A stretch of 64,000 bases of DNA from Phyllosticta citribraziliensis (taxonomy: Eukaryota), in assembly GCF_038025025.1 (NCBI RefSeq), contig NW_027117341.1:248001-312000 (forward strand), read 5' to 3'. The translations under genes and the position numbers were made by a program. Below are positions 1 to 64,000 of this stretch, one piece after another. The notes below the pieces were generated by a model that was not told the origin of the DNA, made no database searches, and worked only from the letters and a program-made list of their open reading frames with translations. Each line of letters begins with the position of its first letter. Within the stretch, counting starts at the first letter, position 1.

Positions 1-100
1 TGGAGGCTGCTTGTGGTCCAGTGTCAGTAACGACGTGCGTCTTTGATCCGCCCGACAGTGACTCGAGACGCCAGACTTACCTGGTGGACGTGTGTACCAT
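1..100 (-). CDS. Possible first coding exon(s) of a gene running off the left edge (MVHTST...)
   Basis: Minus-strand ATG at 100, GTAAGT donor at 80, ACTGAC branch at ~23-28, CAG acceptor at 7-9. It could instead be a 5' UTR intron. Product unknown. Confidence 0.3.
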
Positions 101-1968
101 GAAATCGAATCAACTCGGGGGGGACTGAGCTTGATCAGGACTTGCAAGACTTCTCGGTCAGACGGGTCGCGGTCAGTTATCAAGCCTTGAGCGAAGGAAT
201 CTGAGAGCGTTGAGACATGCAAGGAGACTTATACATGTATTGTCGGCCCTCTACATTGAGCAAAGGCTGCGGTTCCCTAGCACTCGGCAGGAGAGGAGGG
301 CAAAGAAAGGATGGTTGCAAGCGTGTCCTTGGTCACGTTGCTTCCGGGAGCAGAGCGCCTCAAGAAATACGTCAAGGAAAAGATGGTGCCTTCTAGGAAC
401 GGCCGCGCATGGACAAGAGGCCAGAGATTGCAGGGGTTGCTTTTTGGTGCTAGCGGTCCCGCGTGCCGTCCGTCGGCGGGCCAGAGGTTTCGGCGAGCAA
501 TGGATGGCCAAGGTGGGCGTGTGGACGGCGAGGGTGAAGACTGGCGCCAATTTCGCGAACGTGCAGAGCCCGCGGAATGGCGTACCGGGCGAACAAAGGC
601 GGGCGCGATTCACCTGTTTGCCCGTGGAGGTGGACGATGCCGAAACCGAGGGGAGAGAGTGAGACCAGTCTTGAGGGGGGAATGATGCAGTCTGGATAGA
701 GCAATGGCGTCAAAACCGGGCAGCTGGGCAGAGGTGGGATTGGCCGGGTCTAGAGAAGAAGCTTGATGGGTGTCTGAATATGCAAGGAGAAGATCGGATG
801 CAGACTGAGTCGCGGTTGTGGTGGTCGCGGTGGTGGTGGTGGTGGTAGTGCAGCAGTCAGGCTGCCAGGGCTTATGGCATGAAAACACTTACACAGTCAG
901 CTGTAAGCTTTCACTGAGTCAGCCCGGCAGCAGGCGATGGCGGTACAGATCTGGCGCAAGCTGGTCCGGAGCGAGGCGAGGACGACGAGAAATTGCTCCA
1001 GGCCGTGAGGGTGCGGCTCTGCTGTGCGCGTTGGAGTCCTCAGCCGTCAGTGATCAAGGGTCGACCGGGGGGTGGACCGCCAAGCCACGCGCCTAAACAG
1101 CCTGACGGAAGACAAAGCAGACGTCTGGCGGGATTGACAGAAAGGGGCCGAGGCGCCCTAGGCTGAACACAGGCCGGCTAGGCTGGAGGAGTGGTGATGG
1201 AGGAGGAGGAGGAGGTGGTGGTGATGATGTTGGAATGCCCCGGTGGGCCTGAGCGCTGAATCACAATCCGGAGGCGCCGGGCGATTGACGGCGAGGGCAG
1301 AGTAAACAAACGGGAGGTGATGCGAACGGGATCCGCGGGGAGGGGGGTTGGATGAGGAGTTGATTGGACCTTTTTGGATTTTCTTGTTTCGAGAAGGGGG
1401 GGCTGAAGGGGGTTTCGTCCAAAGGAGGGAGGGGGAAAAACTGGATGGCGTACGCGAGCAGCTTTTGCAGCAGCTTTGGTATGTATGGAGGAGAGGGCAG
1501 GGAGGGAAGGGCATATATCATCGTCATCAACAGCGCTCGGGCATGGGATGGGGTTGCGTGAAGAAGGCCGTGCAAAGAAGCCCTGGACTGGAGTGGACTA
1601 GGACCCTTCGATTCAGCACCTGGCAGGCGGAGCGGGCGCTGGAGCCCTGGGCTGGGCTGGTTGGATGGCGCGCATGGCAGCCAATGCCCGGGTGCTGAGC
1701 TGTGCTGTGCTGTGCTGAGCCTCGCCCTGCTTGGGGTGGGTGCTGCGGCCATCCAAGGAGCGGACCCGAGGCGGCGGACGCGTCCTGTCCTGTACGGTAC
1801 GGTACATGGCATGGCATGGCTCTCGGAGCGTGGGAGGGACGGCTGTACTGTATGTAGTAGTAGTCATTCAGTCATGGCAGCAGGGCAGGCGGGCCGTCGA
1901 TGGCGTTTGGCTTGCCTGGGTTGATGGGCTTGGGCGCAGACATGGGCCGGGGTCTGGGGATGCGGCCT

Positions 1969-2001
<33 letters not shown>

Positions 2002-5000
2002 TACAGCGAGCGAGCCAGCCGACATGACATGGGCGCGGGATAGGATGGGATGGCGGCCGATGGCGATGGTGGGTGAGCCCAGAGCTGCGGTGTAGTGCGG
2101 GTTGGTGATGAGGTTGGCGGTGGTGCAGAGGTGATGCAAGACGCGAGAGGGCAGAGAGAGGTCAGACGTCGCCGAGTGGCAGCATAGCGTGGGCGCGACG
2201 ACGACGACGGCGACAACGACAACCACCCGACCCATCAACGACACCACCCACCCCTGCGCCCACGACCAACTCTATTCCAGGGCGGTGGACCTCTGTTGCG
2301 GGTATATTGCGCGCAACGGTTTTTCTTTTTCGCTCGGCCTCCCAAATCCCAGCCAGCCCTGGGCCATTACGCGGTTGACGTGCCCCCTTGCTCCACCGGC
2401 CGCGTTTGCCATCAGTCTGTGCATGACGAGAAGGACACAGCCAGAGAAAAGTCGTCCTCCACGGCCCTCGTCATGGTCCACTCTGGGGACAGGGACCACC
2501 AGCATGGCTCTCCCTTGCAGCGCGTGCTTCTTTACTTAGATCACGCCGCCCCCTGTCACCACCACTCGCTGCCCTCGACCTGAGCTGACGAGATGCGGCT
2601 GCGTCGATCGCCCGCTGTATGGTTGATGGAAGACTTGCTGCTGCTACGCCACGATCAAAATGCAGGCACAGCCGCTGCCTATTGAGTCGTGAGTCGTGAC
2701 GAGTCAAAAGGTACGTCTCGCTGTCAACGTCTCGTCGTCAACCTCTCTCCCCTCACCGCACCGCACGCACCGCACCCGTCAGTCGGCCATTTTCACGCTT
2801 CTGCCGTGGCCGCTCCTTCGGGAATGGCTACATCCACGTCTGCAATGCGGAGAAGGATCAGTGGCTTCTATGAGCAACGCTCGTCCGTGGCCCTGGGTCG
2901 CTCGCCTACCGACAAGAGGTGAGACGTGCATATCTTGGTATCCGCTGCCTCCTCCCTACTTCTCCCTCTGTCCTTCTCTCTCAGCATCGTCGAGACCGCT
3001 CTTCTTTGTCAATCCTCCACTTGGTCCGTTTTCTTTTCCCCCCTCAGCGCCGCGCCGCGTCGATCAAACCCGACGTCCGTTCGCGACCGAGAGACCAGCT
3101 CGAGCACCTCGGCTGTATCAGATGACGGCGAATCCCTCCTCCTTGCGCGCTCGCCAGTCAATCCTCCAGCCAGTCAATGTCGCCAGTGGCGTCCTTGTCC
3201 GAGATGGGAGACGTGCATCGCCAAAGGCTGCACAGGCGATCGTGTCGTCTCCTCGCATGCTTTTTCGGGCGGCGGCATCGCGATGGCCAGACGGTGCGCC
3301 ATCTTGGCCCTGCTGCCGGAACTCGATTGCTGACCACCCAGCGTCGCATCACCGAGGGCAAAGGAAATTACCAGATACCCGGTTTGGCCGTCTGCATATT
3401 GACATTCCAGCAGATGGTGCTGCTGTATACCACCGTGTGTGCGCTGGAATGCACCCTCAGGCCAACCTGGTTGTCGGTTCGTTCGTCTCTTGCGCCCACT
3501 CATGCAAGGACAAGACTTTTTTATTCCAACGGCCGGGTTCTGCCCTCCCCTCTCTCGTGTCACTGCAGCTGAAAGGACATCATCTCTAGCTTCGTGCATC
3601 CTCCTCGCTGTCGGCAAACCCGGCTGTGGCCGTGCCCGCATCATGGCAGGCCTAACTCCCACTCCCTCAGCAGCCTAGCCTTTATTCGCTTCTTCGCTAA
3701 CCCCTCTTGTCCGTGTCCATTACACCACTAGGGCGCCTTGAATTCGAACAACAATCATCCGGGCGACTGATGGCGACCACGACAAACGACGAGGTCGATG
3801 GCCTCCTAGAACTCCCAAAATACCATCTGTTGCTGTGGCGCAGCACCACGTCCATCATCCTTTTACTTTCGCTACCCGCGACCCCTACCCCGGGCCCCCT
3901 GACCCGTGCGAGTGCTCCCGGTCCTGCACGTCCAGGCCCTGACCAGGAACTCCGCGTCCTAACTCAACGATCCACCACTTCTCAAACGCTTGCATTGCGC
4001 TCTGCTCTCTCTGCGCTCTAGACTCCGTCAGCCCGAAGCGCTGATGGGCGCAGAACGGCGTGCCGGATCACCTTGCTTTTCGTTCGCTCGCCTCCGCTTT
4101 GTTGCGTCGTCAGTGACAAGCTCGAGCTCGCTACCCGCCCTGTTCCCCGTTTCGTGGTTCCCGCCGTCGAGACCTGGGCTGCTTGCGCCGTTGTCCATCC
4201 GCCCGCACCGTTGACATCTTATTCCCCTTTCTTGTTCATGTACGCAATTCTACGCTCCCCATGTCATTTCCATGCTATACCATGTCGACCCACGCTTCCA
4301 CGAGGCAAGCCCTCACAGGGTCCTAGCGTTGACGCGCGTCCGAGCAACCAGACCAGACACCGCAAGTCAGGTCGAATCCCGCCTACCGAAATCCGGGCTG
4401 CCAACGGCGCACGCTGTTGCCTCTTTGGTCGCTGCGTTCGCACTCGGCGCTGGGCTTGAGCTTCGCCAGGCGTTTGTAGGCTCGGCGGCTGGGAGCACAG
4501 GTCTGGATCCTGGGCGGTTCGGTCGGCCTCGGTCGGCTACCGACTCGTAATTGCTCGTGGCTCAGCGAAGCGGGCGGGTGGCTGAGAAGGAAATGAATCG
4601 GCAAACGGATGCGTTCGCCCATGGTTCCATGTTTTGGCAACGCTGGTGGCTGGGCAACACCGCGTCGCGCGCAACGCGAGTTGAAAGACTTTTGCCCAAC
4701 CTGATTCTTGTGATCTTCAACTGGCAATATTGCATTGCAAATGGTCACGGGAGATTCCAGTCCCCACGGTATGTTTGTGGGTTGTTCCGCTACCTGTCTA
4801 CCCTACAGTCGATTCTCCCTCCCTGTCATCTCGTCTATTCATAACCTCAAACCCCATTTCAACAAGTCAACTCAGTCCGATGTGCTTTCGCAAATACTTC
4901 AATGCCAAAGGAAGGCTCAGTCCAATAACTTGGTCCAATGTACGACGCAAAGCTCGATCTACTGTCGACTTCCTTGTCCTGTCATGACTCACCAAACCCA

Positions 5001-7198
5001 TAACCCAGGAATTTTCAGACATCCTGCTCGTCAACACCAATATGCTCATCTCCAAGACCCGATTGTAGAGTCACCCACCCATATTTATCTGATTTGGCAA
5101 GTTTGTCGTCCCTCCCGCCTTGGCAACGGCATTGACTGGTCAATATTTCAGGCACGGCGAGGTTCGCAGGCGAGTAAGGCAATCAAGCTACGCTGCGCCA
5201 CAGCTGAGAGCCAAGATCTATTTCCGAACTCACTGAACAACAACATTTCCGTCACTCTTCTGGCCGGCCCGGCCTCCGCGCCTAGTCACAACTGGACGGT
5301 ATCATTAGTCTATGATCGACAGGAACAACTTGACCGGGAACCGCGGTACATGTTGCCGCGAAAGCTGGGAAGAGCTTCGTGGACAGGCCATTGTGTAGGT
5401 TGAATCGCTGAATTGGTCGGTTACTTGACTCAGTCGATATACTTTGGGACGATCACATAATCACTTTTGACACGACAGGCAGTTGAGCACCTGGAATAGA
5501 GGCGGGAGGGTAAGCCACTCCCTTTTGCAGACGCATCAAGAAGTCCGGCTACGCCATAATCGCCAACATCTCGTTCTCGTCTCATCTTCGATCAAAAAAC
5601 TCTCCTGCTATATTTTGTCGGCCTGATTCAATGCAGCCTACGAGTTTGGAATAGACATGCAACACCATCACAGCCAGCCGCCCATACCAAAGCCCTGCAT
5701 CCGACGACCCAGTCTGCCCTGCAAGGCCGTCGACCTAGACTAAACAGGCAGCCCAGCTGCGCCACACGTCCAGACCTGGCCGGACGCGACGTGACCTAGC
5801 GAGCGTTGAACTCTTTTTTCTCCATGGGCGGGACGGTTCGGTTCGCTCGGTCCTGCAAGCCTGTCTCTCTCCATCCCCAGGATCACTCCCTCAGCCTTGC
5901 CGTATCGCGCGCCGCCCGCGCTCCTGGCCCACGTTCGCAGGACTGCATGCTGCCCGTCGCCCGCCGTTTCGATTGCCTTCAGGCACAGGCACCAGGCACA
6001 TCTGCAGGAACCGAACATGGATAGCCAGCAAAGGTCAAGCAGGGATGGCCAACGAGCGGCGGGAGGCATGCCGCTGCTACTGTTGCGGCGGATACAACCT
6101 ACACCCCACTAAGCCCTACGCTGATCATCGTCATGTCCTGTGTCTAATCGGCCGTTGGAACTTTACGACGGCTTTTATTATCGCCATGTTTCATCTTTGG
6201 AACAAGGGTCGATTGAGCGAGATTGGCTCTTGAAGTCATCCACCCATCCATCCATTCACGTGTGAGTGGAATCGCTACTGAGGTGTTCTTTTTTTGACCA
6301 CGCAGTCAATGCCATATCGTTTCCTGGAATCTCGTCACTCTGTCCTCCATCTACTTCTATGAATACACGGTCGATCTGGCTATTCATGGCGCACTCAATG
6401 CATTACTCGGCCCACCCGTCGCAGTCACGCGGTGACGGACCTACTGACGCGACTCACTGATCAACAACCCAACAGTCTTGCAAAGTCGCATCGGCGCTTG
6501 CGCATCAAATTTAGCGCCAATGATCTGCCAACCTACTCCTCTGTGGATATCGATAGGCGAGAGGATTCTCGCGTGGTTTGCGCATCAGACACCACCAATC
6601 GCCATGGCTGAGACACCACGCTCTCTCCCCAGCTGTGATCCTCGCACCTTAATCAAGCAACTCGCCAACGAAGCCAGATATACTGCCGCTACTGGCCCTG
6701 GTCCGGCACATCTGCAACGACCACCAGAGGCAGCATTGGGAAGAGCCTTAGCAAGCAAGTGTCTCGATGAAACGAAACAATCCAGCGCGCGCACACACTT
6801 TCCCATTCCCCCCACGCCGCACGCACGCACATGCCTTGCCTGTCAGTCAGTCAGCAATTGACTTTCCACGCACCCACCTACCCCTCCCTCCCCTCCCCTT
6901 CACCAACCCCGAAAAACGCAGAGACAAAACTAAACCAAACCAAACTCTCGACAAGCATCGCGTCACCCCGGATTAAGGTTGACCACCTCGCTTACCCCTG
7001 CCCGCCTGTGCGTTATGCACACTCGACGTCTTCTCTCCTGCCTGGATGTACCCGCTCCCCTCACTGCCTGCCCGCGCTCTCCTGCTATCGCTGGACCTGG
7101 TTGTGCTGCGGAGCTGGGGCAGCAGCGGCCGGGATGCCGTGGGATGCGCGGCGCTGGTACGGCGGTTCGGCCCGTTTGCGCATGCTATTTATTCCTCA

Positions 7199-7803
7199 GT
7201 GCTGCTGCTGCTGCTGCTGCTCTGTTCGAGGTGCTTGTCTGCCTGCCTGCCTGTGCCTGGCCGCGCAACTATGTCAATATGTATACATAGATATACAGAT
7301 ATTTTGGTGTTGCTCAGCCATCCGTCCAGCCAGCCAGCCAGCCAGCCAGCCAATACTGTATGTACATTACTAATGCCACATCCTGCCGCACCACACACAC
7401 ACAGTGCCTTGCCGTAGCGTCATGAGAGGAGGCAGTATACGTGCGTGCGCGTGGGGAAGCCAAAACCAATCGGAACTCCCAAACTAACCTACCTACCTAC
7501 CTGCCTGCCTGCCTACCTGCCTGCCTGCCCTGTATCTATCTATAACCGTCTATTCTATGCAGTCCCCATCTCCCTCTGCCTCTCCCTCTCCCTTGCCCCT
7601 ACCCCTACCCCCCCACATCCTTCCCCATGCGTGTGTCGTCCAGTCAGTCAATTGTTTCAGATGATCGAGCCGGGTAGCTAGCTCCATTGCTTGTCGTTCC
7701 CGTCCCATCTCCTCACGCACACACGCCCGCGCACGCTTGATCGACGGCCAAGCCAAGGTGTAATCTTAGACACGGTGGGCTGACTGACTGACTGACTGAC
7801 GAC
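7199..7803. repeat. Microsatellite cluster (TGC, CAGC, CCTA/CCTG, TGAC)
   Basis: Short tandem runs at ~7199, ~7327, ~7487 and ~7780. Confidence 0.85.
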
Positions 7804-8568
7804 GGTGGCATGGCTGGCGGGTGGGCACAACAAGCACGGCTCGGCGCAGCGCCGCCAGCGGCGGTATGCGCTCCGAGTGGGCGGCGCTGCTTTCGCTGCT
7901 GCTATTGCTGGGGCAGGGCAGCAAGCATGTCCGTCCATCAGTCAGCCAGTGGGTAGATGAGTCAGTGAACGATGCGATGGGATGGGATGCCATGTGCCTG
8001 GAGAAGAGATAGTCGTATCTCGGGTCTAGACGAAGATGAGTCGGACTCGGGCCGCGGATGCTGCACTCTACGCCTATTCACTCTCCACCGACGCAAAATA
8101 GACAGACGCACATGACTGGCCCGGCTCTGATGCATGAACAGAGGGGAGGGATGGAAGGAAGAGTCAGTCAGTGCGGGCGGGAGAGCGAGCTGCGGTATGT
8201 CTTGCTGGTGGACGGGATACAGCACAGCTCTTCTATATGCAGTGAAACAGTGTCTACGATGGTATGCTTAGAATTGGTAATGGAGAATTGTTGTTGGAGA
8301 AGATGGAAACAGTGAAGGGAAAAACTAATGCTACGTACATGCATGCTTGCTAAACCACGCGCGCGCTTTCTCTGTACTGTACAGGAATATCCACAATGTT
8401 TTTTGCTGGGCCTTTTGCCATGCCGTACGCTCCAGGAATGCAGTCCAGTAAAAGGAAACAACCAAAAGCACGCCTCTCATTTTGTTTCCGTCCTCCTCCT
8501 CCTTGTCCACGCACAACCAGCCCGCACGACACCTCTCGTCGCTCACCCACGCACCGACCGCACGCGAC

Positions 8569-11500
8569 CTACGTACTCCCCAGAATCCGCGCATACGCAT
8601 CCTCGACCTCCTTGACAATCTCGAGCAGTGTAACAATGACAATCTGGTGCGTGACGTTGGGCAGGCGGTCGCGGTGCAGGCCGATCCACTCGAGCGGCGG
8701 CGTCGCCTCGCCCATGTCGCGCAGCTGCGGCGTCTCGATGACGGGCGTCTCCAGCGCCGTGTACTCGTATCGCGACTGCGGCACGTTGACCACGGCCGTG
8801 ATCTTGTTGCTGTCGGCCGACGAGGGCGACGCTGGCGTGCTGTCCTCGGGCCCGCCGGGCGCCTTGGTGGGCGAGTCGTTCGCGCCGCTCGAGACGGCTA
8901 GGGGCGAGGGCATTTGCGGCGCGTTGGGGTCGGTGGGAGATTTGGCTGGGTCGGATAGGCCGCCGCCGGTGATCTTGACGGCGGATTCGGGCAGCGGCTT
9001 GCCGAGGCGGGTGGCGAGGGCGCGCGAGTGCGTGTTCCACATGTTGCGGATGAAGCTGATGCGTGAGTAGTTCCATCCCACGTCGACCTTGCCCTCGAAC
9101 GAGCTCTTGAAGATGTAGTCGATGTGGTTGGAGCCTGACGCCTGCCACGTCTGCATGGCGGCGATGACCTTTGGCACCCTCAGAATGGTGCCGCCACGAG
9201 CAGCCCTCGCGTTGGCTACGACGTCTTCGACCGTTAGATCCGATACGGCCTGTGGACCTTTGTGGTTGATGCTGGCCAGGGCCACGCTGAGCTCCCCCAG
9301 TGTCATCCCGAGCCCGCTGTGGACCTTGAAGTCCTCCAGGCCAACGGCGAAGCGGGCCTGTACATCCGAAGCTGTGAGGAGCAGGATTTGGTGGTCAGAG
9401 AAGGTGCTTGGAAAGGCGCCGAAGCTGATGGAACTGAGGGTGACGACCACGTCCGTGTGGAGCGATATGGGTGTTTTGGCTTCCTGATCCTTGTCTTGCT
9501 TCGGTGGGGTCTCACTGTCGCTTCCCTCGGGCGGGGTCGATGGTGATGAGGAAGTTCTTCGGAGAAATCTCTCGATGTCTTTGATGGATTGCTTGTAAGC
9601 CGTCTGATTTTCCGAAATGAGGCGATCAAAGGCTTGGCTCAAGGCGATTGCCTGCGCCGCGCTAGTGGTCGTGATGAAGGCTTGCACCTTGTCTCCCTCA
9701 AGCATGACGACGAGGCGGTCCCTCGCTCCTATGTGAGGACCTCGAACATTGTACATGAGGAAGTTGAAGGTGGTAACGTCAGCCACCGCAAAGGGTTGGT
9801 AGTCGAACGACGTCTTGAGAGAAAGCCTTTCAAACCCAAGTGACGCCTGGATGTGAGGTGACCTGCGAACACCTTCTCCGCGAGATGGCCAGCTAATTGA
9901 AGTGCGCACCTTAGAGTCCAGCAACTCGACAAACCCGCTCGTCCGACCGATGCTATCGATGCTGATTCTTTCCATACCGATGCACAGGTTCTCCTCCCAG
10001 TCAGACGTCTTCTTAGACGAAGCCCACAAGTTGACAATCTTGAAAGACGGCTTGCCAATGGCCTGTCCCAGGTCGAGGTCGACGGCCAGCTCTTCGATAG
10101 AGACGGTGGCATTCCATGGAAAAGCTGCTGCCGCAGTGACTTGTTCGTAGCGCTGGACCAGATACTCCTGTGGTCCCTCATTCGGAGCCGGACTTGCAGG
10201 CTTGGACGCCCGGCGCACTTCTGGCGGTATCCAGATCTCGCGGAAGAGCAAAAAGTCTTGCAGTTGTCTTGCATTGATATGGGTTCGCATGGGATCAATC
10301 TTGAGAATGGCAGATATGCCGCTGGTGCCGCTGAGGTGCTTGCTGTTCATGACTGACAGAACAACCCGATTCACGTCAAAGCTGAACGTGGACTCTCGGG
10401 AGTACACATGCTGGACTGAGGCCTGGAGATGGTCGAACGTGGCCGAAACGGCGAAGAAGTGCCCCTGCTCAGTGGACTTGATGCTGTTGATGGTAAGGTA
10501 GATGTCCTCAAACCGTGCTGTCGCTGCAACTCTTGCGATCGGTTGACAACTCAGACTGAATTCCTGCTTGCAAATGCGCAGACCCAAGTTCAGACGAGTC
10601 TTTCCAAGAATGGCACTGGGATCGGCCGTGATGAGATTCTCTTCTTCGAGGAACTTTTGCGGGTGTTTAGGCTCCGTGGGCTTCCTGGGTCGCTTGGGAA
10701 CATTGTCATCTTTGTGCTGGACGACTTCTTTGACGCTGTTGGAGATATCCATAATCAGAGGGACCACGCTTGGGTGCAGCATGTTAGTCGATGCGTCCAC
10801 CTTGAGCTCGGCATTCAACGACGGGTCGGTCGAATCGTCTCGGTATTCAACCTTGAGAGTGACACCCGGGGCACGGAGAGTTGTCGAAGTGTTGGAGCCC
10901 TCGTTGGAAAATTGCCCATACCTTCCCGAACGCCCTGCACCTGCCCCAGTGATTCGAGGGGCCGCAGACGTTACGGGAGCTTGTCCTTGTAGAGTGACAA
11001 CAGCGCCTGCAAAGTCTGCATCAACAAGGAGAGACGAGAGGCGCTTGTTGCCAATCAACTTTTTGGCAGACTGACTTTCACCCTGGCCATCAGTGCTCGT
11101 TATGTTCGCAGCTGCCGTATGCCATGATTCAGTTGCGGCGTGCACCTTTTGACCAGCCAGCGAGATTGACTCCTCGAGGATGGAGGCTGGCAAGATGAAC
11201 TTGGAGTCCAAACGAAGATCCAGAGATTTTCCAGCAGCGTTGAAAGCGAAGCGCCTCTCAGTGCTCGACGAGATGTACGACACGTTGAACACGACCTCAG
11301 GAAGCAAGGCAGAGTTGGCCGACCGAATGCTCTTGCTTTGGTTGGTCGGAACCATTTGCAACTGCATGTCTTCAATCGACAGTCGAGCAGTCTCCTCACT
11401 GCGGGTAGCAAGCTCAATCCTCTTGAACGAAAGAACCAAGTCGTTTCTTTCGCGTCCAGGATAAGCCGAAACCGAGCTGCCCACAATCCAGCTGATCTGA

Positions 11501-14500
11501 ATATCTGAGAGCTCCAGGGACGCGGCAGTGGTGAACAAGCCGCTCGCGGCCATCTGGTCCACCTCTTCAGTGTCATTCCCATCTCCCAGAGTTTTGTGAG
11601 AGGGCCGTCTTCTTGGCTGACGCAACTTGCGCAGATATCGTCTCTCACGGGACAGATCCAGACCCTTAATCCGCTCCTGCAAGTGATTCATGACCTCGAC
11701 AGCCGCCGAGGCAGTGTCGGCAAAGATGTTGACCTCAAGGCCAGTGCTGCGGACACGGTAGTTGCGTTTGGGAATTTTCCAGGTTCCGCTTTGTAGGGTG
11801 CCACGCAGCTCCAGGCCAAAGAACAGGTTGCCACAGTCCTTGATGTTGTCACCGTCGCTCAACTGGCAAGACAAACTGATGTGAGGAAGTAGAGCGGAAA
11901 ACTCAGGCAGCGGGAGAAGCTGGTTGTCTGGCCCAAGGTTGGTTGCCTTTACCTGTATTCGATTCATCTCAAAAGCAATTGTGGCATTTGATGAGTCTGG
12001 GAGCTTGGTCGGAGCTCTCGCCAGGATACCAATGCCAGCCATTACAAAGTTGGCATCAAAAGCAACAGGCATGTCCTCCTTTTCTTCGAGAGCAGGTGCT
12101 TTCTCCGGCTTTGACTGCGGCAAGGCTTCTTTTGCATTGGTCTGAAGCACTTCAATATCGTCCTTGATGGTGTTCAAGACGTTCATGACCTCCGGCTCGT
12201 TGATTGCAAGGAGCAGACCATGTACTGCAGATGCTTCGATAATGAAAGTGTCCATGATGCAGTTGAACCCGATTTTCAGACCCGTCCGCGAGTGGACCAT
12301 CGTCAAGGTGCCGTTTTGAAGTGGCAAGGTGAAGGCAGCAACAATTTGAGACTGTCGCTTCTTGTGGTTATGCAAGCAGTGGCTTTGCCGGTCGACATCA
12401 AAGTTTACTGTCAAAGTTGGGTCCTTGTCAAAGAGTGGAGCAATAGAGACTCTTCCAATCTTTCCGGAGATGACGTAGCTCAGAGACTGCAGCAAAGCGA
12501 TCTCTATCCGGTAAGAGTCCATGAGAAGGGCAACCGTAATGTTTGGCAGTATCGCGGTGTCCTTCTTCTCCGGAGTTCGTGGAGACTCCACTTTGGTTGT
12601 CTTGAAGCTTTCGACTTGTCCTGCAAAGTATGCCACCTCGTCGCAAATAACTGAGTTGGCAACCTCGAGGATTTCGAGAACATCTTCGACGACTTTGATG
12701 CTGAGTTCACCGCTCTTGCCGATGATCAACCATCCTTCAGGAGTCGTTTGCCTCCAGTCGGCGTCGTCGTGGGATACAAAGATACTTGGACTGACGACCT
12801 GTATTCTCATGAGCAGCCTACCCCGTGAGCGAAGCTCGGATCCACCAGCATTTGAATGCACAAGGGCGCTGACGCTCACCCCCTCCTTCATCGCGGTCTT
12901 GTCTGTGCCAACAACGGATATTTTCATCCCGTTGATTGTCGACTGGTATCGCAGGTTGATGGTGTCGATAGTAATACTTCCGGTGTCTGTAGCAAAAACG
13001 ACCTGAAATTTGTGTGCCACTGGCGTGTCTTCGAAGTGGGGTGAAATATCGAGTGCATCATTTTTGTCGGCCCTGCGTGCCTGAGGTGCATTGGACTGGA
13101 ACAAGCGAAGGACATTTTCCACGAGTGCGCAAATCTCCCAGCTGATCTTGATTGCAACATTCTTGGTGCTGACTTCTACCACACTTGATCTCTGCGCCTC
13201 GTGAAGCATGAGTCCAGTTGGCGGAGCGGGAGGGGAGAGAGCAACATCAATCGACAATAGCTGGAAGAGGACATCGCTTTGTTCAGGGCCAGGATCAACA
13301 ATAAGCCGTATGGCCCCAGTCCGGAAAGATGCATCTATCCGCATGGGCTTCTTCTCTTGAGCATCTGAAAAGTCAGGTGTGGAGCCGTAAAGTTCTCGCA
13401 TTGCAAGGCTCTTTCTGACGTGTGCCAGGTCCCATGTTCGCCACTGATCCCAGGCTTCAATGACGCAGTTTTCGGCGTCTGGAGGACACATTGAGTGACC
13501 ACGCATGCATCTGTCAATTATGTCTTGCCGCACCTCCGACGACAAGCTGTCGTAAATATAGTGGAGGCGAGATATGATCTTCCAAGAGTCGTGATTTCTC
13601 AAATGCGAATTGGCAGCGCGTATGGCGTAAGAGGGTCTTGTGATGAACGCGGGATCGGGAATGTCTTTTCCAGCCAATGTCAGAGCGTAAGCCAGATATC
13701 TCAATCTTCTTTGGCTCTTCGCGACGAGTTCTGCAAACTTGGTGCCAATCTCATCTGCAAGAAGAGCGGTTCGGTGAATGAGGGACGCGAGGTACTGGAC
13801 GTGCTTGCTCGAGGTTGCAATATCCATGTCTTTGAAACGAACGTTGACCGAAGCCGATCTGCCAGCAACAAGCCACACCAGCAACTCGGTCAACTCTGCT
13901 GAGACGGCGACATCGTTTCCTGTGCGGCCCGTATGCTTCTCTCGCGCCGAAACGCTCACCGACTTGAGTGTGGTGTGCAACGACAGGGTACTCTTGTCAT
14001 CCTCTTGCTTGGGCCACTTCTTGTCCCTGACTGAAACAGCGAGGTGGTCGAGGACCAAGTCGTACTGATCCTTGCCAGTATGCATCTTTTCTCCGTTCAG
14101 TGGAGGAATGTTGCTCACGAATCTGAGTTGAAACGATGGCAGCCGAAGGTTACATTCGGTAGATGAACCTTTGCCGTCTATCAATTTCTGCAGATCCATG
14201 ATTTTGCCCATGATGGTCATTTGAAAATCGTCCAGAATGTCGCGAGGGTGTCGAGGTTGCAAAACGTCGATCAGATTTACCACTGTCGAGACCGCATTCG
14301 GAGTAATCAGAGCCCGTATGCCAGGCTCGAAGCTGACCAGGAAACTTGTGTGTGAAAAGTTTTCGTCATACGTCTTGTTGGAGACGTCGTTGAAGACCAC
14401 GGCATTTTTCGAGTGCGTGCCCCAATGGGGCGGCCTTTGGGGAAATTCCGGAACCTCCGAGGTATCAAAATCTACACCGTGCAGTGGGAAATAGGGTGTC

Positions 14501-17500
14501 TCCAAAGAGCTCGCAAGGGCTATCGAGGGTTTCAAAGGTGCAAAGTAATCCCTGCCTTCTGTCAGAGACATTGGAGTTGCGTATGGACTGGTCAATCTTC
14601 GCTCTGGTATCGATGGTCTTGTCATGTTGCTGTCCCCGCTCAGATTTCTCCGATGGTTCCCTGAGTTGGGTCTTTGAGCTGCTTCAATGCTCTGTTTGAG
14701 GGAACTCTTTGATGCCATTCGCCGCAGATTTTCCATTCCCGACTGAGGTTTAGCGAACGATCCTTGCCGAATGGATGCTGTTGAAATTGACAACTTGGAA
14801 GGCCCACTGCGAGTAGACGACTCGGTCGAGATACTGCCATGTCGAATAGTGGAGCTGCCGTTCAGGGGTGCTGGCGGAAACGGGGATGGCATTGCTGGAG
14901 GATCGACTCTCAGGGCTGGATTCGGCCGCTCAAAGCTCTCCATGTCATCGAGGAGCAGCCATTGAGCCCTGTGGGTTCTCAGGTCGCTCTCTTTCACGTG
15001 TGCCTGCTGGGCTCGGCGATCATCTGTGAAGTGGAGTTTTCGCTTGAGCATGCTCATTCGGATGTCAGTCTGCAAGTAAGCTTGCGGCTCCACTTTGGCT
15101 GTCCCGCTGCGATTTCGTTGACGGGAAGATGTCCTGGAATCAACACATGCAATGACCAAGTTGGGAATGAGGACATTCAGCCTCTGAGAAAAGGTCGAGC
15201 GCGCCCAGTCGTTGAAGTCCACGCTGATGGGATCTGCGCGGATGAGGAAGGCTTCCTGGGCAACGTGCAACCACACACTGACGGCATTGGTCTTGACCCT
15301 GAAGAAGTTGACGTCGTGGATGATGGCGGAATTGACCAACGGAAGGGCGTTCTCGTCGTCGTCTAGACAGAATGCGAAACAGCGTCCAAAGCCCGCGAAC
15401 TTATCAAACAGCATCGCAGAGCATTCGCCGGTGACAGATCCGATGTTGAATTCCCATCCACAAAGATAGCTCGGCTCCGCCGGGGGCAAGCCAAAGGTGT
15501 GGTGCCCATGAAGTTTGATCATGCTCACGTAAAGCTGCGTCTGGCTGTTGTCCACACCAGTACCCTCTTTTTCGTTTGTAACTCCCAATGACGCGCTCAG
15601 AGGGCTGAAGTCCATGGCGAGATCCATGTAGTAGTTGGTAACACGAAGATCCTGATGAAAGAATGGTACGTCCACACGAATGTGATCTTCCGCGGTGTAC
15701 AAGTTTGCCGGAAGCAGGACACTCGAATCATTTGCCTCGATTGACAAAATCACATCGAGATCGTTCGACTTGCTTGCAGCTTGTTCAGCAGAATTGACGG
15801 GAGGGGCTTCCGCGCCATTGCTCTGAGGCAGTTCTCGAAATTCCTCGAGGGTCTTGAAGTGCATGTCTTCGCCAAAGTAGTTATCTTTGAACGTCATGAA
15901 ATGTTTTATCAGGAACCCGTACATAGTGAGCACGAGAGAAGAACCGCGGACATCCAGATGAAGTCTGTCGGTCAGCCCAAGAGCCGTCTCGGAAAAGTAA
16001 TCGTAGCTTCCTAGGACGGTGAGTTCCTTGAGATCAGCCAAATGCTTGTCCTTGAGAAAGGAGGCAGCGGTGTTTCCGGGGGGCAGCGAGAGGTCAAGGC
16101 TGATTTCATCTCCTCGAGCGTCGAAGGTGATGCAGTTCTCTATCGGCTGAAATTTCTCCAGTGGAATGCCCAAATGAACTCCAAGATTCTTCCCATGGAA
16201 CAAAATGAAGTGATTGTCTTCCAGGTCGGCGGGGTTATTGATGATGTTTGAATCGTTCGTGTTCAAATACAGCCTGAGGTTCTGAAAGTCCAAGTTCAAG
16301 AAATACTTGAAGGGCGTAAAGGTGTAGTACTCGGACGGAGTTCCAGAACCCCAATCGTTGATCAGGTCTGTAATCAGGAACATGTGATCTCGCAGAAGAA
16401 ATAGGTCCATGTCGTTGAACCTCATGTTGAAGCCCCACTGACGCAAAGCGTTCCATTTTAGCGGGTTGGACAAGTTGCAATCCATCTCAACCGCGCCAGA
16501 TTTCCAAAGAAGGTCGTGATTCACACTCGAGAAGCTTTCTGTGCCACGCAAATCGACATCCAGACTATTAGTGAAGCCTTGCGGACCGGCAACCATGTCC
16601 ATGATGTAGTTCACAGTTGAGTTGGCCTCGACGACAATGTCGAGCCAGCCAAACGGCCGCACGTTTTGGGCCGTCGAACCGGCGTCGCGGTTTGCAGCCC
16701 TCGAGTATTTTTTTCGACTCTTGGTACGGCCGTTGGCACTGGAAGCATTTCTGCTGTTCCCGGCGACTGTGTGCGCACGTCCTTTCCATTTCCAGTCCTT
16801 TGATTGTTCTCGAAGCGGGATGCGCAGAACACATTGCTCTTCCAAGCTGACAAAAATCTTGAAAACGGTAGCCACGCGAGTATCACCTGGAGCGAGAGGC
16901 TTTGCAGGCATCGAGTCTGTAAACAGCGCTGGGAAAAAATAATTTTGCAGGATGACGCGATGCCGGTCAGCCCAGGGACCGTAGTGCAACATGGCTTCGT
17001 AGACGTGCAAATCAAGGCCGTATTCTGGTGGAAGACTGCCATTGATATCTAAGGTATTGAAGCTGGCCTGACGTTCAAAATCGGTGGAAAGCTTTGGCAC
17101 AACTCCCGGCACATCCCAGTAGAGACTCATGCTGAGACGGCTGCAGTCTGCAATCAAAGAGAATTTTGCATATTCAACACCGTCCCATTCATCATGCTCG
17201 TTGTGATTATCATCATCCAGGTATCTCGTTAATCCTTGCCAACGACCCTGACCCAGGAATGGAGGCTGAGCGGTCGGTGCCCTGTTTTTTGTAGGCTTCC
17301 GAGAGTTTGCGAGGGAATCCTGTGATGAGTTGAAATGATAGAATAGATTCTGGACGGGAGTAAAGGCTCGTCTCCAAAGCGAGGTTCGTCTCTCCTTCTT
17401 CGAAATGCCTGGTATGGCGTCGTCCTGGCCATGGCGCTTCAAACGGGCCGCCGTGGCCAGTTGAGGGTTCTTGTAGTCGGGGTTCGGCTTCATGTGGACC

Positions 17501-18474
17501 GTGGGTTTGTCAAAGTCAAGATTGAAGACTTGCTTGTACAAGTCCAGGGGTCCAGCATGTGCAGCCGTAATCTCTCCACTTGCCTTGTCACATTTTGCTA
17601 CCAGCACAGAGGGGGTGCTCTCATTCCCCATCACAACCGCAGCCTTGTTGCAATCGATCCGAACGGGTAGCAGACGAAGAAACGAAGGAATCTCAGGAGG
17701 CTTTTTGGCCTCTCCTGCCTCTGAAGGCGACTTTGGTAGCTCACCATGGGCTGTGCCAACGCGCGATGTAGACTTTTGCTTGCTGCTGTTGGTATTGCGG
17801 CGATGCAGCACAGACTGGACCTTGTCCGAAAATGTAGTAGGCGCGTAGGTGCTTTGTTGGGAAACGGGCACGTCGCGACCAGGAGACGGGGTCGATTTGG
17901 CCGTACCGGTGGCACGGGTGAAGTTTTCGACGATGGAGTCGTAGGCAGGGGTGCGATTGTACAAAAAGGCCTCGACGCCGGAAACTTTGATCGAGATGCG
18001 GCACGGCAATTCCTTGATTTTCTGCTTCCCACCTTCTTCTGCCTTGGCTTCGCTGTGGCTTCGCTCTCGCGACGCGCTATCGTCGGTGCTCGATGTGTGC
18101 AGCTGTCCGGGCTTTGGGGTGACGCGGCCGCGGTCAAAAATCTCCGTCTGTTTGACCCTGCCGTACCAAAAGCGCCACGTCAGGTATCCGCCGTGGATGA
18201 GGATGGTCTGGTTGTGGCCATGATAGCGAATGTCCTTCCAGAACAGGCGGCCTCCAAGCAAAGATATTTGTAGCGACTCGATGTCGATGTATGCGCGGTA
18301 CGTGTGCCATGTGTAGGCTCTAATGCCGTACGAGACGAGGGTCGCAAACAGGCGGTTGAAGTAGAAGAGGAAGAAGACGGTGAGGATGCCGCACACGAGA
18401 CATTCAACGAGGAACTGCCAGAGAAGACCGCGGTGGGCGCCCAGCGGCTGCGAAGTGAGCTCGTTGTTCGCCAT
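8569..18474 (-). CDS. CSF1: Csf1 bridge-like lipid transfer protein (BLTP1/Tweek family), 3301 aa, single exon
   Basis: N-terminal TM helix followed by FFLFYFNRLFA...SLQISLLGGR; YGPWADRHR motif; C-terminal GKVDVGWNYSRI and ETPQLRDMGEATPPLEWIGL motifs typical of Csf1. Confidence 0.95.
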   Translation of the reverse strand: MANNELTSQPLGAHRGLLWQFLVECLVCGILTVFFLFYFNRLFATLVSYGIRAYTWHTYRAYIDIESLQISLLGGRLFWKDIRYHGHNQTILIHGGYLTWRFWYGRVKQTEIFDRGRVTPKPGQLHTSSTDDSASRERSHSEAKAEEGGKQKIKELPCRISIKVSGVEAFLYNRTPAYDSIVENFTRATGTAKSTPSPGRDVPVSQQSTYAPTTFSDKVQSVLHRRNTNSSKQKSTSRVGTAHGELPKSPSEAGEAKKPPEIPSFLRLLPVRIDCNKAAVVMGNESTPSVLVAKCDKASGEITAAHAGPLDLYKQVFNLDFDKPTVHMKPNPDYKNPQLATAARLKRHGQDDAIPGISKKERRTSLWRRAFTPVQNLFYHFNSSQDSLANSRKPTKNRAPTAQPPFLGQGRWQGLTRYLDDDNHNEHDEWDGVEYAKFSLIADCSRLSMSLYWDVPGVVPKLSTDFERQASFNTLDINGSLPPEYGLDLHVYEAMLHYGPWADRHRVILQNYFFPALFTDSMPAKPLAPGDTRVATVFKIFVSLEEQCVLRIPLREQSKDWKWKGRAHTVAGNSRNASSANGRTKSRKKYSRAANRDAGSTAQNVRPFGWLDIVVEANSTVNYIMDMVAGPQGFTNSLDVDLRGTESFSSVNHDLLWKSGAVEMDCNLSNPLKWNALRQWGFNMRFNDMDLFLLRDHMFLITDLINDWGSGTPSEYYTFTPFKYFLNLDFQNLRLYLNTNDSNIINNPADLEDNHFILFHGKNLGVHLGIPLEKFQPIENCITFDARGDEISLDLSLPPGNTAASFLKDKHLADLKELTVLGSYDYFSETALGLTDRLHLDVRGSSLVLTMYGFLIKHFMTFKDNYFGEDMHFKTLEEFRELPQSNGAEAPPVNSAEQAASKSNDLDVILSIEANDSSVLLPANLYTAEDHIRVDVPFFHQDLRVTNYYMDLAMDFSPLSASLGVTNEKEGTGVDNSQTQLYVSMIKLHGHHTFGLPPAEPSYLCGWEFNIGSVTGECSAMLFDKFAGFGRCFAFCLDDDENALPLVNSAIIHDVNFFRVKTNAVSVWLHVAQEAFLIRADPISVDFNDWARSTFSQRLNVLIPNLVIACVDSRTSSRQRNRSGTAKVEPQAYLQTDIRMSMLKRKLHFTDDRRAQQAHVKESDLRTHRAQWLLLDDMESFERPNPALRVDPPAMPSPFPPAPLNGSSTIRHGSISTESSTRSGPSKLSISTASIRQGSFAKPQSGMENLRRMASKSSLKQSIEAAQRPNSGNHRRNLSGDSNMTRPSIPERRLTSPYATPMSLTEGRDYFAPLKPSIALASSLETPYFPLHGVDFDTSEVPEFPQRPPHWGTHSKNAVVFNDVSNKTYDENFSHTSFLVSFEPGIRALITPNAVSTVVNLIDVLQPRHPRDILDDFQMTIMGKIMDLQKLIDGKGSSTECNLRLPSFQLRFVSNIPPLNGEKMHTGKDQYDLVLDHLAVSVRDKKWPKQEDDKSTLSLHTTLKSVSVSAREKHTGRTGNDVAVSAELTELLVWLVAGRSASVNVRFKDMDIATSSKHVQYLASLIHRTALLADEIGTKFAELVAKSQRRLRYLAYALTLAGKDIPDPAFITRPSYAIRAANSHLRNHDSWKIISRLHYIYDSLSSEVRQDIIDRCMRGHSMCPPDAENCVIEAWDQWRTWDLAHVRKSLAMRELYGSTPDFSDAQEKKPMRIDASFRTGAIRLIVDPGPEQSDVLFQLLSIDVALSPPAPPTGLMLHEAQRSSVVEVSTKNVAIKISWEICALVENVLRLFQSNAPQARRADKNDALDISPHFEDTPVAHKFQVVFATDTGSITIDTINLRYQSTINGMKISVVGTDKTAMKEGVSVSALVHSNAGGSELRSRGRLLMRIQVVSPSIFVSHDDADWRQTTPEGWLIIGKSGELSIKVVEDVLEILEVANSVICDEVAYFAGQVESFKTTKVESPRTPEKKDTAILPNITVALLMDSYRIEIALLQSLSYVISGKIGRVSIAPLFDKDPTLTVNFDVDRQSHCLHNHKKRQSQIVAAFTLPLQNGTLTMVHSRTGLKIGFNCIMDTFIIEASAVHGLLLAINEPEVMNVLNTIKDDIEVLQTNAKEALPQSKPEKAPALEEKEDMPVAFDANFVMAGIGILARAPTKLPDSSNATIAFEMNRIQVKATNLGPDNQLLPLPEFSALLPHISLSCQLSDGDNIKDCGNLFFGLELRGTLQSGTWKIPKRNYRVRSTGLEVNIFADTASAAVEVMNHLQERIKGLDLSRERRYLRKLRQPRRRPSHKTLGDGNDTEEVDQMAASGLFTTAASLELSDIQISWIVGSSVSAYPGRERNDLVLSFKRIELATRSEETARLSIEDMQLQMVPTNQSKSIRSANSALLPEVVFNVSYISSSTERRFAFNAAGKSLDLRLDSKFILPASILEESISLAGQKVHAATESWHTAAANITSTDGQGESQSAKKLIGNKRLSSLLVDADFAGAVVTLQGQAPVTSAAPRITGAGAGRSGRYGQFSNEGSNTSTTLRAPGVTLKVEYRDDSTDPSLNAELKVDASTNMLHPSVVPLIMDISNSVKEVVQHKDDNVPKRPRKPTEPKHPQKFLEEENLITADPSAILGKTRLNLGLRICKQEFSLSCQPIARVAATARFEDIYLTINSIKSTEQGHFFAVSATFDHLQASVQHVYSRESTFSFDVNRVVLSVMNSKHLSGTSGISAILKIDPMRTHINARQLQDFLLFREIWIPPEVRRASKPASPAPNEGPQEYLVQRYEQVTAAAAFPWNATVSIEELAVDLDLGQAIGKPSFKIVNLWASSKKTSDWEENLCIGMERISIDSIGRTSGFVELLDSKVRTSISWPSRGEGVRRSPHIQASLGFERLSLKTSFDYQPFAVADVTTFNFLMYNVRGPHIGARDRLVVMLEGDKVQAFITTTSAAQAIALSQAFDRLISENQTAYKQSIKDIERFLRRTSSSPSTPPEGSDSETPPKQDKDQEAKTPISLHTDVVVTLSSISFGAFPSTFSDHQILLLTASDVQARFAVGLEDFKVHSGLGMTLGELSVALASINHKGPQAVSDLTVEDVVANARAARGGTILRVPKVIAAMQTWQASGSNHIDYIFKSSFEGKVDVGWNYSRISFIRNMWNTHSRALATRLGKPLPESAVKITGGGLSDPAKSPTDPNAPQMPSPLAVSSGANDSPTKAPGGPEDSTPASPSSADSNKITAVVNVPQSRYEYTALETPVIETPQLRDMGEATPPLEWIGLHRDRLPNVTHQIVIVTLLEIVKEVEDAYARILGST

Positions 18475-18943
18475 GGCGGAACGGGCTATTCCTGTGACGG
18501 GGCGGCGGCGTCGGAGGTCCTGCGATCATTGTGGGTACCAGCGACGGGGCCTAGCATCGGGCCAGGGCAGGTTGAGCGCCGTCAACATGAAGGTCGTGAT
18601 GTTCTGCGGCGGAGGTGCTTGGCGGGAGCAAGGAGGGATGGATGTTCGGGAGCGGTCAGCAGGAGGGAACGCTGGCAGGCAGTGAACTGGACTGGACGTG
18701 GACCGTGATGACGACGCCCGTGCTCCGCGTCCGCCGGGGAGGGATCAACACAACGCCTGCATTCTCTCCGCTCGTTTGCACCTCCAACTCCACCCGTTCT
18801 CGCTTTTTTCCCTCGTTCTCCTCTGGCTAGCTCTGTCGCCCGCAGAGCTCGCTATTCCGCGAGACTTTCCTGGGCCACAGCGTCGCGGTCCGCGGCAGCT
18901 TCGTTTTCGAGCTCCCCGCCTCAACGAAACCGGGGTCCACACC

Positions 18944-21338
18944 ATGGGGGAGCAGTCCAACGCCGGTGGCACGGGCGGCAGACTGGGCGACGTCGTGGTT
19001 ATAGTCGCTGGCGTGGCCGGTCTCGTTGCTACCGTCTTGACCGTCGTGTAAGAGCTTGCTTCTTTGTCCTCGGTTCTTCTGCTAATCTCAAGCTTTCCAG
19101 GTCCATATGGCTGCAGTCGTAAGATATCCCAACAGCACGCGACCACTCAAACGGCGGTCAGGATGCTGACCCGAGCGCAGAAAAAACTACCGAAAACCGT
19201 TGCTGCAGAGATATGTAGTGCGCATACTCTTAATGTGCGTCGGTACAATCAGGACGTCCGAGTGCCATTGCTAAATCAACCATAGGGTCCCAATCTATTC
19301 TGCTGCCTCATGGGCCAGTCTGGTGTCTCTCAAGGCCGCTTTCTGGATAGATCCCTTCCGAGACGTCTACGAGGTTGGCCACTCACGCGTCGACGTCGAA
19401 TCGGATGCTGATGCAAGTCTAGGCATTCACCATCTACACCTTCTTCCAGCTCCTCATCAACTTCATCGGTGGCGAGCGGGCCCTGATTATCCTCATGACA
19501 GGCCGCGCTCCTGTGCCCCATCTCTGGCCGCTGAACTACATTCTGCCCAGGGTTGACATCTCGGATCCGCATACCTTTCTCGCCATCAAGCGTGGGATTC
19601 TGCAGTACACATGGCTGAAGCCTATTCTGGCCATTGCAACAATCATAATGAAAGCCACGGACACATACCAGGAAGGCTATATTGGAATCACGTCCGGTTA
19701 CTTTTGGAGTGGCTTGATTTATAACATCAGCATTACTGTGAGTTTGTACGCCTTGGCCATGTTCTGGGTGTGCATGTCACAAGACCTCAAGCCTTTCCGA
19801 CCCATGCCCAAATTTCTGTGTATCAAGGGAATCATCTTTGCGTCCTACTGGCAAGGCTTCTTCCTTTCCATCTTGGTCTGGTTGGGCGCCATTCCAGATG
19901 ATGTGCCTGGTTATACTCCCGACAACCTCGCTGCCTCGATTCAAGATGCCCTCATCTGCTTCGAAATGCCTGCATTTGCGATTGCTCACTGGTATGCATT
20001 CTCGTGGCACGATTATGCCGACGTCACCATTTCTGCTGCGCGCATGCCTGTCAAGTACGCCCTGCGAGATGCGTTTGGCCCTATGGATCTCATCCAGGAT
20101 ACAAAGGATACATTTGCTGGCAAAAAGTACGAGTACCGATACTTTGATGCGCACGACAATGTCCTTGCCCATGAAGACTCCCACTCCCGTGCGGCTCGAA
20201 TGATGCAGGGCATGCGCTATGAGAGGGGTGGCAAAGGCAAGTATTGGATACCCAGGCCAAAATCGGAGCGCACGCCTCTACTCGGCGGCTTTGTTTCCTC
20301 TAGCAGAGCAAGAGCAATGAGTCCAGGAGCGCATCGAGCACTTGACGCAGCCAAATATGGCTCGGCAGAGGATGACATGGAAGACCCTCAGCTGAGCCCC
20401 GAAGACGAGCAACTCTTTACCAACGCCAGGGCTCTCGAGTTTGGCGACTGGAATGTGAGTGGTGATCACATTGTCGTTTGGAAAGACTGCTGACCGCGCC
20501 ACAGTATCCGGTCATCACCGCACACTATGCATCACGTGAAGACCGCCTCTACAGAGAACCCGTCATGATTACTGCGTCGACCAACAGAAATCTGATCCAG
20601 CCCACCCGCGAGAATCGGAAGCGTCGCAGGAGCCAACTCCAGCATCTCCAGCAGTCCGTCGACAAGGGCAAGCACCGCGGTAGTACCAGCAGCCACGGCA
20701 GCGAGCCTCCAAGCGCAAAGTCTCACAAATCCATGGCCAGCCCACTGCTCCGCCGCGACACCACGTCTTCCTCTGGATCGTCCAAATCAGACCGCAGCCA
20801 GCTTGTCGACCTGGTCGTGGAGGATCACGAGGCTGAGGAGGTTGAGCGCGTGCGAGCCCGCAAGGAAGGCGGGCCGGGCTGGAATCAGGCGGAGCCAAAG
20901 CATTTTGTGTAAGTTGTTGCCCATGGCTTGCCCGCCGCTCCTTTGCATCCAGAAGGAGTCGCGTCATTCCTGCTCGTCGATCCTCTGGCTAACAGGAATC
21001 CTAGGCGGACTTACCCGCCCGCTGGTCCCACCGAGGAAGTGCGCGAGGGCTTCGACCCAGACCATCCCGAGCCCGACCAGCCCGAGCACGAACACAATCT
21101 CGACGCTCCTTTCACCGTGGGCGAAGACGACCCGCAACCCCCCACCCCGACGCAGGATGAGCGTCCCATCGTCTCTGAAGACGCCAGACATTGGCAGCGC
21201 AGAGAGTATGGCGGCAGCGGGGATGAGGATGAAGGCAGCGATGCTGGCAAAGGTGACAGCGTCATGGGAGCTGAGAACGGCGCCATCAAATATGGCAGCT
21301 TCAGGGAGGAGAGGAGCGTGTGGGAGCGGGAGGATTAA
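18944..21338 (+). CDS. HFL1: TMEM184/OST-alpha (DUF300) vacuolar membrane protein, Hfl1-like, multi-exon
   Basis: Spliced model from ATG 18944 gives NYRKPLLQRYVVRIL, RDVYEAFTIYTF, KRGILQYTWLKP, PKFLCIKGIIFASYWQG. Late introns at 20455-20504 and 20909-21004; stop at 21338. Confidence 0.9.
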
Positions 21339-22643
21339 TCACCACAGCACGGCGAGACATGAAGGCGGCACTTGAGATTGACGAACAATAGAGGCTGGAG
21401 CGGCGCTGGATCGGTTCTTATTTCCTTTCCCTTTCCTATTTCCCCCTCTCTCCCCACTGCGCGCTGGTGGAGGGTCCGGGGTCGGCGGCCGTCTCATCAT
21501 CTTTCTCTTTCCCTTCCTCTATTCCTCTATCTTCCCTTTGTTCTCTTTCATTGTTGTCGTTTTTCTTGTCTCCTTGCAAATCAGCTCGGGACGCATTTAG
21601 CGCAGGCGTTGGCGGAAGAGGCTTGCTTGGTTCAGGCTCTCTCTCTCTCACACACACACACACACGATATACATACACATCAGATCGATCAATCCATATA
21701 CATATGATCATATCCGGACGCCGCGAGCGACGTGGAGGGCAGATGGAGCGTGGTCAGTGCAGGGAAGTAAAGTCAAGTCATGAATGAGCAGTAGGAAACA
21801 TTCTCCGTCCTGATTTTTGCGGTTGCCCTGTAGACGCATTTCGCCTTTCGCCTTTCGCCTTTCGGCCAACGCAAGGTACTGCAACTGCTGCCATGTAAGA
21901 TTTCATTGAGCCTGATTGGGCATTCTGTCGGCGACTGGTGAATGCGCACTTTGGCGTTGTTGCGAACTGAATGTGATTATATATACTCGGTGTGCGCCGG
22001 CCACGGATGGAACTCCTTTTCGCGCCCGTCTGCGCGCTGCCAGGGAGACAGAACAGACTGACAGCTGGCACCGCCTTCCAAAACAGCGCTGGAGACAGGC
22101 GTCCCGCAGCCTACAACGCAGAAGCGAAAAGGTTCATGCGCTGCAACAGCGTGCCAATTGCCACGCGCGCTGAGTCGTCGCCGCTTCGCACGCGACTGTT
22201 GTGCGCGTCTCCAGCAGCCGTGGATACAACGGACAAACAGAATGAAAGAGAGCAGGCCGACGGCACCGGGGTCAAGCTGGCTGAGTGCATCTTGCCGTCT
22301 CTACTGACTGTGTCATTGCTGAACAGCGGCGCGCGCGCCGTCTGACTAAGTAGAACAAGCAGAGAGCCACCTGCAGCCAGCCAAGCTGTGCGCAGACTCG
22401 CTCGTTCAGATGAGGCTGTTTGGCGTAGGTTGTTTGGGCCGCCGGGATCTACCCTTCTGGCTGCTGCGGACAGGGGGGGCGGGCTTGTTGCGAGATGAAG
22501 GGAGGGGCGTGCGTGCGAGGATGGTGGGTTGGCATGGATGGGTTGTGATGGGGGTCTGGTGGGTGGGTGGAGTAGGGTAGAGTAGGGCTGGCGGACGAGG
22601 ACAGGGGTAGGGGTAGGGAGCAGTACATATGCATGCAGTGCTG

Positions 22644-22685
22644 TTGTTGTGCCATTGTTGTGCCATTGTTGTGCCATTGTTGTGC
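22644..22685. repeat. 11-bp tandem repeat (TTGTTGTGCCA) x~3.8
   Basis: Directly visible. Confidence 0.9.
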
Positions 22686-25600
22686 TTGTCAGTGGAATGA
22701 GTGAGTGGGCGAGTAGTTGGAGTTGTCGAAGCAGTCGGTGGTGGATATTGTGTTGGATGCAGGTGCGTGCGTGCTTGAGTGCCTTGCGCCCCTCATCTAC
22801 TTAGGCATTCGTGCAGCGAGGCGCGTGCCTGTGTCTTAGAGTATAAGCTACACCAAGACAGTCGTTCTAATTTCGCCGCGCTTGGTGATCGACTGAGTGG
22901 CTGTCGCCGCAAGTCTTGTTCGCACGGAACGAGAGAGAGCAGCGTAGTCGTTCCGGCTCATGGCACAGATGTTGAGAAGGCAGTCTTGTCGAGTTGAGCT
23001 CCGGGCGCCCCGTTTGTTGGAGGAAGTGGCTGTATCCGCGCCGCGCCGCCGTGCTCGTCTGCCAGATTCGCGATACAAAGCGGTGGACCGCGCAAGCTGC
23101 TGGGCTGGCGACTTTAGCCGCTGGGGTATCTGAGCGAGCGAGCAAGCGAGTGAGTGAGTGATTTAGGCGCAATACAAGCTTACAAGCCATTGCGCCGCGT
23201 CGCTTGGGTTAAGATATTTCTTCTTCGGCTGCACACGCGACCGGCGCGATGTACTTCACAAGTGACGAGCTGGTAAGCGCCAAGTGTTGTCGTTGTTGTG
23301 CACCCCCAGGACCAACTGACCCGGGCGCAAGAAACGTTTTTAGGTGGCCGGACTGGGCTGGGCTGGGCTGACATGGGAAAGTTGGGTTCGCCGGTTGTGT
23401 GCATAGGGCGAAGACGTTGGCGCTCGAACGGTGAGGCGAGGCTGTGATGGTGCTAGTGGGAACTGGTCCTTGGCGATGACACAGTTGACGCGAATGGGTG
23501 ATGCTGGAACGAGAAATGTGACTTAGAAGAGAGTTGGCTATTTGAAGTAGCGGACGCGCTAGCTCAGTTTTGCGCGCGAACTATACGGAGAAAGTCAGCA
23601 CTTCTACACGCCTTGCAAGTGATATGATGGTCGAACATGCCGTCAACATACCACGGGTTGGAAGAATCAGGGACCTATACAAGTCAAAACGTTGTTGGGT
23701 AGGGCTGCTGTCGTAGGATGAAGACAACTTGACATGCCACCACTCGAGCGACGTGCAAATACCCGTGTTGTTCTGCATTTTGGGACAGACTCTGCCGCCA
23801 GGCGGAACTGTGCCTGGAGGCCGTTTTCCATGATCGGTTCCTGGCCCGCCCGTATAGTTCGTCCCGCCTCAAGCCGATCGACCCTGAGCGGAGTTGACTT
23901 GTCTCGCCCTGCGATCTGCGACTAGAGGTCGCCGATGACGTCTTTACCCGCATACTGTTTTACACAGCCCTCTTCGATCCAGCAACTTGCGTCGACGAGA
24001 CCCTGTATTTTGAAAAGACCCTCGCCAGCTGTCGCCAACGCTTGGTCGTTGCTGACGACTACCCTCAGAACGTGATGATCGAGAATCGGACGCTGGCGGT
24101 GTTGGCTCTGAGCGGGACGCAGTGACTAGTCCAACTCAAACTCCTTCAAGCTTCGAGTTACCATCACAAAGGTAATTGTCCGTGCAAGACCGAGCGCGGC
24201 TGCTGGGTTGTGCTCCCATTCGCGGAGTCAGTGCGCGAATATCGAATCCTTGGACTTGATTTGCGCGAGACGTGAGCTTACTTTTTTGTTGACAATGCCA
24301 TTTCAAGCCTCGCCATGTCGAGGAATATGATTTGGCCGAAGGCATGACAGAATGTCTTCCGGATGGGATCGGGTTGCATGCGTCGATCCGGTGGTAGCAA
24401 TTTTCGCCCTATAGTTGTAATTTACCAAAGCTCGTGTGATCAACAATGGCATCAAATGGCACTATTTGGAAGTGCTTTGGCCGACTAGATGCTTCCAGAA
24501 GCGAAGACGAAAAAATCACCTTCGTTCGACACTTGAAATGACAGATGATGGAGAAGCGCATAGCATCATGAGTAGCGCCAAGGGCAGCATGAGAAGGGAG
24601 GTTGGGATGTTCGTTGGAGCTCTTCCTTGCGGCTGATGATCACCTATGACATGAATCGATCATCATGATGGAGCGACGAGGCCGGTTCTGGAATGGTGTG
24701 AAACCTTGGTGCCAGACTGCGACGGCGGCAGACGAAGATACGCGATCAAAACGTCAGAAAAACTTCGAGCTCGCTTCTGTAGCTGTGCGCTCTGAATAGC
24801 AGCCCAGCGGTTGGCCACGGCGAAAGCGTCATTGAGGATGGGGGTTTCATGAGCCCTCGGCAGCCTGGTTTCCCAACGTGGGCTGGGTGTGGGTCGTGAC
24901 TATTTTTTGCTCGAGGGCGGAGAGACTGGGATGCGCGAAGAGGCCAAGGGTGGTAATTTCTGCGCAGAGGGTCTCGAATTCGGGCGGTATATGAGCTGAC
25001 GCCCTACCGATGAGACGGAATTGATGAACGTAGATGGCGAAAAGGGACGACGGGCTTCCTGTTCCTGACGGCCGAGAGGACATGGCAATCAGCACGGCGA
25101 AATGATAGGGTAAAGGGGTACGGCTTGCTGACGACGGGCGTTCCCGCGCGCAGGAGAAGAGAGGTTGGTTTCTGATAGACGGCGAGGGCGCGAGGTTGAC
25201 GAGACTGAGACTGGGTGCATGCCTCAGGCGCTAAAGTCGACCAATGACGTGCCGCCAGCCCACGACGACGACCACAGCTCAGAGAAAAGACAGCGTCGAC
25301 AGCCCATCCACCGCAGCCACGTATCCATCTGCCTGCACTCTGGACGCTCACCACTCGCATCGAGCCCGGCGCCTGCCAATGGGCTGACTGACCAGCGGCT
25401 GGCCCGCCGCCGCCAATGGCTCCAGGAGTCGACATCAGCCTGCCGCGCTGTTTCGCATATCGAGTTGGCGCACCTCGAGTTTTGAAAAAGCCACGATGTC
25501 CCGGTCACGTACCTTACTCTCAGAAACCTAGTTTGCGACCGCTTCTCATACCATCTGCCGTACCCGGCTGGCCGGTTTTCTTCCTCCGTCTCTCCTTCAT

Positions 25601-25724
25601 CGTCACCCTCCATCCTTAGCGTTGACTACTATCTTTGACCGTTTCTTCACTGCCTTTGTATCACCACCACCACTCCTTCCTTTCTTGTCGCTCCTTTACT
25701 GTGATGCCCTCTCAATAATCGGCA

Positions 25725-27818
25725 ATGGGAGCTTATCACTCCGTCGAGGCAAACCATGCTACTGGATGGCTGGACTCTACCCCTCTGGGCTGCTGCGCAC
25801 CCGGATACTGGGCGGATCGTGGAGAAGGATATCGGGAAAATGACCGTAAGATCAGCCTCATCGCTGACTGCGTTGCGCGGCGCTGACTTTTTCCAGGAAA
25901 CTACAAGACACGCAGCGTTGTCTCTGAGCAGCCACGGTCGCACCGACAGTTGCGTCAGCAGGCCATGTCCAAGACTTCCTCAATGTACACCGACCGACCA
26001 ACCACGAGAGACTCGTTGAGACACTGGGTCGGACGAAGAAATGTCGAGTCCAAGTACTGGGACGCCGAGTCTTTTACTGGCAGCATAAGGAAGCGACAAT
26101 GGTCGAAAAGATCGTCCAAGTCAGCCAAATCACGACCTCAAATCTCCAATCCGACCGAATTTCGCCATGTCGATGGCACTTCCAATACAGCGGAACAAGC
26201 GACGCCACGGCGGCGGAACGCGAACTTTCGTCCGCTTCAGCTCTCCATTTACCAGCCTGACTTTCGCCTGTCGCCACTCCCAGACTTCACCAGGGACAGC
26301 TGGATTTTCATGCCCGACCTGCCACGTCCGGACAGGGCCTTTGGTCACGCTGACCAGGACGACGAAGCAGACGGCTCTCAATTTCTCGTCCGGCGAAAAC
26401 CTGTGCGGTGTCAGAGTGTCGACGCGTTTGTCGATGCCATGGAGTTTGTTGGCGACAGTGATGACATGGACTACCCGGTCCCACGCTCAAACCTCAAGCG
26501 CACGAGTAGCTTGCCCGATACGAATCGCCTGACTATGGTCGACATGGGTTACACTGGACTATCTTCCCGCGCCGAGTCGCCGGTAGACACCTCAGGCCCC
26601 ATGGCTGTTCCACGCACGCGTGCAGACGGGACAAATGGAAGCGTGTTCCGCAAATTCCAGTCTCGTCAAGGGTCACGCCCAAGCATCGAGCAGGCCATCG
26701 ACGAACTCAACAACATTGTTGTGGAGGCTCGCGCTCAAAAGAATGGGCCGCTGTCTCCCTCTCAAGGCCACATTCCCGCTATCGCGCCTCACCTCAAGAT
26801 GACCCATGTCCGATCAGAAACACTTTCCGACATTGGTTCCGCCTTCTCCACTCCATACTCTACAAAACACATGTCGTCGGAGTCAGATCTTCCCGTGCCA
26901 GACATTGACCTTGACATGGAGTACGAGGCCGTGTGTGCGAAAGCGGACGAAAAGGCGCGCCATGACATTTTAGTATCTTTCCCCCAGCCGCCCGGTGCAG
27001 CGGTAACTTCGAACAAATCAACGCGCTCTCGCCTTGCCGGATTTCTCCGCCGCAACCCAAAGGGAATGGCAGACTCGACCGCAACTCCCAGCCCAACAGA
27101 ACCTCTCATTAGTTCCAACCTTCCGCGCGGCTCTCCGTTCTACAAGTGCGAAGATGCCACAAACATGACGTCATCAACCGCAACACCCAGAACAGTGTTT
27201 GGACCCAACACTTCCCGCTATACAGCCACTTCCTTTGGATCAACCTCGTCTGACACTTCCACTTTCGTCACCGTGACCGAGAGCGAGTCGGACGCCACAT
27301 CGGCACGGTCCATGACGCCCGACACCGACCACACGACTGCTGGATCTGATAGCTCTGGCTCACCTCGCAGCATTCATGTCCCCGTTCGCCGCCTCGGCGT
27401 CGACACGGCTCTCCGCGACAGTCACGTGCGCAGCATGACAGCCAGCGTCGTGATGGACAACGCCAGCAAGTACTCGAGCAGTCGCAGCAACAGTAATCGC
27501 TCCGACCAAAGCCCCCGCCGCAAGCCCGTCGTCCAGTCCGCGGCTGCCGTAAAATACACGCCGTCCGCCGCGCCCTCGCATGCGGTTGACGACAGCGCCT
27601 TCATCGGCGTCGCCGTGAGCCAAGACGACGAGGATGACGATGTCGAAACCGTCCAGCGCTCCGAGCCGCCCATGGCGTACAGCACATTCGACCCACTCAA
27701 GAGCCACCCTCCTGTATCGCCCATGGAGCCCGACTACGGCTACGCGTACGGTTACGGCTACGGCTACGACTCTGAGGAGCCGCAACAACGAACAAGCGTC
27801 GTCGGACTTGCCTTCTAA
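25725..27818 (+). CDS. Uncharacterised Ser/Pro-rich fungal protein with partial CRIB motif and predicted N-myristoylation
   Basis: Exon 25725-25845 (MGAYHS...GCC), intron 25846-25896 (GTAAGA/GCTGAC/CAG) joins in frame to the 622-aa ORF containing ISNPTEFRHV. Confidence 0.75.
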
Positions 27819-28830
27819 GGCCCCCTCCCGACACCTCTATACGTGACCAAGGGGGCGTTTCTTGACGACGATGATGAAACTACCACGAACAATACTTCCT
27901 TCTTTCTCTCAAAGTCGTTTTTCTTAACTAATACCCTGTGCTCCTTGAAGGGGGCCTCTGTCCGTCTTTCGCTTGGCTCTCTCTCTCTCTCTCTCTTGCT
28001 TTTGTCGCCTCGACGTTTCGGTTGTGCTTCAGACATCCCATGCACCGCGTGGGCGGTTGGTTCATCAAAACGGCGCGGTGCGGTGCGGGGTCGGCGTGTG
28101 ATGGGTCCTCTCACTCCACGCCACACCCCCTGGGCGGTTTCGTCATCTTTTTCGTGCGGGCGCAGAGTCGGATGTGTGTATGGGCGGAGTGGGGTTCAAT
28201 CGGCGGGAGGGCTGGTAGGTTGGCGCGGGGGCTGGTGCGCTCCCTAGGTAGCTGATGACCGAGAGCGGCGTGTTACGTGCGTTTTACCCTTCTACAGTCT
28301 CTTCTTCTTTGCCCGCCTCGGCCTGCTGCCCGCTCTGCTAGGTGTCGCGCACGGTGGGGCGGTTTAGTGTGGTCGTTTGATCGCATGAATATAAAACTTT
28401 GTTGAGTCTTGTGTCTCTTGCGCAAACGCGAGTACGCAGATACGGATACGCCGGTGTCGTGTGGAGTGATGAGCTGCCGATGCGTCGTGCTGCTTTATTC
28501 ATGTCTGCGTTTCCAAATTCGCACGCTTCCGCGGTTTAGAGGAGCCTCTGGAGTGTCCGCCGGCTAACGCAGCGGCTTTCTACTAGTTTGGCGAAGCTGG
28601 GAGAAGAAATTCCAATCTTATGGCGATCAGCTTCTGTCCACGGACAGTCTACAGGTGACTGGGGGTAGACGAACACAAGGCAAACTGCCGGTTTCCAGAA
28701 CAATCACTTCGGGCTTTTGGGAAACATCGCAGACTACAAATACTGGCTCTAGCGCCAACTGCATTGGCGGTCGTATCTACTTCTTTACAGCACTCAGTCC
28801 ATTTTTCCAAGCTCCGGGATCCAGCACGTT

Positions 28831-30369
28831 ATGCGCAAGAAAAAGAGTCCTTCGAAGAGAGGCAAGAAGGCTCACAAGAAGGAGAAAGGCGCAGATGCTG
28901 CCGTTGCTGCCGCGTCTTCTTCTCAAGATGGTGGGAAAGCCTTAGACCCTTCAGTTCCCTCAAGAGACAGTTTCCCGCTGCTCAGTCTACCGCGAGAGCT
29001 ACGAGATGAGATTTATGACCACAGGTTCGTTTTTGGCGTCATTCGCATCCAATCTGGTCGTTGCGACAAGTCTTGCTACCAAAAAGGCACAATGCCAGAC
29101 GAGAGCGGCCCCCCGAACTGCCATTTCAGCCTCTCAGCATCGGAGGAATTAGAGTGCGCAGATGCTGAGCTGATTTGCAAAGAACGCTCAACAAGCCCTC
29201 CTGTTGCGCTCTTTCGAGCTTGTCGACGAATGCGCGGAGAGGCGGCGCCTGTTCTTTATGCCAAAAACATGTTTTTCTTCGACCAGTGTTGCCACGAGTG
29301 CCAAGCTGCGCCGTTCTTCAGCTCTGCCATACCCGGTGCTGTGGTGTTCCTCAAAAAGCTTGGTCAAGACACACTGAAGTGGATTAAGAAAGTCAAAATC
29401 ATGCTCGGCGTAGATAGCTTCAACGTCTTGCGCGAAGCAGTTTCGAGGCCAGAGATTCAGAAATTTTGGTCACTGATTAACCGAAAGCTTTCACTGGACC
29501 AGCTGGCAATCATTCATAGAGGTTGGCCCAAGAACATCCTGAACGGATTATGCTCGTGGGAAACCAAATTTCTGCTTTCCATTCGCGGATCCAAGCGCTT
29601 TTCCCTCGAGATCTGGGCTGGTCCGGGAGGTTTAAGTTGGGGAGCTCCCGCTCTTGTCTCCTTTGCTGCACTCGTCAGATCCCGGATACTCAGAAGCAAC
29701 GGAAATCCCGCGACAACAAATATTGTGGTACACCAACGGCATTTTGTTACGGCTTTTTCTCCGTGGTGGAAGAGAGGTCAGGTCATGTTCAGAAGCAAGC
29801 GGCACTTGTTTGTCGTGCGTTGCGACGACGACAACACAGGAAAGTCCTATCTGACGCCCGTCAAACGTCCATCACCACTTTTGGACTTCCGGTGGCAAGC
29901 AAGGTCCCTTGTTGAGTACTTCGCAACGGGTGGCGTAGAAATCCCATATCTGCGCCCACCAACATACGAGGAATTCAGAAGGGACAAACTCAAAGTAATG
30001 TATCACTATGGCATACTTCTCACTCTGTACGAGCCACGCATATTCGAGGACTACAAAGACGATGACGACGGTGAAAACGACAGTCTTCATGAGGTCGACG
30101 TGAGCCGCGAGAGCCTGGACATGTCCAGCCTTCCAAAAGTACGTGAGCTTTTGGAAATGTGCAAACCGTAAGTTATTCTCCTTGTTAAGCCTCCAATGTT
30201 TTTTTTCGTATGGACTGGTTGCACTTGTCGACGCGTAGAAGAAAGAAAATGGAGTACTGACGGGTGGGTAGGACGGCGCAAGAAGGAGGACGGCGACGAC
30301 GACGCAGAAATTGAAAGTGAGGACAAGGAGGAGGGTGAAGACAGCGACAAGGAGTCTCAAATCGACTGA
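28831..30369 (+). CDS. F-box-like (DUF7730/2EXR-type) protein, tandem paralog 1
   Basis: FPLLSLPRELRDEIY and FRACRRMRGEAAPVLYAKNMFFF motifs; basic N-terminus. Probable last intron 30143-30271 (GTGAGC/ACTGAC/TAG) adds an acidic tail ending at 30369; unspliced, the ORF ends at 30171. Confidence 0.75.
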
Positions 30370-31067
30370 ATGGATCTTGGCAGTGAGCCAGCATTTCGCT
30401 CGTCCTATTGCGCATATCATTGAATGGGAATCGCAGAACAGGCTGTTCACGTAATTCTGGGTGGCAGTGCGGAATTTTGAAGTCCTGGGAAGTCTGAAGT
30501 CCTTGCAATAGCGTTTCCTTTCCAAGATGTTCGCATGCTCTATCGTGTCCATCTCTGTCTTGCTGGTGCATGACCAAAAATGCGATGTTTGAGTGACAGA
30601 AGCCTGAACCTCATCCCAAAGTCTGTCCAACTGTGTTGTGGAGCGATTTCAAGTCAAGTTGAGAAAAAGGCTGCGGAAGGCTTGACGAATAGGTGAGTGC
30701 AATATTCGACAGGATGCCAGCAGGGCAGAGATCTTACCGTCAAGGACTTGGGCGTGGTGTCCAAAGAGGCGACTGCCCAATGCAGCTTAGTGTGGGCGTG
30801 GACGTGACTGCCTTTTCGACGCGTCTGCCAACTCTTGCCCTCTTTTCTTCTCAACCTCTCCTCCTCCTCTCCTCTCCACCTCTCCACCTCTCCAACCCTC
30901 CAGCTCTCAACCTCTCTCCCTCCGAGCTCTCACTGTTCAACTTCAACTTCTGCTCCTCTCCATTTACCATCGACCTCGCAACCTTGCAGCCTCTCGCCAA
31001 ATCACAACACCAGTGACTTCTGATCTCCTCGACCCCACCTCCAAGGACACCCAGCTCTCGGCCCTCC

Positions 31068-32342
31068 ATGCAAGCGACTTCGTCCGGTCGGAAAAGGAAG
31101 GGCGGAGGAAGTCGGCCAAGGCGCTCTGCTCCTGCCAAGCGATACTTTCCCCTCCTCAAACTCCCACGAGAACTGCAAGACCAGATCTACGAGCATGCGC
31201 TGGTTGTCGAAGTCCTGAGGATCCACCCCGTCTCGCACTTTGATGAAGAAGAAGAACTAAGCTTTTACGATAAGAAAGATCGAGAATTGGCACCGCGCAG
31301 GCCCATCCACAAGCGCAGTACCTACCTGATCGACCATCCAGACTTCAGATTAGAGAACTCCTACGAATACGTTGACTTAGACCCGCCCGCGGTCAGCATC
31401 TTCCAGACCTGCCGCCAGGTCTACCGCGAGAGCGCGTGCATCTTCTACTCGAAGAATGTCTTCTTCTTTGATGACAAACACCGCGACGAATTTGGCAGCG
31501 GTTGCACCAGGTCTTTGAGATCAGCAGTCGCATTTTTCAGAGATAGACCCACCTGTGCCATGAACTGGATCAAGAGCATCAAGATCAAACTACGCATTGC
31601 TGCTCGCGAAGAGGGCACTGATCTTTTTGGGGGCTACTTTGACCAATGGTCCGAGGAGGACCTTGACGAGTTCAGCTTCCTTGTTCAAAAAACTTTGCCG
31701 GCTCTGGAGCACTTTTCCGTCATGGTCAAAGGCTGGCCACCAGATGTGCGTATGGGGAGGGTCCGACAAGAGCATCCCAAGGACCGCGACGTAACAGAAT
31801 ATGGCATGCTGTTGCTGCTGCCCAAGGTCAAGCGCTTCTCGATGGAGATCTTGGCTGGCATCGGCCATGGCCACTCTGAGGATCCTGGCCGACTTGTTGC
31901 TTTTGCTGCCTTCATTCGATCGCATCTTTTGAAAGGAGGCGAGGACTTGGGAACATCTAGAATTACCGTGCACAAGCGACACTGGATGAAACCAGTCCGT
32001 CCAGTGGACGATCCACAGTCCATCGTCTACAACAGAACGTCCGACCGACTGTTCGTTGCTCGTTGCGACGACGACGAATCTGGCAAGTCCTTTTTGAAGC
32101 CTGTCGAGCACCCGTCGTCTTTCCGAACCAGTAAAAACCACTGGGATCAAGTCATGGGGGTTGGCTTGCAATTTCGACCCGAACATTTTGATCTGGAATA
32201 TTCGCTGCGGACAAAGGTCGGAAAGGCCGACGAATATCCTGACTATGCTGAAAGCGACGACGGCGAAACCGATAGTCTCAAAGATGTTGATTTGAGCGGC
32301 TACAACCTGGAGCCTAATGATGATGGGTCAGTCCCTGAATGA
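31068..32342 (+). CDS. F-box-like (DUF7730/2EXR-type) protein, tandem paralog 2
   Basis: FPLLKLPRELQDQIY and FQTCRQVYRESACIFYSKNVFFF motifs; colinear similarity to paralog 1; CT-rich leader at 30835-31000. Confidence 0.8.
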   Translation: MQATSSGRKRKGGGSRPRRSAPAKRYFPLLKLPRELQDQIYEHALVVEVLRIHPVSHFDEEEELSFYDKKDRELAPRRPIHKRSTYLIDHPDFRLENSYEYVDLDPPAVSIFQTCRQVYRESACIFYSKNVFFFDDKHRDEFGSGCTRSLRSAVAFFRDRPTCAMNWIKSIKIKLRIAAREEGTDLFGGYFDQWSEEDLDEFSFLVQKTLPALEHFSVMVKGWPPDVRMGRVRQEHPKDRDVTEYGMLLLLPKVKRFSMEILAGIGHGHSEDPGRLVAFAAFIRSHLLKGGEDLGTSRITVHKRHWMKPVRPVDDPQSIVYNRTSDRLFVARCDDDESGKSFLKPVEHPSSFRTSKNHWDQVMGVGLQFRPEHFDLEYSLRTKVGKADEYPDYAESDDGETDSLKDVDLSGYNLEPNDDGSVPE

Positions 32343-32921
32343 TGAGCGGAATGAGCTTGAAGAGCAACGATGCAGCCAGAATGCAGAGATTGTGAGCAAA
32401 GAGAGGCGGATGAGGAAGAACCGAACATGATGCTGGAAACGAAAAGCTTTCAGAGGGCAGGCGCCCTGTGAAATTCTCAGAGCTGCGAGAGACTTGCTCA
32501 CGTGGCCTTTTCATGACGAGGCGGAATCACGACAAAACATGTTACTCTCCATAGTTAACAACAGAAAGGAAGGGATGACAAGGGCAGATGGGGTTGTTGC
32601 AAATGGATTACTCTAGGGAAATATGTGGTCAGGAAGTTGCTCAGGAGAACAGGCTACGGGATACTTGCTTACATGTCTTGCAAAAGGATAGAGCTTAATG
32701 TGAGGATTGACATCAAGTGAGTTTGCTACCCTGATTCAATGGCTTTGGCAGCGCGGATTGAAGCGAGATAGAAAGTGCAAAGGGCGAGTGTCATATTGAG
32801 GCTGGACATGGAGTTAAATCCAGAGACCAAGCAAGTCTTTCAGCGAGGTAGATTTCCATTGCCACAGACGCCTCTTATGTACTCTGCCCTATCTTCTCCG
32901 ATGTCGTCTACTTGCTCGCCA

Positions 32922-34086
32922 CTACGCAACCTCCTCCAACGCCTTCTTAATCCTCGCCTCCAACTGATCCTGAAACTCGACAAAGACGCGAATCGAATGG
33001 TCCAACTTCTCCTTCTCGCGCCCGCCATTGGCGGCTGCGAAGTCGCGCTCGAAGCCCTCTTTATCGTCTAGATAATCCAGCGGCTTCTCCCACGAATCGC
33101 TCACGCCATTCACTCCATCCGCGTCACTCGTCGCAGCCTCCTCGTCACCCGGCTGATACGGCGTGGCCGCCGCCTCCCTCAGCAGCCCCGGCGCCACCGT
33201 CAAATGCTCCACGCCCAAGCGCACCAGCGCCGTACACTCGCCCACGCTCCCCAGACTGGCCGGCAAAACCGCCGGCTTCCCGCGCGCGCCGACAGCATCG
33301 TAGTACGCCAGGGCGCGGCGCACCTCTTGCATAGCCAGCGCGCGCTCGCGCGCGGCCTGCGCGCTGCCGGCGAAGCCGGGCTCGAAGTGCAGCTGCAGGC
33401 TGTTGACGTAGGGGGCGACGTAGGCGCAGCGGACGCGGGCGGCGAGGGCGGCCTGCGGCAGGGCGAACAGCGTGGTCGCGAGGGTGGTGAGGTTGTGGGG
33501 GGGCTGGTGGAGGTGGTGGGCGGCGAGGAGGCCAGCGTGCGTGCTGGGGATTTTGAGACACAGGCGGTCGATGGCGATGGAGGGGGGCGCGGGCTGGATG
33601 GGGGAGAGGGAGTGGAAGAGGGAGACGAGGCGGAGGGCGGAGGTTGTTGTGGCGCTTGTGGAGTGTGCGGCGGCGGGGTCGGTTTGCAGGTGCACGCGGT
33701 GCGTGAGGTGCGGGAGCATGGTGTGCGCGAGGAGGACGGTCTGCGCGGTGGTTTGGCGTCAGTCAATTGATTGCCGTGTCGTTCTACTTCCTCCCGCTCC
33801 CTCTCATCCTCCATGTGCTTACCGCAATCTCACCCCCCAGCTTCTCAACCGGCACATCGCCCCACTCGCCCTTCTCCTTCAACCCCCGCGCCAGCCGCGC
33901 CGCCTTGAGCACCAGCTCGCGGTGCTCGTGCCGCGCCAGCTCCAGCGCCGCGATGGCTTGGTTCGACGTGCAGTCGACGAAGGGGCCCAGGTCGGCCGCG
34001 ACGCTGACGTCCAGCGTGTCGCAGTCGATGGACGTGGCCGTGCTGCGCCAGTAGTCGAGCAGCGTCTGCGGTGCGCTGGTCGCCAT
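32922..34086 (-). CDS. Transaldolase / fructose-6-phosphate aldolase family protein
   Basis: Exon 34086-33823 (DCDTLD, DCTSNQ), intron 33741-33822, exon 33740-32922 with Schiff-base LKIPST, TLATTLF, YVAPYVN and HLTVAP. Confidence 0.88.
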
Positions 34087-34327
34087 GGTGGTGGTGGTGG
34101 TGGTGGTGGTGGCCGTGGTGTGTGGTTCTGTCGGCGGAGGGTCGAGGGATTGACGGATGGATGGATGGATGGCGGCGCGGAGATGCGGGCGTGAATGATG
34201 CGAGACGCAATTGACGACGGGAGAGCGCAGCAGCCGCGAGTCAAGCAGTCAAGAGTCTCGTAGAGGTACAGGTAGGTAGGTATTCACATTCCACAACCTC
34301 CAATCCACCTCCCAGGCCAGCCCTCCA

Positions 34328-34337
34328 TATATAAAAG
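34328..34337. promoter_or_regulatory. TATA box upstream of the transaldolase-like gene (orientation ambiguous)
   Basis: TATATAAAAG on +, TTTTATATA on -, isolated in GC-rich DNA about 240 bp from ATG 34086. Confidence 0.45.
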
Positions 34338-35547
34338 AGCGGCAGGGCACCCCACAAAACCCCTCGCTCTCTCCTCCTCTTCCCTTCCCCACGCCACGCG
34401 ACGCGCTCCGATTTTCCCATTCGACATCGCCACGCCTGCCGGAGCGCGCGATGTGGAAGCTTTCCCGCAGCGACGACTGACGTCGGACGCTTTGCGGATG
34501 GATGGCACCGGCGCTAGAGTTGCCGCGTTGGGAAGGAGGGGCTGGCTGCTGCGCTGCGGTGCGTTGGTGTGGAGAAAGTTGGCCGAGGGCAGTTCTGGCG
34601 AGGTGAGCGACCCGCGCGTTATGTCAGCCGGGACAGTGGGGACTCGGATGGGATGGGATGCCGAGGGGACGGCGAGGATGGCGATGACCGATGACTGATG
34701 ACTTCGGCGGGATGTGCGCGCCTAGCTTTTGTTGGTTTGGTTGGTCTCCTGTTGGTTTTCGGTGTTGGCGTGAGCATTTGGTTGAAGATGGGATGGGAAG
34801 ACTGGTGGTATCCGTTGTTTGCGTCAGTTTGCAGTGGATTGGAGGGCCAAGTCGATGAGTTAGAGGCACGTTGGGAGTTGGGCTGTAAAAGCGAAAATGC
34901 AGGGGAGATGTATGAGCGACATTTGGAACTTTGCGGAACACACGCTAAGAGGGACATCGGACAGCCTTGACGCAATTCATTCAGAGCAGATGGAGATTCC
35001 ACGAAGCAGCATTTGCGAATACCTCAACTTGCCATTTGTCGTCACGTGCCGCAGCCGGGTTGAGGAACCAAAGTCGTTTAAGAGACCGGGCCGGAAGCTG
35101 AGTCTGCGGGGTCACTAAAATGTTAGGTCCTCGCGGAAAATGCTGCGGGTTGACAGTCGGATCGAAATCGTTGATGGGCGTCGCGATGTGGGATAGGTAT
35201 GGGCTGACACGCGAATCCATTCCCTACGTACTTCTCAAAGCGACTCCATTTTCTGGCGCGCAACAGGGCCCGCCGTCGGACGATCAAGCAAGTAGGACGA
35301 CGACCCTCCGCCTTCCTCGCACCGTCTCGCCTAGCAGAAACAGCAAAATCGCCAGACAAGTAACCTGTTCTGGTCTGCAAACGAGGCGCGTGGTTGGGTA
35401 GTGGGTGTTTGCTTTCGTGAAATTTTCCATTTCCAGGAGGGATTTATGTGACATCTCTCTTAAAGCAAAACCCAAGCCATATCGAGCGCCGTAAGAAGAC
35501 CTCCCCATAAGCCCGCTGCCGCCGCCACAATGATGCGAGCGATCCGT

Positions 35548-36302
<755 letters not shown>

Positions 36303-36675
36303 CTTTGCTGTTCCGTTAGTGACCTGGTGATGCGGACAGAGGTGTCGTCGGACAGCAAGTCAAAACCTTTGTTGGTGGAGGATTTTCGGCACTTTCGGTG
36401 CGGGCAATTAAGCGAGCCTGGCGCGACCACCACCTCACCACCACCTGCAGCTGTTCGTACCTTCAACGACCACAACTCCGCATCACACAACTATTTTCAT
36501 TTTGGCTTTTGACGACTGCGATTGGAATTGCTGTCTCTGTCTGGTCCCAACGAAAGACTCCCAACGACACATCTGCTCGCACCAGACTGTCCGACAGCAT
36601 TCGCCGCATGTGTGCTCGACGCAGCGTACGTCATGGCCATGGCAGTCAACCACAAGATTGTTGTCGGAGAAGCCG

Positions 36676-38519
36676 TCAATCCTCGTCCTCTTCAGCCGCC
36701 TCCCTTTTCCTCTCCTTCTCCACCCACCGCTCCAACTTCCTCTCTACGCCAAACACTGCCTTGACCAGGCCATTCAAAGACATGCCCGCCTGCTTAGCAA
36801 CCGCCTCATAAAACACCTTTGCAGGACCCTCCAGGTCTTGCGGCTGCCGATACCTCTTGTACAAGCTGCCCGGTCTCCAGACTTTCTCGGCGTCTTCAGC
36901 GGCCGCGGGCACTGCGTCAAGCGGCGCCATTGCACCCTGCACAGCGCGAATACGGTCATGTTGCGCACCTGCCATTTCCTTCTCATCCGGACCAGGCGGT
37001 AGCGGCTCACGTTGCTGGCCGGCCGGCTGCCCCGTGGGAAACATGTTGAACAGCGACTTTCGAAACTCGTTGACGCGCGGCAGGCTCTCGGCGTGCGGGT
37101 CGACAAACATGTCCTCGTACCAGTTGAGATAGTCGTCGAGCTCCGTTCCCTCCATGCGCATGACGTCTTTGTCGGCGACCTGGGCGGCTCGCTCGAAATT
37201 CAAGCGTCCGGGTGCGGCGGCGCGCATGCCCCCGAGATCGGCGGATGCCTTGGTCCACGCCTCCCAGTCCAGCTTCATGGCGCCCAGGTCGGACGCCGAG
37301 TAGGGGTGGCGCTCGACTGCATCCCACGGATACAGCAGCTTGACCGCCACCACGGTCAACGACGCGACTTGCGCCTCTGGAAGGTCTGACAGCCGCAATC
37401 GCCGCCGCTCTCCAAAGTCGGGAAAGCAAAAGTCGTAGCCCACCAGCTTGGCCAGGCTCAGCGCTGACGGGTACACCTCGAGCGGCAACGTCAGATCTTT
37501 TAGGTACCTGAAAAGCACGAGCGGGTAGTTGAGCGGCGGCAGGCCCATGCCATACACGCGCGCGTACGTGATGGCCAGGTCCATGACGGCCGTCTGCAGT
37601 GCATGCGGCGTCAGCAGCGCATTCGGCTCCAGCGCATTACGATGAGTCGGATGCAGGCGGTCGCGCATCTCGGGGGGCAATTGCGCGCTGGCGCGGTAGT
37701 AGATCAGCTCGCCATTGGAAGCCCAGGCAAAGATGTCGCCCAGACTGGCCGGCAGGCGCAGCAGCAGCATGGCCAGGTAGATGAGCGGCAGCGTGTCGAT
37801 GAGCTTGGGCGAGCTGTCCGGCCGGCGGCCGCGGCGCACGAGGCGCGCGTCATGGCCGCCGTGATCAGTGTCGGTGGTTTCGCCCTCAGACTGCGAGCTG
37901 AAGACCTGGGACTCCGTGTCCGACGCCACCTCGACTTTTAGCTCGAGCGACTTCAGACGAATTGCCCAGAGGTCGAAGACGATTTGCTGCCAATGACGAG
38001 ACGACAAGGTTAGTCTGCTTTGTTCGCGCACGCACGAATTGGGTAGTGAATAGATACCTCGAGCTCGGCAGGCAGGCCCTTTGTGTTGATCAGCCAATAG
38101 AGCTGCTTCCATAAAATCAATTGGTAGCAATGCAAGTAAAGCTCGAGAGCCTCGCGGCCCGACAGCTCTGCGCAGACTCGTTAGCTGGGGCGGGCGGCGG
38201 GTAGGGCTGCAAGGGGAGAGAGGGGTTGGGCGTCACGCACGACCCGAGCCCTGGTCGTCCTTTTCGACCTTGCGCCGCGTCACTCGGCCTTGGGTGTTGA
38301 AGTCGTCGTCGTCTTCGGCGCGTTGCGTGCCAAAGCCCTGGCATGCGTCATGTCAGCTCGGGCGCGTTCAGTTGGGCCATGTGGGAATGAATGCGGGGGA
38401 CCGACGGCATGCTGGTGGCCGTTTTCGCAGTAGGCGTACCCGTCCTCGCCCGTGACATATTTCTTAGACCGGCAGTTTTCGACTCCGCAGCGGTCGGCCT
38501 TGAACGTGCTGCTCGACAT
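36676..38519 (-). CDS. RRN7: RNA polymerase I core factor subunit Rrn7/TAF1B
   Basis: N-terminal Zn ribbon (CGVENC...YCENGH), CYQLILWKQ, LPAELE, DLW, LRLP...GD motifs. Introns 38338-38405, 38168-38240, 37987-38057. Confidence 0.88.
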
Positions 38520-38941
38520 GTCGGTTGATTACATTGCTGTGGTGTTGTTTGGTGGGTGAAGGAATTGAAGGGTGGTGGACCGTGGCAAAAGTTTTCGCTA
38601 GTCATGTCAGGCGCCAACAACACTGACTACAGGTACGGCGGCTCACTGACGCAAAAAGTACAAGAGATGTATTTGTCCGTCACATCGTAATGATTTTGGA
38701 AGCGGTATATCTTGATATCGCAGCGTCTTTCCGCTCCATGTTTTCCACGCAATGTACCAATCCCAGAATCCGACCCTTGGTCAGGTGCCGAACAGAGTCA
38801 TAAAGAAAAAGACAGCTCGTCTGTGGAGCAAGCTACCAGGCAGCTGCAGCCCGCTCTGTGGGGGTCACAGTTGCAGTAAAAGTTGTTTGCCATGCCTGCG
38901 GTTCCCATGCTTCTCTTTCCAACATGTCACGGGTCAAGCAC

Positions 38942-39659
38942 TTAGGAGCCCTTGGGAGCCTCCTTGGCGTCAATGGCGGCCTCCTCGCCCATGGAGGTAA
39001 GGATGACGACGTCTGGATGCTGGGTCAAAACAGGAGCGCTTGAATTCTGGGCTCGAGCGGGACTTACTGGTGTCCTTGCCGTCCTCGACGAAGAGCTTGT
39101 TGATCTTGTCGCCAACCTCGTTCTCGGGGACCTTGACGTCGTCCTTGGTGGCGCCGTCGTCGGACATGAGGGAGAGGAAACCGTCGTCAGTGACGTCGAG
39201 CTGTCGAGTGGTGGTTAGCGTGGGCGGCGCGTTGGCGCGTTGGGCTCCGACTTACCAGCTGGTACTCGGAGCGGCGGACGTTGGGGACGTCCATGTTGTG
39301 GGTCGAGGGGCAAAGTTCCTCGAGCTTCTTGCCGGTGAAGATGTCGATGGCGACCAAGTGGACCTTGGCGTGGCCGTGCTTGCCGGTCTTGGAGGTGGAC
39401 ATTTCGACAATCTTGCAGGGACGGTTCTTGATGACGACGAAGCCGTTCTTCCTCAGGGCAGAGCACTGCATGGGGAAGGTGAGCGAGGCGCCGGCGTCGG
39501 CGCTCTCGAAGGTGTGCTCATGCTGCGAGAGGCATCAGTGGTGAGGTCGTGGTGGTTGGCAGCGGTGCGCCCTCGCGCGACAGCCAGCAGAGCAATCGAT
39601 AAAAGGTGGGGCAGAGCGGGCTGCGTGTTGGGTGGACGTACCTGGGCGTCGTCGGCCAT
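38942..39659 (-). CDS. HYP2: Translation factor eIF5A
   Basis: Hypusine motif [23 protein letters not shown] and [10 protein letters not shown]. Introns 39523-39641, 39201-39255, 39013-39067. Confidence 0.97.
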
Positions 39660-39953
39660 TGTGTCGAAAGAGAGTCGGGGTAATGCGACGGGGTAGAATG
39701 GGGCACCAGAGGCGGGCGGAAAGAGGTGGGTGGTGGATGGAGCGGACGGGTGAGGATGGAGAAAGTTGGGTTGTGCGATTTGCACTCGAGCAGAACGAGG
39801 GGAAAAGACCTGAGACCGCCGGGCGGAATAACACTTTTGCCGGCCGCTCATTGGGCCGAGGGCGACAGCTGGGCTGGAGCTCCGCTGGGGGAGAGCTATG
39901 GGCACGGCATCAACCTCACCTCGACATCTCCATACGACACAAACACCTCCGTG

Positions 39954-42149
39954 ATGTGGCTCGATCGCCTGTCTGCTCACTCCACCCAACCCTCGCCCTC
40001 GCCCTCGTCCACTCCAGTCGCCGCCCGCTCCTTCTCCCCCGCCCCGAACAGACGCCCGTATCTCACTCCCGGCCCGCAGCGCCCCGGCCTAAACCCCCGC
40101 TCCTCGTCGCTATCCCTGCTGTCTCCAAACTCGTCATCCTCCAGCTTGCCCTTGGCCGCACGTGCTCCCACTGCCTCCGGCTTGAGGGTCCAGATCAACA
40201 GCTCGCCGCCCGCCGACGTCCAGGACCCGTCCAAGGTGCTGGAGGACATCCTCCGTGGTCCTCCCAAGCGCGCCCTGCCCGACGATCAACCCGAAATCCT
40301 AGTAGAGAGGCCGGAGGAGGTGGTGGCAGACATTGAATTTGGGGACTTGAGCCTGCAGGCCTTTGCGCAAGGAGAGGTCGGCTATCCCAAGCGCCCGTCT
40401 CATGTACATACTCGTAGCACCGAATCCGTTGAAGAATGTATGTTTCTCTTGCCTAGCGCTGTCTGTGATACTCATGCGTCGTGCAGATGGCAAGGCCAAG
40501 GACAAATTTGAGGACCTCCACCGATCTGTCGCGGTACGTCTAATGCGCCGCCGCTTCGACTCGTGCTAATTGAACAAGGCATGCGATGAGGTCCTCAAGT
40601 CTGTCGAAATGTACTTGCAGGGATTCCAGTCCGACCTAGGGGCCGTGTCGGCAGAGATTCAAATATTACAAGACCGGTCCTCGAGCTTGAACACCAGACT
40701 GGAGAATCGGAAGATTGTGGAGAAAATACTCGGTCCGGCTGTTGAAGACATTAGCATCTCACCAGCCGTGGTGCGGAAAATAGCAGAGGGACCGGTCGAC
40801 GAGGGCTTTTCCAAGGCCTTGCAAGAACTTGAGAAGCGCTCCAAGGCAGTCGAAGCAAAAGCCAAGGGCGGACTCAACGTCAAGGCTTTGGACGATCTCA
40901 AGCCGCTGCTAGAGGACCTGACCAACAAGGTTTGTTGCAATAAATCAATGCGGCACAAGCTGACAGACCCAAGGCCGTCGAACGTATACGCGACTACATT
41001 GTTGCTCAGATCAAAGCACTGAGATCCCCCAGCATCAATGCGCAAATAATACAGCAGCAGGGCTTCCTCAAATATAAAGAGCTCTACGCATTCCTCGCGC
41101 GTCACCAGAAGCAGCTGGCAGAAGAGCTCTGCCGGGCATACATCAACACCATGCGGTGGTACTACCTCCACCACTTCACCCGATACCACGAAGCCCTGCA
41201 GAAAATGAAACTGCACGCCATCGACCAGCACGACGCCATGGGCAACGAGGCGGGCGCCAAGCGCGGCAACAGCAAAATGCCAGCCATGCCGCACGAGACG
41301 TTCTCCATCGGGCGGCGGCTCGACCTGCTCAAGACATCGACGCACAACGCGCTCACGCTGCACGTCCTCGAGGAAGACAAGGCGACGCACTACCTCGAGC
41401 TGCCGTTCCACACCTTCAACCTCGCCCTCATCGACAACGCGTCGTTCGAGTACACGTTCCTGACGTCGTACTTCGCGCCCGCGCAGTCGTACCAGGCCAT
41501 CAACCGCACGTTTGCGCAAATCTTCGAGCCCACCTTCGCCCTCGGGCAGTCGCTGACGCGCAGCCTCATCGACGCCTCACTCGACGCGCTGGGCATCCTG
41601 CTCTGCGTGCGGCTGACGCAGGCCTTCGCCTTCGAGCTGCAGCGCCGCAAGGTGCCCGCCGTCGAGGCCTACACCAACGCCACCAACATGCTGCTGTGGC
41701 CGCGCTTCCAGCAGGTCATGGACGCGCACTGCAAGAGCATCGCGGCGCTCACGTCGTCGCTCCCGGGCCGCCCGGCCGCCGGCTCCTCGCTGCTGGCGTC
41801 GTCCTCCTCCTCCTCTGCGTCCGCCGCCGCCGCCGCCGACGCCCAGAGCACCGCGCCCGTCGCCCTAACACAACGCTTCGCCAACTTCCTGCACGGCGTG
41901 CTGGCGCTCAGCGCCGACGCGGCCGACGACGAGCCGGTATCGCACTCGCTGGTGCGGCTGCGCGCCGAGTACGTCGCGTACCTGGAAAAGCGGGCCAAGG
42001 GCATCGGCGAGGCGCGCAAGCGGACGCGGTTCCTGTTCAACAACGCGAGTCTGGTGGGGACGATTCTGGAGGGGACGGGGGGGCGCATGGCGGAGGAGAT
42101 GCGCGGGTTTTTTGCCGAGGTGAGGGGGCGGTGTGAGGGGGGGTTGTAG
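39954..42149 (+). CDS. VPS52: GARP complex subunit Vps52 (Sac2)
   Basis: MWLDRLS start; FQSDLGAVSAEIQILQDRS, AVERIRDYIVAQIKALRSPSINAQIIQQ, YINTMRWYY, LLWPRFQQVMDAHC, LTQRFANFL. Three short introns between 40438 and 40973. Confidence 0.93.
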
Positions 42150-42358
42150 GGGGTGTGGTGGGGAGGGTAGGGTATGTAGGCTCATTGCATGTATATATTT
42201 AATGGTAGACACGTTTAATGCCACACAACCCCTCTTCCCATTCCCATCCATTCCCATTCTACTTTGGACTCCTTCCATTCCTTAGCCCCCTATCCGTCAC
42301 ACCTTTTCCATCAAACACGCGCCGGCATCACCATCGCAAAATTTGTTCCCAATGACCT

Positions 42359-42383
42359 AAAAAAAAAAAAAAAAAAAAAAAAA
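42359..42383. repeat. Poly(A) tract, 25 nt
   Basis: Directly visible between the convergent VPS52 and SulP 3' ends. Confidence 0.9.
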
Positions 42384-43072
42384 TATTTCAAATCTGCATC
42401 AAATTTCCCATCTCAGATTTAAGAATCAAGAAAAACTCGGTCTTCGTCTCGTTCTCTCTCTGCTTGAGGAATCCACGTCGTCTGAGAGGAGAGAGAGGAG
42501 AGGAGAGAGTTAGACTAACTTTGCAATTCCTCTCTTGTGTGCAAGCAAGTACGTGTAAACATGTACTAACGAACCCCTTACCCCTACGCTCAGTACTACT
42601 ACTAAAAGTGGCGTTTCCGCTTGTGGAGGTAATAATAGTAGGTGGTTATTGTCAGCAGCGTCTTTCCTTCATTTTCATTTGTTTTTTTCATTTTTTCTTG
42701 TTTACGCTCAAATCCACCGTGGAGCGCGTGTGTGAATGATGGTAGGTATGTATGGTTGATTGACTGACTACTGCTAGCGTTGCTGTTGTCGATGTGTTTG
42801 GGATGGAAGTAGGATCGTAGGGTAGGTACCAAGTCAATTGTCCTTCAGGTATGTAGCTTTGTTGATGGTAGGTATAACACGAGTAGTAGTAGTAAGTCGT
42901 AGGTGCGTAATTCCATTCCGTTCGATTCCAATCCACCCCACCCACCCCAATGCCCTCCATATCGTCTGGTCTGATTCGTCAAAGCGCCCGCCCGCTCACT
43001 TACTCCTCCGCCAACAACATTGTTCGCTTCACTACTACTGTACCTAGGTATGTACACGTCTACCTACCTACC

Positions 43073-45950
43073 CTACACAATCTCCCGCCCACTCGCCGTC
43101 ACCGCCACCGCGCCCGTCGTCGAACTCCTCGACAAACCCGGGCCCACCGGACTGCGCATCCCACTCGCAGCCGGCACCGGCGTCGCCGCCCCCGTCGTCG
43201 TGCCCTCGCGCTCCGTCAGCCGAATCGCCTCGCCCACGCTCTCGACGAAGTGGCTCTCGCCGCCCACCGTCTCGACGATGCCGCTGTCGACGAAGAGTCG
43301 CCATACGTCGTCGCCGGCGGCCGATTTCTTCTTCTTGCTGCTACTGCCCATCACGCTCGCTATGCTGGCTGAGCTCACTGCGTTTGTTGTTGAGCTCACT
43401 GCGTTCGCTGCGCCGCTCGCGCCGCGCCGCACGCGGCAGAAGAAGACGCGCACGCCGCGCTCGACGTAGCCGGCGACGATCTCGGCGAGCACCTGCGCGC
43501 CGGCGCCGTCGAGCGACGTGACGCCATGGACATCAAAGATGATGTTCGCATTATGCGCGTCGTCGCGGACGCGAGGCAGGGCGGGGTGAGCGGCGCCGGT
43601 GCCATGGTACTCGAGGCGCTTGAGGCGGTTGCGCAAGTCGCCCGTGTTGGCGAAGGTGAGGGGCTCGGGGATCTTGACGATGAGGGCGCCCTCGATGAAC
43701 TCGAGGGCCTGCGGCTCGGGCGCCGCGGCCGGGTGGTCCGGGTCGCCGTTGACGAAGCCCAGCTCGGCGTTTTCGAAGCGGTCCGTCGTGCCGGGGACGC
43801 GGCCGAGGATTTGGATGCGCGGGCGCGTCGAGTGCCGGATGACGCGCAGCAGGGACAGCCCGATGCCCACGGCGATGCCCTTTTTGAGGTCCCAGAAGAT
43901 GGTGACTAGGAAGATGACGAGCATGAGGGAGAGCTCGGAGAGACCGCGGATGCGCAGGAAGAAGCGGATGTCATGCGGGGCTTCTTCGACGAGCGAGCAT
44001 GCGACGACGGAGACCATGGCCGAGAGCACGCCTTTGGGGAGGTAGTAGAAGTAGGGCAGGAGGAACAGTACGCAAATGAGGGTGATGAGGGAAAGCAGTA
44101 TCGAGCTCATGGGCGTCTTGCCGCCCGTCGAGGCGTTGACTTTGCTGCGTCCGTAGCCGCCAAACGCGGGCAACGCCATGAAGAGACCGCCTGTGACGTT
44201 GGCAATGCCGAGCGCAACGAGCTCGCGATTGGCGCTGACGTGCACGTTTTCAATGCCATCCTTGGGCGTAGGCAGGCTTTTTGCAGCGACCGAAGACTCG
44301 AAAAAGCCCAGGAGTGCAATGGTAAAGGCCGTGCTAAACGCATCCGAGGCGTACTTGAGGTGTGAAAGTCGAAACGGGAGATGAACGCGGAAGAGGGCGC
44401 CGCCGCTGGTGTTGACGTTGCCCAGGATGGCGAGGCCCTTTTGGTCCAGACGGAGCTGCCAGGTGATTATGGCCGAGAGGACGACGACGATGAAGCGGTC
44501 GGGAATATATACGATCCACGAATAGCGGTGCTGCAGACGCTTCTTCATTTCCCTGTCCCGGGGGTTAGCTAGGCCAATGCAGCGACGTGACGACGTACCT
44601 GCAAAACATGATGATGAAAAAGGCGCTAAACGACACGGCGCACGTCAACTTGTGCGCCTTGCCCAAATGCTCAATGATGAAGATGAGCTTGTCAATGGTG
44701 CTCCCGTGCTCGACGCCGCCGGGGCCCTCGGCGAGGCGCGCAATGCCCAACTCGGGAATCAGCTGGTCTACGAAAATGACGACGCCAATGGCGCTGATGA
44801 AGCCCCGCAAAAAGGGCCTGCTCAGGACGTTGTCGAGAAACCCAAGTCTAAACAGACCGCTGAGGAGGATGACGGCGCCCGCGATGAACGTCGTGATGCC
44901 AGCAATCTCGGCATTGCGCTGGTCTGCGTGGTCGCCCGTGTGTCCATTTCGAATATTCTCTCGAACGACTTCTCCCGTGAGGAGGGATCCGGGGGCTTCG
45001 GGGCCTACGACCATGAGGGGGGCGGTGCCAAAAATGGCGTAGATGAAGGGGTTAAAGACGAAGCTGTACAGGCCATTTACAGGAGGGAGGTGACCCAGGT
45101 TGGAGGCGTAGGATAGGGACATGGGAATGTAAAACGAAGCCATGGTCAAGGCCGAAACAAAGTCTCCGCGAAGGTATCGCCATTTGTACTGCCGCAGCCA
45201 ATTGAAAATGGGTATATAATAAGCCAGGTACCTGCGTTTGGTCAGCGGTCTGGTCTGGCATCTTTGACAATCCGAGAGAAAAGAGTAGCATGAAGGCGCG
45301 TACATGGACCGTCTGTTTTGTATGCCATGGCGCTCCGCCAGCCAGGCCGTCGTCGTCGGCCGCTTCAGCGGTCCCCCACCAAGCAGCCCGTCCGTCACCG
45401 AGTCCCCCAGCACGTCGCCGACGCCGCCAGAGTTACCGCCGCCTGGCGGGCCATCGCTGGCGCCAGGATATGGTCCCCCAACGAAGCCGGAAAAGGTCGA
45501 GCCAAAGCTGCCGTAGCTCCTCTTGACGGGCGGCCTGGCAAAGGCGTTTTCTCTGCCGTCGGCGCCGTAGCCGGGCGACTTGTCGTCGCGGTTCTGGCTC
45601 GCGAGCAGGCGGGTGCGGGCAGAGGGCTCGTCGGTCGAGTCGTCAGCTGGCGGCGGGTCGGCGCGCGCCGAGGAGCGAATCGAGGTGGCCGAGGCGTGGT
45701 CGGGCATGGTGGGACGGATGCCGGTGTCCTCGACGCGCGGTTCGTGTGCTCCCGAGGGCTCGCGGGTGTGGGAGGACGCGGGACTCATGAGGTCCTCGGG
45801 CGAAGGCGAAGAGGCAGAGTGGGCCTCGCGCAGGCGAGTTGGGTTTGACGGGGCATGTTGGTGTGCGGCGGCGCTGCGTGACGTCGAGGCGGTGCGGGAA
45901 TGGATCGACGCGGGCCGTGACGACGAATTGGACGAGGGCGGCGATGGCAT
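43073..45950 (-). CDS. SulP/SLC26 anion transporter with STAS domain (yeast YPR003C-like)
   Basis: GDFVSALT, YIPMSLSYA, VGPEA, LSRPFLRGFISA, NRELVALG, FGGYGRSKVN, PLTFAN, IIFDVHGVTSLD. Introns 45232-45303 and 44553-44598. Confidence 0.92.
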
Positions 45951-46633
45951 GCTGCGGCGGGCCCTGGACGGGCTGACCGGCAGAGATTTTTTTTTTTGCT
46001 TCTCTGTTGGAACTTGTCGTGGATGGGCGGTCAGAGGCGTCGCAAACGAGGGTCACAGGATGACAGGCGCCGTGCGTGGGTGGTGTAGTTTGTAGTAGGG
46101 CGGGCACTATCTTTTAACTCGGCCGGCATTCCCTCCTGCGCTGCCGGGCCCAGCAAGGCACCCGGGGCGAAGACTAGCCATCCCCGTCTTGAAGCCATCG
46201 CCAGTGTTTTGGTCGTCGAAGCCAATGGTGGGGAAGACATATTATTGTTCGGGTCTGGCCTCAAGTCTTGCTGCACCAACCACTCGGAGACGTCGCGTTG
46301 CAAATCATCGACGCTGCGTTACCGACCACTTTTTTCAACAAGACAATAGTCTGGCCGCTACTGCTCGAGTCGTGCCACGGCTTACTGTCCATTGTGCGGT
46401 GAGCTGGTCCCCATCTCATGGCCGACTTTTGCCGACTTGTGCTGCCCCCGTCGGCCTGCCGGTCAATCATGTCTCGCTGCCAAAAAGCCAAAGGTTCGGC
46501 CAGCGCCTTGTTTCATCCGGTCAACACCAGCTTTGATTTGATTCCTGATCCCTGTATAACTCTACGTGACGCCAAACGCCGCCCTGACTTTTTTGCCCTA
46601 CGCCAACACGTCCGGGATATCTGCAACCTCGCT

Positions 46634-47846
46634 TCACGCCTCCGCCTTTGCTGCTGCCTTTTGCTTCTTGAGCGCCTCTTTGCGCAGCGCAATCTCCTTG
46701 GTCAAGTCTGCCTTTTCCTTTTTGGCCTTTTTGGCGGGCTTCTCTGCCGGCGCTGACTCCTTGGCGTCGTCGTCCGTCTTTCTCTTCTTGCTGTCCTCGC
46801 TGCTGCCCTTGATTTTCAGCCTCTCCGACCTGTCGACTCCCTTTGGCTTCTCCTCCAGCACGTCCGCCTCGTCAATCCAGAGCTCCTCGGCCAGCCAGAT
46901 TGGCAACGCGGTTGTGTCGGGGCCCTTGATGTGGATGGAACGAATGTTTTTCCAGCCCTTGGGCACCAGCTTCTCCTGAGTTGTGAGGGCAGCGACAACG
47001 GCCTCGAGGTTTTCGGTGATTTGGGCGGGCTCCCAGCTTGCGTGGCCAACGCGGATGGCGGTGGTTGCGGCAGGGCTGAGGTAGACTAGTGCGGAATCAA
47101 GCGCCTTGTTGATATCCTTTGCGACGGCATCGGCAGAGCCGACAATGGCAGAGCTCTTGTCGTCCTTGGACTTTTTGGCCTTCTTACCCTCGGCGTCCTT
47201 TTGGACCTTTTCGTTGCCCATCAGGTGGACGGGAACGGGCCTCTTTGCCGTGGACTTGTAAAAGACCTTGCCCAAAAGCTTGGGCAGCAGCGTGACGATG
47301 CGGTCGTCTGCCAGGAAACCGTCGTACTCGGCAAACAACTGCCTGCGCGCCTCAAACGTCTTGTACTTGGTCTTGAGCTTGGAGACGCCAACGACACGGC
47401 CGATGCGGTCGCGGAGTTCGGCGGGGAACGCGTCTTCTGCGATCAGGTCCTTGTAGGCGCGCTGGGGATCGGCGGTGCTGGGAGAGAGTCAGCTTTGATT
47501 GCAATGCGTAGGAGGGATCTTCTCACATGAGGCATAGTCTTTGCGCAGGTTGGGCTAGGCTGTGCGGCAGGGCAATCCTGTGGGGCTTGAAGCGCTTCTT
47601 GTCGGTGATGTGCTTCTTGGTGGTCACGATGAGCCAGACGGGAGTCTGGTCCTCGGACGAAGGTTCGTCGTCAGACTCGGCATCGTCCAAAAGGCTCTTC
47701 TTGGGGGCCTCGATGGCCTTGGACTTTTGCGCGGACTGGATGTGGGCGGTCAGGGCCTTGGCGGCGCGCAGAGCCTGGGAATGGTCGACGCGGTAGGGCG
47801 AGCCGGACTGAGGGATGGTAGTCACGGCGGAGGATTTGGGCGCCAT
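46634..47846 (-). CDS. CIC1: Ribosomal L1 domain protein (Cic1/Utp30/RSL1D1)
   Basis: PHRIALPHSL, LCLITADPQR (across intron 47478-47526), FLADDRIVTLLPKLLGKVFY, WKNIRSIHIKGP...ALPIW; Lys-rich tail. Confidence 0.88.
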
Positions 47847-48252
47847 GATTTCTGAGAGGGTTGCAGAGTCGTGGTGGTCGAGGTCAAATTGAAATTCATG
47901 GAGAAATTCTGGCCGCAGCGGGTCCGTGCACAATCCGCGTCGACGGAAGACGGCTCACCGCCCTGGAGACCGCCCGGCGGGAGAAGTCGAGGCCATTGGC
48001 CAACGCGAGCGCGTCAAGACGGGTTGATGACGGCACTTGGCAGACAGGAATGACATGGATGTGGTGGAGCAGAGAGAGCAGAGGCTGGGATGATTCAGTC
48101 CGAGGTGCCCATCAAACAATGGCCATGAGACGCAGGCAGTCGTCATTCTGGAACAATTCGCACAAGCCAGGGCCGGGCGGGAAACACCAAACGTGAAGCT
48201 GAAAACAGACCAACGCAACGCAAGCGAGGCGAGAGGAGGCAGCCTCGTAAAG

Positions 48253-48889
48253 ACGCGTGAGAGTGAACTGGGCGTGGCGGCGGTACCCTACCCACGGCTA
48301 GCAGAGGCCGGATCAGGCCCCGAATGCAATCATGGTTGCAGCCCTCAATTCAAGACGCGCCCCCCGGTATCCCGTATGTATGTATGTATGTATGTACATG
48401 TAGCCTGCACGAGGTGATAATCTTGAGTGACGCCGAATTCTTTTCTTGCTGTTCTTTTCCCTTCGTTTCCGCCCTGCCCTGCCCTGCCTGCCTGCCTGCC
48501 CGGCGTCGCCCTCTCTCTGCTGCCCGCCCTGGCCTGGCTCCGCTCCGCTCCCCTCCCCTCTGGCTGCCGTGGCCGAGGATCCAAAATCCAAAATCCAAAA
48601 TCCAAAAGTCTGAGCGCCCTCCCACTCCCACTCCACTCCCAACCCAACCATCCCCGTCCACACCACCGAGGCGCGTCCGCGTCAGGCTCCTTCAAATTCA
48701 TTCCCGGCCACCGACACTCCTCTTTTCTTCTCTCTCTCTCTCTCTCTCGCTCTCTCCCTCCCTCTCTCTCTCCCCTCTCCGCCCTGTCCGTCATGGCCGC
48801 ATCCTCCTAATCCCCTCCCCCGACTGCTAGTGTCGCCCCGTGTGCCACTCCCGCGGTCCCTCTAGTCGCGTGCGGCTCCTCCCACGCGT
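48253..48889. promoter_or_regulatory. MCB elements (ACGCGT) upstream of TOS4
   Basis: Exact ACGCGT at 48253 and 48884 plus several CGCG cores; TOS4 is an MBF/SBF target in yeasts. Confidence 0.5.
48579..48606. repeat. (ATCCAAA) x4
   Basis: Directly visible upstream of TOS4. Confidence 0.85.
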
Positions 48890-48955
48890 TGCACCTCGAC
48901 CTCGTCTTCTCTTCTAGCACACGCTTCCACCGCGTTTCCAACGACGCTCAGCACC

Positions 48956-50594
48956 ATGAGCCGGTCGCCCGTGAGGCAGAACGGCCTCTCGGCTGACGCC
49001 GCCTCCTCATCGCGACCGCCCCCGGACTCGACCAAGCCTTCACTGCTGCCGCCCTTTGAGCCTCTGTCGTCCTCGCCCATAGCACGCCCGCCAAAACGCA
49101 AATATGACGACGGCTCCTTTCTCCCCAAGGCCGACCTCAAGTACTACCCCACCCCCATGCCCACCTCGTCCACCGGCATCCTGCCCTCCTCGCCGACGCG
49201 TCAAGACCGCTCCGCCCTCCATCGGACCATGTCCAGCTTCTCCGAACGCAACCCCCTGTGTGACGTCCCGTCCATCCAGGTCCCGCCCAGCGGCGAGCCT
49301 CTGCTCATGGGCCGCTCGAGCAATTCCTCCCACCACCAGCTGTCGGCAAACCGTCTCATCTCACGCGTCCACATTCGGGCCGTATATCACCCTCCAAACG
49401 CGAACCACGCGTCGGGTCAGATTGTCATCGAGTGCATGGGCTGGAATGGCGCAAAGGTGCACTGCCGGGGCCGCGTCTACGAATTGACCAAGGGAGACAC
49501 GTTTGCTTCGGACATGCCCTCGAAAGAAATCATGTTGGACGTCCTGGATAGCCGCGTCTTTCTCGCCTGGCCAGTCAAGATTGAGAGGAGAGCAAGCGTG
49601 TCGGCAGAGTCAGACACGACTTGGAATGAAGAAAGCCCCTCCAAGAAAAGGGCCTCGCGTGCTGCCTCTGCTTCGGTCTTTCCGTCGAGCCCTCCCGCCT
49701 TTGCTCCCCGGTCACCCGCCTCCCTCCCTGTCGAAGCAGCCCCCACGGCCGAAGAAACCTTTTTAGCCTCGGATCCTGCCGACCTCCAACACCCCACTGC
49801 AGTCCACGTCTTTGAGGATGGTGAATCTGGTGACGAGCGTGCCAAGGAGTCTTTGGCTCTCTCTCAAAATTCGCGCGCTGGTCCATCCTCCCAGGAAAGC
49901 GCCAAGGATAACGGCGGCCACGAATCCCAGGACTCTGATTTTTCCGACCACGACGAGGAGAACGATCCCATTGTCCACTCGTTTGGTCCATATGGTGAAA
50001 ACATTCTTTCCAGAATCGAGGGCTTGTCTCACAGCAACACCAACTCGCGCAGGCGTCGCCGTCCACTTGGCCAGTCCGGTCCGGGTTCTCCCGTACCTCA
50101 ACAGGGTGCACCAGAGAAGAAGCACGTCAACGAGTCTCCAATCAAGAATCACGTCATCAACCAGCTGGCCTTTTCCCGGCTCCACTCGATGCCTCTGTCG
50201 ACCATTCTTAACAACCTCCCATCCGAGCTGCGTGGCCCGGCCGACGAGAGCAGGCCTCGTCGTTCTGCAAAGGACGCCCTGCAGGAAGAGCAAAATGCCG
50301 AGGTCGCCGCCAGACTCACCGGCGACGACCTCCAAAATATCCTCGACAATGTTCCGTGCATCGGGGAAATCAACCGCGTTGGCAAGGACGCCTCTGGCAA
50401 GGCCCTGGAAAACGAGTACTACTACATGCCGGAGATGGACGACAACAACTTGAGACGCGACGCAGTCGTAGGAGGCATTGGCGGCACTGGACTCCGTTCA
50501 GTCAGAAAGGCTCACAAGGTAGGTACTCACAGATGTTGGCAGTTCTCTTGCTGACAGTCTTTAGCAATACTACTGGAAGCGCCCGAGAAACTAA
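48956..50594 (+). CDS. TOS4: FHA-domain transcription regulator Tos4/Plm2
   Basis: YPTPMPTSSTG, FHA core GRSS...ISRVH...GWNG, NQLAFSRL, GKDASGKALENEYYY; final exon QYYWKRP after intron 50519-50564. Confidence 0.9.
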
Positions 50595-51254
50595 GCCTCG
50601 CAAAAAACGTCGGTTGCATTCGTCGGCATTCCACGTTTCGAGTCTGGATCAGCCCCAAGTCACGCTCGCCTCGTCTCATGTTCGGCCTGCTGTCCTCGTC
50701 TCTTGTCACACCAGGCCGGCACATTCACGGCCGAGACCAAGTCGCGTCCAACACGACGACATTCCTCTTCGTTCTTCGCCAAGGAAGGCATTCGTGTTTT
50801 GCACGCCAACCCGCCATGAACGGACGCGTCGACGGCACGGCTGTCTCCTGGCTGGGTCCATCCCTGCCCTGCCCTGCCCTCTCCCCACCACAACCCCAAC
50901 CCTCTACACAAGCACCGAATTGTATCATCACCACCACCTGTCCGCTGTCGTGCTTTTCCTTTCCTTTCTTTTCTTCCCTCCCCCCAAAAAGAGACCCCCA
51001 GAGTTCATGTCGTTTGCGCTTTCTCTCTCGTGCACGAACAGCTTTATTCCCCCGTCCCTTTTTTTTTGTTTTTTTTTTTCTCTTTTCCCCCTTTTGCTGT
51101 GTTTGTTTCTCTTTTGCCGTTGCTCCTGTCTTCTTTTGAAGCAGGAGCTCTCACAAGATCAACCATTGGATGCATACGTCGACGCACGCACGCTTGGATG
51201 GACGAGTTCTCGTCGTACTTGTCGCGCTACCTGTCGTCGTACGTCGTTGGATTG

Positions 51255-51294
51255 GATGGAATGAGATGGAATGAGATGGAATGAGATGGAATGA
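51255..51294. repeat. 10-bp tandem repeat (GATGGAATGA) x4
   Basis: Directly visible. Confidence 0.85.
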
Positions 51295-52888
51295 TGGACC
51301 GCAATGGGGCTGTTGGATATGACGAACCGAATGGATCAATGTCTGGATGGATGGATAGAGCGGAGGTTTTGTGGACCTCAGCTGTCTTCTCACCGAAGAG
51401 AGCGAGTGAGTCAGACTAGAAGCAGGTGGTGGCGGTGGTCGTCGTGGTCGTGGGAAGCGGTAGGTAGGTACTGTAGCATTGCTCGCTTGCTCGCCCGCCT
51501 TTTCCTTCCCTGGTGGCGGCGGCGGTGGCTAAGCCAAGGTACCCCCTACTAGTTGGCCGTTTTGGCCCGTCGTTGCCGTTATGTCGTCGTCGTCGTCGTT
51601 GTTGTTTTTTGCCGTTGGAATTTTTTTTTTTTTTTATCTTTCTTCTTCCTCGTTCTTGTCGTTGATGTTGGTGGTGGACGAAGAGTTGGAGAGTTGGAGA
51701 GATGGGGAGACGCAGATGCAGGTGGATGGATGGATGGGGTGTAAGAGAGGATGAAGACGGAGAACGAGGAGCAAGGTGGACAGAAGTCATGCATGATGTA
51801 CGCTACGCTACACTACTACGCACGCACGCACGCACGCTCTCGGCGTGCACGAATCCAATTGGCCTGCAAATGAGCCTGGACTGGACTGAGAAATGAAGCG
51901 AAGAGGTTTGATCCGACATCAGACACTTCTCTTTCTGAAATGTCGTTGTCTACGACCGGCCCATGCTGTCTGTCATGAGGTGCGTTCCGTCTGATGCTTT
52001 CGACGGCATCCCGGGGTGCGGCGTACGCTCACTGCCGTATGCTGTATACTAGCCTGGGCTGGCACTTCCTTCTCACCTGCCATGATGCCATGCCATACCG
52101 CGCCATACCGCGCCACGGGCGTCGTGTCGTGTCGTGTCGTGTCGTGTCAATGGCAGGTAGACAGCCGCATGCATTGGCGAATCGTCCGGGACAGGTTGTA
52201 TCGTGACATCGATCTAGCGCACTTCAGTCATGGCAAGAAGAGTAGATGAGGCTGTGAACATTGTAAACGCTACAATGCTACAAGCTACTGATGCGCAGAA
52301 AGACAAGACCTGGAACGAGTAGACAGATAGACAGATGCATAATGCACGCCACAAGGCGGCTGAGGTGCTACGACAGGCAGTGCAGTGCTCGTGCTCGATG
52401 GGTATACAGCTATGCTAGACCAGACCAAACAGGCTCAACAGGCTAAAGCAACAAAGAAAGCGGCCGCGCGAGCAATCTATGAAGGATAAAAGAGAAAGAG
52501 AGAAAGGAAAGGGGGGATGGTGAGATGAGAGATGAGAGGTGAAAAGAGATGGGATGAGACATGATGAGTGAGTGCAGTGCAGTACGAAAGAAAGAAACTT
52601 GCGCTCCGACGGTCTGAAATAACTAACCGATGCGATGCGATGCAAAGTGGGAAGTAGATGAGGAAGGAAATGCTAAGACATGCTGAGAGATGCCGAGAGA
52701 TGCAAGACGACAAAGGGGTATCTCATGCTCCAAACAAGCAGACCAGACCAGACCAGACGAATCGACCCAAGCGCAAGATCGCAGAATGCTGCGTGTGCAA
52801 GAGGAAAGCATTCAAGCTCAAGCGCAACCCCCGGACAAGACAACACGCTTGTCTCAACAGCTCGAAGCTGGAAAAGTCGTAGTTTGCT

Positions 52889-54637
52889 CTAGCCAGAAGT
52901 CTTCGGCTTCTTGGGATGCGGATTCGGCGACTTGTCGGACGTCAAGTCCTTCCGAGAGCGACTGCGACCAGAGCGATCCGGTGGTTCAGATGGCGGAGCC
53001 ATGGAGCCTGGTATCTTTGCCAAGGCATCAAGGGCCTCACAGATGAGATCTCCGTGCATTGGTGCCCAAATCTTGTAGATGTTCTTGACCAGCTTGTAAC
53101 TCGCCCACCGGTCGCTGGGGAAATTGAAAGAGGCGACTTGGTGGCGGTAAAAGGTTGGAGATTTCTCGCGTACGTCATGCGCGAGGTGGGCGTATATCTC
53201 TACCGTCGTATTGTCGTATACTGCGGAGAAACAGAGGATTTGTCGTTGGAGTTTATCCTCTAAACTTGCTCGTTGGAAAAGCTCGATGAGTCCCCGAGAG
53301 GCAATCAAGGCCGTCTCGAGGCTTTGGTTCCGAGCTTCCGAGATATCGCCCGACGTCCCTTTCGCCTCGCAGGTGAAAAAGGGAAAGTACTGCTCTTCGC
53401 AGCCCCGACTGAAACTGCATTCACGGGTCGGACCAAGCCGCGCTATCGCCCCAAGCTGATTATCATTGAATCTGGACCAGTAAAATCCGGCGGTGTAGTC
53501 GGGTTTCGGGCAATTGGACGCGAGGATCGGAATGCAATGAGACCAGACATCATCAACTGACTCAGTCAGGTGCTCCAAGCTGTTGTAGTCCAGATAATTA
53601 AGGTGGTCCACATGTGGCACGACGAAAGGTCCAACATCTTGAACAACTTTTGCCTCGTTCTTCCCTTTGGTCTTGCGGCCTACAAGCTCAAGGACTCTCT
53701 CATCAAAGAAGGATGGGACGGACTGTTCCTGTGTTTTAAGTTGCTGAACGAGTTTCTCGGCTTCATCAGGGAGGCCTCCCACTGGTGCTCGACTGTGCTT
53801 TATGAAAAACATTTGGACAGGGTCGTCCTTCAACAGGCGAGCTCTGGTTTCGGGAGAGTCCGATCCCGGATCTGAGATATCGAGGTTCCATATCTCTTTG
53901 CTGTAGTTCCTTCGGTCCTTCTTTCTCGTTGACGAAGAGCGGCTCACACTACTCATTATGGAAGGTCCGTCAGACTCGAAGAAATTGGACGGCCAGACAA
54001 GGTGTTTCCGCCAGTAGTCGACAGGATTAGTTTCCTCCTGCTCCTCTTGCCGGGAATCTGTAGGGAAACACCGTGGAGCGTCTATGGTAGCAGGGACAGG
54101 TGTAGGGGATTGTCGTGTTTCTAGTTTGTGTCGATGTGGAGATGGATACGCGTCGTCTTCTTCGGATCTTGTTCGTTTCTGGGCTGTACCTCGCTCAATT
54201 GGTGGGGGAGAGGAGCATTCAACTGTCTGCCCTTCGTCTTTAATCGATCTTCTCTTCTGACCTGACGCTTGTTGATTCGATGGTGGAGAAGGGGAGTTTT
54301 CCGCGGCGTGCTCGGCGTCTTCGTACCGTTTCCGTTTTCGTCCGGTATTTTGTGCTGGATCGAGTGGACGAGCCTGGCACGCCAGTCAATTGATGCCTGT
54401 CTACTCACAAGGTGTAGAGACATACCTCTGAGGTGTTCTGGTCTCTGAAGGGAGCAATTGACGTTTCGAGAGATTGGGACGAAGTACTGTTCCGAAGGCG
54501 TGCGCTTCGGCGAGGACTGGCAGTTTGGTGGCCTCTTGAGGCTACAACGCGTCAGCGAAAGCGCGTAAAGCGCGGCGGGGAAGCGGTTGCTCACCTTCTG
54601 GCCGAGGATGCGAAGGAGAAGTTAATGTTCGAGGCAT
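52889..54637 (-). CDS. PD-(D/E)xK-like nuclease-fold protein (DUF7924-like), copy A, catalytic motif intact
   Basis: Three-exon model 54637-54595, 54541-54426, 54373-52889 (GTGAG and GTATGT donors, frame continuous). Motifs RRSARL, RKRKR, YWRKHLVWP, PKPDYTAGF, YFPFFTCEAKG, ARNQ. Family name from memory. Confidence 0.8.
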
Positions 54638-54788
54638 TCTGAAAGCATGGACAGCGCGACTTTAAAGGGAGAGCGCGGACTGGACAAGGAGGGTGAAGAG
54701 CGTGCAGGAGCAAGACGACGTTGAAGGTATCCATGTAAGGTAGGTGGACGACCAGGGTCGCGCACGGATCACAACCTTAAAGTGGGAG

Positions 54789-54862
54789 GCGCCCCGCGTG
54801 GCTAGCGCTTCGCCGCACGCGCGCTGATTGGCTGGTTGCCGCTGTAGCGCGCGGATCCGCAG
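54789..54862 (-). promoter_or_regulatory. Conserved two-part upstream element, copy A
   Basis: + strand GCGCCCCGCGTGGCT...AGCGCGCGGATCCGCAG, matching the blocks upstream of copies B and C. Confidence 0.65.
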
Positions 54863-55349
54863 ACATCGAGGTCGAAGCTCAAGCGATTGGAGCTGACGCC
54901 TCCAAACCATCAAAATGGGCGCGTTTCTCGTCGAAGCGATGAGCATAGCCCTCCACCCAGGCGTCAAAAGATGGCGAGCCTCGATTGGCCAATGCAGCTG
55001 ACACCCGCAGTCGCGTGTTGTATCAGGCACGCGCCAGTCTACGCCGCACACGTTGAATCAGGCAGAACCCGACAGCAACACTTCTCGACACAGCATTGGA
55101 GGCAGTGCTTCGGAAGCGAAAAGCGCTGACCTCTATGTAGGTCTTTCTGTCCGAAGAACGCGCATGAGCATCGCCTCATACAGGAAAATCAGCTGAAGTC
55201 TTTGCAGGCATTTTCAAAACCGCATTTCGATTGGCGCTTTGCTATTGATAGGCTGCCTGGCGTTTGCTTGATCTATCGGCACACCTTGAGCCACAATGCC
55301 AGTAGGTATCCACCGCCTCCTCCACAGATCAACACCCTGCGTCCTCAGG

Positions 55350-57884
55350 TCAGGAGGTAGACTTTGCTACGGAATCGTTGTTCGATAGAGATTTCGTGTG
55401 GTCAGCAGACTGTGGAGCCGGAGGCTGTGGTTGGCTTGTGTCAACAGTGTCCACCGGCTCCCTATCCGCTGGTGCTGGTGTAGAGACCTTGGGCTTCCTC
55501 GCCAAGCTGTCAATCGCCGAACAAATGCGCGCGTGGTGCATGGGTGCGAAGACCTTATATATGTTCTTGAAGAACCTGTAGCTAACTTCCCAGCCTTGTG
55601 TCATGTAATGCGAAGTAAAGACCTGGTGCCGATAGAACCGCAAGCACTGACCGTCGGAGTTGTACAAGTCCGGGACGTCTGCAAAGTGCACATACATGTG
55701 TATTCTGTCGACCGTATAAACGGCAGAGAAGGCGAGAATCTCGCGGTGGATTTCGGGGGCGCGATTGGCGGCTCTGAACAACTCGACCACGCCGCGCATT
55801 GCGACCAGCGTGTTTGCGATATTGAAATTCTCGGCGTGTGCAAAAGAATGGCTCTTCGGTTCCACAGTCAAAAAGGGAAGGTACATGTCCTCGGCGAGCC
55901 AGAAGAGGCTGTGGTACTTGTCGACGCCGAGGTCGCGATTCAATTCGATGAGAATTAAGCGTTGGCTTCTGGTAAAGGCGTACTCACGATGGAAACCGGC
56001 GGCGTAGTAGGGTTTGGGAGGGTAGGTTTTATGGATTGAGGCGCACATAGACCAGGTTTCATCGATTGTTTCGGTGAGGTATTTTAGACTGTCGTCGCCG
56101 TTTGCGAAGAGGGTCTCCGCGCGTGGTGCTACTTTTGGCCCTATGTTGATGGCAATATCCGTCCGACTAGAGCCAGAGCCTCTCATTCTCTCAAGGATTC
56201 GCGCGAATTCGTTTTCAGACGCGGAGTCCGGTACGGATTGCTCGGTCTGTGTCAATTTCCGACAAATCTCTTCGGCTGAGCTGGAGAGCCCCTCTCCTGG
56301 GTCGCGCGAATGATCTTGTAAAAACCATATTCCCTTTTGGTTTTTAAGAAGGTGTTTTCTAGCTTCTGACGAGCCCGTAGAACGGAACATTGCTGAGCGT
56401 TCTGAAATAAATGAAGGCTCTGAGGGTCCTGCGTCCAGCTCTGGCAGAGACAGACTCCAAGCTACTGTTATTTTTGGGTGAATTCGGATTTTGCGCTGAG
56501 AATCACTTCTCGAAATTGAGCGGAGAATGTCTTCTTTTGTAGGTCTGCCAGACTCAAAGTATTTGGTTGGCCACGAGTGAGTCTTGCTCCAATATCTGAC
56601 AAAGTCATCGTGTGTTGCATTATCCGGAAGAGCGTCCTCATGATTCTGGCCAGAAGCCGTTGGGGATTTTGTTTCGCAGACTTCATTGATGTGCGCCAGA
56701 GTGGATGGTTGTGGGGCTTCTTCGCCGAGTAGTGTGGAGTCGGGAGCCAATTCTGCCTCAATGGTGGGCGTAGCATTGAAAGGAGACGTCATCCCAGGAG
56801 ACAATGCATTTGGTTTTGATACTTGCTGACCTGCAGCGAGACCGTCGATGACTGAGCGGATGCGCTTCAAGTGCATTTGTGCCCAAATTTTGTACAAGCT
56901 CGTAGTAAATTCGTAGCTCAGCCACTTATTCTTTGGCTCCGAACTGAAATCATTGCGCTTGATTAGGACGCTCCCATATCTTGTTTCTTGGTCGCCAATT
57001 TCGACAAAATGGCCGTAGATCGCCACTCTGTGACAATCATATGTGACTGAGAAGAAGAGAACCTCTTGATGAAGCTCGCTCTCTCGCTTGGACCGCCGGA
57101 AAAGCTCTACAACACCGTGCATTGCGACGGCGGCGCTGTGGGTGTTTCTGCGCAAGGCGCCAAGTTCACCCCTCATGGTTGTTACTTGGCAGGCGAGAAA
57201 TGGAAAGTAAAGGGAAGGAGAGACCCTGAATTTACAACGTTGCTCTTCTCGATCGAGCACACGCAGTTGGTCATCGCTGAAAGCCTTCCAGTGGAAGCCC
57301 ACTGCATAGTGGGGTTTTGGAACAAGATCGCAGGTTTTGATGCATGAAGACCAAGGTTCGTCGACTGTCTCCACAAGATTTTTGAGATCTTTGTGACCGG
57401 CTGTGGCGAGATCTTCTGCAGAGGCAACGACCAAGTACCCAATGTCTTTAATGATTCTTGCTTCATGATGACCCTCGAGTCTTGAAATGGTCGTTTGGAA
57501 TTTGTCGTCGTCGAATCTCGATTCGGAAGGGACTTTTTGTCCGGTCTCAAGCAAACTTTGGAAGACATTCTTGCTTGTGTCGGAAGGAGAAATCTCAGAC
57601 CTTTTAAAGAAAGTTTCCAGAGGATGTCGTGAGTTGATGGGGTACTCGTATGGGTCTTCAGAAAACTTTCGCAACGTGGCCAGTTCATTACCTGCGCGTG
57701 GATTATGCTCGACGGGCTCAGGTAGCCAGTCTACCCGCATCCTTTGACGGTCCGGGGACGAAGAGGCTTTGAATTCGCTGCCTCGTTTTCGTTTATGACC
57801 TGCGCTTTTTGACAAATGTCCAGAATCTTCATTCGTTTTCTGCATCTCGGCTCCGTCAGGTGCCGGGGCTTGTGCGACTGTCAT
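55350..57884 (-). CDS. Double-domain DUF7924-like protein, copy B, both domains degenerate
   Basis: 844-aa ORF with HKRKR. Domain 1: PKPHYAVGF/YFPFLACQVT. Domain 2: YWSKTHSWP, PKPYYAAGF/YLPFLTVEPK. 5' UTR intron 57944-58004. Confidence 0.85.
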   Translation of the reverse strand: MTVAQAPAPDGAEMQKTNEDSGHLSKSAGHKRKRGSEFKASSSPDRQRMRVDWLPEPVEHNPRAGNELATLRKFSEDPYEYPINSRHPLETFFKRSEISPSDTSKNVFQSLLETGQKVPSESRFDDDKFQTTISRLEGHHEARIIKDIGYLVVASAEDLATAGHKDLKNLVETVDEPWSSCIKTCDLVPKPHYAVGFHWKAFSDDQLRVLDREEQRCKFRVSPSLYFPFLACQVTTMRGELGALRRNTHSAAVAMHGVVELFRRSKRESELHQEVLFFSVTYDCHRVAIYGHFVEIGDQETRYGSVLIKRNDFSSEPKNKWLSYEFTTSLYKIWAQMHLKRIRSVIDGLAAGQQVSKPNALSPGMTSPFNATPTIEAELAPDSTLLGEEAPQPSTLAHINEVCETKSPTASGQNHEDALPDNATHDDFVRYWSKTHSWPTKYFESGRPTKEDILRSISRSDSQRKIRIHPKITVAWSLSLPELDAGPSEPSFISERSAMFRSTGSSEARKHLLKNQKGIWFLQDHSRDPGEGLSSSAEEICRKLTQTEQSVPDSASENEFARILERMRGSGSSRTDIAINIGPKVAPRAETLFANGDDSLKYLTETIDETWSMCASIHKTYPPKPYYAAGFHREYAFTRSQRLILIELNRDLGVDKYHSLFWLAEDMYLPFLTVEPKSHSFAHAENFNIANTLVAMRGVVELFRAANRAPEIHREILAFSAVYTVDRIHMYVHFADVPDLYNSDGQCLRFYRHQVFTSHYMTQGWEVSYRFFKNIYKVFAPMHHARICSAIDSLARKPKVSTPAPADREPVDTVDTSQPQPPAPQSADHTKSLSNNDSVAKSTS

Positions 57885-58165
57885 CGCAATTTGGAAAGAA
57901 GTGGTCGCCGTTTTTGAATAGATTGCTTGGTCTGGCGATCTGCCTGGATGAGGGAGTTAGCGAAAGTAACAAACTCTCGACCCGCTTGCTATCCACTGAC
58001 ATACAATGGGAAGGAGATTCAGGCGTCTCGGCGGCCAATGTGTCGAAAAGTATCAGAAAGGACTTGCAAGGAGAAGGGCGTCGAGCGCAAGAGAGTAGGC
58101 AGAACTAGGTAGCAAGCTTCTGAGACAGGCAACAGCGCTCAGCGAAATCGAGCCCTGTCCAGAGA

Positions 58166-58240
58166 GCGTCCTCCGTGGCTGATGCGGCGTCACATCAGAC
58201 GTGGTTAGTTGGTTGGTTGCCGAAGCGCGCGGACCCACAG
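58166..58240 (-). promoter_or_regulatory. Conserved two-part upstream element, copy B
   Basis: + strand GCGTCCTCCGTGGCT...AGCGCGCGGACCCACAG. Confidence 0.7.
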
Positions 58241-58638
58241 CCATCTGATGGGGATACCTGTAGGGAGGCCTGTGCGCCGCTCGCTTCCCGTCCGGTGCTG
58301 GTGACGTTAGTGGTTACTGCGAAGGTACCTACCTAGGTACGACGCTTCAAATTGGTTGCTAAAGTCGTGGCGCACACAACAAGAGTAGGCAAGTTGGGAA
58401 TCGGTATCTTCCATCGAGGAGCATTCGTTTCCTCTAACAGATGACTAACAGGGAGCATTCATAAACTATAGCTCACATTTGATGAGAAAAGCATGAAAGC
58501 CGAGATTGAAGCAAAAAATGACATGAAAGAAGCCCAAGCTAATGCTGCAATCTCGCTTGATGAAAGATGCGATTTTCTCTTCTTGCTCCGCGCCGTCTGA
58601 CTTCAGCGCGGGCTTTTGGCCACTGACTTCCGCACCAA

Positions 58639-60189
58639 TTAATCTTCCGCATCACCAGCAGACTGTGAAGCTGGAGGCGGTGACTTGGTAGTCTCGGCAG
58701 TGTGCAAACGCTCTCCATGTCCTGGTGGTGGAGAGGAGTATCCAGATCCTCTTCCTAACGTTTCGAGAGCAGAGCAAATCCGTTTGTGATGCATTGGGGC
58801 GAAAACTTTGTAGATATTCTTGATGAACTTGTGACTAGCCCATTTGTCACTAAAGAACGACGAGCTGAAGATTTTGTGCCGGTAGAATTTAAGTCGCTGG
58901 CCGTCAAGGACGTCAGCAAAGTGCGCGTACACTACCATCAGGGAGGCGTTGTAGACTGCAGAGAAGGCGAGGACCTCACGGTGGACTTGGTGAGCACAGT
59001 TTGCAGCCCTGAAGAGTTCGATGACCCCGCGCATTCCAATCAACGCGTTTGCAACAGCTGATTGCTCGGCCTCTTTGAAAGAACATGTTGGCTCCACTAT
59101 GCAAAAGGGAAAGCACATGCGCATGGTGACGCGGGCGAATTCTTCCTCCCCTGGGTCGACATCTAAGGCTGACATTGCGTGAATTTGGTTCGTAGAAAAT
59201 GCGCCTGACAAATCGAAGCCGACAGCATAGTAAGGCTTGGGAGGATAGGATTTGTGGATTGAGACGCAGAAAGACCATGCTTGGTCAAATGAGTCGGTCA
59301 GGAACTTGAGACTATCGTCTTCGTCGACCAGGAAAAGCGTAGTCAGGCAAGGTGCTACTATGGGGCCAATGTGCTTCGCAATCCGGGACACATTCCAGGA
59401 TTGACTCTTTTCCACTAACCGTTCAAACTGAACGTCAGAAGCAACTGGTGTCACCGGCTGTTCAGTGTCGATGAGTCTTTGGCAGACCATCTGCGATGCG
59501 CTCGAGAAGCCCTCTTCTGGGTCTTCGGTAGCTATCAGCAAGAACATTTCAGCCCGACGATCGCGAAAAAAGAGCTTTCTGGCCCATAGTGAACGCGTGG
59601 AACGTAAACTGTCCTCGGAGTCTTCAGACTCCTCGGAAGCTGGTTCCAACAACGGTATGTTCAAGTCCCAAGCTTCCACGACTCTCGAATGAGTCCTCGT
59701 AAGAGACCAAAAAAGAGCCGACCTGGTGATTCGGCGAGAACTGAAGTATTTTGGTGGCCAGTTGTGGGTTTTGCACCAGTAGCTGATATGGTCGCGACGC
59801 CGTGACTCTTTTTGGGAGATGTCTCCATATAAATGGCCAAAAATTGGGGCGTGGAATTTTTGTGATCCTGGATTGGTTGGCGTGGAGGACCTCGGAGCTT
59901 GCGTGGCGAGAGCCGTAGGAGTAGAATGCGTGCTACTATCGTCGATAGGCTTAGGAGTGGTATTCCGTAATGTCTTGTTATCGGAAGAATTCGATGGTGA
60001 AAGGTGTTTGCGCGATGCCGTTGAGAATCCAACGTCGCTACTTCGTTTCCGTTTTCTGCTTTCGCCTTGTTGGTATTGCACGATTGGGGGCGCTATTCTG
60101 GCATCTGCATGTCCTTCGTGGAATTCCCCTCCATGATTATTCGAGTCTTGGGCTGCCGCTGCGTCGAGTTGGAAAGGGTTTGTCGCCAT
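58639..60189 (-). CDS. DUF7924-like protein, copy C, degenerate motif
   Basis: 516-aa ORF; RKRKR, YWCKTHNWP, PKPYYAVGF, FPFCIVEPT, HREVLAFS, FAPMHHKRICSA. Confidence 0.85.
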   Translation of the reverse strand: MATNPFQLDAAAAQDSNNHGGEFHEGHADARIAPPIVQYQQGESRKRKRSSDVGFSTASRKHLSPSNSSDNKTLRNTTPKPIDDSSTHSTPTALATQAPRSSTPTNPGSQKFHAPIFGHLYGDISQKESRRRDHISYWCKTHNWPPKYFSSRRITRSALFWSLTRTHSRVVEAWDLNIPLLEPASEESEDSEDSLRSTRSLWARKLFFRDRRAEMFLLIATEDPEEGFSSASQMVCQRLIDTEQPVTPVASDVQFERLVEKSQSWNVSRIAKHIGPIVAPCLTTLFLVDEDDSLKFLTDSFDQAWSFCVSIHKSYPPKPYYAVGFDLSGAFSTNQIHAMSALDVDPGEEEFARVTMRMCFPFCIVEPTCSFKEAEQSAVANALIGMRGVIELFRAANCAHQVHREVLAFSAVYNASLMVVYAHFADVLDGQRLKFYRHKIFSSSFFSDKWASHKFIKNIYKVFAPMHHKRICSALETLGRGSGYSSPPPGHGERLHTAETTKSPPPASQSAGDAED

Positions 60190-60437
60190 TTTTGACGGAA
60201 TATGTTCGTCGCACGGGGTTTCGGCCTGTCTTCAATCAGCAAAAGCAAACGACCTTCCCTGGTGTTGCTTACCATTGACCTGCGATGCGAAAGACATACG
60301 ATTGATCGAGATGTCCAGGAAGCCAAAGTCTTGAAATGGATGTGCGAGGAGAAGGGATCGTAGCGCAAGACTCTTAGGCAAAAGGCCCTTCGTTAGAAGC
60401 GAAACGGTTCCATGAAAGCCAAAATCACATTTGGAGA

Positions 60438-60504
60438 GCGCCCTGCGTGGCTGGTGCGGCGTCATGACTTGGTCAGTTGGCTACTGAAGCGCGCGGATCC
60501 ACAG
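60438..60504 (-). promoter_or_regulatory. Conserved two-part upstream element, copy C
   Basis: + strand GCGCCCTGCGTGGCT...AGCGCGCGGATCCACAG. Confidence 0.7.
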
Positions 60505-61133
60505 CCAGCCCAGAGCCATCCTGCACCGCATGTTGGATGAGGCAGAACTTGTGTGGCACTCTTTTGGCCGTTAGTCGGTGACACTGCCATTTCTGTGTCT
60601 GCTGGGGGCAATTTCAGGGCGAAGAAGCTTGGATCGCCATCGTTGTAGGCTCCAGTCAGAATTTTGGGCCATCAGCAACGCGGGACGGGTATTCTGCCTG
60701 GCTCAGCCATGTGCGGCGCGGGAACGCGCCAACAGGCAGCAGACGCGTTCGATGCCGGTTGGATGATCTTGACTCACAAGGCTTTTGACAAAGAGACGGG
60801 AGGAGACCTGGGAGATGTCGTTGGTTGTCGCGCGTGATGTGCGTGTCGCTGGGAGCGACCGCCGGCCAATCGGGAGACACCTGAAGCGCTGCAAACGCGG
60901 AGAGAAGTCCAAATAAGGTATGGGGCGTGCGTGCCGATCCTTAGCGTTGCCTGCTAAAATTAACCGAAGAACAACAACCCGTCGTCATGTCTTGTCGCCG
61001 AGAGGCGCATTGTACACTCAATATATCTTCGTTCCTGCTCTCGCTTTCAACATGGAGTTGCTCAACATCCCCGAGTCGCTCTTTTCCTTGCGACTTACGC
61101 GTCCACCCACCGGACACAGAACTTCTTGCCAGA

Positions 61134-62609
61134 ATGGACCACTCTGCGGCCCTCAAGCGAAAAAGGCCCTCTGACCTTCAGTCCGGGAATGGGGAATGCG
61201 GACCATCACGTCAGAAGCAATGTCCCAATGACCCAACCAAGGAAGAGGAGTCTACGTCGCTCAGCCATGGAAGACTCCCTACTCAGACACAGAACGATGC
61301 CCCTGCACCAGTTTCCGAATCCGCCGAAAGTGTCCAGTCTCCAGCAGCTGCGCCTGAAATGCCAGAGTTCTTCCGCCCGATTAACTACTGGCGACGACAT
61401 CATCGCTGGCCATCTTATCGTTGCACCGGAGACTGGTGGTCTTTGAACCATTTGCAAGATCTCAAAGTTCCAGAAACGCAAGACGACGAGGATGAGACGG
61501 ACCCTGAGGAAAGCTGTTTTTCTATCCTTCCTGGATACCGAATCAGAAAAAGCGAAGCCCGTTTTAAAACCGTGGACGATATTCCGACAGAGGTTCTGTA
61601 CGAGAATCAGATGCTAAACGCGGGCAATGTGGCTCATTCTACGACAAGAGACGTCTGGTTGCAGGATCAGGAGCATGACTCGAGAGATGAGCTTTCGGAC
61701 GCGAGCGCAGCGCTATGTCGAAGTCTGCTCCAATCAAAGGAGCCGACTCCGACAGGCACTTTGTTTGATGATGAATTCTTCAAGAAGATTTGCAAAGAAC
61801 TGAAATACGAAAGCAAGACCAAGCTCGTCAGCTATGTCGGATCATTGCTTGTTCCTTCTGTTGCAGAGCTCCGCGCAAGGGGCGAGCCCGGTCTTGACAT
61901 TCTCACCGAGACAGTTAGACAAACCTGGCGCAGGTGCATCCCTGTTTTTCCACCATCTCCGGTCCCCGACTTTTCCGTGGGCTTTTATAGAAGAGCCTTG
62001 GGGGCAGAAAGGGAGGCTAAGCTTTGGCCTTATCTTGGCGAAGCACCGGAGACAAGTCCTTTCGCAGCTACGACAAACATGCTGTTTCCTTTCCTCAATG
62101 TCGCAGCTATCGGAACACGTTCTTCGGAACGAATGAATGCTACGGAAGCGGGGCTCCAAAGTACGCATTGTGCAATCATTGCTATGCGTAGTGTTATCGA
62201 ATTATTCCGCTGCGTGAGCCGCGCACACGAAATCAACGGCGAAATCCTCGCCTTTTCTGTCACGTACGACACCAGATGGATCCAGATTTACGGTCATTAT
62301 GCAGATGTATCTGAGAGAAATGTCCATTTTTACAGACATGATATTCTGAGTAACCCCTGGGTCTACAGAGAAAGTTCTGCCGATACGGATAGATGGTTGA
62401 GCTATCAGTTCATCAAAAGTCTGTACAAAGACTGGGCACCACGCCAATTGCAGCGCATTTGCTCGGCGATCGATGATCTCCCCTCTTGGGACGTCTTCAG
62501 GGTCAGTAAATCCCTGCCAGGATCACAGAGTCCACCGCCCGTGGACGAGGAGAAAGAGAAGTTTGCAAATATATGGCCGTCGTTCCTGAAGGGTGGAGAA
62601 CATGACTGA
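61134..62609 (+). CDS. DUF7924-like protein, copy D, inverted, degenerate motif
   Basis: Likely start MDHSAALKRKR (the ORF is open from 60987); YWRRHHRWP, PVPDFSVGF, FPFLNVAAI, EILAFS, IYGHY, QRICSAIDDL. Confidence 0.83.
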   Translation: MDHSAALKRKRPSDLQSGNGECGPSRQKQCPNDPTKEEESTSLSHGRLPTQTQNDAPAPVSESAESVQSPAAAPEMPEFFRPINYWRRHHRWPSYRCTGDWWSLNHLQDLKVPETQDDEDETDPEESCFSILPGYRIRKSEARFKTVDDIPTEVLYENQMLNAGNVAHSTTRDVWLQDQEHDSRDELSDASAALCRSLLQSKEPTPTGTLFDDEFFKKICKELKYESKTKLVSYVGSLLVPSVAELRARGEPGLDILTETVRQTWRRCIPVFPPSPVPDFSVGFYRRALGAEREAKLWPYLGEAPETSPFAATTNMLFPFLNVAAIGTRSSERMNATEAGLQSTHCAIIAMRSVIELFRCVSRAHEINGEILAFSVTYDTRWIQIYGHYADVSERNVHFYRHDILSNPWVYRESSADTDRWLSYQFIKSLYKDWAPRQLQRICSAIDDLPSWDVFRVSKSLPGSQSPPPVDEEKEKFANIWPSFLKGGEHD

Positions 62610-62837
62610 GGGCCACCTGTGCATGGAGTCGCTCACTTGATACCTTAATTCGCCTTGGAAACGGAATTTCTCTACCTCTTTCCTGTGTGGACCACGCTCT
62701 GTAAGCACGTGTACATTACCGACGATGCCATGGTGCTCTATAGTACTCTTTCCTCTGTCCCAAAGTGCAAGGAAGAAATCCCAGACGCCATACAAAAAAA
62801 AAAAAAAAAAGACTATCTTCAAGACGGACCTCTCGCC

Positions 62838-63891
62838 TTAGTCTCTATCCCGAGCATGATACGATGACCTGTTTTCCTCGAGGGATCGACCTTCCGAATA
62901 TGACGGAGGCGAGGCGCCCTCTCTCAAGGACATTTGAACGTCTGCGATTGTCCTCAACCTCTTCCTGACCTCCCTGACCAACCGAATAGGATGCAGTACC
63001 AGAAATCCAACCATGACCTCCAGCATGGGTACGCCGTCAAACAGGTAGATGAAGACTTCATGGCTCCCGACGAAGCCTTCCATCCCGGTCACAAATTCGA
63101 TGCCTCTGACGATGCTCCGAATGACCAGCATTACGGCCGCAACTTCCAGGACGATGAAGTAGCCCAGCCAGTTCACGCCCGGGTCAGCGCACATGTTGGT
63201 GGTGGGCGACCGCCTGAGCCTGGCGTGCATGCGGCCGCAGGTGATGGTAAACACAGCCAGAGCAGCAAGCTGTGCAAAAAGACCGACCAGGACAACAATC
63301 TTGCTCAGGCGCCGGCCCTCGGGAGTACCACTTGCAGGAAGAACAGTGCCAACCAGCTGGGTAAAAATGGCGACGATATCGATCAGGACATAGAGCTTGG
63401 TCGGAGAGCAAGACCAGCAGGAAATGCAGCATCGCGCACAACAGCCCCTGTCGCGTTTGCGTTTCTTCGGGACTCCGTCATCGTGGATAGCGGTTACGAG
63501 GCGTCCGTACGACATGTACACGCTGGCGGCGAGAAGTGGCGGTCCAACGAGCAGCAGCATGTTTTGCAGGAGCCAAGGGTCAAGGATTGTAACTTGAGTG
63601 TGTGCCTTGGCACGCTCGTAGTAGCCAAAGACTTCGCCTGAGGGTGTTAGCCAGTCTGTTTCATCGAATATCAAGATCAAGAGCGGCAGACTCACAAACT
63701 CCACCCAGAATGAAGGGAATGAACGACCAGGCCCGCAACCAGCAGAGGAATCCCAAGTGAGCGATCGTTGCTATCGCGAAGAGGGCCATGAAGGCGTATC
63801 CGGCACTCTCGCTTGGTCGGTACTCCCAGAAGACTACGACCATGGAGCCGTTGACCACTGGGCCGTAGGGAGGGCCATCATTGAACGCCAT
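62838..63891 (-). CDS. RTA1-family multi-pass membrane protein
   Basis: YRPS, FIPFILGGVC|EVFGY (intron 63638-63695), GPPLLAASVYMSYGR, IRSIVRGIEF, HEVFIYLFDGVPM, HP: typical RTA1/Rsb1 motifs. Confidence 0.88.
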
Positions 63892-64000
63892 AGCGGAAGA
63901 ACGGTCAAAAGGAGAGCAAATTGATTCGGTCAAGATTGAAGACGTCGATGACGCTCAAGCTTAATGGCAGCGGAGAATCGATGGATGCGATGTATTTGAA

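Follow-up and report, generated by a model that had tools for sequence, protein, structure and literature searches.

Why would a genome keep four degenerate copies of a nuclease-like domain beside one that retains a putative active site? Four adjacent genes (A to D, 52889-62609) in the window, that is, the whole 64,000-nucleotide stretch of Phyllosticta citribraziliensis DNA analysed here, encode exactly five copies of DUF7924 (PF25545). The four proteins match the Pfam model at E values of 6.7e-60 (A), 6.6e-111 (B, in two stretches), 7.8e-47 (C) and 6.3e-58 (D), with bit scores of 202.9, 369.7 (both stretches of B), 160.2 and 196.5 against a gathering cut-off of 27, and all five domains cover the full 225-position model, placing them in the family. 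An HMM scan of the 64 kb in all six frames returned these five domains only (i-E ≤1e-63; next match E 0.6), and the five-domain DUF7924 content of the window is far above chance. An earlier note, made from the sequence alone, had described four neighbouring genes with five paralogous domains, and the ORFs lie where it placed them. Identity to the A domain is 32-41% for the other copies, and 28 columns are invariant in the five-domain alignment.

Contigs from RNA run X1 span all four genes and equal the window sequence minus five short segments (Table 1). Four of these segments have GT..AG ends on the gene strand (two in A, one each in B and C); the fifth, in the A-B spacer, has its bounding ends on the + strand. 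The contigs thus include A, B and C in spliced form and cover D, with no intron seen in the D contig. The coding sequence of A extends upstream of the ATG at 53956, first read as its start, via two introns. The earlier statement that each uninterrupted ORF carries a KRKR motif needs amending: the four ORFs exist and each protein has one KRKR cluster, but that of A lies outside the ORF originally read. D most likely starts at 61134 rather than 60987, giving a 491-aa product identical to P0206. The KRKR clusters are probably nuclear localisation signals; a run of four K/R residues upstream of the domain occurs in 52 of 110 family representatives, compared with 7.5% of shuffled upstream regions. 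A W(x4-6)WP motif precedes the domain in 68 of the same 110.

Table 1. Coordinates of the array genes, their domains, motifs and introns within the window.
Feature	Position	Strand	Details
Gene A	52889..54637	-	547 aa, three coding exons; joints in X1 contig; spliced translation identical to P0173
Gene A exons	54637-54595, 54541-54425, 54372-52889	-	
Gene A introns	54542-54594, 54373-54424	-	joints in X1 contig; CT..AC ends on + strand
A DUF7924 domain	53027..53692	-	sole window copy with alpha-1 Glu, PKPD, CEAK and ARNQ
A motifs	PKPD 53495-53509; CEAK within 53360-53380; ARNQ within 53324-53338	-	
Gene B	55350..57884	-	844 aa, single ORF, two DUF7924 domains
Gene B 5' UTR intron	57943-58003	-	61 nt; X1 contig
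B1 domain, decayed	56844..57500	-	PKPH 57306-57320; CQVT within 57180-57200; ALRR
B2 domain, decayed	55509..56207	-	PKPY 56004-56018; VEPK within 55854-55874; AENF; alpha-1 Glu to R
Gene C	58639..60189	-	516 aa; 529 aa if translation begins at 60275, the earliest in-frame ATG in the spliced RNA
Gene C intron	60225-60271	-	X1 contig
C domain, most decayed	58762..59427	-	PKPY 59227-59241; VEPT within 59086-59106; AEQS; alpha-1 Glu to V
Gene D	61134..62609	+	491 aa; divergent from C; X1 contig 61010-62783; identical to P0206
D domain, decayed	61779..62474	+	PVPD kept, 61959-61973; VAAI for ExK within 62091-62111; AGLQ; alpha-1 Glu to K
KRKR cluster, A	54326-54337	-	N-terminal part
KRKR cluster, B	57783-57794		N-terminal part
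KRKR cluster, C	60043-60054		N-terminal part
KRKR cluster, D	61155-61166		N-terminal part
W(x6)WP, A	53990-54013	-	
W(x6)WP, B	56568-56591		before B2
W(x6)WP, C	59755-59778		
W(x6)WP, D	61389-61412		
ORFs first read	A 52889-53956; B 55350-57884; C 58639-60189; D 60987-62609	A-C -; D +	all uninterrupted

An AF2 model of the A domain, the one copy modelled singly (137-row alignment), is confident (pLDDT 95.6, pTM 0.93). VIA-align Z scores of 8-9.5 are middling on the tool's own scale, so the fold call rests on the make-up of the match list: 14 of the 16 top rows carry titles of restriction or nuclease proteins (Z 4.8-8.6), including DrdV (Z 8.6, 135 aligned residues, rmsd 3.3), BpuSI (Z 8.2, 151, 4.0), an HsdR fragment (3h1t; Z 8.1, 128, 3.9), TT1808, DUF820, SgrAI, NucC and EcoRI. 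Foldseek agrees, with a probability of 0.97-0.98 for DrdV. D97 of the model lies just before strand 98-102, and E141 and K143 end the next long strand (133-142). By its modelled structure, the DUF7924 domain is a restriction-endonuclease-like (PD-(D/E)xK) fold, as the earlier note had supposed. It resembles the N-terminal nuclease domains of type IIG/IIL and type I enzymes (BpuSI 3s1s, DrdV 7lo5, HsdR 3h1t/2w00; Z 8.1-8.6 over 128-151 aligned residues), with an Asp before the core strand, ExK on the next strand and a conserved Gln in the following helix; no sequence similarity of DUF7924 to the nuclease domains of these enzymes is detectable. Unlike restriction enzymes, the array proteins are eukaryotic, lack a fused methyltransferase or helicase, and have a long disordered N-terminus with a basic cluster.

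The family consensus is E...PxPD...ExK...ADRQ. Across 158 domains, the Asp is present in 132, the Glu in 147 and the Lys in 121, and 109 have all three, which bears out D...ExK as a conserved motif. The motif states first reported for the array are exact (A, PKPD/CEAK/ARNQ; B1, PKPH/CQVT/LRRN; B2, PKPY/VEPK/AENF; C, PKPY/VEPT/AEQS; D, PVPD/VAAI/AGLQ). The set of alpha-1 Glu, Asp and ExK is complete in A only, which is why we class A as live; each of the other window domains lacks at least two of the four residues. The D...(D/E)xK motif maps to D97, E141 and K143 in the A model and is broken in B1 (H, Q, T), B2 (Y), C (Y, T) and D (A, I). In B1 the alpha-1 Glu is kept, as are R/N/H/S in the next helix, and C keeps 33 of 61 family-conserved columns. 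Calling A intact is correct as regards the alpha-1 Glu, D, E and K but not for the ADRQ acid and Arg, nor for the SISHD His of the family, which is missing throughout the Phyllosticta clade. A may therefore be inactive or altered; it keeps 16 of 27 conserved polar columns, no better than B1 (16/27) or B2 (15/27).

These losses raise the alternative that the whole Phyllosticta clade, A included, is past catalysis and serves as structural or nucleic-acid-binding scaffolds, which we consider unlikely. The parallel would be dead restriction-fold pairs in large complexes, and the low scores against the Pfam model (160-203 bits per window domain, compared with 290-380 for typical members) are consistent with this alternative. 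The window clade is divergent within DUF7924, and four of the five window domains lack the family D/ExK. The widest structural matches of A (206 aligned residues) are the remaining two VIA-align rows, mitoribosome chains (3j7y/7a5f; Z 9.5 and 8.4) that we take to be a non-catalytic pair of dead nuclease folds; a literature search on them found nothing. Against this alternative, each species examined has one or more copies in which the alpha-1 Glu, D, E and K are all intact, across 41-66% identity, which is hard to explain unless these four residues are under selection.

The fate of the altered copies bears on whether they matter at all. Neutral decay, with B1, B2, C and D as tandem-duplicate pseudogenes in the making, would account for the loss of catalytic residues in four of five domains and for the weak codon bias of the array genes. 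It seems scarcely credible, and these comparisons largely refute it, given ORFs of 491-844 aa without interruption, spliced forms of B and C, contig coverage of D and 24-30 of 34 conserved non-polar columns kept in the dead copies. The same dead states also recur in orthologues of other Phyllosticta species at 48-94% identity: Tyr replaces Asp in each of the five B2/C-type representatives in the tree clade and in every tabulated member of their clusters, and all three D-type proteins have lost the alpha-1 Glu and the Lys. Domain identity to orthologues is 76.3% for D (P. citricarpa), 62.2% for B2 and 94.5% for C (P. citrichinensis). Domains are better conserved than flanks in A (96 versus 81%), C (94 versus 83%) and D (78 versus 63%), with no such excess in B compared with its P. 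citricarpa counterpart (51.6 versus 49.8%). The earlier argument against neutral decay is upheld on these grounds, and the dead copies have the appearance of partner subunits that have been preserved, not of genes in decay.

Complex prediction, run without the family alignments, gave A plus C a score of 0.64, compared with 0.00 for the best control; in calibration, 51 of 78 solved complexes and 2 of 108 mismatched pairs scored at least this high. Contacts agree among the three runs to 89% or more, partner pLDDT does not fall below 84 (84 for C), and the predicted interface is two-fold symmetric, involving residues ~27-80 of both chains. Modelling A with C, a check proposed in the earlier note, thus predicts a symmetric dimer. 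Close cousins of a true partner also passed in 10 of 12 calibration cases, so the score cannot tell which family member binds.

We favour, with moderate confidence, a reading in which the locus is a tandem array, specific to the genus, whose genes belong to a dimeric nuclear nuclease family and have divided into live and dead subunits. The ancestral DUF7924 protein most likely acted as a nuclease in dimeric form and bore a basic cluster resembling a nuclear localisation signal, and tandem duplication would have produced live subunits as well as dead ones of long standing (B1, B2, C and D), the latter retained, we propose, because they still fold and pair. B would be a covalently linked dead-dead pseudo-dimer, and C and D free dead subunits able to pair with each other or with A, giving pairs with one active site or none. 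On this proposal, A would have nuclease activity, the array proteins would be nuclear, and dimers would form in cells with the pairings just outlined. XPF-ERCC1 and Mus81-Eme1 are live/dead heterodimers of nuclease-fold paralogs; the array would resemble them in that duplicated nuclease-fold subunits pair and at least one loses catalysis yet is kept, a likeness of structural logic in which the pairing here is predicted.

DUF7924 comprises 1017 representative clusters at E≤0.001, and the named family matches listed are all Pezizomycotina proteins annotated as 'hypothetical' or 'DUF7924'. The window clade forms a divergent, Phyllosticta-only branch. The sporadic presence across sister species that a conflict system might show was not found: a related array occurs in six Phyllosticta species, as judged from accession order and shared contigs. 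Copy content varies among species through birth, loss and fusion. Dead-dead two-domain genes comprise B in the window and P0003/P0182/P0183, P0004 and P0199 in three other species, and P0002 is a dead-live fusion.

The earlier note read the locus as a candidate conflict system, in which A is a nuclear nuclease toxin and dead paralogs neutralise it or act as decoys; neutralisation might, for example, work through inactive heterodimers. We regard this as improbable, along with the roles that the locus would then have: killing of spores, allorecognition, or protection from mobile DNA or mycoviruses. The broader version, with DUF7924 as fungus-wide nuclear restriction-like nucleases of genome conflict and the array as a linked poison/anti-poison set, also has a low probability. 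The nuclease fold with basic clusters, the linkage of live and dead copies predicted to be able to pair, the variable copy content and a GC3 of 0.52-0.57 in A-D, compared with 0.70-0.82 in three neighbouring genes, are all consistent with conflict. The relatives, however, lie on one contig with neighbouring accession numbers in six species, and a further fully live copy in the same species, outside the window, has no obvious private partner. Presence/absence polymorphism was not observed. Across species, the dead D-type is better conserved than any other member, as would be expected of a housekeeping partner more than of a participant in an arms race.

Known conflict modules give limited parallels. 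Crinkler-type effectors carry a signal or header domain for delivery, fused to a nuclease module. The suggested Crinkler likeness fails, as A-D show no match at E≤1 to a Crinkler or any other header domain, and their translated N-termini, polar and disordered, have no hydrophobic leader or signal peptide. The likeness to Spok proteins holds at the level of the PD-(D/E)xK superfamily and not in fused modules: neither A-D nor the 26 longest among 150 relatives listed has a kinase or other second Pfam domain, which counts against a conflict role. In the accessible part of the published description, the Spok architecture comprises an N-terminal coiled coil, a nuclease, a Cys cluster and a C-terminal kinase domain conferring resistance, and the PD-(D/E)xK domain is required for killing (PMC6660238), a point in favour of conflict. 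SPOK3 is described there as having the motif within ~21 residues (219-240), a QxxxY motif, a Cys cluster and the resistance-conferring kinase domain, and as matching V. vulnificus HsdR best in HHpred; HsdR is also matched by the A model. Set against that description, the array differs in having D and ExK 44 residues apart and no kinase.

Copy-number behaviour elsewhere bears on both the conflict reading and a mobile origin. In the part of the Neurospora crassa pangenome study available to us, DUF7924 is listed among the families with the greatest overdispersion in copy number, next to RNase_H and zf-CCHC families (PMC13412767). This agrees with conflict and also with array genes belonging to, or being recently domesticated from, a mobile element. 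One relative (P0225) is also named 'reverse transcriptase' by its source. A mobile origin is nonetheless highly improbable: the window proteins and the 26 longest among 150 relatives listed have no transposase, reverse transcriptase or other fused domain, the 32-41% identity among copies means they are not recent, introns and gene order are kept across the genus, and the array has no RIP signature.

We return to an array of live and dead subunits as the preferred reading. DUF7924 is large and widespread in filamentous ascomycetes, and the accessible parts of the literature searched (DUF7924, PF25545, PF20516 and PDDEXK_12) describe no function for it, listing the family only as copy-number variable. 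The restriction-endonuclease fold, together with a probable active site and a dimer predicted to be two-fold symmetric, makes it a testable nuclease family. The array offers a natural experiment, with live, long-lived dead and covalently fused subunits at one locus, and suits the question of how duplicated genes persist as pseudo-enzymes. Were the conflict reading correct, the array would represent a new type of fungal toxin-antidote system. The array proteins have no HMMER match to PDDEXK_12 (PF20516), a fungal PD-(D/E)xK nuclease-like family, at E≤1. By language-model features, and with DUF7924 excluded, PDDEXK_12 clusters are the nearest named ones (score 0.90; 23 of 30 matches, mostly Ascomycota), a lead only by the tool's own grading.

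The array comprises four long uninterrupted open reading frames (ORFs; Table), all of which match DUF7924 (PF25545) in Pfam, with E values of 6.7e-60, 6.6e-111 (two stretches), 7.8e-47 and 6.3e-58 for A, B, C and D, respectively. When the family HMM was run over six frames of all 64 kb, five domains only were recovered (B1 and B2 both in B), and the next match had an E value of 0.6. Identity to A is 32–41% among the domains, with 28 invariant columns. Together with a re-reading of the catalytic motifs, which reproduced exactly the motif states tabulated in the earlier note, these searches confirm the array as first observed. KRKR, which the same note had described, occurs once per protein, in the N-terminal part of all four. 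A run of four K/R residues upstream of the domain is present in 52/110 representatives versus 7.5% of shuffles, and basic clusters are, judged from sequence, a trait of the family. A family search covering 1.84 billion representatives yielded 1017 clusters at E ≤ 0.001, of which 609 reach 1e-10 and 111 reach 1e-30; the named relatives seen were all from Pezizomycotina and titled hypothetical or DUF7924. No second Pfam domain was found in the 26 longest of 150 listed representatives, with one sub-threshold match to RRF_GI.

GC3 of A to D (52889-62609) is 0.52–0.57 versus 0.70–0.82 in three neighbouring genes (43073-50554), and overall GC falls from ~0.57–0.61 to 0.50–0.55 across the array. No signature of repeat-induced point mutation (RIP) was found, with TpA/ApT of 0.49–0.62 in the genes and a composite index >1.03, both normal.

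Models of A point to a restriction-endonuclease fold. AlphaFold2 gave an unusable model from the single sequence (pLDDT 36.7) and a pLDDT of 95.6 (pTM 0.93) with a 137-row alignment. In a Foldseek-independent fold search of the A model, 14 of the top 16 rows were restriction enzymes or nucleases by title, including DrdV (Z 8.6), BpuSI (8.2), HsdR fragments (8.1 and 5.2), TT1808 (7.3) and DUF820 (6.0), with further matches to SgrAI, NucC, EcoRI, Bse634I and BsoBI. Foldseek agreed, so the fold proposed from the sequence alone is upheld for A, where nuclease-fold matches dominate. The remaining two rows, which we take to be human mitoribosome large-subunit chains, scored Z 9.5 and 8.4 over 206 aligned residues; a literature search pairing these chains with 'restriction endonuclease' found nothing. 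The Z values are middling, and the search tool itself cautions that models lacking a clear match often reach Z 7–8; the argument for the fold therefore depends on how uniform the list is and on where the motifs fall: D97 lies directly before strand 98–102, and E141 and K143 close strand 133–142, ahead of a long helix. Outside DUF7924, the named clusters closest in language-model features belong to PF20516 (PDDEXK_12; score 0.90, 23/30 matches), a kinship that we treat as a lead only. Other searches were negative: a profile search of PDB sequences returned a designed binder alone (E 0.46), the five domains and protein P0070, scanned against PADLOC and NCBIfam, gave chance-level matches only (E 0.012–0.033), and a search of BFVD viral folds had no match at E ≤ 0.001, with weak UL24 and phage nuclease rows at TM <0.3. 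No relevant literature was found on restriction-endonuclease-like expansions in Pezizomycotina.

The active site is common in the family and largely lost in the array. Of the 158 domains in the census alignment, five come from the window and 153 from the 150 listed representatives; 132 carry D, 147 E and 121 K, with the complete set in 109. The family consensus reads NEA (first helix) ... PQPDY ... FPFLTCEVK ... ADRQNAHS ... SISHD. Of the window copies, A alone combines the first-helix Glu with D, E and K; B1 keeps Glu only, B2 E and K, C E only and D Asp only. The family His is replaced by Y or F in all Phyllosticta copies. Conserved polar columns are kept at 16 (A), 16 (B1), 15 (B2), 14 (D) and 9 (C) of 27 and, in the same order, conserved non-polar columns at 25, 30, 27, 30 and 24 of 34; the scaffold is kept in all five domains. 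The description of A as intact holds for Glu, D, E and K and is otherwise too simple, as the acid and Arg of ADRQ are lost. These missing helix residues are the basis for an alternative in which the array proteins act as scaffolds without catalysis, which we regard as unlikely.

Comparison across Phyllosticta indicates that the dead domains, those that have lost catalytic residues, are old and shared. In a FastTree phylogeny of the 158 domains, A, B2 and C fall within a 12-row clade with local support of 99%, adjoined by D and by the B1 group, the latter with weaker support (45). Group members with clusters looked up are all from Phyllosticta (six species), and at least one live copy occurs in every species. 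The array relatives of each species have neighbouring accession numbers and shared contigs, which suggests, from numbering rather than DNA, a syntenic array in each. In B2/C-type domains the Asp is without exception replaced by Y, B1-type domains have neither Asp nor Lys, and the three D-type proteins have all lost the Lys as well as the first-helix Glu. Dead-dead two-domain genes comprise B and the stored proteins P0003/P0182/P0183, P0004 and P0199, and P0002 of P. capitalensis is a dead-live fusion. Domains of A and C are 96.4% and 94.5% identical to their P. citrichinensis orthologues, and those of D, B2 and B1 are 76.3%, 62.2% and 39.8% identical to their P. citricarpa counterparts. Conservation is higher in the domains than in their flanks for A (96 versus 81%), C (94 versus 83%) and D (78 versus 63%); B compared with P0183 has no such excess (51.6 versus 49.8%). 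On this sequence comparison, the sharing of dead states and the pattern of conservation are not those of neutral decay, a poorly fitting account of the duplicates that we consider scarcely credible. The proposal of one intact copy applies to the window only, since a second fully live copy (stored proteins P0235/P0236) is encoded outside it in the same species, on a contig equal in length to that of A.

Complex prediction for the A and C domains scored 0.64 versus 0.00 for the best control, a mark reached by 51/78 solved complexes and 2/108 mismatched pairs. Runs agreed on at least 89% of contacts, with partner pLDDT of at least 84, and the predicted interface is two-fold symmetric, involving the same region of both chains (residues ~27–80, including the first core helix). 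This prediction was made without the alignments used here, and the test usually also accepts proteins closely related to a true partner; what it supports is thus dimerization of DUF7924 domains in general, and of the suggested A-C pairing it retains the dimer and not the choice of C as partner. Live and dead nuclease-fold paralogs are paired in XPF-ERCC1 and Mus81-Eme1. We judge it an even chance that the array is specific to the genus and belongs to a family of restriction-fold nucleases, dimeric and probably nuclear, whose duplicates here diverged into live and dead subunits. B would then be a linked dead-dead pair, and C and D free dead subunits. The toxin-antidote system raised by the earlier note seems distinctly improbable, and its comparison with Spok does not extend to membership: Pfam scans found a different architecture from that given for Spok in PMC6660238.

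Contigs of sequencing run X1 have zero differences from the window apart from five short missing segments. From joints with GT..AG bounds, we infer that the runs are spliced RNA.

Table. Reading frames and spliced segments of the DUF7924 array
Feature	Position	Strand	Basis
Four long uninterrupted ORFs	52889-62609	A, B, C minus; D plus	ORF reading of window
A introns	54373-54424, 54542-54594	minus	GT..AG on gene strand, X1 joints
B intron, upstream of ATG	57943-58003	minus	GT..AG on gene strand, X1 joint
C intron	60225-60271	minus	GT..AG on gene strand, X1 joint
A-B spacer segment, 71 nt	55137-55207	plus	GT..AG, spliced out in X1 and X2 contigs

The contigs include spliced forms of A, B and C and cover D, which speaks to presence and not to expression level. 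A spliced by the X1 joints is 547 aa and identical to stored protein P0173, and translation of D from its ATG at 61134 gives exactly P0206. B1 and B2 lie in one continuous 844-aa ORF, in a single contig with no joint within the coding part; X2 and X3 contigs do not cover all of B, nor some other bins, and we attach no meaning to these gaps. The public same-species model P0151 (1045 aa) joins half of B1, B2 and A in one protein, a B-A merger without support from the observed contig joints. Another public model, P0236 (948 aa), joins an unrelated N-terminal region to a type-2 live DUF7924 domain. The spacer segment sits between two minus-strand genes, where the sole nearby plus-strand ORF is 52 aa (54971-55129), and may belong to an antisense or non-coding transcript.

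P0225 (522 aa, Pochonia chlamydosporia), a DUF7924 protein with PF25545 alone recorded, bears the source title 'reverse transcriptase'. This title is either an error of annotation or hints that, in some fungi, there is linkage to retroelements. For the array itself, origin from a mobile element is a poor fit and very unlikely. In the B-C spacer, 58415-58470, containing GACTAACAGGGAGCATTC, reaches a contig depth of up to ~1689 versus ~328. A tRNA was rejected there, as a tRNA search of 50000-64000 found none; many loose ends occur in X1, X3 and X4, every long contig breaks there, and the segment is probably a short dispersed repeat. Left of A, 52118-52148 and 52512-52547 have matching loose contig ends on both sides (X1, X2), which suggests either more splice joints or a repeat in a flanking transcript.
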